Source: Calditrichaceae bacterium (GTDB taxonomy: Bacteria; Calditrichota; Calditrichia; Calditrichales; JBFXGD01). From it: DNA of 62,970 nucleotides. The notes beneath the pieces are model-generated. The model saw only the letters and a list, made by a program, of their open reading frames with translations. It did not search any database and was not told the origin of the DNA. The stretch is taken from positions 1 through 62,970 of the forward strand of contig JBFXLE010000026.1 of NCBI GenBank assembly GCA_050173015.1, written 5' to 3'. The position numbers and the translations under genes are program-made. Of this stretch, positions 1 through 62,970 are shown one piece after another; the first letter of the stretch is position 1, and each line of letters opens with the position of its first letter.

Positions 1-340
1 CTTCAGCGATGGTCTGATCCGGAATATCCGTCACTACCGGAGCGTCATTGACTGCCGTGACCGTGAAGGTCGCCGCGTCGCTGTCGGATAACGCGCCCGG
101 ATCGGTGGCCGTAAACGTGATCGTTTCCGCGCCGTTCCAGTCGGCGGGAATGGTAATGGTCGCCACACGGTTGATATCTATCGTTACCGTAAGATCTGTC
201 TCGCCGCTGGTAGTCCAGGTCATCTCACCGTCGGTATTATCCACATCACTTACATAGTTATCAAGATTAATGGTCGCGAAACCGGCTCCTTCCGCGATGG
301 TCTGATCCGGAATATCTGTCACTACCGGAGCGTCATTAAT
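1..340 (-). repeat. Intragenic direct repeat with a 288-bp (96-aa) period, cadherin/tandem-95-like
   Basis: Positions 1-50 nearly identical to 289-338 (cttc.gcgatggtctgatccggaatatc.gtcactaccggagcgtcatt). Confidence 0.85.
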
Positions 341-1855
341 TCCAGAGACACTGACTACCTGATAGGTGGTATCAGATAAATTGGTCGGATCCTTTGCGAT
401 GACCATAAATGAATCAGTACCAAACCAATCAGATGTCGGCGTAATTGTAAGACTGTCATTTACAAATTGTGTGGTTATATTTGCACCATTTCCAAATTGC
501 CAGGTTAACTCCGTATCAGCATGGGTCTCATCCGAAACATAACTGTAATAATTTGACTTGTGAAATTTAGAATTGGTGTCCTCATCAATATTAATTTGAG
601 GAAGAGCCGTGAATACCGGCGACATTTTAAACATCTGAGCATACACGCCGTTCCCGGATCCATCCTGCAAATTACTTTGCCACACAATGGCAAAGTCGCC
701 ATTATTGTCTACCGCAACAGCCGGATAAATCTGATCGTCTTCCGTATATGTGTTCACCATAAATTCAGAACCAAATTTAGTTCCGTCTGCATGGTATCGC
801 TGTGCTGCTACCGCTCTGCTTGACCCGTCCTGATCCGCGCTTTGCCAGGTGGTGACAAATACATCATCTCCCCCAAAACTTATACTGACGAATTCCTGAT
901 CATTTGAATTATCATAGGTATTTATCTTAAACTCACTACCAACTTTGGTGCCGGTTGAATTAAACCGTTGTCCAAAAACATCCTGTGGTCCCAACTGATA
1001 GCTCTGCCAGACAATCCAGAAATTTTTACTCTTATCCATGGCGATATCGGGGTATCGCTGCGATGCATTTGTAGTCGTATTTACAGCGAATTGACCACCT
1101 GCTTTATTACCATTTGTGTCAAATCTTTGCCCATAGATATCACCCGCGAGTCCGTTTGTGGACCATGAAGTCCATGCCGCGACAAAACTACCGTCATTCG
1201 CCAGATCTACCTTCGGTACGATCGGATGAGTTACGTCATATGAAACCGCGTTGGCATCAACTGAAAATTCAATCCCATTTTTTGAACCCGTGGAACTGAA
1301 TCGCTGTCCATAGACTCTGTAAGGAAAACTGTCAAGACCGGTTGTCGCGTGATTGCTTTCCCACACAACTACAAAATTTCCGATATCATCCATCGCAACA
1401 TCCGGATTAATCTGATTATACAATGTCGTATCAGGAACAACAAATTCACTGCCGGCCTTACTGCCGTTACTGCTAAAACGCTGGCCATAGATTCCGGTAC
1501 CGGATCCATCCTGACCGGCGCTTTGCCATACCACTACAAAATTGCCAAGGCTATCCATGGAGACAGAGGCATTTTTTTGATCCAGGGTAGTATAGGTATT
1601 TATTTGAAACTCGGTTCCAATCTTGCTTCCGGTTGCTGAATATCGTTGCCCGTAAATCCCATAGTTTCCTTCATTGAGCTGATCTTCCCAAACAACCACA
1701 TAATTGCCCTGTTTGTCAGCCGCAATATCCGGATTGCGCTGATTCAATGTTGTTGTTGTATTTACACGTAACTCATCTCCGTACTTGGTTTGCGCAATTA
1801 CAATATTGCCCAAAAAGAAAACAGATATCAGTATGAGTAACAGTCGGTTCTTCAT
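1..1855 (-). CDS. Large secreted/surface protein, 5' part (runs off left edge): signal peptide, 7 beta-propeller-type repeats, then cadherin-like/tandem-95 Ig repeats
   Basis: ATG at 1855 with AAGGAGG RBS (1861-1867); MKNRLLLILISVFFLGNIVIAQ signal peptide; seven repeats ending (I/V)(Y/F)GQR(F/Y) or variants; then VNDAPVVTDIPDQTIAEG units with a 288-nt period; frame open to position 1 (absent from ORF track because no stop in window). Confidence 0.9.
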   Translation of the reverse strand, partial: MKNRLLLILISVFFLGNIVIAQTKYGDELRVNTTTTLNQRNPDIAADKQGNYVVVWEDQLNEGNYGIYGQRYSATGSKIGTEFQINTYTTLDQKNASVSMDSLGNFVVVWQSAGQDGSGTGIYGQRFSSNGSKAGSEFVVPDTTLYNQINPDVAMDDIGNFVVVWESNHATTGLDSFPYRVYGQRFSSTGSKNGIEFSVDANAVSYDVTHPIVPKVDLANDGSFVAAWTSWSTNGLAGDIYGQRFDTNGNKAGGQFAVNTTTNASQRYPDIAMDKSKNFWIVWQSYQLGPQDVFGQRFNSTGTKVGSEFKINTYDNSNDQEFVSISFGGDDVFVTTWQSADQDGSSRAVAAQRYHADGTKFGSEFMVNTYTEDDQIYPAVAVDNNGDFAIVWQSNLQDGSGNGVYAQMFKMSPVFTALPQINIDEDTNSKFHKSNYYSYVSDETHADTELTWQFGNGANITTQFVNDSLTITPTSDWFGTDSFMVIAKDPTNLSDTTYQVVSVSGINDAPVVTDIPDQTIAEGAGFATINLDNYVSDVDNTDGEMTWTTSGETDLTVTIDINRVATITIPADWNGAETITFTATDPGALSDSDAATFTVTAVNDAPVVTDIPDQTIAE

Positions 1856-2114
1856 CTATACCTCCTTATATTACCTGGTAGTTAAAATAGTTTTAATCAT
1901 GAGGACATCGTAGTATATATCTATAATGATGATCGAATTGTGCTTAAAAGCACTCAAAATCAATTGATTTGTTAAACTCACAATGTAAATTTGTGATAAT
2001 TTTGAAGAAGGAAGGCACGAATCCGTACAAATCAGGGTTAATATGGATAAAATGAATTATTTGGATTTTTGCAGGGTTTTAAAATAATCGAAAGATGCTG
2101 CCGGAAATGAATTG

Positions 2115-2160
2115 TTCTGGTCAAATCCTTCTCAAACCGCGATTAAGAATTTGACCGGAA
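2115..2160 (-). terminator. Long-arm stem-loop downstream of the lyase-like gene
   Basis: ttctggtcaaatcctt ... aagaatttgaccggaa imperfect inverted repeat 15 nt after the stop at 2176. Confidence 0.55.
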
Positions 2161-2175
2161 CTCTTCATTAAAATT

Positions 2176-3048
2176 CTATTTGATAGACATGATATTTACA
2201 CCTGTCGGCGCTGAGGGAGATTCAACATCCGTTTGACCGCCGGGCTCATTGTCACACAAATCACCTTCATTATATACAACGATTATGTCATCAAGATACC
2301 AATATCCATGTCCCGCGGGAGGGGAATCATGCGCATGAATTGAGACAAATTGCTGAGCGCTGGTATATACCGACGCGGGTAGCATAAAATCAGCGTCCCG
2401 ATTGATATAAACATCCGAATCATCGACTTGTACATGCACCATCGAATTACCGTCAGCGCTGCCGTCATCACTCACTTTTATATAAATTTCAATTTTATGC
2501 CAGATATTTTTTGTTAAATACTTATTTCCCGCATAGTCTGTCCGCTCTCCGGGGAATAAATCCGTTTCACCGGTACCTGTTCCACCGCAACATGATCTTG
2601 TGGATTCTTTGATCCAGTATAATTGCAAACTGCGCGGTCCGCCAGTGGCAGAATTCTTGTAGATAAATTCGATATCCGCATCGCCTCCGGCGAATTTTAA
2701 CATCTTCACATTTTCAAACTGATTAAGTTCACCGGGAAAATAGTATTCAGAACTATATTTTACCCAATATCGGAAATATATTCCATCTTCCAGATATCTT
2801 TCAAGATTATCGATCATCGCTATCAGATCGCCTTCAGCATGATCACCCCTGATGGCATAACCGTTCACACCATGATTATTCAGTCTGTCATATGCCCAGT
2901 TCCCGCCAAATATATGCGCGATTTCCAGGGGACTTGAATAAGATTGATCATCAAAATTGGTGGAAACCAAAACAGTCCCATAGGAATAATTTTGAAGAAT
3001 TATAAAGAAACTTATTACGAACCCATAAATAAAAATATTTTTTTTCAT
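2176..3048 (-). CDS. Secreted polysaccharide-lyase-like / beta-jelly-roll protein
   Basis: Likely start MKKNIF (3048) with signal peptide; IYFRYWVKY, WHKIEIYIK, WYLDDIIV strands typical of lyase-like jelly rolls; C-terminal PSAPTGVNI. Confidence 0.6.
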   Translation of the reverse strand: MKKNIFIYGFVISFFIILQNYSYGTVLVSTNFDDQSYSSPLEIAHIFGGNWAYDRLNNHGVNGYAIRGDHAEGDLIAMIDNLERYLEDGIYFRYWVKYSSEYYFPGELNQFENVKMLKFAGGDADIEFIYKNSATGGPRSLQLYWIKESTRSCCGGTGTGETDLFPGERTDYAGNKYLTKNIWHKIEIYIKVSDDGSADGNSMVHVQVDDSDVYINRDADFMLPASVYTSAQQFVSIHAHDSPPAGHGYWYLDDIIVVYNEGDLCDNEPGGQTDVESPSAPTGVNIMSIK

Positions 3049-3202
3049 CTTATGCCTTTCTTTGATTCCATTTCTGACAATGGAAGGGCAATAATTATAC
3101 CAAATATTTTTTATCATACCGGATCATGCCGCGGAACGCCCCGGACTATATTTATTATAGTTTTCATAATAAAATGTTGTACAATATCTATACATTTTAA
3201 AT

Positions 3203-4312
3203 CTAATGTAAAATTAATTTTTTATACACATCCTCATGTCTGTCAATCATGATACGCTCAGAAAATTCAAGCGCCTTTTTGAGATTATTGGATGAATATT
3301 TCTGTCTCAATCCGGGGCTCGCGTAGAGTTCCAAAATTTTTTCCGCGAGAGTTTCCGGCTCCCCCGCTTTAAATAACGCGCCATTCTCACCTTCATTCAG
3401 AAGTTCGCGGTTTGCTTCAATATCCGTCGCGACAATCGGCAGTCCGGCCGCCATATACTCAATAAGTGTGTTTGAAAACCCTTCTGAATCGGAGGTTAAT
3501 ACCCCCAAATCCATCTTTTTTAGATACCCTGCTACATTCTCCGTTTGACCGGTGAAGTGAATCTTGTCCTTAAGGCCGGAGATTGACACTTTCTCCTCCA
3601 GCCCCATTCTAAGATAACCATCACCGATAATCACAAATTCAATATTTTCAACTTTTCGGCAAACAAAAATGGCGGCATCTACAAATACGTCCGGTCTTTT
3701 AACGGAGCGGTTCAAATTGGCAACCAAACCGACTACAAAAGACTTTTTATTGAATAAAGTATTCTTTATGTCTAAAAATTCCTGACTTTTCTGATTAATC
3801 GTCATTCCGTTATAAATGATTTTAATCTTTGCAGGATTAATATTTTCATCTTTTTGGAGATATTTACTGATGGCCAGTGAATTTACAATATAATGATCCG
3901 TGAAATGATCCAGAAAATTCAAACTTCTTTTTAACATTGGGGTAATCCAATATCCCAAATCTCTTCGGGATGCGATGATTTGCTCAACGCCTGCCAGTTT
4001 TGATGCCAGCACTCCAACAAGGGTTGCGTCAAAGAAAAATACCTGAACTATATTCAGCTTATGTTTTTTTACGTATAATGCGCATTCAATTAATTTTCGA
4101 ACTCCGTTTAAAGATAAAATCTTTCTCATGCCCAGAATCTTTATTTTTACATCAAATTTGATATTTTTAAGAGCCGGAGTCGATCTTAAACAAATAATAT
4201 GAGGTTCGAAGCCGTCTCTGTCTATTCCCTTAACAAGCGTTAACAGCTGATTTTCCGTACCACCGATGTTAATTTCATCTATGATATACGCAATTTTAAT
4301 TTTTTTCTTCAA
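3203..4312 (-). CDS. Glycosyltransferase family 4
   Basis: GGTENQL N-terminus; SDSEGFSNTLIEYMAAGLPIVAT (EX7E) motif. Confidence 0.92.
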   Translation of the reverse strand: MKKKIKIAYIIDEINIGGTENQLLTLVKGIDRDGFEPHIICLRSTPALKNIKFDVKIKILGMRKILSLNGVRKLIECALYVKKHKLNIVQVFFFDATLVGVLASKLAGVEQIIASRRDLGYWITPMLKRSLNFLDHFTDHYIVNSLAISKYLQKDENINPAKIKIIYNGMTINQKSQEFLDIKNTLFNKKSFVVGLVANLNRSVKRPDVFVDAAIFVCRKVENIEFVIIGDGYLRMGLEEKVSISGLKDKIHFTGQTENVAGYLKKMDLGVLTSDSEGFSNTLIEYMAAGLPIVATDIEANRELLNEGENGALFKAGEPETLAEKILELYASPGLRQKYSSNNLKKALEFSERIMIDRHEDVYKKLILH

Positions 4313-4383
4313 ATTAATCTTCAGGCTTGAATTTGATCTGTTTAAACTTTCGAGAAATTATATTTAGTGATTGAATAACACAT

Positions 4384-5598
4384 TCACTTTGAGTCCATCA
4401 CTGAGTTAACGGCATCCCAAAGATTTTTTTTATCCGTATTCCAGTTTAATTTTTTTAATACCGCTTGTTTCCCGTTTTCCCCTAATCTTTCTCTGGTTCC
4501 TTTATCGTATAGTGTTAACACTTTCTCTGCCAGGTCATCCGGAGAGTGATCGTTATAGATCAAACCGCATTTTTCGTCTTGAATTATGGCGGAAAGCGAA
4601 CGTGATTGGGTTACCAGAACAGGTTTCGCTTCAGCCATATAATCATAAATCTTATTTGGTAGAGTCGTATCTATATGCTCCGAAACATAATGTGGAATCA
4701 AGCCGATATCGGAGATTTTAATAATTGAATTTAAATGTATATTGGGAACCCATCCCGTAAACAAAACACTGTCCTCTAAATCCAACTCTTTAATTATTTT
4801 CTTTAATTTTGGCTCATACGAGCCCTCTCCGACAACAACAAGCTTTATTCCGGGGATGGAGGCAGATAATTTTGACAGTGCCCGGACTGGTATATCGACC
4901 CCCCGGTGAGCTTCGATCATTCCCGTGTACAGAAGGATGAAAGATGCATCTGATCTTATTTTCTCAGCAAGTTCAGAATAAATGGTCTTCCCGTTTTCCT
5001 CACTTAAAATCGGCGTATTGCCTACAACCCATATCTGATCATTTCCGGGACAGATTTTTTGTACCCTTTCAGCGCTCTGTTTTGATACAACAAGAATACC
5101 ATCCAATTTTGGCACAACAAACTTCTCCATCAACCGGAGGAAATACGGATTTCTTATGAATAAATCCACAAAACCCGGTCCGCGATAATCCCAGGTTGAA
5201 CGAATCAAGGCGGGATAATTTTCGGCCATATCCATAATAACCGGCTTGCCTGTGATTTTTGCGGCAATATAAGCAGCCGGAGATAAGGGAAGATCACGAA
5301 CTATGATCAAATCAATTTTTTTTTGTTTAACCACATCAATGATTTTTTTTATCCAGAATGGTGAAAAAAATGCAGGGAAATTTTTTAAATTTTGTAGAAA
5401 GGAATTTCCAGAACCGGATAGCCGGTGGTTAGTGATCCGCTGCCCGGTTTCTTCCAATTCTGGTAAAGAACCTTTGTTTCGGGATACGATATGTACTTCT
5501 GCATCTCTCTCGGCCAATGCTTCGGTGATCTTCTTGACTCTCACTTCCCAGGGGTACTGATCCTGATAAACATAACAAATTCTCAATGAACTTCTCAC
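4384..5598 (-). CDS. Glycosyltransferase family 4
   Basis: YTGMIEAHRG, TTLPNKIYDYMAEAKPVL GT-B motifs. Confidence 0.9.
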   Translation of the reverse strand: MRSSLRICYVYQDQYPWEVRVKKITEALAERDAEVHIVSRNKGSLPELEETGQRITNHRLSGSGNSFLQNLKNFPAFFSPFWIKKIIDVVKQKKIDLIIVRDLPLSPAAYIAAKITGKPVIMDMAENYPALIRSTWDYRGPGFVDLFIRNPYFLRLMEKFVVPKLDGILVVSKQSAERVQKICPGNDQIWVVGNTPILSEENGKTIYSELAEKIRSDASFILLYTGMIEAHRGVDIPVRALSKLSASIPGIKLVVVGEGSYEPKLKKIIKELDLEDSVLFTGWVPNIHLNSIIKISDIGLIPHYVSEHIDTTLPNKIYDYMAEAKPVLVTQSRSLSAIIQDEKCGLIYNDHSPDDLAEKVLTLYDKGTRERLGENGKQAVLKKLNWNTDKKNLWDAVNSVMDSK

Positions 5599-5620
5599 TA
5601 CTGCTCCCGCTTCTGATCTG

Positions 5621-6745
5621 CTATCGTAAAAATCGCTCGGTTATAATCTTGTAAATTCTTTCAGACGCCTTACCGTCTCCATAAGGATTGATTGCCCTTG
5701 CCATGCTATTGTAGGCCTCTGTATCGCTCAATAGTTTCATACTTTCCGAAACGATGACGTCATAATCAGATCCTACCAATTTGACAGTCCCTGCCTCAAC
5801 CGCTTCCGGCCGTTCTGTTTTATTTCTTAAAACAAGAACTGGTTTTCCAAGGGATGGGGCCTCTTCCTGTACGCCACCGGAATCAGTTATTATCAGATAC
5901 GATTTATTCATTAAATGGACGAATGATTCATAATCAAGCGGATTGATGAGATGAATTCTGGAATTAGAGCCGATCTGTCTGTACACTGCATTCTTAATAT
6001 TCGGATTTGGATGTACGGGAAAAAGAATTTGTACATCAGGCGCCTTTTCTGCAATTTCTGACAGGGCTGAAAGTATATTCGCCAGCGGCTCTCCAAAACT
6101 TTCCCTTCTATGGGCGGTTACCAGTATCACCCGGTTGTTGTTTTGACTCAGTATTGACTTTAGAGGATCAGTAAATTCAAATTTTCTGTCAACAACTTCC
6201 AGCAATGTGTCAATCACCGTATTTCCGGTAATAGATATAAGTTCATCCGGTATGCCTTCATTTCTCAAATTCTCCGCTGCTTTCTTTGTGGGCGGGAAGT
6301 GAATATCCGCAAGAACCGTGGTTAATTTCCGGTTTATTTCTTCGGGATAGGGTTGAAATTTATCAAACGTGCGAAGACCTGCTTCAATATGTCCAATCGG
6401 AATTTTATTATACAGCGCGGCAAGAGCTCCGACAAACGTGGTAGTGGTATCGCCTTGTACCAGGATGATTGATGGTTTTTCTGATCTGATAATTTCAGAA
6501 AGTTCCCGTAGTGCCAGGATAGTGATATCTTCTAATGATTGATTATTCTTCATAATGCCCAGATCATAATCCGGTTTTATATTAAAAATATTTAAAACCT
6601 GATCAAGCATCTCACGGTGTTGAGCGGTTACAACCACGATGGGTTTTATATCGGGCTTGTTACTAAATTTTTTTATGACAGGCGCCATTTTTATCGCTTC
6701 CGGCCGCGTTCCGAAAATAAACATAATCTTTTTTGATAAAGTCAT
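5621..6745 (-). CDS. wecB: UDP-N-acetylglucosamine 2-epimerase (non-hydrolysing)
   Basis: FGTRPEAIKMAP, QGDT, HIEAGLR, PEEINR, DSGGVQEEAP, TERPE, NPYGDG. Confidence 0.97.
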   Translation of the reverse strand: MTLSKKIMFIFGTRPEAIKMAPVIKKFSNKPDIKPIVVVTAQHREMLDQVLNIFNIKPDYDLGIMKNNQSLEDITILALRELSEIIRSEKPSIILVQGDTTTTFVGALAALYNKIPIGHIEAGLRTFDKFQPYPEEINRKLTTVLADIHFPPTKKAAENLRNEGIPDELISITGNTVIDTLLEVVDRKFEFTDPLKSILSQNNNRVILVTAHRRESFGEPLANILSALSEIAEKAPDVQILFPVHPNPNIKNAVYRQIGSNSRIHLINPLDYESFVHLMNKSYLIITDSGGVQEEAPSLGKPVLVLRNKTERPEAVEAGTVKLVGSDYDVIVSESMKLLSDTEAYNSMARAINPYGDGKASERIYKIITERFLR

Positions 6746-6819
6746 AGGTAGAAGAATCCGTATTTTAGTTTTTATATGGATATTTTATTAGCAAATATAA
6801 TTTAGGCGGGAAATAATAT

Positions 6820-6868
6820 TTTCGGCATGTTATAAACGCATGGGAAACAAATGAAAAACATGCCGAAA
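6820..6868 (-). terminator. 12-bp-arm stem-loop downstream of the second lyase-like gene
   Basis: tttcggcatgtt ... aacatgccgaaa perfect inverted repeat just after the stop at 6875. Confidence 0.55.
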
Positions 6869-6874
6869 TTAGTG

Positions 6875-8020
6875 TTAATTTTCTTTCAAAATCTCCAATC
6901 CTTTTGGAGCTTCCGGTTTAGTCGTGGATGAGGTATTCAGAACTATCGGAAATCCATCAGAATTGACTAAGCCTTCGGAGTCAACAACATATAAATAAAC
7001 TGTTTCACCCGCAGAAAAAGAGCCTTGATTCAGTCTCACGTCAACAGAATTAACCGCCCAGGTTGTCGGTGTTTGAATTTCGGTATGTTTACAATTCGAA
7101 TATACCGGATTGTCGCCGATCTCAACCCTGGCCTGAGAATAATCTATATATACATTGTCGTAAAAAATGGAGACCATCTCGTTGGGTTGTTCACAATTGT
7201 GCCCGTTGCAACCTTCGCTTCCAAGTATGGAAAGATAATTTCCAATCCAAAAACTGTGCCATAGAGCAGGATTGGCAGGGGTACGCGTAAGCAGATTATC
7301 TTCTTCATTCAGCACCTGCTGAATGGGAGCGTCTCCATTCCCTACCCACATTTTAGCTGTCCCGTTCTCCTGGCCAATATCTGATGCTTTGAAATAAAAC
7401 TGAACATGCTGCCAGTGCCCTCGCGCTCTTGTCCAGTCCCAGGCCTGGCCTATCCATTTGCTGTTGTGCCCATCCGCGGATGTAATATCATCTGAATTAA
7501 GAAGTCCGCTGTAAGGGTCACAATCAAAATCGATATAGGTATTTGGGGGACCGCTGTAAGGAGATGTAGGATTTGGGTATAACCTCACAAATTTTACGCA
7601 ACCGGGTGAATTAGGCGGTCCATCGTAATACCACCAAAAATTGATGTAAATTTCCTTTATACCGTCAGGATTCCCGATACCAAACGCGCATCTGTACTGA
7701 TAATTGTCCCCGGTTGGCGCATCCTGGGTATGACTTTGTGCAGAAACCGCTGAATTCGGACGTGTTATTTTCTGACTGTATACCGGATCAAATCCTTTGT
7801 TTGTGCTTATCAGCCAATCGCCGTCCGCAAGTGATTTCCCGGGTGCTCCAAGTTCAAAATCATCATATTTTACCGGTGAGGCGGTGGATTTAACTCCAAA
7901 ACCGGCTCCTTGTATGGTCAAAATACCGGCATGTGAAGTGGAACCGTTGACTCCCTCTATGGATGGTTGTGAGAAAACAAATGAAAATGATATTATCAGG
8001 ATATAATAAATTTGTTTCAT
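6875..8020 (-). CDS. Secreted polysaccharide-lyase-like protein
   Basis: Likely start MKQIYY (8020, GGAG RBS) with signal peptide; IYINFWWY, WQHVQFYFKAS, FYDNVYID...ARVEIGD; C-terminal PEAPKGLEI. Confidence 0.6.
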   Translation of the reverse strand: MKQIYYILIISFSFVFSQPSIEGVNGSTSHAGILTIQGAGFGVKSTASPVKYDDFELGAPGKSLADGDWLISTNKGFDPVYSQKITRPNSAVSAQSHTQDAPTGDNYQYRCAFGIGNPDGIKEIYINFWWYYDGPPNSPGCVKFVRLYPNPTSPYSGPPNTYIDFDCDPYSGLLNSDDITSADGHNSKWIGQAWDWTRARGHWQHVQFYFKASDIGQENGTAKMWVGNGDAPIQQVLNEEDNLLTRTPANPALWHSFWIGNYLSILGSEGCNGHNCEQPNEMVSIFYDNVYIDYSQARVEIGDNPVYSNCKHTEIQTPTTWAVNSVDVRLNQGSFSAGETVYLYVVDSEGLVNSDGFPIVLNTSSTTKPEAPKGLEILKEN

Positions 8021-8263
8021 GTTTTTCTCCATTGATTCATATTTCGTCATCTTTAAGCAAGTTAATTTACAATTATCATACCAAAGTGACCAGAAGGCAA
8101 TCAACTACCTATATGATGTATGTCCAAAACCATTTTTGGTTGTATGAAAAAAAATTATGATCTAAATAATCTCATTTTATGGGCAAAATTTTATCACATC
8201 AAACATTAAAATAACTTTCATTCCAACTTAGGATATTTATTCTGCGGAGCCAATGAAAATTAT

Positions 8264-9571
8264 CTAAGTTGATGTGTGAGTATTCTCTACTAATTCACGC
8301 AAAAAAACAGAAAATTTTCCCGCGATATTTTTAATTTGATATTCGTCGATTTTTTTCGCATTTCTTACAGGCAGTAATTTCTCCCTTACACAGTCTTCTT
8401 CGGCTGATTTCATCTGAGTGATAAATTCAATAACCGGCCGGGTTTCATCATTGGTAAATACTATACCGGTTCCTGTCTCCCTTATCAAACTGCATGCCTC
8501 ACCTTCAGGAAAAAATCCAATGATAGGTTTTTCAGCGGCTATGTATTCAAAAATTTTTGATGGAATGAAAGTGGACGCTTCCTTCCCCGTTCCCAGGGTT
8601 GCCCAAAGCAAATCTGCGTTCTGCATTACTTTTCGCGCTTCATCCTGACTGGTCCAGGGTAATAATTCAACTACTTCCTGAAGTCCTAATTCATCTATTT
8701 TTGACGATGTATCGGGATCATTCGCTCCCAGAAGTACAATTTTCAGATTTTCTGATTTTCCGGATCCATCTGATTTATTCATTCGAAGCCATTCTGAAAT
8801 TGCATTTAATAATGCATAAGGCTTAAAGCGAGGGTAAAAAGTTCCGGCATGCACAATTCTAAAAGCTGACCCGCTTTTACCTGCTATATCATTCTCCGGG
8901 AATTTCTCCCACCCGTTTGTCAGCAAAACGGTTTTGCCTTTAGTTGTGGATGGATAGGCGTTTTGCAGGTTCACCATATTCGATTTTGTATTTGAGATTA
9001 TTAATGAAGCATTTTTTAATACTTTCCGCTCCAGATAAATTTCAATTTTCAAGAAAAATAATTCTAAGCCTGATTTATTTTGCCTGTCCGCATTCAACGT
9101 CCATGGATCACGAAAATCAGCGACCCATTTTTTTTTGATGATTTTCGACAAAATCAAACCCGCAAGGTGTGAAGAATGCGGCGGTGAAGTTGTATAAATA
9201 ACATCAATAGTATTTTTTTTGTTTATCCTCAGACCTTCCCGAACCACAAAGGGAATCCAGAAAAACATATGATCCGGAAACGAAGACATGTACATGAGCA
9301 GGCTTCTGAGTTTTTTCATAAAAAAAGAATGGGGATTCCAGCCGCGTAGTTTAACCCACGGGTCAAATGTTTCAGTCTGATGAATGTCAAATTTCTTCTT
9401 TAAATCATCAAACCGGTCATCATCCGTATAGTTATCGGATCTTGGCTTAATAGTAACCACATTTACCTGCCATCCGTCCGCGCTGAGATACCTGGCGAAT
9501 CGCTCTGAGCGAACAGCGCCCGCGCTTGCATTTGGAGGAAAAGGATAGCTGATAAGTAATAAATGTTTCAT
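8264..9571 (-). CDS. Glycosyltransferase family 4-like
   Basis: SYPFPP..AGAVR, TSPPHSSH, ADFRDPW, IPSKIFEY motifs. Confidence 0.9.
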   Translation of the reverse strand: MKHLLLISYPFPPNASAGAVRSERFARYLSADGWQVNVVTIKPRSDNYTDDDRFDDLKKKFDIHQTETFDPWVKLRGWNPHSFFMKKLRSLLMYMSSFPDHMFFWIPFVVREGLRINKKNTIDVIYTTSPPHSSHLAGLILSKIIKKKWVADFRDPWTLNADRQNKSGLELFFLKIEIYLERKVLKNASLIISNTKSNMVNLQNAYPSTTKGKTVLLTNGWEKFPENDIAGKSGSAFRIVHAGTFYPRFKPYALLNAISEWLRMNKSDGSGKSENLKIVLLGANDPDTSSKIDELGLQEVVELLPWTSQDEARKVMQNADLLWATLGTGKEASTFIPSKIFEYIAAEKPIIGFFPEGEACSLIRETGTGIVFTNDETRPVIEFITQMKSAEEDCVREKLLPVRNAKKIDEYQIKNIAGKFSVFLRELVENTHTST

Positions 9572-10758
9572 TCGCGAGTTCCCGTTACATTTTGATCTTG
9601 TCTGATTGCCGGTTCAGCAAATACCCCTGTTTGAGAAAGCCGTTTTTCTTTGAGCAGCGAATCCATAAAAAATTTTGCGGCCCAATTTGGATAAGCAAAA
9701 TGAATGTAGTTTCCCCAAATTGGATAAGAGCCAGCGATACCACCCCGGATGTAAATATTATTCCCGGAAATATTTTGCCTTGACATAAGATACGTATTGA
9801 TCTCAGTCCCTTTAATATAATATTTTTGATCAGATAATTCCTTGGCTAGTATAAAGAGAATAATTGCAAGCTGCGCGCTTCCCGTCAGACAACTAAATTT
9901 GGGATTCCCATTCCAGTTTTTGTCATAAATCCCGCTGATAAATCCACGATCAGGAATTTTTTCAATAAGCGCGTCAACAGCTTTGACAACAGAAGTGATA
10001 TATTTCGTTTTATTCAAATAAATACCTGATTCCAGTATTCCCCGCAGAGTGTACGCAATGGTGTGTGTAAATGGTGTTACACCATCTTTAAGTGTAAATG
10101 CGGCGTTTTTAAACCATCCGGTATCCTGCTGATTAGACAATGCCCATTCAACGTTTATTCTGTTTGCTCTCAGATATTTATCATCCGAAGCGTGTTGATG
10201 AACTTTCAGTAAACTCCATGCAACACGCGAATAATAGGTATGCGGTATATCATTATAAGCGCCATTTCTCCAGGCGCCATCTTTATCCTGAGTTTTTAGC
10301 AGCCAGTCTGCAGCCTTAACCGCCGAATCCAAATACTTTTCATCTTTTGTAAATTCAAAAATCTTAATCAATCCAAAAATAATTTGTCCTGTATCAAACA
10401 CCATTTTTTTCTTCAAAGACATATCTGGAAAAGCGCCGTCCTCGAATTGAATTTCCAGCAGCCAATCCGCCATCTTACGTACACGGATGATAATACTTTC
10501 TTCCTGACGGATGTGATGATAATCAAGAAGTGTCTCAATAATATATCCGGTTGTTTCCGGATAGGAGGTCAACCACCCACGGTATAGATGAAAAGCGGAT
10601 GATACCCCTCCATTTTTTGTAGCGTCCTGCGCGCGACACAACCAGCCATAGGCCTCATCCAAATGAAGATCAATATTGCGATCACGCGTATTTGGCGTTT
10701 GAACGGCATTTATTAGATTTCTGCCGAATCTCAAAATTTTAAACATCCCGTCTCTCAC
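9568..10758 (-). CDS. (alpha/alpha)6-barrel protein with prenyltransferase/squalene-cyclase-like QW repeats, EPS-associated
   Basis: SYPETTGYIIET, WLLEIQFEDG, WLLKTQDKDGAW, WALSNQQDTGW repeats; YPNWAAKFFMD. Confidence 0.7.
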   Translation of the reverse strand: MRDGMFKILRFGRNLINAVQTPNTRDRNIDLHLDEAYGWLCRAQDATKNGGVSSAFHLYRGWLTSYPETTGYIIETLLDYHHIRQEESIIIRVRKMADWLLEIQFEDGAFPDMSLKKKMVFDTGQIIFGLIKIFEFTKDEKYLDSAVKAADWLLKTQDKDGAWRNGAYNDIPHTYYSRVAWSLLKVHQHASDDKYLRANRINVEWALSNQQDTGWFKNAAFTLKDGVTPFTHTIAYTLRGILESGIYLNKTKYITSVVKAVDALIEKIPDRGFISGIYDKNWNGNPKFSCLTGSAQLAIILFILAKELSDQKYYIKGTEINTYLMSRQNISGNNIYIRGGIAGSYPIWGNYIHFAYPNWAAKFFMDSLLKEKRLSQTGVFAEPAIRQDQNVTGTRE

Positions 10759-10836
10759 ATTTCAGTCGTAAATTGCAGATCACCCTGAATTTCTTATAAT
10801 TTAATTCAGGATGATTCTGCATCTTTTGTAATTCAT

Positions 10837-11928
10837 TTATATTCCCCTGGGACCAGCCTGGAGTGTAAATTTCAATAAAAATCCCTGATGTTTAGCCCAT
10901 TCACTGCTGATTTTAAGACCATCATCCAGACTAAATACCGGCTTATATCCTAATTGTTGTTCAATTTTTTTAGCGGGATAAGAAGAATTTCTGTTGAATA
11001 ATCTTAGCTCTACGGGAGCAGGTGTGGTTTTTATAGCCATCTCTGTTTTTTTCATCAGATTTTTAGCCAGGCTTGAATGTTCCGCGACGGCTTTGACAAC
11101 GCCCATGAAATGATCTCTTGCAAATTTCCCCACAAAGCGCACCGGTTCTATCATTGCTGTCCGTAAATAGGTGGTTGTGGTTTTTATCTCTTTCAATGGT
11201 GGCAATCCAAGACTATCATTAAATTTTCTGAAATAGTCATTCCATGTAACTTCATCCGTTCCATTCACATTAAACGCCTGGCCAACCGCTTTTTCGTCTT
11301 TGAGTGAGAGGAATATTGCTCTTATAAGATCGTCCACATATATTAAATTACATCTGCCGTTGCCATACTTCTCAAAGGCACCCCATTGTCCCGCTACCAG
11401 CATTCTGGCAAAATTGGTCGTCCAGTTTTTGCTGAAGGGTCCGTAGACAATAGAGGGACGTATTACTGTTAATGGTAATCCCTTCTTACTATACTCCCAG
11501 CAGACTTTCTCCGCGTCTATTTTGGTTTGATTATATTCATTGCCCGTATATTTGTATGGAAATTCTTCGCTTATTTCGCCCTCTGCATCCCCGTAAATTT
11601 CCGCAGTGCTTAAGTGAACAAATCGCTTCACTTTATGACGGAGCGCCGCGTCCAGCAAATTTTTTGTTCCCTCAACAGTGACACCAGCCGGACCTTTAGC
11701 GCAATGAATAACGGCAGTAACGCCATCCATTGCTTTTTCAATTTCATCTTTATCCATCAGATCTACTTTTACTATATCCAGAGGGAATCTTCCAATTCTT
11801 GCCGCGCTGGACCATCTCCAAATTCCAGCCCTTACATTTTTTTGTCCCTTTAGGTAGAGGATCTCCACAATCCTTGCGCCTATAAATCCACTGGCGCCGG
11901 TTACTAAAATTTTTCCATTATCAGACAT
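10837..11928 (-). CDS. NAD-dependent epimerase/dehydratase
   Basis: TGASGFIG Rossmann motif, YNQTK catalytic motif, RPSIVYGP. Confidence 0.92.
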   Translation of the reverse strand: MSDNGKILVTGASGFIGARIVEILYLKGQKNVRAGIWRWSSAARIGRFPLDIVKVDLMDKDEIEKAMDGVTAVIHCAKGPAGVTVEGTKNLLDAALRHKVKRFVHLSTAEIYGDAEGEISEEFPYKYTGNEYNQTKIDAEKVCWEYSKKGLPLTVIRPSIVYGPFSKNWTTNFARMLVAGQWGAFEKYGNGRCNLIYVDDLIRAIFLSLKDEKAVGQAFNVNGTDEVTWNDYFRKFNDSLGLPPLKEIKTTTTYLRTAMIEPVRFVGKFARDHFMGVVKAVAEHSSLAKNLMKKTEMAIKTTPAPVELRLFNRNSSYPAKKIEQQLGYKPVFSLDDGLKISSEWAKHQGFLLKFTLQAGPRGI

Positions 11929-12931
11929 TTATCGCCTCCAGATTTTCATACCAGGGTAAATTGAATCGTTGACGTTTACTGTAAGCATCCTCAAGCAATG
12001 CAATGGAAGGCCATACATCATTCGCAGATACAAGCGGCTTTGCGGAATTGCTCACCACTTCTATGAAATTATTGACAATTGGTTTTACAAAATCCGGATA
12101 TATCTTAACATTGGTAGGAAGTGAGATCGTCTCCGGTTTTCCCTGATTCTTTACCATCCTGATCCGGTCCCATTCAAAAATATTTCCTTCAATATATCCC
12201 AGTTCACCTGTAATTTTATAAAGATTGTCCAGATCGTTTAAGCGATTAAATCTGATTTCAATTTCGCATTCATCCTTACGCGCTTTTAAACAAGCCACTG
12301 ATTCCGGACCTCCGAATGAGTCATCGGTAAACGTCTCTAATTCAGGCTTTCCGTCCAGCCACCAGGTTATTGTATCCACCACATGAGAGCCGATATCCAT
12401 TAAAACGCCTTTTGCGGAGACCTTCGGATCAACATAGAAACCGGTTAAGCTGGGCCAGGCAAAAGTCATTCCCTCAAAATATTTTATCGACCTGAGTTTT
12501 CCTAACTCTCCCCGGGAAATTAGCTCTTTAATTTTCATAAAAGAGGGAAACATCCGTCGGGTATTGTTTACAGAAATAGTCACCTTATTTTCTTCGGCAA
12601 TCCGAATCATCTCTTTTACTTCGTCCACTTTTTCAACCAGTGGTTTTTCACAGAGTACGTGACTCCCACCCTTGAGAAAATCTGTCGCGACCTGAAAGTG
12701 TAAAAAATTCGGAACAACAATTATTACACCCTGCACCTTGCCAATTATGCGTTTGTAGTCGCTTTCATAACGATCGCTGCCAACTTCTTTAGCCATCTCC
12801 TCCGCGGTAGTCAGGTCGCGATCCACAAAGATCATGCGTTTTGCAATTTCCGGATGCGCTTTTAAAGCCGGCAGATAGTATCTACGGGCCGCAGCTCCGC
12901 ATCCGATCAATCCTAGAACATTTTCCGTCAT
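11921..12931 (-). CDS. Gfo/Idh/MocA family oxidoreductase
   Basis: IGCGAAA, HVLCEKP, GVLMDIGSH; likely start MTEN with GGAGA RBS. Confidence 0.92.
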   Translation of the reverse strand: MTENVLGLIGCGAAARRYYLPALKAHPEIAKRMIFVDRDLTTAEEMAKEVGSDRYESDYKRIIGKVQGVIIVVPNFLHFQVATDFLKGGSHVLCEKPLVEKVDEVKEMIRIAEENKVTISVNNTRRMFPSFMKIKELISRGELGKLRSIKYFEGMTFAWPSLTGFYVDPKVSAKGVLMDIGSHVVDTITWWLDGKPELETFTDDSFGGPESVACLKARKDECEIEIRFNRLNDLDNLYKITGELGYIEGNIFEWDRIRMVKNQGKPETISLPTNVKIYPDFVKPIVNNFIEVVSNSAKPLVSANDVWPSIALLEDAYSKRQRFNLPWYENLEAINV

Positions 12932-13021
12932 TATAAATTCTCCGTTGTTGATCAAAAAAAGTAAATTAATAGTTCGGTTACTATTGGATCATAATTATTA
13001 AAAAAGGAAATACCGGAAGAA

Positions 13022-14143
13022 TCAGTTGATGAATGAAAAATAAAGTGACTCTGTATCCTGAACCATTTTTCTTCCTGAATATTTTTGATTTACAAGTTTA
13101 AAAGCATTATCCGCTATGCGTGATGCTCTTGCCTCATCAACAAGACAGTCTAACATACTTTTTTCAAGGGCGGCTTCATCGGCCGGGCTGATCAGATAAC
13201 CCGTTTTGTCATTTTGAATAAGTACGGGAATGTCTCCAACCGAGGTTGCTATCACAGGAATTTTCTTGGACATCGCCTCCAAAAGAACATATGGTAAACC
13301 TTCTCTTAAAGACGGTATGACTAGAAAATCAATTTTTTCATAGACATTATTCATGTCATTTCTTACACCGCAAAGTGAAATGTTCTTTTCCAGGCGCAAA
13401 TTACTGATTTGAGATTCAATTTCTTCTCTCGCCGGGCCATCTCCGACAATTAAAGCCGCTGTCTCCGGGAATTTATTTAGAACTCTCGCGAACGCATTTA
13501 TAAAAAAACGATGCCCTTTATCCGGAAAGAGTCTTCCGACGACTGCAAAAACTTTTTTCCCGTTTTCTGTAAAGACCGGATTTTGATCTTCTTCCGGGCT
13601 TCCGTTTCCAAGAATGGATAAATCGATACCATTTTGAATGACCTTAACTTTTCCACCGGGCATGTGTTTTTGCAAGTCCCCATAAATTTGATTCGATACC
13701 GCAATGATACTGTGAAAGAAATGGTATATAATTCTTTCTGTAAAAAAAAGGTACGTCTTTTTTAGAAGAGAGTCTTTTGTTGAGCCATGAGCAGTTGCTA
13801 TTCGTTTAACCGGCAAATTAATCGATGCGGCCAAACCGTAAAAATCTGATTTAAAATCATGTGTGTGAATAATGTTAATTGACTCTTTCTTTAAAATCCG
13901 TCTCATTTTCACTATCGCGCCCGTGTCAAGACGACCGTTCACGTCAATTGGAATTACATTCGCTCCTATTCCCGCGGCCTGTTCAATTAGTTTATCACTT
14001 TTACCATCCCCTCTTCGCATGCAAATCAGGGAGATATTAAATCGGTCTTTATCATAATTGTTCAGCAATGTGAGTATAACCCGCTCTGATCCGAAAATTC
14101 CGCTGCTGTCTTTGATTAAAAGTATGTTTTTTTTATTCATCAT
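13022..14143 (-). CDS. Glycosyltransferase family 4
   Basis: VGRLFPDKGH, PSLREGLPYVLLEAM. Confidence 0.92.
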   Translation of the reverse strand: MMNKKNILLIKDSSGIFGSERVILTLLNNYDKDRFNISLICMRRGDGKSDKLIEQAAGIGANVIPIDVNGRLDTGAIVKMRRILKKESINIIHTHDFKSDFYGLAASINLPVKRIATAHGSTKDSLLKKTYLFFTERIIYHFFHSIIAVSNQIYGDLQKHMPGGKVKVIQNGIDLSILGNGSPEEDQNPVFTENGKKVFAVVGRLFPDKGHRFFINAFARVLNKFPETAALIVGDGPAREEIESQISNLRLEKNISLCGVRNDMNNVYEKIDFLVIPSLREGLPYVLLEAMSKKIPVIATSVGDIPVLIQNDKTGYLISPADEAALEKSMLDCLVDEARASRIADNAFKLVNQKYSGRKMVQDTESLYFSFIN

Positions 14144-14197
14144 CTTTATTGTTATTATTCATCTTCAGTTTTATGTGCTTATGGATTCTATCATCAA

Positions 14198-15334
14198 TTA
14201 TTCATATGGATTTGTCGTCTTTCCGGAGGAAACCCGGGACGACCTGGAAATGGAATTTAACAGTTCTTTAAAATGACGAAATCTTAGCTTTGTGATTTTT
14301 GTGGTGATTTTTTTGAATGAAATCATCGGTTTTATACGTAATTCCCATTCCCGTTTTAGCGAATACATTCTCCAAAATTGATTATAGAAAGGAAATTTCA
14401 GGCCCGTCTTTAATTTTTTAAAATGTTTTTCCCTATAAGGTTCATCATCCGGAATAATACTTCCGTCACTTTTTATATATGTGAATATCTTTTCTTCACG
14501 CATTTGCAGGGAATTATCGAGTTCAATCTCAAATATCATTGATCTTCGATGAATTTTTTCCAGGATTGTTTTTACCGTTCTCTGTTGGCCATCCGGTAAG
14601 TTGTATGACCATTCAAAATCATTAAACACAAAATTACCGAGGCTATATGCAACCAGTCCCTTCCCTATACGCTCCATTCCCTGTAATACGTGCGGATGAT
14701 GTCCTATGATCAAATCTGTCCCGGCCTCTATCAATTTTTTGGCAATTCCGCGCTGATTGGGAGTTGGATAATCATAATGTTCGATTCCCCAATGCATCAA
14801 TATAATCACTGTATCACATTGTTTTTTACAATTTCTGATTGTGTCGATTGTTTCGTCCAAATCAAAAAACGCCACCCCCGGCTGATCTTCTCCGGCATAC
14901 GAGGGTGAAGAAACGATGACCGATGTCCGTCCCAAAACCCCGATTTTCCTGCCTTCTGATTCAAAATATTCAGGCTTGCAGGCCTCTATAATATCCCTAC
15001 CCGCTCCAACATATCTTATTCCGGCAGACCGAAGGTTATTTATCGTTGACGTCAATCCCTGAATTCCATAATCCATGATATGATTATTAGCCAGTGTAAC
15101 CATGTTGATGCCGCTATTCTTCATAACTCCGGCCCATTCCGGTTTACCGTTCAGCGTGCATTTCCCCGGTACAGGTGTTCCGGCAAGCGTAAGAGGCCCT
15201 TCCAGATTTCCGATTACAAGATCTGATTTTTTGAGAAACGGGGAGATCATGTTAAAAAGTTTGGCCTTATTATTCAGTTTATTCGAGTCAACGAACGAAA
15301 TATCACCTACCGCGCTTATTCTGATATTTTTCAT
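14198..15334 (-). CDS. CapA (PGA_cap) family metallophosphatase-fold protein
   Basis: VGD, NLE, LANNH, HWG.E, GHHPH, YSLGNF motifs; likely start MKNIR. Confidence 0.9.
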   Translation of the reverse strand: MKNIRISAVGDISFVDSNKLNNKAKLFNMISPFLKKSDLVIGNLEGPLTLAGTPVPGKCTLNGKPEWAGVMKNSGINMVTLANNHIMDYGIQGLTSTINNLRSAGIRYVGAGRDIIEACKPEYFESEGRKIGVLGRTSVIVSSPSYAGEDQPGVAFFDLDETIDTIRNCKKQCDTVIILMHWGIEHYDYPTPNQRGIAKKLIEAGTDLIIGHHPHVLQGMERIGKGLVAYSLGNFVFNDFEWSYNLPDGQQRTVKTILEKIHRRSMIFEIELDNSLQMREEKIFTYIKSDGSIIPDDEPYREKHFKKLKTGLKFPFYNQFWRMYSLKREWELRIKPMISFKKITTKITKLRFRHFKELLNSISRSSRVSSGKTTNPYE

Positions 15335-15342
15335 CTTAATAA

Positions 15343-16734
15343 TTATATTCCCATCAATTTTTCTTTTGGAATATTGCAAATAATAAATGCATATTTTCCC
15401 GATTTAAGAGGAGAAATTTGTTCGACAAATTCATAGGATATATTCAGTTCCGGGCCAAAAATTTTTAATGCGTTCTCCCGTTGCTGTTGAAGTATATCAT
15501 CCGGCGGTACCGGTAAAGTCATCCTGATGAGCAGTTGGTCAAAATCGTTTTGTATAAGTTGAATCCTGTTTTTCAAACCGATAGTATGAACTAAGTTCGG
15601 AATAAGCGTCACTGACGCGATTTTTCTGCCATCCGGGGTATAGACCATGTCAACCAGTCTGCCACCAACGCCTTCCAATAAAGGGAGACCTCGTCCACAA
15701 CTACATTTCTTATTGGATAACCGGCCCAAATCACCTATTTCGTATCGGATAAAAGGCATGCCATAATTCAACAGATCCGTGACAATAATATTATCTAGAT
15801 TTTCCGGATTATCTTCATTCTTTACTTTTTGCTTATTTAGCGGAATTGTCTCCAAATAAATGTTCTCCGCGTTCAGATGGAATCCATTCTGCTGATCACA
15901 TTCCTGGGCAATCGGTCCAACTTCCCTCGTACGATATGAATTTAATACCGGACAATGGAAAGCCTGTTCGATAATTTTTCTTTGCCCGGGATAAAGTGGC
16001 TCTCCGGTCGTAATAATTCCTCTCAGATGCAAGTCGGTTATGTTATGTTCGATTGCGTATTTTGCCAGTTCCGTGACAGGCATAGCAAAACCGCGAATCA
16101 TTTTCGCGCGATGTTTTCTTATTTGTTTAAGATGTTCCGCCATACGCTTGTGATCGAGCACTGTTAGCGCCAGTTTTATCTCTCTCGCGGAGAGAAAATT
16201 TCTTAACTTCATCTTCCATGTTATTTTGTCATGCATATCCATGGTCGCCGGCCAAACCAAACTCATCCATTCCCCAAATTCCCAGCCGGCCCATTGTTCA
16301 AATCTTAAAAGTGAGGCTTCCTTTGGAGTCAAACAGGCGTTGTCTCGATAAAATTCTGTCATAAATCCCGTGGTTCCACCTGAAGTGGACATATGCATTT
16401 CTTTCTCGTCCAGATTGACCGCTTTCATTTGACTCGAAAATTCTTGTATATCCTTCTTTGTGAGAATTGGTATAATGTTCAGTTCATCGGGACTCTGAAA
16501 TCTATACGGATCAAATTCACAACTATTAAATCTGTCCTTATAAAATTGTGTGTTCTCATAAGCATGAATTAATAGTTTCTTTAATTTTTTAAACTGAAGT
16601 TCCTGGATTTTCTCCCGATCCCAATACTGACTTTCTTCTAAAGAAGCCAATTCCGTAAATAATCCGGCATGGCCATCTGCCCTTGCTATAAGCGGATATG
16701 TTATTTTTTTAATAATTGTTTTTTGTAGTTTCAT
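15343..16734 (-). CDS. Phenylacetate-CoA ligase family (CapK-like) adenylate-forming enzyme
   Basis: PILTK, TSGGTTG, TTGE, YRTREVG, VTDL.NY.MPFIRYEIGD, SGK. Confidence 0.9.
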   Translation of the reverse strand: MKLQKTIIKKITYPLIARADGHAGLFTELASLEESQYWDREKIQELQFKKLKKLLIHAYENTQFYKDRFNSCEFDPYRFQSPDELNIIPILTKKDIQEFSSQMKAVNLDEKEMHMSTSGGTTGFMTEFYRDNACLTPKEASLLRFEQWAGWEFGEWMSLVWPATMDMHDKITWKMKLRNFLSAREIKLALTVLDHKRMAEHLKQIRKHRAKMIRGFAMPVTELAKYAIEHNITDLHLRGIITTGEPLYPGQRKIIEQAFHCPVLNSYRTREVGPIAQECDQQNGFHLNAENIYLETIPLNKQKVKNEDNPENLDNIIVTDLLNYGMPFIRYEIGDLGRLSNKKCSCGRGLPLLEGVGGRLVDMVYTPDGRKIASVTLIPNLVHTIGLKNRIQLIQNDFDQLLIRMTLPVPPDDILQQQRENALKIFGPELNISYEFVEQISPLKSGKYAFIICNIPKEKLMGI

Positions 16735-16804
16735 TTTTTTATTCAGTGTAATAAAAGTTCAAAACACCGGGGACAAATCGGCGGATTTCAATTTACTGCG
16801 TCAT

Positions 16805-18118
16805 CTATGTATCTTCTATTTCAATATCCTGATTTTCTAAATATTCGATTACTTCTTCGTCTTCAAAAATCAGATTATCAATGCTGGAAACCAAAGCGGC
16901 CATAAAAAACCAGAACCAGATTAATGAGCCATGTGTAAAATTTCCAAGAAATAAACGCACAAATAATCCCAACTGAACTCCGTTAAGCATATTAAAATAG
17001 AAATTATGATTATCATTCTCCGTGTTTAAAAGTGATTTTAAGAGACTGGCTCTTTTAAAAATCCAGTACATCCAAATAAACCAAACAATACTTGACAATC
17101 CCAATTCACCGATTAATTCGCCGTATAAATTATGGGATTCAAAGCGATAACTAAAATAGTAGCTCCTGGCTTCAGCAAAACAACCTATCCCCACTCCAAG
17201 CAGAGGTCTTTTGAACAGCATATCAATCCCATTGATCAGACCCAAAAACCGGTCAGAACTTGATCGGCTTCCATGAATTCCATCCAGTATGCTCATGATG
17301 TGATCAATATACTCTCCACCGGCAAGAGGAAGCGTCACAAAGAAAACGACAACAAAATAAAATATTGCCCGTCCCCTGTTCTCTGTGAAATATATAATTC
17401 CCGCGCCGATTGCTAAAAATCCCAAAAATCCACCTCTTGACTTGGAAACTATAACCCCTATGATCACAAAAGCCAGAGCAGCCCATAGAATGAATCTTCG
17501 GGTAGATCTTTTTTCATACAACAGACTGAAGTAGATAAGCGGTATGCCCTGATTAAGAGTATTCGCAAGAGCCACATGTCCGGCTGCGGCTCCAAATCTG
17601 CCAATCGCCACGGCACCGTAATCTTCTTCTATAACCACTCCGGTCAAATAATTAACAACCGGTTCATAACCGATCCACACGGTCATCAAAACAAATGTCC
17701 AGACAAGCTTCTTAAGATCTTCATTGCCCTGGACTGAAGAGACGATCATAATATAAAAAAGGACCATTTTTAGAAGTTCATACCCGCCTTCCTGCCATGA
17801 AGCCGCCACATCCAGTGCTTGTGGTACTGACAACATGCCTACCAGAAAAAACAACCATAGGTATCTTGAGATGGAATTTTGATTGGTGAGAATATTTGCG
17901 AATCCCTTTTCAGAAAATGCAATCGAAATAAAAACTACGATCGCCGCAATTAGCTCTATTCTCAAATCTCCCAACTCAGGATACATAATTCCAATCCTGG
18001 CGTTAATTATAATGAAATAAGAGATAACGCCGTAGATGGGCCTGAAAAAACTAAACACCAGAAATAGAATGCTTAGAATGGGTAAAATTATCTGAATTGA
18101 TTCTGCAGACGGTAACAT
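16805..18118 (-). CDS. O-antigen ligase/Wzy-type polymerase
   Basis: Polytopic membrane protein; SKSRGG, PLLGVGIG, SHNLY...GELG motifs. Confidence 0.85.
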   Translation of the reverse strand: MLPSAESIQIILPILSILFLVFSFFRPIYGVISYFIIINARIGIMYPELGDLRIELIAAIVVFISIAFSEKGFANILTNQNSISRYLWLFFLVGMLSVPQALDVAASWQEGGYELLKMVLFYIMIVSSVQGNEDLKKLVWTFVLMTVWIGYEPVVNYLTGVVIEEDYGAVAIGRFGAAAGHVALANTLNQGIPLIYFSLLYEKRSTRRFILWAALAFVIIGVIVSKSRGGFLGFLAIGAGIIYFTENRGRAIFYFVVVFFVTLPLAGGEYIDHIMSILDGIHGSRSSSDRFLGLINGIDMLFKRPLLGVGIGCFAEARSYYFSYRFESHNLYGELIGELGLSSIVWFIWMYWIFKRASLLKSLLNTENDNHNFYFNMLNGVQLGLFVRLFLGNFTHGSLIWFWFFMAALVSSIDNLIFEDEEVIEYLENQDIEIEDT

Positions 18119-18144
18119 ATAATTAATTCTAATTTATTTGATGG

Positions 18145-18981
18145 TTATAGAGCCCGAGCAATATTTTTGTATTTCTCTGAACCCAATATATCGTGAATGA
18201 TAAATTTAATTGCCTGATTCAATTTGTATGGTAATATCTCCGTCGGGGTGAGAAGACCTTTAAATTCATCATTTGACATTTTCCCGAGAACTTCAATTCT
18301 TTTATACACATACTGCCCTTCATTAAGGTCATTAACACCTATTTCACAACCAAACAGAGCACTGTACCCGACATTTTTCGCATTCTCCACAACAACATTG
18401 TCAAACCATCCCCCGGGAGGCGCAATACTCAAAACATTATCACCGATAATATTTTCAATATCATTTTTTGAGCTCTGTAATTGATGGTTAATTTCTGGTT
18501 TACTTAATGCATCCAGGAAAAGATGCGTGTAGCCGTGGGAACCAATTTCCATGTTGTTCTCATGCATTTCCTTAAGTTGCCAGGATTGCATTAATCCCGG
18601 CCGGTCAATATACTTTGTGACGACAAAAAACACACCATTCATCCCACGTTCTTTCAATAAAGGATAAACGTTTAAAAAGTGATCCTCCGTCCCGTCATCA
18701 AAGGAAAGGATAACAGTTTTTGATGGCTCATCCGGAATTTTACCTGCAATGATATCTTTCGGGAGAATAGTTTGGTAGCCGTTTTCAACCAAATAATCAA
18801 GTTGAGCTTCGAATTGATCTTTTGTTACTGAGTACTTGTTCTGAGTAGATTCCACAGATTCGACTTTATGGTATAAAAGCACAATGACTCCCTCGCGATT
18901 CAATTGATCATATTGAACGAAGCTGAATGTGACAAAAACAAAAAACAAAGACGCTGAAATAATCATCAATTTTTTCAACAT
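18145..18981 (-). CDS. Polysaccharide deacetylase (CE4/NodB), membrane-anchored or exported
   Basis: LLYH, SFDDG, GSHGYTH, APPGG; N-terminal hydrophobic segment. Confidence 0.9.
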   Translation of the reverse strand: MLKKLMIISASLFFVFVTFSFVQYDQLNREGVIVLLYHKVESVESTQNKYSVTKDQFEAQLDYLVENGYQTILPKDIIAGKIPDEPSKTVILSFDDGTEDHFLNVYPLLKERGMNGVFFVVTKYIDRPGLMQSWQLKEMHENNMEIGSHGYTHLFLDALSKPEINHQLQSSKNDIENIIGDNVLSIAPPGGWFDNVVVENAKNVGYSALFGCEIGVNDLNEGQYVYKRIEVLGKMSNDEFKGLLTPTEILPYKLNQAIKFIIHDILGSEKYKNIARAL

Positions 18982-19097
18982 ATTAGAATCCTTTCTATCC
19001 GGAGGAGAATAACCTTCTGGTTATCAGAAGTTTCGATTTAAATCGTATTCTTCCTTAAACGGTGACGGATACGTTTTCTTTGATCTTCTTTGTATTC

Positions 19098-20306
19098 TTA
19101 ATGGTCGCTATTAGAAAGCCAACCAAGGCCAACAATATAGATGGTATAACAAAAAAGAAGATAGAAGCTGACTGATTTTGCTTTTTCTTCCCTTTTGCTC
19201 TTCTCATACTTATATGCTCTACCTGAAATCAGGAATTTTATATAATCTATTCTCATCCTAAATATCTGCGGCCAGAACTGACTTTTAAAACTACTGACAA
19301 TTCTGTGAATGTTTCTATGCATGAATCCGTATTTCAGCAAGGCATCAAGGGATGTATACAAATTGTCACGACATATGAAATAATATTGATGCTTCAATTT
19401 TTCCGGATCTCTGATCAACTTGTTTAAATTTTCAATGTAGCTGACGGCAGATTTCTTTGCGTCCCCTTCCAACAGTTTGGGCACCCCTGTCTGTGTTTCA
19501 AATTCATGTATTTTTAAGTCTTCTATTTTCCCGCCATTAATCTCCGCTTCAACAACCAATCCCATCCTGGAAAATCGATGTGGCCCCTCTTCCATATCAA
19601 AGATAAAATTCCCTAAACTATATGCGATAAATCCATCCTTATAATACTCATATCCCTGAGGAACATGCGGATGATGACCAATAACAAGATTTGCGCCGCA
19701 ATCAATCATTTTCCGGGAACATTCAACCTGAGCCGGTGTGGGATGATCCGAGAATTCCACTCCAAAGTGGAAATAACAAATAATGACGTCTACTTTTTTA
19801 TGTAACTCCGATATAGTTCTCGCCGCCTGCTCGACACTTAATACGCCGGCTCCCCACCCTCTGATATTCGCGGCAGACCGTTCTTTCTGAGCTACGGCAA
19901 GAACACCTGTTTTGCATCCATCTATATCCAGTACCAGCGGTTCCCGCGCGCTTTCTTCCGTCCATCCCGCGCCCAGCCACTGTATATCTCTGCTCGTCAG
20001 AACATCCATCGTGTCCTGCAATCCCCTTTTACCATAATCTATGATATGATTATTCGCGAGAGATCCTACTGAGATATTAAGATAATTTAGAATTGATCCT
20101 GTCGATACAGGCGCCCTTAAGGTAGGAGGGACTTTAAAATAGGGGTCCGATTCATCAGTTAACGGACATTCGATATTTGCAAGTACAAGATCAGCATTTG
20201 AAAATATCTTTTTTACGGGCCGCAGCGCCTCTTCTGCCCCGCCATTCTGAATTAAGGTTTCTATCTTTCCATTTAGGACGATATCACCACAAGCAATAAT
20301 TCTCAT
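19098..20306 (-). CDS. CapA (PGA_cap) family protein
   Basis: CGD, NIE, LANNH, HFGVE, GHHPH, YSLGNFIFD. Confidence 0.9.
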   Translation of the reverse strand: MRIIACGDIVLNGKIETLIQNGGAEEALRPVKKIFSNADLVLANIECPLTDESDPYFKVPPTLRAPVSTGSILNYLNISVGSLANNHIIDYGKRGLQDTMDVLTSRDIQWLGAGWTEESAREPLVLDIDGCKTGVLAVAQKERSAANIRGWGAGVLSVEQAARTISELHKKVDVIICYFHFGVEFSDHPTPAQVECSRKMIDCGANLVIGHHPHVPQGYEYYKDGFIAYSLGNFIFDMEEGPHRFSRMGLVVEAEINGGKIEDLKIHEFETQTGVPKLLEGDAKKSAVSYIENLNKLIRDPEKLKHQYYFICRDNLYTSLDALLKYGFMHRNIHRIVSSFKSQFWPQIFRMRIDYIKFLISGRAYKYEKSKREEKAKSVSFYLLFCYTIYIVGLGWLSNSDH

Positions 20307-21820
20307 CTGTGACGCTCTCTGCGGGATTTAATTTTTGCGGCAATCATTGTAGAATAATTTCCCGATATTTCTTTTATTTTTTTCTTTTCCAGATCAGAGA
20401 TCAATCCAACTGCCCAAAGCGCGACGGGATAGCTCATCACCAGCAAAGTATCGAATGTTAATGCCAGCCATAAGGGATCTTTACCGACAATTCTGCTGAG
20501 ATAATAAATAACTATTCCTACCAGCAGGAAGCCGGCCATTCGCATCCATTCGAATGGTATTGGGAAAAATCGATCACCTATAAGATGTAATGCCACAACC
20601 TTAAACGTTATAGATACAAAAGTTGAGACGACCGCTCCCCAAACACCGTAATTCGAGATTAACACATAGTTCAGTATAAGATTCACACCGGCCATCGCAA
20701 AATTAACGTATGACCAGTATTCCGTTTTTTTTACAATAGATATTCCCAATCCGACATGATTATCAAGGCTATATACAATATAGGCTAACGCTATTGCCGG
20801 GGTATAATTAGCGGCATACCAGTATTCCGCGGGCGAAATTATTTTTATTATATCATGAACAAATATGCTTACAGCCAGCCCGGAAAAAATCATTAAAGCC
20901 ATATAATACGTGGCTATTTTAGCGAATATTTCAGGGGGGGCGCCATCTTTGTACAATGCAAAACGCCGTGGAGCCCAAATCTGCATAAACGGGACTCGTA
21001 TAAAATAATGTATCACATTTCCCAGCCGGTACCCCAGTGTGTAAATCCCCACATCGGCAACAGAGAGATACCCCCGAATAAAATAGCGGTCGGATGCATT
21101 TACAATCAGAGAAGCAAGATTTGCGGGAATGATCGGAAGACTGTATCTGAGCATATTTTTCGCCGCTGGAATAGAAAGCCGAACTCCGAACTGCATGATG
21201 AGATACGGGAGCGTAATGACCGCAAACACGGCAGAAACAATCAAATTCCCAAGAAATATTCCAATCAGTCCCTTTTCAAGATAAACAATAAAGAAAATTA
21301 TAAGCAGTAAATTTGCCGTGGTTTTCACAATAGAAAAAATTAAATAAACAGCCGATTTTTCTTTAACCCGCAAATAGGTATAAAAGAGTTCAACCATATT
21401 ACTCAAATACAAATTTGCTAAGGCAAGTATAATGTAAATCCCCTGGTTCGAATCTTCCAGAATCCAGGCCGCGGCTTTACCCGAAATCGGCACAAGCGCA
21501 ATCAAGAATGGAGTAGTGGTGATAAATACCCCAACCAACGCGGTACTAAAAATGGATTTTTGCTCTTTTGGATCATCGGTATCATAATAGAACCGGTAAA
21601 TGGCATCGGAAATACCAAGACTTATTACAATTCCTATAATTTCAATAGTAATTCCAACCAGTTGGAGAATGCCATAATCGTTTGTCGTAAGGTAATGAGT
21701 ATAAAGGGGGATTAGCAAAAATCCGACGATTCGGTTAAGTATCTGTGCTATTCCATATGTCGCGCTGTGTTTACTTAAGCGTTTTAGTTCACCGGTCAAA
21801 TTATTTGAATTTTTAGCCAT
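20303..21820 (-). CDS. wzx: Wzx-type oligosaccharide flippase
   Basis: Many TM helices; LIPLYTHYLT..YG, LRYSLP, SDRYFI...VGIY MOP-family pattern. Confidence 0.88.
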   Translation of the reverse strand: MAKNSNNLTGELKRLSKHSATYGIAQILNRIVGFLLIPLYTHYLTTNDYGILQLVGITIEIIGIVISLGISDAIYRFYYDTDDPKEQKSIFSTALVGVFITTTPFLIALVPISGKAAAWILEDSNQGIYIILALANLYLSNMVELFYTYLRVKEKSAVYLIFSIVKTTANLLLIIFFIVYLEKGLIGIFLGNLIVSAVFAVITLPYLIMQFGVRLSIPAAKNMLRYSLPIIPANLASLIVNASDRYFIRGYLSVADVGIYTLGYRLGNVIHYFIRVPFMQIWAPRRFALYKDGAPPEIFAKIATYYMALMIFSGLAVSIFVHDIIKIISPAEYWYAANYTPAIALAYIVYSLDNHVGLGISIVKKTEYWSYVNFAMAGVNLILNYVLISNYGVWGAVVSTFVSITFKVVALHLIGDRFFPIPFEWMRMAGFLLVGIVIYYLSRIVGKDPLWLALTFDTLLVMSYPVALWAVGLISDLEKKKIKEISGNYSTMIAAKIKSRRERHR

Positions 21821-21836
21821 TTATGTCTCTGTAATC

Positions 21837-23753
21837 CTATTGTCTGTGTTGAATCGTATTAATACTGTTAATGTGTAAGTTCTTAACACCGGTGTGCTCA
21901 ACAAAAAATTCAGAATAAAACAGGGAAATGGTAACAAGGGCGCTGAAAATCGAGTATAAATTTTTCCCGCTCATCTGCATTCTATCCAGTTTGTCTATGC
22001 CGTTTTTACTAAATAATCCCAATTCCAGAACAGAAGGATTGTGTAAAATTTCCAAAACCCGGTTCCGTAACTCTTTATCATTTCTGTATTTATAATCAAA
22101 GAATCCTCTGGTACTAAAGAAATCAATTTTTCCCCTGGTTAAACGGTTAAGATAGTAGAGATATTTTGAAAGATACTCGACTGTGTTTTTTCTTCTATAG
22201 GAATAGTTATCTAACGGCAGACCGGTATGAGCGTTTGGAATTTTGCTAAGTTCAGGGAAATCATTCAAAAAAATCGACCGATATAACTTTTTTTCAAACC
22301 TGTGCTCCGGCGGTACTTTCATGCTGAAGTCAAAAAAATCGTAATCTAAAAACGGAAACCCATATTCTATTGTACCCCGATGGGCTTCTGATGTGCCAAG
22401 AACATATCTTCGTCCACGATTATTAAAATAGAAATAATATTCGAAGCTATTCACATCCTCAGGGTCAAATTTTCTCACTTCTTCCAGAAAATTATCTTTT
22501 GGAGCATGTGTAAGTTTTTTGATCCAATACGGATTCAGGATTCCATCAAAATTCCCCGCGGTATCAAACACAAAATGTTCTAAGAGCAGCTCAGGCAGCA
22601 GCTTTATAAATTTTCGTTTGCGAAGAAGCAAATCTTCTTCCCGCGTGTATGGGTTAAAGAGCATATCCGGTCCGATTCCATGAAAAATATAATTCGTCCG
22701 GCTTTGATCTACTAATTCTATCCAGGGTATATAAATATATTGTTCAACCGCATAATGGCCATCCCCAACAATCGATCCTTTAATAAAAGCATCAGAAAGT
22801 TTTGATTCACGATTATCGAACAACAGAAATTCACTATTACAGACTTTTGCGATTTTTGCTGCTATTTTTGTCTCAGGCCAATCCGGAAAACCGAAATGAT
22901 ACGAAATGATATCATTTCTTACCTCCGATGAGTGCGCCAATAGCATCCGGGAGTCAAGACCTCCGCTCAATGTAATTCCAATTTTCCTGTCTGATTTTAA
23001 ACTTCTATGTATTGCTTGTTTAAAATGATGGCTTCCTTCTTCCATCAAATCCTGGTAAGATTTATCAGAAAGTTGCGTCTCACGCGGGTAATCCCAGTAT
23101 TGAGATTTGTCAACGTCCTCCGAATTAATTTCCCAAAACGACGCCCGGGGTAGTAAACTTACATCTTCAAAAAATGTTTTATCACCCATGATAAAATGAA
23201 AACTCAACATATCAATGACTGAACTTTCGTTCAGGTTTCTTTGAACAAATCCTGAAGCAAGAATCGCTTTTAACTCGGAAGAAAAAATGAAGTATTCAGA
23301 ATTCGCGTAAATGTACACTTTTCGAATTCCATATCGGTCGTTCATAAGAAAGAGCTTTTGCTCTTTAAAATCGTATATCGCTAACGCGAAAATACCTTTA
23401 ATATAATGGACCATTTTTTTACCATAGAATTCAAATAACCTGAGAGCGACTTCTTCCTCCGTATTCATCTCAAAATGAAGTCCTTTTGATATTAGCTTCT
23501 TCTTTTCATTTTCATAATCAAATATTTCCCCATCCATAAAGAGACAATATCTTTTGTCATGGCTCCAGCAAGGTTGCGTACTTGTGTTGATCGCGCCCAG
23601 ACTAACTCTGCCTAAAGCTATATTTTCATCATGATAGGAATCGGTAAGGTCGTTACTGCCATAGACAATCTTCCGCATCATAACTTCTAAGATATGTTCG
23701 CCTATCTCAGGTTCAATTCTCCTTTTAAAAACTATTCCAGCTAATCCGGGCAT
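21837..23753 (-). CDS. Asparagine synthase-related amidotransferase lacking the N-terminal catalytic Cys
   Basis: MPGLAG N-terminus, DGEI, DRYG, FSSELKA, LSGGLDSR, PFLD. Confidence 0.85.
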   Translation of the reverse strand: MPGLAGIVFKRRIEPEIGEHILEVMMRKIVYGSNDLTDSYHDENIALGRVSLGAINTSTQPCWSHDKRYCLFMDGEIFDYENEKKKLISKGLHFEMNTEEEVALRLFEFYGKKMVHYIKGIFALAIYDFKEQKLFLMNDRYGIRKVYIYANSEYFIFSSELKAILASGFVQRNLNESSVIDMLSFHFIMGDKTFFEDVSLLPRASFWEINSEDVDKSQYWDYPRETQLSDKSYQDLMEEGSHHFKQAIHRSLKSDRKIGITLSGGLDSRMLLAHSSEVRNDIISYHFGFPDWPETKIAAKIAKVCNSEFLLFDNRESKLSDAFIKGSIVGDGHYAVEQYIYIPWIELVDQSRTNYIFHGIGPDMLFNPYTREEDLLLRKRKFIKLLPELLLEHFVFDTAGNFDGILNPYWIKKLTHAPKDNFLEEVRKFDPEDVNSFEYYFYFNNRGRRYVLGTSEAHRGTIEYGFPFLDYDFFDFSMKVPPEHRFEKKLYRSIFLNDFPELSKIPNAHTGLPLDNYSYRRKNTVEYLSKYLYYLNRLTRGKIDFFSTRGFFDYKYRNDKELRNRVLEILHNPSVLELGLFSKNGIDKLDRMQMSGKNLYSIFSALVTISLFYSEFFVEHTGVKNLHINSINTIQHRQ

Positions 23754-23854
23754 ATCTGACTCTTTTTATTTAAAAGATGTATCAATTTTTTATTCTTTCT
23801 TTTATTCCGAATGAAATTAATGACCACAAAAACGTTTATACATCTTAATTGATT

Positions 23855-25000
23855 TTATTTTGCGTGATGAAATATTTTTATATCAAGCATACCGCGAATC
23901 AGCTTTTTTGCGGATCCTGCCATTTTTTTTATCTCGGGCTTGGGATCCAAAAACATATATTTTAATTCTGTTTCGCTAAATTTAAATCGGATTTTTCGCT
24001 TACTTGTGATGTTTTTGGCGATCTGCTTCAGTACTGCCTGCCGCATTATAAATTTTCCGGATTCATAAACGGGCATGGGGAACTTTTTCCCCAACGCGGT
24101 CAAGATTGCAAGGTATGGGAAGTTCACCCCGACAACCAAAGAACCTGTCACTGTATTCCAGAATCTGGCATTAAAATCAACTAGTTTGACTTGTTTATCT
24201 TCCGTATCATATCGAAAATCAAAATGCGCCACTCCTGTCCAGTTTGTAGCTGATACGATACGCTCCGCCGTTTCCAGTGTAAGCGGATGGTGGACAAATT
24301 CAATACCGGAAGAATAGGCAAATTTTCTCAAAATTATACCCTTCTGTATCGTATACGCAAGAATCTTTCCATCCTTAGCCAGAACACTACAGTCAATATC
24401 AAAACCGTTTATATAGCTCTGAACAATAAATTTATTCTCGTATTTCTTGTTTCTCTTTAAAAATCTGATCAATTCTTCTTTCATCTTAAATGATTTAATC
24501 TGATCACCGGCACCGCCACGCGCGGGCTTTAATAAAGCCGGAAAAGTGATTTGATCCAGACACTTTTCAAATTGACTGTCATCCGTATAAAGAATTGTCT
24601 TAGGTCCGGGAATATCATGATCGCTTAGTAATTGCGATAATTTCCATTTATCAACGACCTTATTAAAAATATCTAAATCGGGAATGGGCATAATAGGAGC
24701 TAATTTTTCAAGCTCTATTCTGTGTTCTGCCATAAAACTTATGGAGGGTTCTCTCACGGCCATAATAATGTCTGCACCCGTTTCCTTAACAGCATCACGA
24801 ATTTTATTTAATCTCTGCAGATCATTTTCCACTTTTTCAGAATAGTAGGAATCTACATATTTAGAAGAACGCAATAAAGTTTGACTATATCTCGAGAAAA
24901 CATGTAGTTTTACATCAGAATGCTGCGCAAGACATCGGGCAACGGATAATGGTAATTCACCATCCGCATCAATAATGAGTACAGATAAATCTCGTTTCAT
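23855..25000 (-). CDS. ATP-grasp domain ligase
   Basis: DKW, FPALLKP..G.G, IVQSYI.G, DFNARFW. Confidence 0.85.
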   Translation of the reverse strand: MKRDLSVLIIDADGELPLSVARCLAQHSDVKLHVFSRYSQTLLRSSKYVDSYYSEKVENDLQRLNKIRDAVKETGADIIMAVREPSISFMAEHRIELEKLAPIMPIPDLDIFNKVVDKWKLSQLLSDHDIPGPKTILYTDDSQFEKCLDQITFPALLKPARGGAGDQIKSFKMKEELIRFLKRNKKYENKFIVQSYINGFDIDCSVLAKDGKILAYTIQKGIILRKFAYSSGIEFVHHPLTLETAERIVSATNWTGVAHFDFRYDTEDKQVKLVDFNARFWNTVTGSLVVGVNFPYLAILTALGKKFPMPVYESGKFIMRQAVLKQIAKNITSKRKIRFKFSETELKYMFLDPKPEIKKMAGSAKKLIRGMLDIKIFHHAK

Positions 25001-25089
25001 TATTATTAACTTCCTGTATTTGATATCTTAAAAAATTATCATTTTGGAATTAGTCAGGATAAGAAGAAATTGAGTTAATTTTTTTCTCA

Positions 25090-26058
25090 TTAGTTGGTAT
25101 TTGTAAAGGCTTGATTTATTCCGGATAACTGTGAGTTAAAGGTTCTGTCAAAATTTCTCGGATTACTAAACCTCTTTAATTCAAATTTATCCGTTGTCTG
25201 ATCATTAAGTCCTCTTACCATAGTAAAGGCGCATTTGAATCCATTCTCTTTTACAATAGACTTTGCTTCATCAGAGTAATCTTGTTTTGAACCATTAGGA
25301 TAGGCAAAAGCGGTTATCGGTTTATTAAGATTTTTTTCGATAATCCTTTTTGATTCACTAACTTCACTTTGAATATCCTGATGATTTAAGCAGGACAATA
25401 TTTCATGCTTGTGGGTATGTGCCCCGAATTCAATATTTCTTCCTGAAAGTTCGCGAACTTCATCCCAGTTCATCGCCGCGTATTTATCGGGTGGCGTTTC
25501 GGGCAAGCTCACCCTCAGTTCTTTAGCCAAATTTTGTAAAAAATCAATTCGCTCTTCCCTTCCCAGGAGAACACAATGTTCGTGAATGATCTTTCTCGCG
25601 TTCATTTTTTCCGGATTTGATTTTATTGAAATTGATTCATTTCCATTAAAATGTAAATTGAACGATCTGAGTTGAGTCTTATAAAATATAAATCGATAGA
25701 GATCCTGCCACATCCACATTTTTTGATTAATAAAGTTTGTCGTTAAAAAAACAACAGCCGGTGCTGAATATTTTTCAAGAATCGGAAATGCATCTGAATA
25801 AAAATCATGATAGCCATCATCAAAAGTAATCAGAAGGCCCTTCCGGATATCTTTTCTTCCTTCAAGAACATTAAAAAACTCCTGAAATGGAATAATTGAG
25901 TAGTGTTTTGCAAGGTACTCAATTTGTTTCTCAAATACATCCGTATCTATGCTGAAATAGTCATGCCCACGGTTTACCCGGTGATAACAAATCACTCTCA
26001 ATTTTGCTTTTGTCGCATTTAGATACGCGCTGGAAAAGATTTTTTTAATTAGCAGCAA
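25090..26058 (-). CDS. Polysaccharide deacetylase (CE4)
   Basis: CYHRV, TFDDGY, FGAHTHKH, FAYPNG. Confidence 0.92.
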   Translation of the reverse strand: MLLIKKIFSSAYLNATKAKLRVICYHRVNRGHDYFSIDTDVFEKQIEYLAKHYSIIPFQEFFNVLEGRKDIRKGLLITFDDGYHDFYSDAFPILEKYSAPAVVFLTTNFINQKMWMWQDLYRFIFYKTQLRSFNLHFNGNESISIKSNPEKMNARKIIHEHCVLLGREERIDFLQNLAKELRVSLPETPPDKYAAMNWDEVRELSGRNIEFGAHTHKHEILSCLNHQDIQSEVSESKRIIEKNLNKPITAFAYPNGSKQDYSDEAKSIVKENGFKCAFTMVRGLNDQTTDKFELKRFSNPRNFDRTFNSQLSGINQAFTNTN

Positions 26059-26083
26059 TTGATTAATTCCCTTTTATCTCAAA

Positions 26084-27145
26084 CTACATATCATCTTCAC
26101 ACTGCAACAGAAGCCAGTCTTTATTATCCGTACTCTGATCATGACTATCATCTTTTGAATCACACAAATATATCATTACCTTTTCGTCTTCTTTCCTCTC
26201 ATGGAAACCCCATTTTTTCATACCCGAAATAAAAATATTTTCGCTATTCATTAAAGTCATGCTGACCGTGTCTGCCTTCAAACTTCTTACATACTTCAGA
26301 AAGGATGAGAACAGATGTTCAAATTCACTGCTCAGATCATACAAGACATCTCTTATCTCAATTGTGTTTTCCATCTGTCTAAAGATGATATAGCCTGCCA
26401 ATTTCCCGTCTTGCTTGTTAACCAATGTAAAAATAAAATGTTTTAACTCCTGATGATAGGGTGATTTCAAATATTTCCATTCCAGTATGGTCCCTAACCG
26501 CTCTGATCTGCCACTAAAACGCGTGCGTACCCGTTCCCAGAGATGATCAAATCGTTCATCAAAATTATCTACAATCTCACCGCGATACTTCCCTGAATTT
26601 ATTTTCCATGTCTCAAAGGATGACAGCCGGAGTATTGCGTTTAAAATGGGGCCTGCTACCGGTGCCCAATACCTCCCCGCCGGCAATCTTGATAAATGAT
26701 TCTGAGTTTTTAGTATTTTTACAAGACGAATTTTCTCCCCAAGAATCTTATAACCTGTTCGTTTTAAAACAGGTTCGGAAGCCTTATTCGGGAAACTGTA
26801 AATCAAATCAAATGTTTCCCCCTTCAGCGCGGAAATCACTTCTCTCTGGAGCATCAGCGCGGGTCCGGCAATCCTGTGATTTTTATTCATGAATAAATCA
26901 CCGGCGATGGCCGCATTTTTGATGCCCCCCTGAATGAACATTCTAACGGGAAACAGAGCGGTTACGCCAACAAACTCGCCCGATTTATCGTCCCTTATCA
27001 GCCAGGCATGCGTCTCGCCTCCGGGACAATTTTTGTAAATCCAATCGTATCTTTCAGTTATTACTTTTTGTGAATTCTTTTTCCAGATACCAATAATATC
27101 ATCTTTGTTTTTATTTATATCTGCTTTGATGATACTGTAACTCAT
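26084..27145 (-). CDS. GNAT-family N-acyltransferase (tandem GNAT fold)
   Basis: W.Y...P.G, AGDLFMNKNHR..G, YSFPN..S, L.WKY..SP pattern of EPS-associated GNATs. Confidence 0.75.
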   Translation of the reverse strand: MSYSIIKADINKNKDDIIGIWKKNSQKVITERYDWIYKNCPGGETHAWLIRDDKSGEFVGVTALFPVRMFIQGGIKNAAIAGDLFMNKNHRIAGPALMLQREVISALKGETFDLIYSFPNKASEPVLKRTGYKILGEKIRLVKILKTQNHLSRLPAGRYWAPVAGPILNAILRLSSFETWKINSGKYRGEIVDNFDERFDHLWERVRTRFSGRSERLGTILEWKYLKSPYHQELKHFIFTLVNKQDGKLAGYIIFRQMENTIEIRDVLYDLSSEFEHLFSSFLKYVRSLKADTVSMTLMNSENIFISGMKKWGFHERKEDEKVMIYLCDSKDDSHDQSTDNKDWLLLQCEDDM

Positions 27146-27178
27146 AAGACAACTTTCTTTTCTCGGTTTTAAACTTCG

Positions 27179-28540
27179 TTAAACATAATCATGACGTTTT
27201 ACAATGATCTTGTTTTCGTCCAAATTCCCTTCACCTGCTGCCATACGCGTCAAATCTAAAAATTGACGAACCGAACTTTTCGGATTATCAGGATCATGAT
27301 AGTCTTTGTTTTTTGTCAAAGGATAAATAATATATTTAGCCCCAAAATAATCTAATGCCAACGGATCCACCCCTGCAGTAATCGTTTTCATCCTGGTTGC
27401 TTTCGCAGGATCGACACGGCTGCCCCAGCCTACCCATTCCGCTGTTATAATATTTAAATCCGCTTTACGGATTTTTTTTATGAAATATCCAATAGGAGCT
27501 GCTTTAGCATATGGGTAAAACCTCTCCCCGCATTCATGCACATTTGAATATCCCTTCGGCTTTAACCCCCAGTCACCGCAGGAAAGATCAGTAATTCCCA
27601 TGTAATTTTTTACGGCGCTTGTGATACCTGTATCATCACCATGTGTGTTCAATACGGCAAAATTGATCAGTTTAACCGGTTTCTCAGGTAGAAATTTTAG
27701 TCCGCCGTTTTCTGAACGAAGATAAGCCCCATTCTTCAAATCGATAGTAATCCCGCTGTAATTTGACGTAAAAACAGGATAAGTCATCTTGACCTTCCAG
27801 GTTTTGAGTCCCCACAGGCCTGAACATTCAAAATCATCATCTGTCCACACATATCCATCACCTTCTGCGGCAGATTTAATTATTCCTCCCTCTTGTCCGT
27901 TTCCGAATATATCCCGTTTCGGTCCCCCGTCTCGCCAGAATGCCCTGGAAATGTTTTTAATATTTTTTCCATGATATATAGAAATCATTGTATTTATATT
28001 ATGATTTACTCCGTCAATATCACCATTAATCTCACTAAAATGTACCCACCCTCTGATGTTCTCTTCTTCTCCTTCAGGAAGTGATGTGTCCATAAAATGA
28101 TGATTTTCTGCAATAATGATCTCTCCGTCAAATCCGGGTATTTCCAATACAATATCAATAAACGCCTTCATCGCGGCAAGATTTGTCCGCCCCTGATTCC
28201 ACCATTGCAAATTTGGTTTTAGGATAACAATATCGGAGGCACCTATATAATTCTGAATACCGCCCAGCATTTCGATAACTTTTTCAACGTTCTGCTGTGG
28301 AGTTCCGCCTGAAGACACAAAAACTTCGGACTTATCATTCAGATTTTTCACCTGATTTTCGCTTATGAATTGCATTGATGATAATCTGGCATACGGAGCC
28401 AGATTTTCGGCAAATCCCCTTAACATTCTTTTAAATCCCCCCAATAATGGTTTTGCAAAAAACAAAGCCATTAAAGCCGCGATCCCCGCGCCTAAAATCT
28501 TTAAAAATGAACGTTTGTTATAATCTACCAATCTTTTCAA
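27179..28540 (-). CDS. DUF362 domain protein with Tat-like N-terminus
   Basis: KRSFLK + hydrophobic helix; VILKPN, IIIAE, LNTH...ITSAVKN.MG, DPLALD. Confidence 0.75.
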   Translation of the reverse strand: MKRLVDYNKRSFLKILGAGIAALMALFFAKPLLGGFKRMLRGFAENLAPYARLSSMQFISENQVKNLNDKSEVFVSSGGTPQQNVEKVIEMLGGIQNYIGASDIVILKPNLQWWNQGRTNLAAMKAFIDIVLEIPGFDGEIIIAENHHFMDTSLPEGEEENIRGWVHFSEINGDIDGVNHNINTMISIYHGKNIKNISRAFWRDGGPKRDIFGNGQEGGIIKSAAEGDGYVWTDDDFECSGLWGLKTWKVKMTYPVFTSNYSGITIDLKNGAYLRSENGGLKFLPEKPVKLINFAVLNTHGDDTGITSAVKNYMGITDLSCGDWGLKPKGYSNVHECGERFYPYAKAAPIGYFIKKIRKADLNIITAEWVGWGSRVDPAKATRMKTITAGVDPLALDYFGAKYIIYPLTKNKDYHDPDNPKSSVRQFLDLTRMAAGEGNLDENKIIVKRHDYV

Positions 28541-28609
28541 ATCTCCCGAATAAGTTAAAACTACTTAGAATGTTAAAATAAAAAATTTGCCTGATATTAA
28601 ATCTTAGAA

Positions 28610-29644
28610 TTATTTTGAAGAGTGATGATCCAATCGCCCCTTGCCCCCGTTAATCATCGATTCAACAATGATCTGCTCTAAATCCAGAGCTTTTTCCAGA
28701 GGCATATCAATATTATAGTCGTCTTTATAGACAAAGGTTGGCTTTTCTTTATAGGCATAGTGGTGCCAAACCGGAGAAAATTCAGTAATCATATACCCAT
28801 TCTTACCTTTAATAAAATCTATGTTCAGCCAAGTCACATCCAGCCCTTTTGCAAGATTTTCAGAGATCGCGATAACCTCAGACGGGATCTTACTCCACTG
28901 GCCGATCCCCCCTCCATCAATATTCATTTTCCACATGTCATCCTTCGCCTTCAACCGCCAATGCGCTTCGACAACCTTGTGATTCCCTACTACCGTTTTT
29001 ATATCACTATCATGCGCGATAAATTTTTGAGCAAGCAGAGGCGTCGTTAGGAAAGGATAGTTCATTTTTTTTTCTTTAATAAGATGATATAAAAAGATTC
29101 TCTTAGTAAACATTGAGAACAAATACGTGAATGCCGCAAAGCTGAAAAAATTCATTTTTGATAAATTATAATATTTCTCCAGTTCTTTTCTTGAATTAAC
29201 CTGAAAAACATTGTCCCCCCCCGCACCAAATCTGTTTTTCAAAATCATCGGAAATCCCAGTTTTTTTTCTGCCAGATCCAATGAGGTTTTCGAATATAAT
29301 GGATAGGTTTCAGGCATCGGATGTTTCATTGAGTTTAGGTACAAATATTGTTTGTATTTATCATTATAAAAATGGATAATTTTGGGGTCGGGATACATGA
29401 GAATCGATGGATTGAGCATTTTTATATGCGCTAAGTTATCATAAACCTCATACAAAGCAAGCGGATGATTTGAGCTGAACTTGAAAGTTGGGTAGTAAAT
29501 TAAAATATCCGCTGAACCAAAATCATAGTCAAGCCAGCTATTATTACCGAAATCCAATATATCACATTCTATATTGTGCTCTGCCAATTTTTTTGCGAAG
29601 GCATCAAAACGCTCTTCAGATTTAAACAGGACCGCTTTCGGCAT
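28610..29644 (-). CDS. RimK-like ATP-grasp ligase
   Basis: DKYKQY...PMPET, FPMILK..GAGG, AQKFI..D, WKMNIDGGG, ITEFSP. Confidence 0.85.
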   Translation of the reverse strand: MPKAVLFKSEERFDAFAKKLAEHNIECDILDFGNNSWLDYDFGSADILIYYPTFKFSSNHPLALYEVYDNLAHIKMLNPSILMYPDPKIIHFYNDKYKQYLYLNSMKHPMPETYPLYSKTSLDLAEKKLGFPMILKNRFGAGGDNVFQVNSRKELEKYYNLSKMNFFSFAAFTYLFSMFTKRIFLYHLIKEKKMNYPFLTTPLLAQKFIAHDSDIKTVVGNHKVVEAHWRLKAKDDMWKMNIDGGGIGQWSKIPSEVIAISENLAKGLDVTWLNIDFIKGKNGYMITEFSPVWHHYAYKEKPTFVYKDDYNIDMPLEKALDLEQIIVESMINGGKGRLDHHSSK

Positions 29645-29671
29645 AATTTAATCAATTCCTTATAGTTGTAT

Positions 29672-30820
29672 TTAAACTCTAACCGGTTTCCATGAGATAA
29701 TCTCTTTCCTTCTGAGAAAATCGAATACTCCCATTGTTGCTGAAAAATTGACAAGAATAAAATAATAGGGAACAGTTAAAATTTTTAATTGCATGCCTCT
29801 CTTATTCAGAACAGAACCCGTAATTGCAAACAGAAACAACAGGCAATATCCCGCAAAAAACAAACCATATAAATTATTGGCGGAAAGCGCTATTGACGCG
29901 ATTATGTTGATTCCGACAAATAGACCTACAAACCATCGTAATATCTTATGAAAAATAATCTGCATGGAAAGCGAAAAATGACTGAAAGGATTTAACATTT
30001 CCGGATAAGCCCTTAACCCGTTGAGCCCGCGAAGTGTTATTCTTCGCCGTGTATTAAATTCGTGCTCTGAATGAATATTGGGCTCTTCCATAACTACGGC
30101 GTGTTCTTCCAGAACAACTTTTTTTCCCTGTAAAATCACAAGCAATGGTGTAATCAAATCGCTGATTATGTTTTTCTCCAGCATTACATAATTGCTTTTA
30201 CGAATGGCATATAATGGACCGTCGACGCCAATCATCTGTCCTATCCTTGATTCAAGATTTCTTATATTATTTTCATATTTCCAATAAAGTCCCTGGCTTT
30301 TTGTTGTGATATTCAGGTCGGTGTCAACATAAACCATCCTTCCCGCGACACAACCAACCCTTTTGTCCGAGAAATTCTGAACAATTTTTCGCAGAGCGTT
30401 CTTATCAACAAGGGAAGCCGCATCCATAAATAAAATTATTTCCCCGTTCGCGCGCTCAACACTTTCATTCTGAATGATCACCTTACCTCTGTTTGTTCGA
30501 AAATCAAGAAGTTTAATCCCCTTCTCTTTATATCTGCCAGCAATATCACAGGTCTTATCGGTTGAGCCGTCCGATGCGATGATTATTTCCAGATGCTCCT
30601 TTGGATAATCCAGATTGAGTGTATTTTCAATTTTCTGTCCAATATGCTTTTCTTCATTAAAAGCGCTTATTACCACAGAAACAGATGGATAAATATCCTT
30701 TTTTTGAACATAAAATGGCTTTACTTTTGAAATCACAAACAATATAAAAGGATATAAAAAATACGTTGATATAATTAGTGACAGCGTAGACCAGAAAATT
30801 ATTTTTAAAATGAAATCCAT
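29672..30820 (-). CDS. Glycosyltransferase family 2 (membrane)
   Basis: AFNEE, SDGSTD, FMDA, YWKYE, RRRI; N- and C-terminal TM helices. Confidence 0.92.
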   Translation of the reverse strand: MDFILKIIFWSTLSLIISTYFLYPFILFVISKVKPFYVQKKDIYPSVSVVISAFNEEKHIGQKIENTLNLDYPKEHLEIIIASDGSTDKTCDIAGRYKEKGIKLLDFRTNRGKVIIQNESVERANGEIILFMDAASLVDKNALRKIVQNFSDKRVGCVAGRMVYVDTDLNITTKSQGLYWKYENNIRNLESRIGQMIGVDGPLYAIRKSNYVMLEKNIISDLITPLLVILQGKKVVLEEHAVVMEEPNIHSEHEFNTRRRITLRGLNGLRAYPEMLNPFSHFSLSMQIIFHKILRWFVGLFVGINIIASIALSANNLYGLFFAGYCLLFLFAITGSVLNKRGMQLKILTVPYYFILVNFSATMGVFDFLRRKEIISWKPVRV

Positions 30821-30875
30821 TCAAATGACCTAAGTGTTTGTAATTAACGTTTTTTCTGAAATTTTTAATTTGATC

Positions 30876-31127
30876 TTAATTTTTTCCATTCATCTTATTT
30901 TTGATAAAATTCTCAATATTTATCAGTGAATCCAGATTCTCCGGAATAATTTCCTCATCATCTATTTTTATGCTATAATTTTGCTCAATGTATGCCACCA
31001 GCTCCAGCACGCCTGTAGAGTCAATGATGCCGTTTTCAAGCAATGAGGTGTCAGCGCTATATTCTTTAACCATATCCACCATAAAATTTTCGCTAAAGAA
31101 GTTTATCAGTTGATCTCTGATTTCCAT
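30876..31127 (-). CDS. Acyl/aminoacyl carrier protein
   Basis: 83 aa, acidic; GIIDSTG phosphopantetheinylation Ser; PENLDS. Confidence 0.92.
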   Translation of the reverse strand: MEIRDQLINFFSENFMVDMVKEYSADTSLLENGIIDSTGVLELVAYIEQNYSIKIDDEEIIPENLDSLINIENFIKNKMNGKN

Positions 31128-31210
31128 ACTTATATTCTCCTGAATTTTATAATTTCTTACTCAAAGTTGATTATTAATCTCTCTGATCATATCCTTCAAT
31201 TCCGGACTGA

Positions 31211-32746
31211 TTATTCCTGATCTCTAAGCATATTTTTTAAAATTTTACCTGATTCGTTTTTTGGAAGTTTCTCTGTAAAGCGGATATACTTTGGCTGCTT
31301 GTAAGCAGGCATGCTCTTCTTAAGAATCGACCTTATCTCGTCTTCATCCGGCATTTCCCCGTCCCGGGGCACAATAAACGCCTGAATAGCTTCGCCAAGT
31401 AAATCATCCTTCACACCTATAACAGCCACTTCATGCACCTTATTAATTTCAAGGATTTTTTCTTCTATCTCCTTCGCGCTTATCCTTTCCCCGCCAACCT
31501 TTATTATATCCTTCGTCCTTCCTACAACAAATAGAAATCCTTCCTCATCCATTTTTCCCACATCACCGGTGTAGTAAAGATTATTTTTAAGGACCTTGTT
31601 TGTCTCATCCTTATCATTCCAGTAGCCGCGCATTAAATTTGAGCCCCGGGCGACAATCTCGCCGGTTTCTCCCTGCGGGATTTCTCTGCCTTTATCATCA
31701 GCGACGAACAAATCAACATTCGGAATCGCTTTGCCGATTGAACCCCATTTTCGGGGAAGATCATTCGGATCAAGGTACGATAGGCGTGCTGACGCCTCCG
31801 TTGCCCCATACATAATATAAAGCTGAGCGGGGGCCATCACCTTTGCTACTTCTTTTTGTACTGCCGGAGCCATTGCGCCGCCTGCCTGTGTCAGATACCG
31901 CAGTGATTCAAAGTTCTGTTTTCGGATGTTTGATTTATTCAAAAGAATCATGAAGGTAGATGGAACGCCGGAGAATCCCGTAACCTTTGTTTTTTGCATT
32001 GTGGCAAGTATAACATTCGGGAATGCAAAACGATTATCAATAACAACGGAGCCACCTGAATAAAAATGCGTATTGAGCAGCGATTTTCCATAGATATAGT
32101 AAAACGGCAGAACTACCATAATCCTGTCCTGAGGCGAAAGATGCAAATATTCCGTAATCGATAACGTATTACTAACGACGTTTAGATGAGAGAGCATCAC
32201 TCCCTTTGGTTTTCCCGTACTACCGGAAGTATAAACTATTGAGGCGAGATCGATATCAATTCCCCTGACAGACGGAGACCTGTCATTTCCCTGATTATAA
32301 ATATCCGTCAACCGGACCTGGCTGCAATGACCAACATCGTTATACTCACTCAAGTCATCCTGGTCCACAATAACATTTCGCAAATATGGGGCTTTTCTTA
32401 TGGCAGGCACAAGATGGCGGGAATACTTCGAGTTGGAAATAATCGCTTTTGCTCCTGAATCGTTAAGGAGATAAATCAGTGTGTTTGCGTTTGTCTCCGT
32501 ATTGAGAGCAACAGTAACGCCTCCCGCTTTTAATATCCCGTAATACCCAATTATGTAATCAAATGAATTTTCATAGAGGATCGCAACCCGGTCACCTCTT
32601 CGAATACCGTTTTCCTTAAGATAATTACCTATTTTATTTGAATGTAGTTCGATTTCCGCGTATGAAAGCCACTGGTCTTTGAACCATACGGCCTGTTTTT
32701 CAGGATATTTTTGAGCCGAATTTTCGAGAAATTGATTTATCTGCAT
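31211..32746 (-). CDS. AMP-binding (ANL) acyl/aminoacyl-ACP ligase
   Basis: YTSGSTGKPKG, YGATEAS, YTGD, GR.KD.IK.GG, PKNESGK. Confidence 0.92.
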   Translation of the reverse strand: MQINQFLENSAQKYPEKQAVWFKDQWLSYAEIELHSNKIGNYLKENGIRRGDRVAILYENSFDYIIGYYGILKAGGVTVALNTETNANTLIYLLNDSGAKAIISNSKYSRHLVPAIRKAPYLRNVIVDQDDLSEYNDVGHCSQVRLTDIYNQGNDRSPSVRGIDIDLASIVYTSGSTGKPKGVMLSHLNVVSNTLSITEYLHLSPQDRIMVVLPFYYIYGKSLLNTHFYSGGSVVIDNRFAFPNVILATMQKTKVTGFSGVPSTFMILLNKSNIRKQNFESLRYLTQAGGAMAPAVQKEVAKVMAPAQLYIMYGATEASARLSYLDPNDLPRKWGSIGKAIPNVDLFVADDKGREIPQGETGEIVARGSNLMRGYWNDKDETNKVLKNNLYYTGDVGKMDEEGFLFVVGRTKDIIKVGGERISAKEIEEKILEINKVHEVAVIGVKDDLLGEAIQAFIVPRDGEMPDEDEIRSILKKSMPAYKQPKYIRFTEKLPKNESGKILKNMLRDQE

Positions 32747-32778
32747 GATTATTTTTTATATACCATCAAGTTATTTGA

Positions 32779-34710
32779 TTAAAGATTTTCAATAAAATGG
32801 TGATGCAACAGCTGTAAAGAAGCGATTCCAACAAGAGCCATGTCATCCCTTGCGGTCATTTGTTGACCGCTGCCCGGCTTAACTTTAGCCAGTAACCGCG
32901 CAACATTTGTCGGATCAAAATATCCGAAATCCCTTATTTTTTCTTCCTTCAAAACGGAAGAAGCCAAACTACCATTTCCCGCGGCAAAACATTGACTGAT
33001 AGGCGCGCGATAAGGTTGTTTGGCTCTCTTAATTATCGATGGAGGAATCAGGTTTTCAAAAGTTTTTTTAAGTATGAACTTTTCGTTCAAAACTTTCATC
33101 TTAAACTGTGGAGGAATAGTATTCGCGAATTCGATGACCCTGTAATCCAAAAACGGAAATCTTCCCTCGACCGAATTTCCCATCATCATGCGGTCGCCCT
33201 GAGAAGACAGCAAATAGCCGGACATAAAAAGATTCATTTCCAGGTATTGAGCGCGTGACAAAGGATGCCATCTCTTCATATCCGGATCTACATAACGGTT
33301 GAGTTCCTCATAAATCTGTTCGGAATTATTGAATCTTTCTTTTGAAGACTTATTGAAAAATCTCTTTATTTGTGAAGTATTATCCCATCTTATGAGATGC
33401 GAATAGAAAACATTATCTGTATCCGTTAAATTTTTCTTGAAGAATAATTGCCAGAAATTTTGCACCTGACCGGAATTTTTTGTTATGTACGGATACAGTT
33501 TTGACAATAGAAGGGGACGTGTTTTCGAATCCGGGTATCTTGCCCAGAATCTTCTTATTTTATTTTCCTTAAATATATTATATCCGCCAAAGACTTCATC
33601 CGCTCCTTCTCCGGTAAGAACAACCTTGATATTGTTTTTTCGGACAAGACCGGAGAGCAGAAACAAAGGCGCAGGAGCGGTGCGTATCATCGGTTTTTCC
33701 GCAAACCAGACCACATCCGAAAAAGCGTTACCGATCGTATCGTAGCCAGCCTCTATGAATCGGTGATCCGTTTTAAGAAAATCAACCATCTCTTTCTGAA
33801 ACGGCCGTTCATCGTAAGACGCGTCCGAAAAAGCTACAGAAAAAGTAATCAGATTATTATTGTGATATTTTTTTACTAAGGCCGCGATTACAGAAGAATC
33901 GATGCCACCGCTCAAATAAGCAGCAACAGGGACATCGGCTCGCAGGCGAATCGTGACGGCATCATACAGTAACTCTTCTAATTTTCTTGTGTAAAAACTT
34001 AGCGGCCGGTCTTCATAATCATACTCATCCGGATAACTCAACTTCCAGTATGACTGAATTTTAATTCCGGATGCGGACAGTTCAAGAAAATGGCCTGGAG
34101 GCAGCTCATTAATTCCATTAAAAACGGTTCTTGGGGGAATATTAACCCAAAAAGTAAATATCTGTTCAAGCCCCACGGGATCAATTTCCGGCGTAATTCC
34201 GGGATGCTGAAAAATGGCTTTCATTTCTGAACCGAAAACAAACGAACCATCATTCGCATGACAATAGAACAAGGGACGTATGCCTACCCTGTCCCTCGCG
34301 AGTATCAATTGTTCATTTTTTTCATCCCAGAGCGCAATCGCGAATTGACCGTTAAAATGGTTTAAAAAATCGTTTCCATACTCTTCATAAGCATGAACAA
34401 TAACTTCAGTATCGCTCTGTGTGGAAAAGCGGTGTCCTTTTTTTAATAAAACTTCGCGAAGTTCTATATAATTAAATATTTCTCCGTTAAACACAACCCA
34501 GATCGTTTTGTCTTCATTTGGAATCGGCTGTTTCCCGCCTGAAAGATCGATAATACTTAGACGTGTCTGCGCCAGACCAATACCGGGCTTGTGATAGAAA
34601 CCTAAATCATCCGGCCCTCTGTGCCGCAGACTTTGAGCCATCTTTTCCAGAATCGATTTTTCAACGATCCCCCGCTTTTTAAGATTTATAATCCCTGCGA
34701 TACCGCACAT
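32779..34710 (-). CDS. asnB: Asparagine synthase (glutamine-hydrolysing) family amidotransferase
   Basis: MCGIAG (Ntn Cys), HRGPD, FNGEIFN, LSGGIDS, TGEGADE, EGRFPFLD. Confidence 0.93.
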   Translation of the reverse strand: MCGIAGIINLKKRGIVEKSILEKMAQSLRHRGPDDLGFYHKPGIGLAQTRLSIIDLSGGKQPIPNEDKTIWVVFNGEIFNYIELREVLLKKGHRFSTQSDTEVIVHAYEEYGNDFLNHFNGQFAIALWDEKNEQLILARDRVGIRPLFYCHANDGSFVFGSEMKAIFQHPGITPEIDPVGLEQIFTFWVNIPPRTVFNGINELPPGHFLELSASGIKIQSYWKLSYPDEYDYEDRPLSFYTRKLEELLYDAVTIRLRADVPVAAYLSGGIDSSVIAALVKKYHNNNLITFSVAFSDASYDERPFQKEMVDFLKTDHRFIEAGYDTIGNAFSDVVWFAEKPMIRTAPAPLFLLSGLVRKNNIKVVLTGEGADEVFGGYNIFKENKIRRFWARYPDSKTRPLLLSKLYPYITKNSGQVQNFWQLFFKKNLTDTDNVFYSHLIRWDNTSQIKRFFNKSSKERFNNSEQIYEELNRYVDPDMKRWHPLSRAQYLEMNLFMSGYLLSSQGDRMMMGNSVEGRFPFLDYRVIEFANTIPPQFKMKVLNEKFILKKTFENLIPPSIIKRAKQPYRAPISQCFAAGNGSLASSVLKEEKIRDFGYFDPTNVARLLAKVKPGSGQQMTARDDMALVGIASLQLLHHHFIENL

Positions 34711-34851
34711 AAGAGTTCCGAATCCCTTCTATACCTAACTATATTTTATTAAAAATTATACCTGTAAATAAATTCACAGATAAATTTTATAACCGACCTG
34801 ATTTATATTTTATTGCCTGTTTCAATACATCAAAAATATTACTTTCGTAAA

Positions 34852-37224
34852 TTAGTATTTATAATATGAGTATTGATATGTTTCTCTTAAACTCGGCTCC
34901 TCAGAAAAATTGAACACTGTACCTTCAATTTTATCAAGTATCTGATCATACTCTTTTAATTTCTCACCCAGTTTTGCAACATTTGTTCTCCCTGCTCTGA
35001 CAACAAGCAAAACAGAATCCACCTGCTTGGAGAGAATAACCGCGTCAGCAGTTACATTAATTGGCGGAGTATCAATAATGATGACACTGAATTTATTCTT
35101 CAATAGATTAAGAAATTGTTCCAGTTTATAGGTACCCAGCAATTCCGATGGGTTGGGAATGTTCATACCACTGCTGATTAAAAAAAGATTCGGTATGTGG
35201 GTTGACTGGATAAATTTTTTCATATTTTCATGATTTATTTCAGCGTTACTGTACAGAAAATCAGAAAATCCCGGGGACTTACTGCACGCGAATGAATTGT
35301 GCAGAACCCCTCTTCTCAAATCGGCGTCAAAAAGCAGTGTAGGTAATTTTTGCTGCGCGAATGTAATGGCAAGATTCGAGGCGTTTAAAGATTTTCCATC
35401 TGAGGGATTTAAACTGGTAACAAGAATGGTGGATAGTGGCTTCTTTTCTTTCAGAAATAATAATTGAGTTCTTAATGAACGATATGCTTCACCAACCGGA
35501 GTCGGTGAATAATCTACCGTGATTAATCTGGGCTCTATTCTGCTGTTTGTTTCAAGTGAAATTTCTTCAGGGATTTCCTTTCCGTCCCCGATTACCGGAA
35601 TCGACGCCAGCACCTTCAGATTAAGTTTTTCCTCTATCTCATTCGACACATGAACTGACTTGTCAAAATAACCATTTAACAAGACAAAACCGAATGCCGC
35701 GGCCAAACTCCCTATCAGACCCATCAAAATATACTTTATATACATTATTCTCTGGCTTATCAACTCGGGTAAAATCGCGTTATCCAGGATAAAAACATCT
35801 CCCACCTCCACCACATCGGCCAATTTCGCTTGATTATAGCGAACAAGAACGTCTGCATATATTTCTTCGGCGACATTCCTTTTTCTTTGTAATTCGGCTA
35901 ACTGAGCTTCTCTTCCCGGTAAACTTCTTATTTTGAAATTATTTTCTGTGAGATCCCGATTCGTCTCCCGGAGTCTCTGCTCCAGGGTACTGCGATGGTG
36001 GTTAGCCGTTTCAACCACTTTAATACCGAGTTGTTCTATTTTCTTTTCGTTTTCGAGCATCAGGGGGTGATTTTTTGAATAGCTTTGAACAAGCCTGTTT
36101 CTCTCCGTAATAACTGAATTATACTCATTTTGCAACGCGGAAACAGTCGATACCGATTCGCCGCCGAGAAAAGCGATCAACTCCCCAAGAACAAGACTTT
36201 TTTCGTCAACACCCGCGGTATTATAGCGGTTCACAATTCTCTCAATCTCACCGGATTTTTTAGTGAGATTAAGTTTCTGACCTTCCGACGTTGAAATATC
36301 TGTAACTATATTACTCATATTTAGTGTAAGCCCGACCCAAGGAAAATTTTGCCGGAATGTTTTTAATTCCTCTTCGGCTTTTTCCAGATCATTTTTCGTG
36401 AAAGTTAGCTGTTCGTTTAAAATACTTAAAATTTGTCTGGTATAGACTTTGGTATAATTTAAATTTTGTATTCTAAATTCTTCAACAAGAATATTGAGTG
36501 TATTTGTAATCAAAAACGGATCCGTTCCGGTGAGATCTATTCTGAGAACTGTTCTTCCTCTATCAATGAAATTTGCATTTATATTTTTTTTGAGCCATTC
36601 TACACGGCTTATTTTCTTTGTCAGATAGAATTTCACATCATCCTGTTCTTCAAAGAACGCAGGTTTTAGTTTTAAATGAAGAAACTTATAATTAAACCAG
36701 TAATCCGGAGTGAGCTTCGTCTGAAACAGCTTTTCATTCGATATATTCTCCTGCTCATTTGAATAATAGAGCTGAAATACATCACCCGATTTCTTTATTG
36801 TGTATTCACCAGTCTTGTAACTGTCGTCAATCGTAAGCGTATCCACCACATCCGAACGATAATAGTCATTTATTACAAGAAACAGATCAAGCTTATCAAC
36901 AACCTGTTCCAAAAAATTCCGGCTTAACAATAAACTTATTTTGGCATCATAACCGTATCGGTCTCCCGAATCTTCTTTTATAGTCGCGACATTCTTATTT
37001 TCAGAAAAACGCAAAACAGCCGAAACGGTATAGTTTGGATGAGGAGCCAGCTTGAAAACAAGAGGTACAATCATTAAAAAAAGTGAAACCGAGATTAAAA
37101 ATATCTTCCAACGCTCTCTGCTAAAAAGCCCCAGGTATTTTGCGGCATTGAATGAATCATTACGATTCTTGTGAAAAACCCGATCTTTTGCTACGGCCAT
37201 CGTCTCATTTCCCTTTTTTATCAT
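34852..37224 (-). CDS. wzc: Polysaccharide co-polymerase / tyrosine autokinase
   Basis: Two TM helices with coiled-coil; EAYRSLRT, Walker A SLNPSDGKS, DADLR, IDTPP, C-terminal YQYSYYKY Tyr cluster. Confidence 0.92.
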   Translation of the reverse strand: MIKKGNETMAVAKDRVFHKNRNDSFNAAKYLGLFSRERWKIFLISVSLFLMIVPLVFKLAPHPNYTVSAVLRFSENKNVATIKEDSGDRYGYDAKISLLLSRNFLEQVVDKLDLFLVINDYYRSDVVDTLTIDDSYKTGEYTIKKSGDVFQLYYSNEQENISNEKLFQTKLTPDYWFNYKFLHLKLKPAFFEEQDDVKFYLTKKISRVEWLKKNINANFIDRGRTVLRIDLTGTDPFLITNTLNILVEEFRIQNLNYTKVYTRQILSILNEQLTFTKNDLEKAEEELKTFRQNFPWVGLTLNMSNIVTDISTSEGQKLNLTKKSGEIERIVNRYNTAGVDEKSLVLGELIAFLGGESVSTVSALQNEYNSVITERNRLVQSYSKNHPLMLENEKKIEQLGIKVVETANHHRSTLEQRLRETNRDLTENNFKIRSLPGREAQLAELQRKRNVAEEIYADVLVRYNQAKLADVVEVGDVFILDNAILPELISQRIMYIKYILMGLIGSLAAAFGFVLLNGYFDKSVHVSNEIEEKLNLKVLASIPVIGDGKEIPEEISLETNSRIEPRLITVDYSPTPVGEAYRSLRTQLLFLKEKKPLSTILVTSLNPSDGKSLNASNLAITFAQQKLPTLLFDADLRRGVLHNSFACSKSPGFSDFLYSNAEINHENMKKFIQSTHIPNLFLISSGMNIPNPSELLGTYKLEQFLNLLKNKFSVIIIDTPPINVTADAVILSKQVDSVLLVVRAGRTNVAKLGEKLKEYDQILDKIEGTVFNFSEEPSLRETYQYSYYKY

Positions 37225-37964
37225 CTGCTTGTTATCGTATCTCTCTGATAGGTGAGATATAAAAACATTATAGTTGTACCCAATGAAACTATCGGTAAAA
37301 TATTTCCGGTCAATTTATCCATAAATCCCGGCTTCCCCGGAGTTGGCGTCCATAACTGATCCCCGGAACGAAAACCGATTTTTTTAAGAGACACCCCATT
37401 CTGAAAATAGGGGACTAAATCACCAACCACATCATCACGACTCCTTTCCCAATGCATTTTTTTGATTCCCTCTTCATCAAGTGTGCCGCCTGCCAGTCGA
37501 ACCGCATCCCATAATGAATGACTATAATCGATATAGTAAAGCCCCGGTCTGGCAACCCCACCCAGTATGCTAAGTCTTAACATTGGCTTAACAAATACAT
37601 TTGGGAAACGCATATATTGTTGAAAATTGTTTTTAATAAATGTGGATAATTCCTGCTCCGTCATCTTATTAACAGCGACCCGTCCAACAATCGGGAACTC
37701 AACAAATCCTGAATCATCAATTTGGAAAACCTGGTTCAAAAAAGAAGATGAGTCGGGTAGAGTACTTACATACAGTCCGTCCCCAGGCTTGAATGGGAAA
37801 AGATCCTGCTGTGAGCGTTGTTCCTTAGGTTCAGGTTCATTAGATGAATTTTCCGCATCCGTCCCGGCGTATGCTGGAATCAAATCGGTGAATGCCAGCC
37901 CAATAACCAGCATATATACCAGAAATTTGGTTGTTTTTCGCTCATAAAAATTAGAGATCATCAT
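37221..37964 (-). CDS. wza: Polysaccharide export protein (Wza/SLBB domain)
   Basis: FKPGD, ID..G.V.FP.VG, ILGGVARPGLY, AGG, RSGD. Confidence 0.8.
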   Translation of the reverse strand: MMISNFYERKTTKFLVYMLVIGLAFTDLIPAYAGTDAENSSNEPEPKEQRSQQDLFPFKPGDGLYVSTLPDSSSFLNQVFQIDDSGFVEFPIVGRVAVNKMTEQELSTFIKNNFQQYMRFPNVFVKPMLRLSILGGVARPGLYYIDYSHSLWDAVRLAGGTLDEEGIKKMHWERSRDDVVGDLVPYFQNGVSLKKIGFRSGDQLWTPTPGKPGFMDKLTGNILPIVSLGTTIMFLYLTYQRDTITSR

Positions 37965-38003
37965 TCTGCCATCTTCCTTGTTTACTTAAATTGTTTGTAT
38001 TAG

Positions 38004-38819
38004 TTAACAGGATCGATAATAGCGGTATCGTTTTAACTTTGTATCAAGATCAAGTTCTCTTAAAATTCCCCAAAGTTTTATGATGCCGATCTTTGTATGA
38101 CCAAAATGTTCATGCCCAAGAATCTTTTTTATTTCCCAGATGGTCACCAAAGGATTTTGAGCTACCACTCTTCTGATTTTTTCGGGCAAAGGCAGTTCAG
38201 CCAGTTTTACGTCCTTTTTTAGAGTATGCGGAATAAACTCTTTAAAAACCTTCTGCTCTTCTACTACCTCCTGACCATTCGTCGGAATAAATTTTATAAC
38301 TTCAGCTGACTCACGCTTTTTCTTTTGGCGTTTTTTTGTTTCCTTGTCGGCCTGATCAACAGGTTCTTCCGTATCGATTTCTTCTATTGAATTTAGATTT
38401 TCTCCCGCTTTTTTATCTTCTTTGTTCGTATCCGATTCAATCGCGAGATCCAGTTGTTCGCTTTCTTTTCCGAACGAGGCAGCGGCCTCTTCTACTGTTG
38501 CATAATCTTCCAGAATATGATAAAATTCCAGCATTTGAAAAACATCATATATTTCGGGATTCATATACGCCAGCTTAATATCACCGCCATTTTCCCTGAA
38601 ACGCTTGATCTCACCGACAAAAATACCCCACCCCGCGCTGCTCATATAATACAAATCTTTAAAATCAACGATTACCTTAAAACAGCCGCTCTGGAGAATA
38701 TTTTCAAACATTTGCTGAAGTTGAAAACTATTGGACTGATCAACATATCCACCCAGTTCAATAATCATTATTTCACCGCTTTGATCAGCAAATTTGGAAT
38801 CAATTTTAATGTTTTCCAT
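38004..38819 (-). CDS. STAS anti-sigma-factor antagonist fused via an acidic linker to a basic HTH-like C-terminal domain
   Basis: LGGYVD, VDFKDLYYMSSAGWG, GGDIKL STAS core (first ~115 aa); 271 aa total. Confidence 0.8.
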   Translation of the reverse strand: MENIKIDSKFADQSGEIMIIELGGYVDQSNSFQLQQMFENILQSGCFKVIVDFKDLYYMSSAGWGIFVGEIKRFRENGGDIKLAYMNPEIYDVFQMLEFYHILEDYATVEEAAASFGKESEQLDLAIESDTNKEDKKAGENLNSIEEIDTEEPVDQADKETKKRQKKKRESAEVIKFIPTNGQEVVEEQKVFKEFIPHTLKKDVKLAELPLPEKIRRVVAQNPLVTIWEIKKILGHEHFGHTKIGIIKLWGILRELDLDTKLKRYRYYRSC

Positions 38820-39142
38820 AGCTCTCTGTTCTCAATTTATTTATAGCTCCGCCCCGTCAATTACAGTACAAAAAAATTCATACTGCAACGGGGGCTGATT
38901 TTATCGTTCCATTTTAATTCAGATTCGCCCGTCTAATTTATCCCGGACGGGCATTTTTGTCTTTTTCGAAAATTTATATCTAAGCATCACATGGAGAATA
39001 TAAAACAACCGGTTTCGAATACTTTAGTTAGCTTTTTTCAAAAAGAGATAATCTTTTTAATGAACTACTAAATTTTAAAACAGGCAGGGAACCTGCCAAC
39101 AATGAGCCAATATCCGGCGCGGTCTTTCTGGCCAGGCGCTGA

Positions 39143-40153
39143 CTACTGCCCCTCCCCCATGAGAACAACAAACAGAGTCTTCCAAAGAATCTTCACGTTC
39201 ATTTTTAATGAATCTGCCTGCTCGATATATTCGTTGTCCCTGGCAACTTTTTCCCTAACATCATCAATCGTCTCATCATATCCAACCGTAACCTGCGCCA
39301 AACCTGTAATACCCGGCTTAACCTTCAGCCTGTTCATATACAGCGGAATTTGCTTTTTCAATGATTCCGCGAAAAACGGCCTTTCCGGTCTGGGACCGAT
39401 CAGGCTCATATCTCCTTTTAGGACATTTATTAGTTGCGGGAGTTCATCGATTCTGGTCATCCGCATAAAATGTCCTAATTTTGTGATCCTGGGATCGTTT
39501 TTCTGCGCCCATACAGGACCCGATTGTTTTTCTGCATCCTGTACCATCGATCTAAATTTGTGAACCGGAAAAATTTTTGCGTTTTTTCCATATCGTTGCT
39601 GAGAATAAAAAATGGGCCCGTGTGATTCCACCTTAATTGCAATTGCAACGATTAAAAACAGAGGAAATAAAAGCATTATCAGGGTAAGAGATACAAGTAT
39701 ATCAGCGATACGTCTTAACCCAAAATCCTGTGGCCTGAGCACATCCTTTATCACATCCCGAACAACATGGGGATATGCCGCGTCATATGCGTCTGCAACA
39801 ACCCGGTATTCTACCCCGCAACGCGTACATTCTTTTATGATTTCGGTGAGATATATCTTCTCCGCAGGACTCAGTACTATCAGAAGCTCATCAATATCCT
39901 TGCTCTTGATGACATCGGCAAGATCAGGCATTCCGCCTAAAACCGGAATATTCTTATAATGCCGCTTTCTCTCATTATCAAAGCCGGCTGGCCTGATGAA
40001 TCCTCTGACATGATAACCGAGGGCAGGATAATTGATAATTTTATCCGATAAACCGGCCGCTTCTGTATTCCAGCCAACAATCAGAGTGTTTTTCAACCTC
40101 TTATGTTCCATAATTTCCAGATTGGCAAGCACTCCCCACCCCATATCTTTCAA
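39143..40153 (-). CDS. Priming polyprenyl-phosphate sugar phosphotransferase (WcaJ/WbaP-like; short form)
   Basis: CoA-binding-like domain, then [53 protein letters not shown]; true start may be 40111. Confidence 0.92.
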
Positions 40154-40219
40154 TCTGATGTTATTAATTTATCTGTAAAATCATTTGTGAAGTAATGTAA
40201 ACCAACCTTAGAAGCGCTC

Positions 40220-40235
40220 TGTGATTAGTCTCACA
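40220..40235. promoter_or_regulatory. CRP/FNR-family binding site (TGTGA-N6-TCACA)
   Basis: tgtga-ttagtc-tcaca, exact consensus, upstream of the first EPS-cluster gene. Confidence 0.6.
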
Positions 40236-40731
40236 GATGTGTCTATATGATTTACATATTCAAACATTTTTAGAGATCAATTTCATCCCTGTATTTTAGC
40301 CCGTCCTTGACTGATCACATTCCAATAAGTACCGTAACAGACTGAACCACCAAGATTAAAGTCAAACTATTTTTGTTTCAATGATAACTATATTTTAAAA
40401 TGTGAAGTGTGTTTTATGTCATAAAATTCCCGAATACTTGACATTTTATTATATTTTAAAATTACATTTTCGGAAAATTGATATCAGATTGGTTAATGCG
40501 GTGTAAAACTTTCAATCAAGAAAAAACATATGTGATTGAAGAGGTCAAAAACATCAATATTAAAGTTGATCAATCGGTGGGAATATATAGGATTTTATGA
40601 CTGAATAATTTATACAGTGCCGATTAGTAAATAAAATATTTATTCAGTCGGCTGAAATTTTTTATTGGAGCTCTATTATAAAAAAATCTTCGCGTAATTA
40701 AATATGAAGAGAGACTGGATTATGATATTCT

Positions 40732-40769
40732 AAAAACAAAAAAGCCGGAAAAGGCATCTCCTCCGGCTT
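40732..40769 (-). terminator. Rho-independent terminator after frr
   Basis: Minus strand aagccgga...tccggctt followed by a U-tract. Confidence 0.85.
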
Positions 40770-40799
40770 AACAATTAAACATTTTTTAAGATTCTTGTC

Positions 40800-41360
40800 T
40801 TAAACTTCCATGACTTCTTTTTCTTTTTTAGCCATAATTTCGTCAATACTTTTTGTATGAGAATCCGTCAATTCCTGAATTTCATCAAGGTAAATACTTA
40901 ATTCATCTTCGGATATCTCATGATCTTTTTCAAGTTTCTTTAGATGGTCGTTTCCATCCCTGCGCACATTGCGAACGGCAACACGTCCGTCCTCAGAAAA
41001 TTTCTTAACCAGTTTTACAAGATCTTTTCTGCGCTCTTCACTTAACTGAGGAATAGGGATTCTAATAATTGAACCGTCATTACTGGGATTAAACCCAAGA
41101 TCCGCTTTAAGAATTTCTCTTTCAATCTCCCCGAGCATACTTTTTTCCCAGGGTTGAACAACGATCATTCGAGGCTCCGGAGCACTCACTGTCGCTGCCT
41201 GAGAAAGTGGTACTTTTTGCCCATAATATTCAACCTTAATTGAATCAAGCAAAGCCGGTGTTGCCCTTCCGGTGCGTATCTTCGCGAGCTCATCCTGAAA
41301 GGTTTCCACTGCCCGCCCCATCCTGTACTTTGCATCTTTTACAATCTCATTTGCATCCAT
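40800..41360 (-). CDS. frr: Ribosome recycling factor
   Basis: IRTGRA, VEYYG, NPSNDG, LSEERRK, VRNVRR. Confidence 0.98.
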   Translation of the reverse strand: MDANEIVKDAKYRMGRAVETFQDELAKIRTGRATPALLDSIKVEYYGQKVPLSQAATVSAPEPRMIVVQPWEKSMLGEIEREILKADLGFNPSNDGSIIRIPIPQLSEERRKDLVKLVKKFSEDGRVAVRNVRRDGNDHLKKLEKDHEISEDELSIYLDEIQELTDSHTKSIDEIMAKKEKEVMEV

Positions 41361-41363
41361 AAC

Positions 41364-42086
41364 TCACCCCTGCACTTTGGTCCCAATTGGTTCGCCAAGA
41401 ACTACCTTTTTTAAATTGTCAGGTTTATCAAAATTGAATACGATTATCGGCAAATGATTATCCATCGAGAGAGTAATCGCTGTCGTATCCATCACCTTTA
41501 AACCTTTATTTACAATATCAAGGTATCTCAGATTATCGAATTTGACCGCATCTTTAACTTTTTCAGGATCAGCGTCAAAAACACCATCTACCCGGGTGCC
41601 TTTTAGAATCACGTCTGCCTTTATTTCAACAGCGCGAAGCACAGCTGCAGTATCTGTGGTAAAATATGGGTTCCCTGTTCCGGCTCCAAATATTACAACC
41701 CGGCCTTTTTCCAGGTGACGGATTGCTTTCCTGCGTATAAACGGTTCGGCGAATTCCTGCATATCCACAGCGGTCATGACCCGCGTAAAGATACCCTTTC
41801 TTTCGAGAGCATCCTGCAATGCCAGAGCATTAATCACTGTCGCCAGCATTCCCATGTGATCGGCAGTTACCCTGTCCATGGTTTTCGCGTTCTCGGAAAT
41901 ACCGCGGAATATATTTCCTCCGCCAATAACAATTCCAAGTTCGACTCCAAGTTCATGAATCTTTTGAACTTCCGTAGAAAAAATATCCAGAATCCCGGCA
42001 TCAATTCCTGATTTATGTTCACCGGCTAAAGATTCACCGCTCAATTTCAGTAAAATTCTTTTGTATCTTGGAGCAAGTCCTGACAA
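41364..42086 (-). CDS. pyrH: UMP kinase
   Basis: [33 protein letters not shown]. Confidence 0.98.
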
Positions 42087-42088
42087 AA

Positions 42089-42685
42089 TTATTCTCCGAT
42101 TCGGAATCGCGCAAACTGTTTTATAGTTACATTTTCCCCAACTTTCGCAACTGTCTCAGCAATCAAATCCTGGATTGTTTTGTTGGGATCTTTCACATAG
42201 GGCTGCTCTAAAAGACAAACTTCTGTATAGTATTTTTCCAGTTTTCCCATTGCAATTTTTTCAAGAATATTCTCAGGTTTTCCCTGATCTTTTGCCTGAT
42301 CTTTATAAATTTCCAACTCTTTGTTTATGGTATTCTGGTCCAACTGTTCACGACGCACAACAAGAGGATTTGAGGCCGCTACATGCATTGCCAGATTGCG
42401 GGCAAAACTTTTAAAATCATCTGTATTGGCGACAAAATCCGTTTCACAGTTTACTTCCACAAGCACACCCAACTTACTACCCGGGTGAATATATGACTCC
42501 ACAATCCCTTCTTTGACTTCGCGGTCCGCTCTTTTGGCGGCTTTCGCTATACCCTTTTTGCGCAGAAAATCCATCGCTTTTTCCATATCACCGCCGGATT
42601 CCGTAAGCGCGTTTTTACAATCCATCATGCCGGCGCCGGTTTTATCGCGCAATTCTTTAACCAATGCTGCAGTTATTTCAGCCAT
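42089..42685 (-). CDS. tsf: Elongation factor Ts (short 198-aa form)
   Basis: [26 protein letters not shown]. Confidence 0.98.
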
Positions 42686-42689
42686 TATA

Positions 42690-43541
42690 TTACTCCTTAC
42701 CGGTATCTTTATCTTCGCCCGGTTCTCTTTTAATCTCTTTTTTTGGTTCTTTTCTTACTTTTGTCGCTCTTTTTTCGGGTCTGTCAGCTTTTTCGGTCTT
42801 TTCAGCCAACTCTACTTTTTCTGCCTTTACGGCTTCATTCAGAGCCTTTTCTTCATTCGATTTTTGCTTCGATTCAGCTATGGCATCCGCAATTTTGCTG
42901 ACAATCAAGCTTATGCTTTTTGCAGCGTCGTCATTTGCAGGAATCGGATAATCAATAACGGTTGGATCCGAATTGGTATCAACCATGGCAAACAGTGGAA
43001 TATTCATTTTACGAGCTTCATTTACAGCAATATGCTCTTTTTTCGTATCAACAATAAAAATTGCTCCCGGAAGACGCTTCATTTCTTCAATGCCGCTGAG
43101 CACAGCGTACAATTTTTCTTTCTCCCGATCGATATTCAGACGTTCCTTCTTCGAAATTTTCTCGTAGGTACCGTCTGTCCCCATTTTATCCAGATTCTTA
43201 TAATGTTTAATTGATTTTTTGATAGTGGTGAAATTGGTAAGCATTCCTCCAAGCCAGCGATGCGTCACGTAGAACTGATTACAACGATTAGCTTCCGCCA
43301 CAATTATTTCCTTGGCCTGTAATTTTGTTCCTACAAACAGAACATCATATCCATCAGCCACAATCTTTTTTATGGCTTCGATGGCCTTGTCCAGGCTACT
43401 CTGTGTCTTTTTTAAATCGATAATGTGAATCCCATTCTTTTGCATGAAAATAAATTCTTTCATCTTGGGATCCCAGCGGCGGGTTAAATGGCCAAAATGC
43501 GCACCAGAGGATAACAACTGCTCTAATGTTGCTGCAGGCAT
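42690..43541 (-). CDS. rpsB: 30S ribosomal protein S2
   Basis: [27 protein letters not shown]. Confidence 0.98.
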
Positions 43542-43553
43542 AATAATCTCCTT

Positions 43554-43639
43554 AGTTTGGGTTAATCCTCCACCGACCTCTTAATCCTCTTCAATCCATA
43601 GTTTTATGGACACCCGAAGGGAGAACAATCGGTGTGTGT
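43554..43639 (-). ncRNA. rpsB leader (t44-like S2 autoregulatory RNA)
   Basis: Minus strand acacacacc...cgggtg...gtggaggattaacccaaac matches the ACACAC / GGGU / GUGGAGG..UAACCC elements of the rpsB leader, directly upstream of rpsB. Confidence 0.75.
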
Positions 43640-43727
43640 TATTAATTTCAGTTTATTTTATAAATGCACGGATTTCACGTGCTGCTGCTGATGTAAAAAA
43701 ACAGCTAAAATCTTTATTCGTTTTCGA

Positions 43728-44117
43728 TTAACGTTTTGAGAACTGATAACGTTTGCGGGCTTTTGCCAGTCCGTATTTCTTTCTTTCCTTCTCTCTTGGA
43801 TCACGAGTAAGAAAACCACCACGTCTTAGTTCAGAACGATAGTCTTCACTGTAAACTAACAGAGCTCTTGAGATTCCAAGCCGGACCGCGCCAGCTTGTC
43901 CGCTCAATCCGCCGCCGTTGACGTTTACATTAAAATCAAATTTATCCGTGTTCTCGGTGAGCTCGAGTGGTTGCATGATATCCATTTTCAGCGTTTCACG
44001 CTTAAAAAATTCAATCAGGTCTTTGCCGTTAACGATTATCTTTCCGCTACCCGGCGTCATTCTCACACGAGCAACAGCCGCTTTCCGACGGCCTACTGCA
44101 GAGTAAACTTCCATCAA
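43728..44117 (-). CDS. rpsI: 30S ribosomal protein S9
   Basis: GRRK, GGG.SGQAGA, ERKKYGL.KARK..QFSKR. Confidence 0.98.
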
Positions 44118-44134
44118 AGACTTCTCCTGCTATA

Positions 44135-44572
44135 TTAATTCATTTTAAGTTCTGTGGGCTGCTGAGCTTTATGCGGATGCTCAACTCCCGCATACACTTT
44201 CAGCTTTTTCATCATTTGTCTGCCAAGCGCGTTTTTCGGCAGCATTCTCTTGACGGCATTTTCAATCACACGTTCAGGATGATTCTGTAACATCAGCGCT
44301 ATGGTTGTGATGGTTTGTCCGCCCGGATATCCTGAATGACGAAAATATGTTTTGTTCAATATTTTTTTTCCGGTCAATTTTACCTTCTCGGCATTAACCA
44401 CAACAATAAAATCACCGGTATCCTGATGAGGTGAATAAATCGGCTTATTTTTTCCACGTAAGATATGCGCAATCTGACTTGCCATTCTGCCAAGAACCTG
44501 ATTTTCTGCATCAATAATATACCAACGCTTTGAATCTTCAACCTCATTCTCTCGCGCAATATATGTTTTCAA
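44135..44572 (-). CDS. rplM: 50S ribosomal protein L13
   Basis: WYIIDA..LGR, GKNKP, HSGYPGG, MLPK, HPH.AQ. Confidence 0.98.
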
Positions 44573-44618
44573 GACTAACCTCCTGATCTAAATCTAAAAT
44601 TTTAAAAGACGAATTGCG

Positions 44619-44647
44619 AATATAACATGAAACAACTGAACAGTCAA
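44619..44647 (-). promoter_or_regulatory. Sigma70-type promoter of the rplM operon
   Basis: Minus strand TTGACT-17 nt-TATATT with extended TG. Confidence 0.65.
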
Positions 44648-44778
44648 GTATTTTGTGTTGGTTTTATTCTATTTAATAAAGAAAATTTTTTCGAAATACG
44701 CCGTCGTATTATTATAAAAAACCTGATCCCCGCATAGACTAAATATGAACACCTTTTTAGATAAATTCAATTAAATAC

Positions 44779-44807
44779 AAAAAAAGGCGGTCCGGGAGGA
44801 CCGCCTG
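44779..44807 (-). terminator. Rho-independent terminator of the fad operon
   Basis: aggcggtcc-ggga-ggaccgcct hairpin with U-tract on the minus strand. Confidence 0.88.
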
Positions 44808-44812
44808 TAGAT

Positions 44813-47149
44813 TTAATTTCTCAAAGGTCTTCCTGTTTTCAGCATATGCGCCATTCTATCCTGACTGAGTTTGTCACCGCACAAACTGACAAATGCTTCC
44901 CGTTCCAGATCAAGAAGATATTGTTCGCTTACCGGTTTCACGGTTGACGCCCTGGATCCTCCTGTTAAAACATAGGACAATTTTTCACCAATCAGTTTGT
45001 CGTGTTCGCTAATCACCCCTTGTTTAACAAAATTGCTGAGTCCGTCCTTTAGAACAAGAAAACCGTCTTCTCCCGGCAAAATGATATCTTTTCTCTCTTC
45101 GGGAGCTTTATAATCCTCTGCAATCTTAATAACCGTCTGCTTCGCTTCATAAATCAGGTGTTCGGGATTAATTACGATTGTATCGCTTTTTTTCAAGTAT
45201 CCGAAGGCCACGGCTTCTTTTGCTGAAGATGAAACCTTTGCAAAACCAATAGTTTCAAACGCTTTTTGTACAGGTGGAAATGGGCCGGATCTGCCTTTAG
45301 CCATCGAATCCATAAAATTCAGCAAGATCCGCAGATTGCCTCCAGCGCCCGGAATGAGCCCGACACCAACTTCAACGGCCCCGCAATATAACTCGGCGGA
45401 TGCCACTATTTGATCAGCGCAGGCCGCAATTTCGAAACCGCCGCCGAGCGTTATATTAAAAGGTACACTCACAACGGGAAAGTTTGAAAACTTCATGGCC
45501 TGTGTTAAATCCTGCAGCGTTTTGCTGATCATATCCAGAGCTTTCCATTGCTTTGCCTTGCTCAGTTCCAGAATCATTTGCAAATTTGCGCCCGCTGAAA
45601 AATTCGGACCCTGGCTACCGATCACTAATCCCTTGAACCCGTATTTAGGAACGGCTTGCAAAGACTCAGCCATCATGTCCATAATTGATCCGTCGACCGG
45701 ATTCATGGCCGGCTGGAGCACGCTGTGAAAATCCAAATATCCTACACCGTCACCAATATCGTAGATGCTCGCGCACCAATTTTTTTTCTTGCGTAAACCT
45801 TGTAATGTCGGTTTAACCAGCTTTTTAGAGACGGGAACTTGTTCATAGGAACCCTTCGGTATTGAATAGAACCATTCCTTTTTTCCCTTTGTTTCATAGA
45901 ATGATTCATAGCCGTTTTTCATCATCTCCTTTATCCACGCCGGGATTGTCTTACCCTGAGATTCCATGCGTTTAACGGATCTCTCCAGACCAATCGCGTC
46001 CCAACATTCAAACGGTCCAAGCTCCCAGCCGAAGCCCCAGCGCAGCGCTCTGTCGATATTAACAACATCATCAGCAATTTCTGGAATCCTGTTCGCGGAA
46101 TAGATCAATGTGCTGGAGAGTAATTCCCAGAGAAACTCGCCGGCCTTGTCATCGCTGTAAACCAACTCTCTAATTTTTTCTGCCGTTGTCGTATAGGATT
46201 TGGCGTTTTTATAGCTTGAAAACCTGACCGGTTTCTGCGGTCCGAATTCAAGCGTATCTAAGTTAAGAGATAAGATATTCTTACCTTCTTTCTTATAGAA
46301 TCCGACGCCTGTTTTTTGCCCAAACCAACCGTTTTCAAGCATCTTCTGCAAATAATCAGGGATTTTAAACAGATCACGCTGTTCGTCTTCCGGACATTTT
46401 TCATATGATGATGTAGAGACATGCGCCAGCGTGTCTAATCCAACGACATCCGCGGTTCTGAAAGTCGCGCTCTTTGGGCGTCCAAGAATTGGCCCGGTCA
46501 GTTTATCCACCTCTTCTACCGATAATCCCGTTTTTATCGCCAGATCCATGGTAAGCATCATACCGTAAACACCGATCCTGTTCGCGATAAAATTCGTGGT
46601 GTCTTTCGCGTAAACAATGCCCTTACCAAGCGTGTTTTCACAAAAATCCGCGACAGCGTTCAGTGTATCCGGTCTGGTATCCGGACCCGGTATTATTTCA
46701 AGAAGACGCATATATCTTGGAGGATTGAAAAAATGGGTCACTAAAAAATTTTGTTTGAATTCATCTTTCCGGCCTGCCAGCATATCCGAAATCAACAAAC
46801 CTGACGTATTCGAACTAATGATGGCGCCTCTTTTCAGCACCGGTTCAATCCGCTCAAACAGAGCTTGTTTCCAGTCAAGACGTTCAGCGATCACTTCAAT
46901 CACCCAATCGGCCTCCGCCATTAATTTCAGATGATCATCATAATTACAGCATTTTATCAAACCGGCGGTCTTAGGATTGTAAAAAGGGGCCGGCTTTAGC
47001 TTCAATGCCGTGGCCAGTCCTTTTTCCGCCAGCTCCTGATTCATGTCAAACAGTAAGGATGGAATGCCGGCATTGGACAAATGAGCCGCTATCTGGCTGC
47101 CCATTACACCCGCACCCAGAACAGCCACTTTTTTGATTTTGTTTTCCAT
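44813..47149 (-). CDS. fadN: 3-hydroxyacyl-CoA dehydrogenase/enoyl-CoA hydratase (FadN-type)
   Basis: GAGVMG, SNTSG, HFFNPPRYM, FSAGANL, GGG.E, EVGVGLIPGAGG, TGRPLRN; start MENKIK. Confidence 0.9.
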   Translation of the reverse strand: MENKIKKVAVLGAGVMGSQIAAHLSNAGIPSLLFDMNQELAEKGLATALKLKPAPFYNPKTAGLIKCCNYDDHLKLMAEADWVIEVIAERLDWKQALFERIEPVLKRGAIISSNTSGLLISDMLAGRKDEFKQNFLVTHFFNPPRYMRLLEIIPGPDTRPDTLNAVADFCENTLGKGIVYAKDTTNFIANRIGVYGMMLTMDLAIKTGLSVEEVDKLTGPILGRPKSATFRTADVVGLDTLAHVSTSSYEKCPEDEQRDLFKIPDYLQKMLENGWFGQKTGVGFYKKEGKNILSLNLDTLEFGPQKPVRFSSYKNAKSYTTTAEKIRELVYSDDKAGEFLWELLSSTLIYSANRIPEIADDVVNIDRALRWGFGWELGPFECWDAIGLERSVKRMESQGKTIPAWIKEMMKNGYESFYETKGKKEWFYSIPKGSYEQVPVSKKLVKPTLQGLRKKKNWCASIYDIGDGVGYLDFHSVLQPAMNPVDGSIMDMMAESLQAVPKYGFKGLVIGSQGPNFSAGANLQMILELSKAKQWKALDMISKTLQDLTQAMKFSNFPVVSVPFNITLGGGFEIAACADQIVASAELYCGAVEVGVGLIPGAGGNLRILLNFMDSMAKGRSGPFPPVQKAFETIGFAKVSSSAKEAVAFGYLKKSDTIVINPEHLIYEAKQTVIKIAEDYKAPEERKDIILPGEDGFLVLKDGLSNFVKQGVISEHDKLIGEKLSYVLTGGSRASTVKPVSEQYLLDLEREAFVSLCGDKLSQDRMAHMLKTGRPLRN

Positions 47150-47160
47150 GTCTGCTCCCC

Positions 47161-48297
47161 CTACATTCGTTCGATGACGGTTGCAATTCCCTGTCCGGTT
47201 CCGATGCACATGGTGGCCAGACCATATTTACCATTGTTCTGTTCCATCACATTTAACAAGGTCGTGAGTATGCGCGCTCCTGAACAACCCAGAGGGTGAC
47301 CCAAAGCTATTGCTCCGCCATGAAGATTAATTTTCTCCATCGGCCATCCGGTTTTTTTGATTACGTATAATGACTGGGCCGCAAACGCTTCATTCAATTC
47401 AATAAAATCGATATCCTTTATTGACATTCCGGCCTTTTTCAGAGCTTTTTCACTGGCGGGGATTGGGCCTTTTCCCATTAACTCCCATTCAACTCCGGCC
47501 ACTGCTCTGGATATGATTCTTGCTCTTGGCTTTAGATCCAGTTTTTTTGCGAGTGTATTACTCATCACCAGAACCGCGGCAGCCCCCATTGTGATTGGAC
47601 TTGAAGTTGCTGCCGTAATGGATCCATCCTTCAAAAACACCGGCTTTAGTGATTTTATTTTTTCCACATTTGGCTCACGCGGGCCTTCATCTGTATCGAT
47701 GGTCACACCATTGAATTCAACCGGTACAATTTCATTTTTAAACTTCTTATCAGTTATCGCTTTAAGCGCTTTTTTATGGGATGCCACTGAGAACTCTTCC
47801 TGTTCTTCTCTCGGAATTTTTAATTCATTCGCTAAATTTTCAGCTGTCTCGCCCATTCCCATATAAAAATTCTGTTTTGCCAGTTCAGGGTGGAAGCTGG
47901 GATTGTAACCGCCCATTGGCACTGAAAACATATCTTCGGTTCCGACGGCAAGCCCGCATTCTATATCACCGGCCAGAATAGCCTGATTAATCTGATGAAC
48001 AGAATCCATGGAAGATCCGCAAAAACGGTTTACAACTTTGGCGCCTGCTTCAATCGGTAATCCTGCAAGAACTGACACACCTCTGGCCATCAGCATTCCC
48101 TGAGAACCTTCCGGAAAAGCGCATCCCAATACCACATCTTCAATTTTTTCAGATGGAAAACCCGGATTTCTTTTCAACAAGGCTTTGATCACCTGTGCGC
48201 TTAATTCATCGGCGCGCATCCCGATCATTTTACCGTTTTTTACACCAATCGGACTGCGGACCGCGTCCACAATCACCGCATATCTTTCTTCAGCCAT
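47161..48297 (-). CDS. fadA: Acetyl-CoA C-acyltransferase (thiolase)
   Basis: NRFCGSS, ELNEAFA, GGAIALGHPLG, MCIG.GQG. Confidence 0.93.
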   Translation of the reverse strand: MAEERYAVIVDAVRSPIGVKNGKMIGMRADELSAQVIKALLKRNPGFPSEKIEDVVLGCAFPEGSQGMLMARGVSVLAGLPIEAGAKVVNRFCGSSMDSVHQINQAILAGDIECGLAVGTEDMFSVPMGGYNPSFHPELAKQNFYMGMGETAENLANELKIPREEQEEFSVASHKKALKAITDKKFKNEIVPVEFNGVTIDTDEGPREPNVEKIKSLKPVFLKDGSITAATSSPITMGAAAVLVMSNTLAKKLDLKPRARIISRAVAGVEWELMGKGPIPASEKALKKAGMSIKDIDFIELNEAFAAQSLYVIKKTGWPMEKINLHGGAIALGHPLGCSGARILTTLLNVMEQNNGKYGLATMCIGTGQGIATVIERM

Positions 48298-48342
48298 TTT
48301 GATTCTCCTAATTTGTTAATTTTTAAAATCAACACATTATAG

Positions 48343-50109
48343 TTACCAGGAATATTTCCCTTTTTCATACAGACTATCCGCAAGATCACTTTTCAATTGA
48401 AAAAGCCGTGTGCGGAGCTCGGCTCCTTTGGCCAGGATATCGAGATCGGCCAACGCGAGATCAAGCTCATCACCTTCGAGTATCGAGAGTAATGCGATCT
48501 TTGCCTGACTGATAATTTTGTTTACTTTGTCGGCAACACTTATCTTCGCGATCCTGATTCGATCCTGATCCGCGCCTTTTTTCTCAATATAGTAGGTTAC
48601 CCGTGATAAAACGCTGTCCATGACATAAACATCGGTAAACATATCAGCCAGCATTTCACCAAGTTGCTGTTCGTTTCTTAAACCCTGACCATATTTAATG
48701 ATGGACTCATTAAATACATATAATGCGATTGCTTTCACGTACTCCAGCGCTGTCTTTTCCGCATTGAGGATAGTGCTCTTAATATCGGGTTTCTTACCGG
48801 CTAAGAGTGTTTTTAATTCTTTTATTCGATCACGGAAAGGTAATTCTTCAGTCAGTGCTTTTTTGAGAAAATGTCCGGATATAATCTGGCGGTTTATTTC
48901 GTTTGTGCCTTCAAAAATACGATCCACACGTGTGTCTCTGGCTACAGCCGCGAGCGGATATTCTTCGGTATATCCATATCCTCCAAACACCTGAATCCCG
49001 TCATCCGAAGTCAGCCACAACGCTTCGCTTCCATACACTTTAACCATGGACGCCTCTGTGGCAAATGTTTCTATGGCCGATACAATGTGTTTATAATACT
49101 CGGGATCATCCGTGTTGATCTGGCTGATTGAATCATCGATATCACCCACCGTCCTGTACAAGATGCTGTCAAGATCATAAGTGCGGACAATCATGTTGGC
49201 AAATTTTGATTTAATCGCGCCAAATTTAGCTATCGGCTGTCCAAACTGATGACGTTCAAGCGCATATTTTGTTGATTCGTTAATACAGGCTTTACTGGCG
49301 CCAAGATCTGCAGCGCCTAATTTGTATCTGCCGATATTAAGGATATTAAAGGCAATCTGATGCCCTTTACCTATAATTCCGAGGACATTTTCGACCGGTA
49401 CATGTACATCATTCAAAATGACGCTCGCGGTACTTGATCCTTTATACCCCATTTTGACTTCTTCGGGACCGATCTCAACTCCGGGTGTTTCCGTTTCAAC
49501 CAGAAATGCTGTAAAATGCTCCCCATCCACTTTCGCGTAAACGATAACAAGTTTACACCAGGCCGCATTACTGATAAACTGTTTTGTACCATTTAAAATG
49601 TATTCTTTCCCGTCTTCGGTCAGCACAGCGGTTGTCCTGGCGGCAAGAGCGTCGGAGCCTGCCCCGGGTTCGGTCAAACCATAGGCGCTAATCCATTCCC
49701 CGCTGCCCACCTTGGGCAGATACTTCTTTTTTTGCTCTTCGCTGCCAAACAGAACTATCGGTAAAGTACCGATACCTGTATGCGCGGAGAATGTGACTCC
49801 GAAAGATCCGCTTTGTCCCATTGTCACTTTTTCATTAATGATGGTGGATGTAACCTTATCCAGCCCAAGTCCACCATATTCTTCCGGCACATCGACACTC
49901 AACAAACCAAGATCACCCAACTGCTTCATGATAGAACAGGTAAGTTCTCCGTTGAGTTTTTCGATTTCTTTCTTCTTCGGCAAAATCTGTTCAGTGGCAA
50001 ATTCCTCCGTCATCATAGCTATCTCATTCTGTTCCTCGGAAAATTTTTCCCGCGTGAAGATTTCTTCTTCACCAACGGGTTTAATCAAATACATGCCGCC
50101 TGTTTTCAT
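48343..50109 (-). CDS. fadE: Acyl-CoA dehydrogenase (long form)
   Basis: LTEPGAGSDA, GTKQFISN, R.QFGQPI, GGYGY, RIFEGTNEINR. Confidence 0.92.
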   Translation of the reverse strand: MKTGGMYLIKPVGEEEIFTREKFSEEQNEIAMMTEEFATEQILPKKKEIEKLNGELTCSIMKQLGDLGLLSVDVPEEYGGLGLDKVTSTIINEKVTMGQSGSFGVTFSAHTGIGTLPIVLFGSEEQKKKYLPKVGSGEWISAYGLTEPGAGSDALAARTTAVLTEDGKEYILNGTKQFISNAAWCKLVIVYAKVDGEHFTAFLVETETPGVEIGPEEVKMGYKGSSTASVILNDVHVPVENVLGIIGKGHQIAFNILNIGRYKLGAADLGASKACINESTKYALERHQFGQPIAKFGAIKSKFANMIVRTYDLDSILYRTVGDIDDSISQINTDDPEYYKHIVSAIETFATEASMVKVYGSEALWLTSDDGIQVFGGYGYTEEYPLAAVARDTRVDRIFEGTNEINRQIISGHFLKKALTEELPFRDRIKELKTLLAGKKPDIKSTILNAEKTALEYVKAIALYVFNESIIKYGQGLRNEQQLGEMLADMFTDVYVMDSVLSRVTYYIEKKGADQDRIRIAKISVADKVNKIISQAKIALLSILEGDELDLALADLDILAKGAELRTRLFQLKSDLADSLYEKGKYSW

Positions 50110-50155
50110 ATATTTTTCCTCCTGGTGGGTGAATACTTTTTTATAATATAATAAG

Positions 50156-50179
50156 AAATGAATGAATATTCATTCATTT
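50156..50179. promoter_or_regulatory. FadR (YsiA, TetR-family)-type operator
   Basis: Perfect 24-bp palindrome aaatgaatgaatattcattcattt, 47 bp upstream of fadE; matches the TGAATGANTANTCATTCA FadR box. Confidence 0.8.
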
Positions 50180-50502
50180 TTTATAAAAATTTTTTATCCC
50201 TTGTTCCGCATACAAAAATTTCACCGCTTTAATTATCATAAACATTTGTTTTATATATATTTGATCAATCATTGTTTAGTTTGGGCAAAATGTACATTTT
50301 TATTAGAATCAGTATAAATCATCTCCGCAAATCTGATTTCAAATCATCATCACAATTTTATTTATAGCTCGAATCAGAATCAAAATATATTTTTTTTTGA
50401 AAATATCGATTTATTATCACATATTTGACTTTCATGTTATTTGGTAAAATTGTGATATTAATAGTTAAAAATAAATTCGATAATTAAAGTTCCGTTCATC
50501 AT

Positions 50503-51195
50503 ATGAATTTATCATCATTCAGACCTGAATATTTACCAACATTGAAATTTTTTTGGAATGCGGCCCAGTGTGACGTATTGTACTTTACGGATCATTTTCA
50601 ATTTACAAAGAGAACAGCATTGAATATTTCTCCTTGTTTATCAGGAAAAGACAACCGCCTTCGTATTCCGGTAAAACACGATCATGAAACCAGACTTATT
50701 TTTGAAAAAAAAACGGATGATACAATAAATTGGAAACAACGACATTTTAAAACGATCCGGCATGCCTATGCTTCATATCCTTTTTCTTACTTTTATCTTC
50801 CCGAAATTGAAGAATTTTTCAAAAATACTAACGCAATGCTCTCGTCTTTTGTTATTGACTTAAACAGGTTGCTGATCAGGTTTTTATCATTAAATCTTAA
50901 AACTTACAGCGCCTCACAACAGCCTTTGGAAATGAATAATCATAAAGCCATCATATCCTGGTGCAAAACAAATAACGCGGATACCTGCATCAACTCACAG
51001 CACATTTTTGATAATGGCTGGCTGAATAAATCAGAACTTGAATCCGCCGGTATTAAAACTAAACATTTCGCCGATTTTCCCGAGTATAATATTTTTCGGA
51101 ACTATAAAGAATATTCAATTTTAAAGTTTATTTTACAATACGGTCCGGAAGCCGGTTATATGATAAAACAGTATTTACCCGGAAAACATACTTAA
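50503..51195 (+). CDS. WbqC-like protein
   Basis: RPEYLP, D.FQF.KR, L.IPV, W...H...I...Y...P pattern. Confidence 0.7.
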   Translation: MNLSSFRPEYLPTLKFFWNAAQCDVLYFTDHFQFTKRTALNISPCLSGKDNRLRIPVKHDHETRLIFEKKTDDTINWKQRHFKTIRHAYASYPFSYFYLPEIEEFFKNTNAMLSSFVIDLNRLLIRFLSLNLKTYSASQQPLEMNNHKAIISWCKTNNADTCINSQHIFDNGWLNKSELESAGIKTKHFADFPEYNIFRNYKEYSILKFILQYGPEAGYMIKQYLPGKHT

Positions 51196-51345
51196 CTTGA
51201 TTTTTTCGGGCGCATTTAGTAATTTTTAGTTTTATGTATTACAAAAAACCGATATGTTGATTGAACACCCATAAACAAGATAATTCTAAATACTTAGCCG
51301 ACAGAATAAAATAGATTGTTGCCAAGAAATCGAAAAAGGTAAAAA

Positions 51346-52089
51346 ATGACGGTTTTTGAAAAACTAATGACTGTTAAGGAACATAAAGGCGCGGGTTATC
51401 TTGTTCTTATCGATCCTGACAAAACAACGATTGACTCATTGCCGGGAATTATTGAAGAAGCCATAACCGCGGGAGTTGACGCTTTTCTTGTTGGTGGCAG
51501 TCTCTTATTGTCCCCGGATTTTGAATCATATCTGAAAACTTTCAAATTATATTCCGGCGATATTCCGGTGATTATTTTTCCCGGTGGGGTCCATCAAATA
51601 TCCGCGCGGGCTGATGCCATTCTCTACTTATCATTGTTAAGCGGAAGAAACGCGCATCATATTATCGGCAGCCAGGTAATTGCGGCTCCGATTATACACA
51701 GATTAAAACTGGAACCCATATCAACCGCCTATTTTTTGATAGAATCCGGGAGAGCTACCTCCGCTGAATTTATGAGCGGAACGACGCCTCTTCCCAGGCA
51801 TAAATCTGAAATCGCGATGGCGCACGCGATAGCGGCCAGCTATATGGGATTTCAGACTATTTACCTTGAAGGCGGGAGCGGAGCTGATTACTGTGTTCCT
51901 GATGAAATAATTTCTGTCATCAGTAAAACAGTGAAAACACCGATAATTGTCGGTGGCGGAATAAGGACGCCGGAAACCGCCGCGGAAAAAGTCGCTGCCG
52001 GGGCTTCTTTTATCGTAACCGGAAACGTCATCGAGCAGAACAATGATCCGGTTCTACTAAAAGCATTTGCCGATGCGATCCACAAATAA
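51346..52089 (+). CDS. Geranylgeranylglyceryl-phosphate synthase family (PcrB/GGGPS)
   Basis: LIDPDK, FLVGGS, IFPG, LLSGRN, YLEGGSGA, VGGGIR, IVTGN. Confidence 0.9.
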   Translation: MTVFEKLMTVKEHKGAGYLVLIDPDKTTIDSLPGIIEEAITAGVDAFLVGGSLLLSPDFESYLKTFKLYSGDIPVIIFPGGVHQISARADAILYLSLLSGRNAHHIIGSQVIAAPIIHRLKLEPISTAYFLIESGRATSAEFMSGTTPLPRHKSEIAMAHAIAASYMGFQTIYLEGGSGADYCVPDEIISVISKTVKTPIIVGGGIRTPETAAEKVAAGASFIVTGNVIEQNNDPVLLKAFADAIHK

Positions 52090-52104
52090 AAGTGACCTCA
52101 TAAA

Positions 52105-52686
52105 ATGAATCATAGCGAATTTATAAGAATACATCTCATAGAAAGCGCCGCCACAAAAGAGCGAATAGCCGACAACTGTACGGAGAATATTTCGCGCGCG
52201 GTTGAATTGATCAAAACCAGTATCACTAACGGCGGGAAAATATTGATTTGCGGAAACGGCGGCAGCGCGGCTGATGCCCAGCATCTCGCGGCCGAATTTA
52301 TAATCCGATTGAATCATGATATCATCCGTCCCGCCATACCCGCGATTGCCTTGACAACTGATACATCCATTCTGACAGCAGGCGGAAATGACATTGGTTT
52401 TAGCAATATTTTTTCCAGGCAGGTAGAGGCCCTTGGAAAAGCCGGCGATATTTTTTTAGGCATTTCTACAAGCGGAAATTCGGAAAACGTGCTGCGCGCC
52501 GCTCTTAAAGCTAAAGAAGCGGGTATGATGACTATTGGTTTTTTAGGAAACGATGGCGGTAAAGCGGCTAAAATATTTGATCATTCTATAAACATCCCCT
52601 CAGACAATACCCAGCACATCCAGGAAGGCCATATCACTGTCGGTCATATCATCTGTGAGTTGATTGAGCGCGATCTATATACCTGA
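52105..52686 (+). CDS. gmhA: Phosphoheptose (sedoheptulose-7-phosphate) isomerase
   Basis: CGNGGSAADAQH, GND, FSRQVEALG, ISTSGNS, HIQE.H. Confidence 0.93.
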   Translation: MNHSEFIRIHLIESAATKERIADNCTENISRAVELIKTSITNGGKILICGNGGSAADAQHLAAEFIIRLNHDIIRPAIPAIALTTDTSILTAGGNDIGFSNIFSRQVEALGKAGDIFLGISTSGNSENVLRAALKAKEAGMMTIGFLGNDGGKAAKIFDHSINIPSDNTQHIQEGHITVGHIICELIERDLYT

Positions 52687-52804
52687 TTGATTTTGTTTTT
52701 AATCACTATTTCAATACTTTCCATCTGTATATTCATTTACAATCATTTGAAAACAGTATGTAACTGATTACCGGGAACGAGACTAAACCAGACGGAGAAT
52801 TTTC

Positions 52805-53761
52805 ATGAGTGAAAGATATTTAATTACCGGAGGCGCGGGGTTTATAGGATCAAATATCGCGGAGCACCTTGTGAACAATGGAAATTTTGTGCGTATATTT
52901 GATAATTTTTCTACGGGAAAAATCCAGAATATTTCAGGACTGCCGGATAAAGTGGAAGTGGTAAATGGTGATATCCGATATTTAAACTCAGTACAGAAAG
53001 CCATGGAAAATATTGACTATGTGCTTCATCAGGCGGCCATGCCTTCCGTTCCGCGTTCCATTGAAACCCCGATAGAAAGCAACGAAGTTAATATAAACGG
53101 TACGCTCAACGTTTTGTATGCCGCTAAAGAAAAAGGTGTAAAGCGGGTGGTCTATGCCGCCTCATCCTCGGCCTATGGAGAATCCGAAATTCTACCCAAA
53201 GTTGAAACAATGAAACCATCTCCACTCTCTCCATACGCGGTAAATAAATTGACCTCGGAATATTATTGTTCTGTTTTTAACCATGTGTACGGGTTAGAAA
53301 CCGTAGCGTTAAGATATTTTAATATTTTCGGTCCGCGGCAAGATCCAAATTCCTACTACTCGGCGGTCATTCCAAAATTTATCAGAGCGTTTCTACTGGG
53401 GCAACCTCCCGTAATCTATGGCGACGGAACACAAAGCAGGGATTTTACCTACATCGAGAATGTGATTCAGGCAAATCTTCTGGCCTGTAAAGCGCCCGCC
53501 AAAGCCGCCGGCAAAGTGATGAATATCGCCTGCGGAAACAGGATAACATTAAATCAACTGGCGGATGAGATTAAGAAACTGCTGAATTCCGATATCAAAC
53601 CGATACACGGAGAGCCCCGGTTAGGAGATATCAAGCACTCTTTGGCTGATATCAGCCTGGCAAAAGATCTGATCGGATATGAGGAAAAAGTTGATGTAAT
53701 GACCGGGCTAAAGAAAACAGTTGATTGGTTTCTACAAAACAAATCATCTCTCGGTCTATAA
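52805..53761 (+). CDS. NDP-sugar epimerase (WbpP-like SDR)
   Basis: TGGAGFIGS, SVPRS, SPYAVNK, RYFNIFGPRQDP, GDGTQSRDF. Confidence 0.92.
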   Translation: MSERYLITGGAGFIGSNIAEHLVNNGNFVRIFDNFSTGKIQNISGLPDKVEVVNGDIRYLNSVQKAMENIDYVLHQAAMPSVPRSIETPIESNEVNINGTLNVLYAAKEKGVKRVVYAASSSAYGESEILPKVETMKPSPLSPYAVNKLTSEYYCSVFNHVYGLETVALRYFNIFGPRQDPNSYYSAVIPKFIRAFLLGQPPVIYGDGTQSRDFTYIENVIQANLLACKAPAKAAGKVMNIACGNRITLNQLADEIKKLLNSDIKPIHGEPRLGDIKHSLADISLAKDLIGYEEKVDVMTGLKKTVDWFLQNKSSLGL

Positions 53762-53778
53762 AATTGAATTCAATTATG

Positions 53779-53815
53779 AGGCTGTCTTAAAAGCAATTGA
53801 GACAGCCTTTTTTTT
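53779..53815 (+). terminator. Rho-independent terminator
   Basis: aggctgtct...agacagcct followed by a T-run. Confidence 0.88.
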
Positions 53816-54087
53816 ACTTATACCAATAATAGAACTATGAATAACCCTCATCGTTTTACCCGGATCCAGACCTTAATATTTTGAATCGATGATTACATTA
53901 TTCAAAAACAGTAAAAATCACCGGTCAATCATACCGCCGGTGAGGAAAAAGGGAATTTTTGAAAACAAGTAAAATTTTTACAAAAAGTGGTTCCGTTTTT
54001 TGGGGAAATGTAAATTCCGCTCGACAGTGGTGCGGTGGGAAGAAAAAGTCCCCAAAAATAAGGACCTTCGACCTTATTCAGATGTTT

Positions 54088-54252
54088 CTAAAAGAATATT
54101 CTATACATGGCAAATAATAGAGTTAAACATCCCCACCAAATCAGAACTCTTTTAATTCTAAATTCTTTAGCTCCACCTTGTGCAACAGCTGCCATTGCAC
54201 CCAAGAAAAGTACGATTGCAGCTAGAGATATGTCCCTTATTATCTCTAACAT
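54088..54252 (-). CDS. Small two-TM membrane protein (54 aa, below ORF-track cutoff); possible accessory immunity gene
   Basis: Translated manually: MLEIIRDISLAAIVLFLGAMAAVAQGGAKEFRIKRVLIWWGCLTLLFAMYRIFF*; start overlaps the RDD gene stop (ATGTTAG). Confidence 0.55.
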   Translation of the reverse strand: MLEIIRDISLAAIVLFLGAMAAVAQGGAKEFRIKRVLIWWGCLTLLFAMYRIFF

Positions 54253-54671
54253 TTTGTATAAAATGTTTTAAACAATAAATCCAGACCGGTCATCGGTTTA
54301 TCATTTTTATTTTTTATAAATACCGGCCCATTCAAACTAAGAAATAATAGAATCGCCATTATAAGATCTGATGTCTTATTTAGACCTAATAATATTATTA
54401 AAAAATATAGGCTGAATGCTAAGTTTTTTAAAACTAAGGTTAGCTTTTTTATATCATCCGTTTTTAGTGAAACTAGTTTCACGTAAAGCAGTCTTTCTCC
54501 CGGTGTCATCTTTATTACTAATAGAGAAATAGTAGTATGTATAACATAAAGCAACAAGGTTTTATACAAAATTAAAACAATGGTGTGTTCAGACAGCATA
54601 CCATTAATAAAAGCTGGTATAAATGCTATTATCAAATCGATAATTGTTGCTAAAATTCTTTTTATAACCAT
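54246..54671 (-). CDS. RDD-family membrane protein in the immunity position
   Basis: KRILATIID, TPGERL, terminal D..FKT RDD pattern; directly downstream of Rhs tip 1. Confidence 0.7.
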   Translation of the reverse strand: MVIKRILATIIDLIIAFIPAFINGMLSEHTIVLILYKTLLLYVIHTTISLLVIKMTPGERLLYVKLVSLKTDDIKKLTLVLKNLAFSLYFLIILLGLNKTSDLIMAILLFLSLNGPVFIKNKNDKPMTGLDLLFKTFYTKC

Positions 54672-54715
54672 TTTTAATTCCTAATATATTATTACCAATT
54701 GGCAATTTAACTAAA

Positions 54716-55731
54716 TTAGTCTGTTTGCTGATTTTGTTCTTCTTCTTTTTTCCTTCTTTCTTCTTCTTCTCTTCTCTTACGTTCTTCTTCCTGCCTTTTT
54801 TTTTCTTCAGCTTCAAGTTGCTTAGCCTGTTCTTCAACCCATTTCTTTACATCTCCGGTCAGATTACCAGCATCTAAGAATGATTTTAATTGATGCAGTA
54901 TTGTACCTGTTTTTTTGCCAGCATTAGATACATTTACACCCATCTCAAGTAAATCATATATCCCTGCCAGTACTATAGCATTTTCCTTTTTCATTCCCCC
55001 AGCAACAAGCGTCGGTACCATTACACCATCTGCAAGACTGGTGCTTTTATCTTGAAGACCAGAAACAATATCCATTATTCCAGTATCAATGGCATACAAA
55101 CTTGTAGTATAACCAGCACCAGCACCAAAGGCAGCACCTATGCCACCAGTCTGAGCTATTCCATAACTTGTTATAGCAATTCCGAGAGCACCGCCACCAA
55201 CTTTGGCAACACCTCCCCAAAATGTAGGCCAATCTTTAAAACCATCTGGATCAAATCTATTTAAAGGATTATTTCTAACATAAACATATGGTGAGAGTCC
55301 GTATAACTGATGAGCCATTATACGCTGTGGGCTCCATTGAGTAAGGGCAGGATCTGATGTTAACCATCTCCCAGTGGCCGGATCATAATACCTGGCGCCG
55401 AAATAATACCAGTTCAAACCGCTTTCTTCATCGAGCTCCTTGCCGCCAAATTTGTAAATATCATCGGTCATGGCGTTATTGACGCTGCGCCCCGGCATTT
55501 GCAGACCAAAGGGGTAGTAATCATTATAGGCTTCCGCCTGGCCAAATTCATTTACCGTCACCCTGATATTCCCCAGGTGATCTTTCAGGTAGTAGTAACG
55601 GTTACTATGCGTCACCGTAATGTTCATGATTTCCGTATCCCGCTGATATTCATCGTCTGTTACCACCAGCTTTATCTCAAAAGTCCGTTGCTTTTCACCG
55701 GGGTTCAGATAAAGTGACTTAGTGAAGACAT
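54716..55731 (-). CDS. Rhs core + toxin tip, cassette 1 (orphan; Gly-rich hydrophobic tip with charged tail)
   Basis: DHLGN, YYPFG, GKELD, ARYYDP, NNPLNRFDPDG; homology to cassette 4 begins at 55731, internal Met at 55627. Confidence 0.85.
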
Positions 55732-55769
55732 TGTCATTACGTAAACTTGCTAAAAAGTGTGGTGAAAAG

Positions 55770-55794
55770 AAAAAGCCCCTCAAAATCAGGGGCT
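55770..55794 (-). terminator. Rho-independent terminator closing cassette 2
   Basis: agcccct-caaaatc-aggggct with U-tract on the minus strand. Confidence 0.8.
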
Positions 55795-55799
55795 GGGTT

Positions 55800-56237
55800 T
55801 TAGGAAAATTCTTGTCTTTTTCGCCTTAAAGCCGAAAATGCCATCATTAGAACATACACTAATCCAGCAATTGGAATACGTATAAAACTAACTTTATCAA
55901 CTTCAATCCAAAAAAATAATACACATAAAATAAAAATATCTAAAAGGACATTTAGAACACTCGATAAAACATATTTATTCTTTAAAGATTTACTTTTCTT
56001 AATTAAAAAATTAATTGTCTCTTTATAATGCTCGCTCCAATCGTTCAATGTAAAGATTCGATAGATAAACAAAATAAAGAAGAAATAGACAACTTTACCT
56101 TGCCCACTTAAATAATCAGCCCTATCCTTTGAGAAGAATTCATTTATAATAATTAATAAAATTGTTATCCCATAAAACCAAGCTAAATAGTTTAATTCTT
56201 TTTTGGGGTCTATCCTGGAATTTCTTTTAACTTTCAT
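55800..56237 (-). CDS. Putative membrane immunity protein of cassette 2 (~4 TM)
   Basis: AT-rich hydrophobic ORF right after the Rhs tip; paralogue of 61032-61487. Confidence 0.7.
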   Translation of the reverse strand: MKVKRNSRIDPKKELNYLAWFYGITILLIIINEFFSKDRADYLSGQGKVVYFFFILFIYRIFTLNDWSEHYKETINFLIKKSKSLKNKYVLSSVLNVLLDIFILCVLFFWIEVDKVSFIRIPIAGLVYVLMMAFSALRRKRQEFS

Positions 56238-56258
56238 CTTGCACCTATCATATTAATA

Positions 56259-57221
56259 TTATTGGTCTTTTAATTCTTCTTCAATTGCCCCAGCCGTATT
56301 TCCAGCTGTAGCCGAAGCAGCGTCAGAAACACCAACATTTTCTAATGTCATCACTGTATTGGCTTTCTTTGCTGCCTTATCAGCAACGGCATTTGCATTT
56401 GCTGCATTCGCTGCATTTTTACGATAGGTTGCTCGTGATGTCTTAGAATTTGTTCTCGTACCTTGCAATTTCTGAGTAGCTTTCCCAGCTTGTACACCAG
56501 TGTCACCAGCATTTTGTATGGTCTTAGTTATTTTTGCGTCTACTGCATCACCAACTTTGGAAGCACCAGCACCAAGTAAAGCATCCATTGCTACGCCTTT
56601 CGCTGTAATCTCTTGGCCACTGGCCGCAGATTTTGCCACACCTTCTCCAGCACTTATAACGGCGGTCCCTACCGCCGCAATTGTTTTCCCTGCTTTGTAA
56701 GCTTTCGTAAGTGATGACAAACCGCCACTTGCTAATCCAGCCGCTGCGCTGATAGCAACACTGCCATAATCTATTTTAGTCAAATCTTGACCAGTAGCGT
56801 AATTGTTCGCAACTTGCAATCCTATATCTACAGCTGCGCCAATAACTGCACCCCAAACGAAACGACCATCAGGGTCTCTTTTCCCAATTGGATCATTTAA
56901 AGAATAATTATATGGTGACCATGAAGGATAACTTGAAGCCAGCGGATCAACGCTCAACCACCGCCCAATAGCTGGGTCATAGTACCTGGCGCCGAAATAG
57001 TACCAGTTCAAACCGCTTTCCTCATCGAGCTCCTTGCCGCCGAATTTGTAGATATCATCGGTCATGGCGTTATTGACGCTGCGTCCCGGCATTTGCAGAC
57101 CAAAGGGATAGTAGTCATTATATGCTTCCGCCTGGCCAAATTCATTTACCGTCACCCTGATATTCCCCAGGTGATCTTTTAGGTAGTAATAACGGTTACT
57201 ATGTGTCACGGTAATGTTCAT
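56259..57221 (-). CDS. Rhs core + toxin tip, cassette 2 (Ala/Gly-rich)
   Basis: Rhs core ending NDPIGKRDPDG, then a variable tip. Confidence 0.88.
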   Translation of the reverse strand: MNITVTHSNRYYYLKDHLGNIRVTVNEFGQAEAYNDYYPFGLQMPGRSVNNAMTDDIYKFGGKELDEESGLNWYYFGARYYDPAIGRWLSVDPLASSYPSWSPYNYSLNDPIGKRDPDGRFVWGAVIGAAVDIGLQVANNYATGQDLTKIDYGSVAISAAAGLASGGLSSLTKAYKAGKTIAAVGTAVISAGEGVAKSAASGQEITAKGVAMDALLGAGASKVGDAVDAKITKTIQNAGDTGVQAGKATQKLQGTRTNSKTSRATYRKNAANAANANAVADKAAKKANTVMTLENVGVSDAASATAGNTAGAIEEELKDQ

Positions 57222-57549
57222 GATTTCCGTATCCCGCTGACTATCAGTTACTCCATTTCGTTTAAATTGATGGGCAGAAATTTTATTTTTTAAAAAGAAA
57301 TGCTCTAATAAATATAATCAACGAAACTTTTAAATAAAAATGGATAATTATTTACTGTAAACCGGGAGCCTTTACCATCGGCGCCGCAATAAATAATTAT
57401 GTTTTTAAAAACAATATGCTGCTTGTTTCACCTGGTAAAATGTGCCTGCAAGCCCGCAATCACAGAAGATTACTCGACAAAAAGAATCGGGATTCCCGCT
57501 ACGATCCGGTCCAATTGGTCATTACGTTAACTTGCTTTGTGGAATCGTG

Positions 57550-57592
57550 AAAAAAAACAGATGCTATCTCAAAAACTATTAATACAGCATCT
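57550..57592 (-). terminator. Terminator closing cassette 3
   Basis: agatgct...agcatct with U-tract on the minus strand. Confidence 0.6.
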
Positions 57593-57617
57593 TTGTAAGT
57601 TTTACCGAAAATCATCA

Positions 57618-57989
57618 TTATGAATAATCGTCATCTGTTTTGCCCGGATCAACAGCCTGATATTTTGAATGATACTTTCGAAATAATCTGATTAAAATCA
57701 CAACTATTACCAACCAAATACCAATAGAAAGAGGATTTAGTTCAATATTTTCTTTGTAAAGATCAAATATGAATACACCTGCCAAAAGGAAAAAATAGTT
57801 AACACTATCTCTAACCAATAACGCTTCAGCGTTATTTTGGCTTTTCTTCCATTTAAATTGATCAACAAATAAACTCAATCCCGTAAATTTTTCAATTATA
57901 TAGGTAATTCCAACTATTCCCAAAAACAATGAATTAGCTTTAATAATTGAATAACATATTTTAAAATAAAGCAAGGCTAACGAATCCAT
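57618..57989 (-). CDS. Putative membrane immunity protein of cassette 3 (~3 TM)
   Basis: Hydrophobic 123-aa ORF with GGAG RBS after the tip; identical to 59387-59758. Confidence 0.72.
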   Translation of the reverse strand: MDSLALLYFKICYSIIKANSLFLGIVGITYIIEKFTGLSLFVDQFKWKKSQNNAEALLVRDSVNYFFLLAGVFIFDLYKENIELNPLSIGIWLVIVVILIRLFRKYHSKYQAVDPGKTDDDYS

Positions 57990-58010
57990 AATACAGAAAA
58001 TCTCCGAAAA

Positions 58011-58990
58011 TTATTTCGAAAAAATATAATCCCGCACGCCTAAACCAAAATCGACATATGGGTTTCTTGGCCCCCCATGACCAGAAGCTGCATTCTTTGC
58101 GACAATTGACCCGCCAATCCCATCAATAATTGCTTTATTTCTTAAATAAAAGAATTTCGTTGCCTGAACGTATTGTTGAGCCATTCGGCCGGTCCTTAAT
58201 AAAGCTGTGCTTACCTGGGCGCCGGTTATAAGTTGTGTATTACCGGGTGCCATATATTCCAGCATACCGGGCCCTGATTTAAGATTTGACATCATTGCCA
58301 CGGTTAATCTATGATCATTAGCCCACATCTGGCCATTTAAATAGCCTGTATTACGTTGTACACTCCCAAAAGTTGAGAAATACTCTCCCCAGCCAATTGG
58401 ATACCATCCTGTCCATAACCAGTCATATCCAAGCCAGGTTATTGGATCATTAAAACTTGCTGTGCCATAATATTGTTTTGAAAAATGGCCACCTGCTTCG
58501 TTAGTATAATTTTCTAAATAACTTTGGGTTGAACCTTTCCATGTGCCCCAACCAGGTAACGATCCATTCGAAGGCGCCCAAACAGCATCCCATCCTCCTT
58601 CCCATTCATCTTGCATTTGATCCGTCGGTGACAATCCATAAAGATCAATATAACGAATCGGATTATTGTAGACATAGTTATATGGCGTGAAGCTTGGAAA
58701 AAAAGCTGTAAGTGGATCCACCGTTAGCCACCTTCCAATAAGTGGGTTATAATCCCTGGCGCCGAAATAGTACCAGTTCAAACCGCTTTCCTCATCGAGC
58801 TCCTTGCCGCCGAATTTGTAGATATCGTCGGTCATGGCGTTATTGACGCTGCGTCCCGGCATTTGCAGACCAAAGGGGTAGTAGTCATTATAGGCTTCCG
58901 CCTGGCCAAATTCATTTACCGTCACCTGATATTCCCCAGGTGATCTTTCAGGTAGTAATAACGGTTACTATGTGTCACCGTAATGTTCAT
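58011..58990 (-). pseudogene. Rhs core + Trp/Gly-rich tip, cassette 3, with a 1-bp frameshift near 58925
   Basis: gtcacctgat versus gtcaccctgat in the other four cores disconnects MNITV (58990) from the core. Confidence 0.75.
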
Positions 58991-59318
58991 GATTTCCGTA
59001 TCCCGCTGACTATCAGTTACTCCATTTCGTTTAAATTGATGGGCAGAAATTTTATTTTTTAAAAAGAAATGCTCTAATAAATATAATCAACGAAACTTTT
59101 AAATAAAAATGGATAATTATTTACTGTAAACCGGGAGCCTTTACCATCGGCGCCGCAATAAATAATTATGTTTTTAAAAACAATATGCTGCTTGTTTCAC
59201 CTGGTAAAATGTGCCTGCAAGCCCGCAATCACAGAAGATTACTCGACAAAAAGAATCGGGATTCCCGCTACGATCCGGTCCAATTGGTCATTACGTTAAC
59301 TTGCTTTGTGGAATCGTG

Positions 59319-59361
59319 AAAAAAAACAGATGCTATCTCAAAAACTATTAATACAGCATCT
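59319..59361 (-). terminator. Terminator closing cassette 4
   Basis: Copy of 57550-57592. Confidence 0.6.
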
Positions 59362-59386
59362 TTGTAAGTTTTACCGAAAATCATCA

Positions 59387-59758
59387 TTATGAATAATCGT
59401 CATCTGTTTTGCCCGGATCAACAGCCTGATATTTTGAATGATACTTTCGAAATAATCTGATTAAAATCACAACTATTACCAACCAAATACCAATAGAAAG
59501 AGGATTTAGTTCAATATTTTCTTTGTAAAGATCAAATATGAATACACCTGCCAAAAGGAAAAAATAGTTAACACTATCTCTAACCAATAACGCTTCAGCG
59601 TTATTTTGGCTTTTCTTCCATTTAAATTGATCAACAAATAAACTCAATCCCGTAAATTTTTCAATTATATAGGTAATTCCAACTATTCCCAAAAACAATG
59701 AATTAGCTTTAATAATTGAATAACATATTTTAAAATAAAGCAAGGCTAACGAATCCAT
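59387..59758 (-). CDS. Putative membrane immunity protein of cassette 4
   Basis: Identical to 57618-57989. Confidence 0.72.
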   Translation of the reverse strand: MDSLALLYFKICYSIIKANSLFLGIVGITYIIEKFTGLSLFVDQFKWKKSQNNAEALLVRDSVNYFFLLAGVFIFDLYKENIELNPLSIGIWLVIVVILIRLFRKYHSKYQAVDPGKTDDDYS

Positions 59759-59779
59759 AATACAGAAAATCTCCGAAAA

Positions 59780-60889
59780 TTATTTCGAAAAAATATAATC
59801 CCGCACGCCTAAACCAAAATCGACATATGGGTTTCTTGGCCCCCCATGACCAGAAGCTGCATTCTTTGCGACAATTGACCCGCCAATCCCATCAATAATT
59901 GCTTTATTTCTTAAATAAAAGAATTTCGTTGCCTGAACGTATTGTTGAGCCATTCGGCCGGTCCTTAATAAAGCTGTGCTTACCTGGGCGCCGGTTATAA
60001 GTTGTGTATTACCGGGTGCCATATATTCCAGCATACCGGGCCCTGATTTAAGATTTGACATCATTGCCACGGTTAATCTATGATCATTAGCCCACATCTG
60101 GCCATTTAAATAGCCTGTATTACGTTGTACACTCCCAAAAGTTGAGAAATACTCTCCCCAGCCAATTGGATACCATCCTGTCCATAACCAGTCATATCCA
60201 AGCCAGGTTATTGGATCATTAAAACTTGCTGTGCCATAATATTGTTTTGAAAAATGGCCACCTGCTTCGTTAGTATAATTTTCTAAATAACTTTGGGTTG
60301 AACCTTTCCATGTGCCCCAACCAGGTAACGATCCATTCGAAGGCGCCCAAACAGCATCCCATCCTCCTTCCCATTCATCTTGCATTTGATCCGTCGGTGA
60401 CAATCCATAAAGATCAATATAACGAATCGGATTATTGTAGACATAGTTATATGGCGTGAAGCTTGGAAAAAAAGCTGTAAGTGGATCCACCGTTAGCCAC
60501 CTTCCAATAAGCGGATCATAATCTCTTGCGCCGAAATAATACCAGTTCAAACCGCTTTCTTCATCGAGCTCCTTACCGCCGAATTTGTAGATATCGTCGG
60601 TCATGGCGTTATTGACGCTGCGCCCCGGCATTTGCAAACCAAAGGGGTAGTAATCATTATAGGCTTCCGCCTGGCCAAATTCATTTACCGTCACCCTGAT
60701 ATTCCCCAGGTGATCTTTTAGGTAGTAATAACGGTTACTATGTGTCACCGTAATGTTCATGATTTCCGTATCCCGCTGATATTCATCGTCTGTTACCACC
60801 AGCTTTATCTCAAAAGTCCGTTGCTTTTCACCGGGATTCAGATAAAGTGACTTAGTGAAGACATAGCCGGTGTGGCTAAAAAACTCCAT
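59780..60889 (-). CDS. Rhs core + Trp/Gly-rich tip, cassette 4
   Basis: Rhs core ending NNPIRYIDLYG; internal Met at 60760; shares the upstream VFTKSLY... segment with cassette 1. Confidence 0.85.
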   Translation of the reverse strand: MEFFSHTGYVFTKSLYLNPGEKQRTFEIKLVVTDDEYQRDTEIMNITVTHSNRYYYLKDHLGNIRVTVNEFGQAEAYNDYYPFGLQMPGRSVNNAMTDDIYKFGGKELDEESGLNWYYFGARDYDPLIGRWLTVDPLTAFFPSFTPYNYVYNNPIRYIDLYGLSPTDQMQDEWEGGWDAVWAPSNGSLPGWGTWKGSTQSYLENYTNEAGGHFSKQYYGTASFNDPITWLGYDWLWTGWYPIGWGEYFSTFGSVQRNTGYLNGQMWANDHRLTVAMMSNLKSGPGMLEYMAPGNTQLITGAQVSTALLRTGRMAQQYVQATKFFYLRNKAIIDGIGGSIVAKNAASGHGGPRNPYVDFGLGVRDYIFSK

Positions 60890-60988
60890 CGATATACTAC
60901 ATTATTTAAAAACGCAGCACAGCGAAATGGTATTGCGCTACTCCGCGGAAGCCTTGAATAAGGTTTAATTTGCCTTTTTGCAACAAAC

Positions 60989-61015
60989 AAAAAAGCCCAT
61001 AAAAAATCATGGGCT
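60989..61015 (-). terminator. Terminator closing cassette 5
   Basis: agcccat...atgggct with U-tract on the minus strand. Confidence 0.8.
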
Positions 61016-61031
61016 AATTTAAATCACCTAA

Positions 61032-61487
61032 TTATCTTCTGTTCTTTGAGATTTTTCTTTTCTTCCACGAGAGCGAAAATCCTATCATTAGAACATACAC
61101 TAAACCTGCAATGGGAATATTTACAAAAGCAACTCTTTCAAGTTCAATCCAAAAGAATAGGCAAAATAAAATAAAAAGATCAAGTAATACATTTAACAGG
61201 CTTATTTTAACATAGCTATCTAATTTTATAGAACTAAATAAGAAGTTTAGTGTCTCACGATAATATTGGCTCCAAACATGGAAAGTAAAAAGTCTCATTA
61301 CAAAGATAATAAAAAAAACATAAATTGCTTTTCCTTGATTACTTAGATAATCTGCTCTATCTACTGACAATATCTCCGTAACTAAAACTATTAAAGTGAT
61401 ACCACCAAAAAACCATGCTAAATAATTGATTTCTTTTTTTCTTTCAGGGCGAATTTTTCTGTCTGTCTCGAAGAGAAGGTTTTTCAT
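61032..61487 (-). CDS. Putative membrane immunity protein of cassette 5
   Basis: ATGA overlap with the tip stop; paralogue of 55800-56237 (NYLAWF, DRADYLS.QGK, LNVLLD, IPIAGLVYVLM). Confidence 0.75.
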   Translation of the reverse strand: MKNLLFETDRKIRPERKKEINYLAWFFGGITLIVLVTEILSVDRADYLSNQGKAIYVFFIIFVMRLFTFHVWSQYYRETLNFLFSSIKLDSYVKISLLNVLLDLFILFCLFFWIELERVAFVNIPIAGLVYVLMIGFSLSWKKRKISKNRR

Positions 61488-62443
61488 TTTTCCTTCTCCT
61501 CTTTATCTATGATTCTTGCTGCCGAACTTGCAGTTACCCCTGTTGTAGATGAAGCAGCATTTGAAGCTCCGACATTTTCAAGAGTCATAGCTGTATTTGC
61601 TTTTTTTGCTGCTTTTTGGAAATTAGAATTCACCGTTGTAGCATTAGCTGCATTCTTCTTGTAGGTAGCACGTGATGTTTTTGAATTTGTTCTTGTTCCC
61701 TGTAGCTTTTTGGCCGCTTGGCCTGCTATTTCACCAGCATCACCTGCTTTTTGAACTTGTTTGGTTAGGACATTGTCAACGGCGTCTCCAGCTTTTGAAG
61801 CTACTCCACCAGCCACAGCATCTATAATGACACCACCTGCTGTAACTTGTTCGCCGCTTATTAGTTTTTTAGCTGCACCTTCACTGGCGCTTACTCCAGC
61901 ACTTATTGCTACTTGGGCAATCCTTGAGCCTTTTGCAAAGGTAGACAGCCCACCACTCGCCAAGCCTGCTGCTGCACTCACACCTATTTTAGCCCAGCCT
62001 TCAGAAGTAGGCATATAATTACCAGTTTCATAAACCTGCAAACCGTACTCAACAGCCGCTCCAATTACGGCACCCCAAACAGAACGGCCATTTGGGTCTC
62101 GTTTTCCAATCGGATCATTCATTGAATAGTTATAAGGTGACCATGAAGGATAAAAATCAGCCAATGGATCCACACTCATCCATCTACCAGTCGCTGGGTC
62201 ATAATACCTTGCGCCAAAATAGTACCAGTTCAAACCGCTTTCTTCATCGAGCTCCTTGCCGCCGAATTTGTAGATATCATCGGTCATGGCGTTATTGACA
62301 CTGCGTCCCGGCATTTGCAGACCAAAGGGGTAGTAGTCATTATAGGCTTCCGCCTGGCCAAATTCATTTACCGTCACCCTGATATTCCCCACGTGATCTT
62401 TCAGGTAGTAGTAACGGTTACTATGCGTCACGGTAATGTTCAT
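61484..62443 (-). CDS. Rhs core + toxin tip, cassette 5 (Ala/Gly-rich, paralogue of cassette 2)
   Basis: Core ending NDPIGKRDPNG; tip shares KLQGTRTNSKTSRATY and KAAKKANT.MTLENVG with cassette 2. Confidence 0.88.
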   Translation of the reverse strand: MNITVTHSNRYYYLKDHVGNIRVTVNEFGQAEAYNDYYPFGLQMPGRSVNNAMTDDIYKFGGKELDEESGLNWYYFGARYYDPATGRWMSVDPLADFYPSWSPYNYSMNDPIGKRDPNGRSVWGAVIGAAVEYGLQVYETGNYMPTSEGWAKIGVSAAAGLASGGLSTFAKGSRIAQVAISAGVSASEGAAKKLISGEQVTAGGVIIDAVAGGVASKAGDAVDNVLTKQVQKAGDAGEIAGQAAKKLQGTRTNSKTSRATYKKNAANATTVNSNFQKAAKKANTAMTLENVGASNAASSTTGVTASSAARIIDKEEKEK

Positions 62444-62785
62444 GATTTCCGTATCCCGCTGATATTCAGTTACTCCATTTCGTTTAAATTGATGGGCAGA
62501 AATTTTATTTTTTAAAAAGAAATGCTCTAATAAATATAATCAACGAAACTTTTAAATGAAAATGGATATTTATTTGCTTTAAACCGGCAGACTTTACCAT
62601 CGGCGCATCAATAAAAATTCTGTGTATAAAAACCATATGACAATTATGTGACCCGGTAAAATACCGCGTGTATGTTCTCAATCCCTAAAGATTTTCCAAT
62701 CCATAGAATCAAAATATTTATTACGTTTCAATTGGTGATTCGGTGGGTCCTAGTTAAAATTATTGAACGGTGTTCTGATAGAAAT

Positions 62786-62812
62786 AAAAAAGCCCCCGGA
62801 GTTCAGGGGCTT
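62786..62812 (-). terminator. Terminator downstream of 5S rRNA
   Basis: aagcccc...ggggctt with U-tract on the minus strand. Confidence 0.8.
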
Positions 62813-62861
62813 AAAAATTTTTATATATGAAGTTTGTTCTGGATTTTTTACAAAAAAAAAT

Positions 62862-62970
62862 CTGGTGACGACTTACTCTCCCGTCCCAGCCATAGGAACA
62901 GTACCATCAGCGCTGGCGGGCTTAACTACTCTGTTCGGAATGGGAAGAGGTGTTTCCCCGCCGCTATTGT
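62862..62970 (-). rRNA. rrf: 5S ribosomal RNA (5' few nt beyond the window edge)
   Basis: Minus strand ...gaaacacctcttcccattccgaacagagtagttaagc...gatggtact...gggagagtaagtcgtcaccag carries the canonical 5S motifs. Confidence 0.97.

Follow-up and report, generated by a model that had tools for sequence, protein, structure and literature searches.

Behind a ribosomal RNA (rrn) operon of a Calditrichaceae bacterium, five toxin modules are stacked that are, on balance, probably kept mainly for immunity: a strain-variable series of head-less orphans, which appear to represent a branch of the Rhs-core polymorphic toxins that has no shell. The window analysed is a whole contig (C26, 62,970 nucleotides), which ends inside a 5S rRNA gene. 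Its ORF list contains five minus-strand Rhs-core/tip ORFs (c1 to c5), each followed by a small membrane-protein ORF (i1 to i5) and a hairpin. The array is flanked by the 5S rRNA terminator on one side and by convergent housekeeping genes on the other. All five core-tip ORFs match TIGR03696, the RHS repeat-associated core (60.9–70.6 bits, against a cut-off of 32.5), and a repeat finder run over the array returned a single family with five copies, at spacings of 1594, 1770, 1769 and 1683 nt, in agreement with the cassette structure proposed in the first-pass annotation. The 5S gene and its terminator, which had been placed upstream of the array instead of a full-length rhs gene, are likewise confirmed, by a match to RF00001 and a terminator at 62790–62812. 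The features are the following, from the 5S gene inwards.

62860–62970, minus: 5S rRNA gene, its 5' end cut by the contig end (Rfam RF00001, 78.9 bits)
62790–62812, minus: intrinsic terminator of the rrn operon, 9-bp GC-rich stem and T-run (centroid −15.6 kcal/mol)
62444–62789, minus: leader B copy 1, non-coding, 31% GC (repeat family D3 at 83%; alignment)
61484–62443, minus: c5, MNITV-start Rhs core (~62090–62443) and tip Y', 319 aa (TIGR03696, 66.2 bits)
61032–61487, minus: i5, 151-aa membrane ORF, immunity candidate (three TM-like segments)
60994–61015, minus: terminator hairpin after i5 (−15.3 kcal/mol, z −4.2)
59780–60889, minus: c4, type A PKD-like head remnant (~60761–60871), core starting at the MNITV ATG (60760), and tip X (ORF, TIGR03696)
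59387–59758, minus: i4, 123-aa membrane ORF, identical to i3 (ORF, TM-like segments)
59328–59361, minus: hairpin and T-run after i4 (−13.3 kcal/mol, z −2.0)
58994–59327, minus: leader B copy 2, preceding c3 (family D3, 99% to the c2 copy; alignment)
58011–58993, minus: c3, broken MNITV core, then tip X (alignment; split match with a stop)
57618–57989, minus: i3, 123-aa membrane ORF (ORF, TM-like segments)
57559–57592, minus: hairpin after i3, identical to the i4 copy
57222–57617, minus: leader B copy 3, preceding c2, with the i3 terminator hairpin at its 5' end (repeat, alignment)
56259–57221, minus: c2, MNITV-start Rhs core and tip Y, 320 aa (TIGR03696, 70.6 bits)
55800–56237, minus: i2, 145-aa membrane ORF, immunity candidate (ORF, TM-like segments)
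55774–55794, minus: terminator hairpin after i2
54716–55783, minus: c1, type A head remnant, core starting at the MNITV ATG (55627), and tip Z (ORF, TIGR03696)
54246–54671, minus: i1, 141-aa membrane ORF, four TM-like segments (ORF)
54088–54252, minus: 54-aa two-TM ORF after i1 (ORF)
54056–54079, minus: closing hairpin and T-run of the array

When the five cassettes are aligned, some 266 nt are almost invariant; this conserved stretch opens about 21 nt before the MNITV ATG and extends as far as the GARYYDP codons. The description of a conserved core opening at an in-frame methionine holds for four cassettes but fails for c3, where one G of a core G-run is missing in the alignment (~58926–58928) and the MNITV frame is thus broken; the ORF listed for c3 (58011–58925) has a GTG start. 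Over 1125 nt the c3 unit matches the c4 unit without a difference; this is a recent duplication, in which i3 stays intact and identical to i4 beside the frameshifted c3. Every cassette closes with a hairpin and T-run, which in c1 comes only after the extra 54-aa membrane ORF, and the start of i5 overlaps the stop of c5 by 4 nt. Whereas the tips had been called AT-rich, their GC content (40–45%) is like that of the genome, the AT-rich parts being the candidate immunity genes (26.5–29% GC) and the leaders (31–35%). Leader B copy 1 is homologous to the spacers preceding c2 and c3, and a search of 110 fetched loci and of the remaining genome found no homologue of it. Inspection of the ORFs of 50000–62970 brought up no recombinase.

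The core could be related to structurally known Rhs proteins. Residues 10–121 of c2 can be aligned with the C-terminal ~110 residues of the TccC3 shell region, as far as its cleavage motif, and PDB matches were obtained to TcdB2-TccC3, YenC2, Tse5 and RhsA. In the alignment to TccC3, the xVDP Asp and the first Asp of the core/tip boundary motif (DPDG in c1 and c2, DPNG in c5, DLYG in c3 and c4) are kept in all five cassettes; following the Tc-toxin literature, we take both to be catalytic aspartyl-protease residues. The core would be the last ~110 aa of the Rhs fold, a self-cleaving plug followed by a tip and then an immunity gene. Three tip types (Z, Y/Y' and X) stand behind cores that are 91–99% identical, and none of the five core-tip ORFs gave a match in a Pfam search. 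Where tips are homologous, the ORFs that follow them are too: between c5 and c2 the tips are 59% identical (94% for the cores), and i5 is 55% identical to i2. The corresponding pN and pS values are 0.26 and 0.74 for tip Y versus Y', and 0.29 and 0.60 for i2 versus i5. Each of the small downstream ORFs has two to four TM-like segments, and their position and co-variation with the tips suggest that they encode protective immunity proteins. Tip Z is Gly/Ala-rich with a Lys/Glu-rich tail, and its partner i1 shows a weak match to the RDD family (22.5 bits, below the cut-off of 24.1). Among the 85 other genomes of the phylum, tips Z and Y were each found in one.

Insight into the complete form of these toxins came from their homologues, of which 3884 short ones were collected at E <= 0.001, the best showing core identities of 61–70%. 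Among the best 120 of the 3884, 15 have a signal-peptide-like start, as assessed with a hydropathy rule and visual inspection, and a head of 117–139 aa directly before the core. Pfam recognises PKD in one relative (P0036) and CBM96 in three (P0022, P0121 and P0122). The complete relatives are only 389–813 aa long, which leaves no room for a YD barrel, and none has a Pfam YD match. In Calditrichota and other FCB bacteria the complete short toxin is ordered as signal peptide, PKD or CBM96/DNRLRE head, core (~110 aa) and tip, the heads measuring ~120 aa for the PKD-like type and ~100–490 aa for the CBM96/DNRLRE type. In complete members, the core would directly follow a small head rich in beta structure, itself preceded by a Sec-type signal peptide. 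The closest example is P0121, a metagenomic protein of 813 aa with a signal-peptide-like N-terminus, whose tip is identical to that of c2 at 175 of 200 positions (87.5%) and whose core is identical at 90 of 118. Homologues of i2 fall into eight clusters; the contig statistics of one of them, P0243 (81% identity), equal those of P0121, and the matching contig counts and length suggest that both lie on one contig. In the closed genome G003, from the same order, all eight core matches lie in frames of at most 560 aa, and a head-bearing toxin of 791 aa gives 17 matches, none of which begins before its residue 391. That genome appears to represent an orphan-only state, with head-less modules and nothing else.

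Compared with such proteins, all five cassettes are 5'-truncated versions of head-bearing genes, with two truncation points. The type A segment of c1 and c4 aligns to residues 70–134 of SP-PKD-core-tip proteins of genome G002 (43% identity, E 2.6e-8) and is the 3' half of a PKD-like head. Type B cassettes (c2, c3 and c5) retain ~8–10 codons ahead of the core, and homology between the two types begins only ~21–30 nt upstream of the MNITV ATG. Type A keeps half a head, and type B is joined to the non-coding leader at about this point. No signal peptide was found in the five cassettes, whose ORFs open within the core or within part of a head. With signal peptide and head lost, export of their own would be impossible.

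A parent gene was searched for in the 54-contig draft assembly, which is 97.5% complete. Blastn of the whole array against it found no second copy of the core DNA; outside C26 it matched only C7, with a piece of 5S, and C10, with a repeat of 126 nt. Genome-wide, the six TIGR03696 matches all fall in open frames of 262–373 aa. The sole Rhs core outside the array, on C4, lies in a 262-aa frame and has no detectable DNA similarity to the array; the short product of its gene begins like a signal peptide and continues with half a core and a tip. When the long proteins of the relatives were used in tblastn, their shells and heads gave no match in the genome, which was hit only at the cores. As to the YD-shell profiles named for classical Rhs (PF05593, TIGR01643 and PF25023), PF05593 gave no match genome-wide and TIGR01643 a single marginal one (E 0.094). 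The PF05593 search is weak on its own, as it also missed a 2522-aa frame of G002; the absence of a YD shell is backed by the frame sizes of 262–373 aa and by the tblastn result. The T6SS sheath (VipB) and PAAR are absent from the assembly as well. The claim that the array is parent-less is thus upheld in this assembly, with neither a second core copy nor a long core-bearing frame, although a parent could still lie in sequence missing from the draft. The kind of parent that had been expected, a YD-repeat rhs gene, is not the right one: the nearest complete relatives are short, apparently exported, and lack a YD shell.

The array also varies between strains. A near-identical strain, represented by a contig of another study (X3), has just one cassette at this 5S gene. 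Here the end of 5S, followed by leader B, leads directly into the core, tip and immunity gene of c1 and on to the flank, so that 6853 nt are skipped. This contig differs at only three positions over ~2.3 kb of flank, immunity gene and tip, compared with 21 in the core, where 10 of the 13 differences in the 5' part match c2. Variation between the alleles is greatest in the proximal leader, with 35 nt replaced and eight changes in 45 nt. Because this one-cassette allele sits at the same 5S gene, the array has been rearranged by recombination. The run of the source sample (X1) shows twofold depth over the collapsed c3/c4 copy and two low-depth minority joints. Homologous recombination across the nearly identical ~270-nt core and the ~350-nt leader has built and reshuffled the stack, as the c3/c4 duplication, the sister allele and the minority joints show.

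These data bear on two further readings of the array. That it is a remote silent library, from which gene conversion would transfer tips to a full-length rhs-type gene at another place in the genome, is very improbable. Tips do move by core recombination at the array, as seen in the X3 joint and the c3/c4 duplication, and the library would agree with the classical orphan-module model (review PMC4436062). What is missing is the second locus to be fed: the assembly offers no homologous target, since no other core copy is found by blastn, the C4 core has neither DNA similarity nor a long frame, and head or shell homologues are absent. A wrong joining of the array to the rrn repeat, the array really trailing a full-length gene, is scarcely credible, even if the contig ends in the 5S repeat and cassette order is uncheckable with unitigs across the repeated cores. 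The c5-type leader is reached by bridging unitigs in three runs, from the 5S side in X1 (record 7, 62528–62873) and X3 (record 17, 62502–62873) and from the core in X4 (record 31, 62337–62740). The independent X3 contig also runs from 5S through the leader into a cassette and on to the housekeeping flank, which supports the position beside rrn, and the twofold depth backs the c3/c4 duplication. The order of the cassettes is that of the original assembly, because public unitigs cannot phase across the ~280-nt repeated core.

Whether the cassettes are active genes deserves closer weighing. At least the leader-B cassettes could be self-transcribed autonomous units, each producing a head-less protein of ~320 aa from the MNITV methionine and behaving like a toxin–antitoxin (TA) pair. 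Self-cleavage after the core would then free a membrane-active tip in the producer, to be restrained by the membrane immunity protein; in a variant, the toxin would be released by some other route. This reading is possible but doubtful. In its favour, the ORFs are intact in four of the five cassettes, and no unit lacks a terminator of its own. In c2 and c5 there is no possible start before MNITV, whose ribosome-binding score (−4.5 kcal/mol) is no worse than that of the contig's median gene (−3.7, compared with −1.6 for random 20-mers). Leader B and an MNITV core stand directly behind the rrn terminator both here and in X3, and the Asp positions aligned to the TccC3 protease region are kept throughout. 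The C4 gene, a short form with a signal-peptide-like start, indicates that short forms are in use in this genome, and Salmonella orphan pairs expressed internally as type II TA modules provide a precedent (PMC7043789). Against it stand the lack of a signal peptide, the truncation of all five cassettes from head-bearing genes, the frameshift in c3, a promoter scan not above shuffled sequences (37 versus 30.7 ± 5.2), and the variability of the proximal leader between alleles. The bolder proposal that the shell-less proteins of Calditrichota and FCB bacteria form a delivery class of their own, that a 110-aa core self-cleaves without a cocoon, and that leader-B cassettes are live TA-like genes looks unlikely. 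Selfish units would in that case stack behind rrn, with rrn and core sequences as recombination anchors, and read-through from rrn might be a source of transcription.

We thus favour a stack of orphan modules kept mainly for immunity. The immunity proteins would shield the cell from neighbours bearing the same tips on full-length toxins, while the toxin parts would persist as young hitch-hikers and as a recombination substrate. With no parent gene found in the genome, the reserve presumably cannot be armed at present. Several observations count against an immunity-only reading. Four of the five toxin ORFs, tips included, are still open, although selection for immunity alone should let them decay, except in a young array. 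Leader B has been retained by three cassettes as well as by the X3 allele, every unit ends in a terminator of its own, and the c5 stop and i5 start overlap. The ribosome-binding score of the MNITV methionine, on a par with the median gene, and the internal expression published for orphan pairs point the same way.

In Rhs biology, the YD cocoon hides the toxin until delivery. The array and its relatives suggest a populous and unstudied shell-less branch, in which only the core plug remains, fused to small Sec-exported heads. This raises the question of whether the core can cleave and hand over the toxin without a shell, and whether orphan-only arrays are kept for immunity or as self-maintaining TA-like units. 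The one-cassette and five-cassette alleles of almost identical strains offer a natural before/after pair for array growth. Searches for literature on Rhs in Calditrichota ('Caldithrix' with 'Rhs') gave no result, and no paper describing the present architecture was found by title or start of abstract.

Compared with a classical Rhs toxin, the array has the core, the conserved Asp/DPxG-type boundary and the variable tip with its immunity gene, but lacks the YD shell and the N-terminal delivery part (PAAR, VgrG-linked or signal peptide). Likewise, of the TcC/Rhs C-terminal plug with its aspartyl autoprotease it has the plug only, the cocoon missing. With the short shell-less toxins it shares the core-tip and downstream immunity gene, but not the signal peptide and full head. 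Orphan immunity genes of Bacteroidales and an islet of Salmonella Typhi reportedly keep immunity where the matching toxins cannot fire. The array is similar in that its immunity genes lie in a genome unable to fire the matching toxins, and differs in that the toxin halves are mostly intact and the modules lie behind an rrn operon.

The orphan rhs-CT/rhsI modules of Enterobacteria (PMC4436062) have no N-terminal trafficking region and lie downstream of a full-length gene sharing a homologous stretch. The array agrees with the former feature and departs from the latter. Like it, they are tandem head-less core-tip ORFs with their own immunity genes and a recombining shared core, with content differing from strain to strain; they trail a T6SS-delivered YD-shell rhs gene, whereas the array starts at the rrn terminator. 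Orphan Rhs-CT/RhsI pairs of Salmonella Typhimurium have internal promoters that drive their expression, and they act as type II TA modules (PMC7043789), which provides a route for keeping orphans without export. They resemble the cassettes in their head-less Rhs-CT, in-frame internal start and adjoining immunity gene. Promoters and toxicity were measured there; the array is set apart by its membrane immunity proteins and by tips of no known family. The Sec-dependent WapA/Rhs toxins of Gram-positives, such as WapA-CT1 of Streptococcus suis (PMC12704120), are accompanied by a truncated orphan downstream that has no signal peptide and was not delivered. These toxins share with the relatives of the cassettes a signal peptide, a DNRLRE/CBM96-type surface domain, a core and a polymorphic tip, but WapA retains the large toxin-enclosing YD barrel that the complete relatives lack.

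Five minus-strand cassettes lie within 54056-62789, a picture shared by the ORF list, the repeat finder and the domain searches. Each consists of an Rhs core/tip ORF (c1-c5), a small downstream ORF with 2-4 TM-like segments, which is the immunity candidate (i1-i5), and a hairpin followed by a T-run. All five long ORFs match TIGR03696 (RHS repeat-associated core) at 60.9-70.6 bits, for a cut-off of 32.5 bits, and repeat finding gives copy spacings of 1594, 1770, 1769 and 1683 nt. The near-invariant block covers about 266 nt, from about 21 nt before the ATG of the MNITV start to the GARYYDP codons. The first-pass annotation had placed such cassettes behind a 5S rRNA gene, a description borne out by the ORFs, the repeats and the five domain matches:

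62860-62970, minus strand: 5S rRNA gene, upstream of the first cassette and cut by the contig end
62790-62812: strong terminator after the 5S, upstream of the first cassette

The in-frame MNITV start attributed to every core is intact in four of the five cassettes; the c3 frame is broken by the loss of one G from a core G-run. The tips had also been called AT-rich. They measure 40-45% GC, and the AT-rich parts of the cassettes are the immunity genes (26.5-29% GC) and the leaders (31-35% GC). The c3 and c4 units, which carry tip X, are identical over 1125 nt, their 11 differences being all in the core. Tips Y (c2) and Y' (c5) differ with pN 0.26 and pS 0.74, and i2 and i5 with pN 0.29 and pS 0.60; both pairs have diverged as coding sequences. 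The fifth toxin ORF, c1, carries tip Z. Elsewhere on the contig (mean 39.5% GC), positions 50100-51300 around a 230-aa ORF (50503-51195) show 27-35% GC.

The assembly (54 contigs, 4.34 Mb, rated 97.5% complete, the window being all of contig C26) provides no parent toxin gene. The array had been described as parent-less, and blastn against the genome agrees: outside C26, it retrieves only a 103-nt 5S piece on contig C7 and a 126-nt repeat on C10. TIGR03696 has six matches, one in each cassette and a sixth on C4, and the open frames that contain them measure 262-373 aa. The C4 gene (G000:C4:37520-39095; 5521-7096 of the fetched locus L024) is the genome's single further Rhs-core gene. It encodes 253 aa, in which a signal-peptide-like start leads straight into the second half of a core, followed by a tip, and its end is overlapped by a 279-aa FGE-sulfatase-like ORF. 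A PF05593 profile search of the genome gave 0 matches and TIGR01643 one marginal match. PF05593 is a weak test for a shell, as it also missed a 2522-aa frame of G002, a relative from the same order with a closed genome, and more weight was therefore given to frame lengths and tblastn. The long Rhs or Tc-like frames of relatives match this genome at cores only. Three proteins of about 800 aa match it only at cores and at the c2/c5 tips, none of their heads having a match. Neither the T6SS sheath (PF05943) nor PAAR (PF05488) was found. The same-genus genome G001 has no Rhs core; its syntenic contig ends about 46 nt past the epimerase terminator, and is thus silent on this locus. No near-identical array was retrieved elsewhere, identity reaching at best 59% for genome contigs and 52% for metagenome contigs.

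Complete genes of this family are found in relatives. The nearest named core homologues belong to Calditrichota by NCBI names, and 20 of the 40 relatives have core matches. Outside this genome, the 40 relatives yield 95 core matches, 90 in open frames of at most 560 aa and five in frames of at least 900 aa. In the G002 array, the genes are small (260-435 aa) but complete, and differ in what lies downstream of them. Each encodes a signal-peptide-like N-terminus, then a PKD-like domain (PF18911, with a score below cut-off), a core and a tip, which in one case is Ntox33. A protein database search with the core gives 3884 short homologues. Crude N-terminal classification of the best 120 of these gives 15 in which a head of 117-139 aa follows a signal-peptide-like start, eight that begin at the core and include two from the window itself, 57 with head fragments and 40 outside the motif used. 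Among longer proteins, the best match is P0121 (813 aa), with a signal-peptide-like start, a CBM96/DNRLRE and disaggregatase-repeat head, a core and a tip. It is identical to c2 at 175 of 200 tip positions and 90 of 118 core positions. Tip Y is therefore in use in nature as part of a complete toxin that is exported. The immunity candidate i2 has only eight homologue clusters, one being P0243 (81% identical). P0243 and P0121 share the same contig count and longest contig, which suggests, without proving it, that they are neighbours. The complete forms found leave no space for a YD cocoon.

Compared with these complete genes, the cassettes of the window start late. In type A (c1, c4), the frame runs about 36 codons upstream of MNITV and both copies break off at an identical point. 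This segment aligns to residues 70-134 of the G002 heads with 43% identity, and is thus the 3' half of a PKD-like head. In type B (c2, c3, c5), homology to type A stops about 21-30 nt upstream of the ATG, and the upstream part is a non-coding leader of 350-400 nt (leader B), in three copies which are 83-99% identical. The first copy begins directly after the rrn terminator. Searches with blastn and tblastx found no homologue of leader B, whether in 110 loci (772 kb) or elsewhere in this genome, and it matches no Rfam family.

Orphan-only arrays are not peculiar to this draft assembly. In the closed genome G003, all eight core matches lie in frames of at most 560 aa, and all 17 matches to the 791-aa toxin P0122 start at residue 391 or later, so that no complete head is present; one array adjoins an IS transposase. 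G002 has only a broken piece of a P0122-type head. None of eight related array loci has an rRNA gene beside it, and the rrn position thus looks particular to this lineage. Other features of these loci are of note. In the G003 locus L016, an IS transposase (9381-10967) lies between two divergent head-less arrays, and two cores (11021-12394 and 16074-17543) are split between the KELDEE and YYFGARYYDP motifs by an insert of about 135 aa, annotated in the database as PF15711, ILEI-like. In the G002 locus L015 (C1:86000-100000), a 2613-aa TcA-like open frame adjoins the 2522-aa frame ending in an Rhs core, of which the fetched locus contains 1680 aa; the latter looks like a TcB-TcC fusion and the pair looks Tc-toxin-like.

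Strain variation was followed by aligning the contigs of four public runs to window 53000-62970. Run X1, possibly the source run, contains 92% of the sampled words. Its depth is 34-40 over the array but rises to 70 at the c4 copy, which fits a collapse of the c3/c4 duplicate into one. Two X1 joints of low depth, 55793>56958 (6.8) and 59268>62786 (9.5), point to minority arrangements within the same sample. The cassette order itself rests on the original assembly, the unitigs stopping at the 280-nt repeated core. In run X3, which comes from a separate study, the 5S end is followed on one contig (5878 nt) by leader B (62873-62502) and by 35 nt of diverged leader; from there the contig jumps to 55648 and covers the c1 core, tip Z, i1 and the housekeeping flank. 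As the leader is joined to the c1 cassette, this strain has a single cassette, again without head. Its leader is a third allele. Over about 2.3 kb that span tip, immunity gene and flank, this contig differs from the window at only three positions. The core has 21 differences, and of the 13 in its 5' part, 10 agree with c2. The breakpoints thus lie at the core, which is what tip exchange by core recombination predicts.

Side features were noted at both ends of the array. A short dispersed repeat (53901-54026) matches G000:C10:85306-85451 with 79% identity and a G001 site with 76%, and contains neither a tRNA nor an Rfam family; X1 and X3 contigs have loose ends at 53991 and 54026, in or by it. 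The 5S part (62844-62946) recurs with 100% identity over 103 nt at the start of C7 (G000:C7:25-127), at about five times the single-copy depth in X1, which fits several rrn copies.

The cassettes would be displaced orphan modules, because all five are truncated from head-bearing genes and lack a signal peptide, in a genome with neither parent nor T6SS. The immunity genes would be the selected part, the toxin halves being young passengers and a recombination substrate. Misassembly next to the rrn repeat, which had been named as an outcome that would undo the array, is contradicted by the unitigs of three runs, which between them bridge 5S, leader and core. The proposal of a remote silent tip library, feeding an rhs locus elsewhere through gene conversion, is not supported by blastn, which finds no further copy of the core DNA outside the array; with no target in the assembly, such a remote parent is unlikely. 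Autonomous expression of the units is still a live reading. It is favoured by the intact ORFs, by the in-frame Met, whose ribosome-binding score of -4.5 is average (median -3.7), by a terminator for each unit and by a leader B-MNITV unit heading the locus in two strains, although a promoter scan was not above shuffles. A precedent is offered by Salmonella orphan Rhs-CT/RhsI pairs, transcribed from internal promoters and acting like type II TA systems according to passages of PMC7043789.

The cassettes retain a recognizable core. PDB comparison matches it to roughly the final 110 residues of TccC3 and YenC2, as well as to other Rhs plugs; the Asp positions that we take to be catalytic in TccC3 are retained in all five cassettes. 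The best PDB match is mosquito SGS1, the alignment reaching into the Gly/Ala-rich start of tip Y. Small residues (G+A) abound in tip Y (0.32-0.35) and tip Z (0.23), and the immunity candidates, judged by their TM-like segments, are all multi-pass membrane proteins, from which membrane-targeting toxins might be guessed. No tip family was assigned by Pfam, the ESM Atlas or a search of tip X against 1.84 billion representatives. Pfam gave two sub-threshold matches, DUF3886 and RDD, for the five toxins and four immunity ORFs, and the ESM Atlas no match of at least 0.9 and no structure match above TM 0.5 for tips X and Y. Tip X has seven matches among the representatives: its own cluster, two weak repeats and four short proteins of 161-315 aa, with no long parent. 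A complex prediction of tip Y and i2, run without controls, scored 0.00. A 758-aa protein of a relative has a C-terminal stretch of roughly 100 aa that matches dozens of places on many contigs of this genome and looks like a T9SS-type sorting domain; none of the five toxin ORFs carries such a C-terminus.

A literature search on Caldithrix with Rhs found no paper on Rhs in the phylum Calditrichota. The interest of the locus lies in its shell-less architecture and in the one-cassette and five-cassette alleles of near-identical strains. In passages of the review PMC4436062, an orphan module is a head-less cassette located behind a toxin gene of full length; the present locus would work alike, but does not occupy that position. 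S. suis WapA, as described in parts of PMC12704120, has a Sec signal and a DNRLRE domain, then a YD barrel, core and toxin, and is likewise accompanied by a truncated orphan, which is not exported. The two differ in the YD barrel, present in WapA as described there, whereas the relatives of the window cassettes are built without it.
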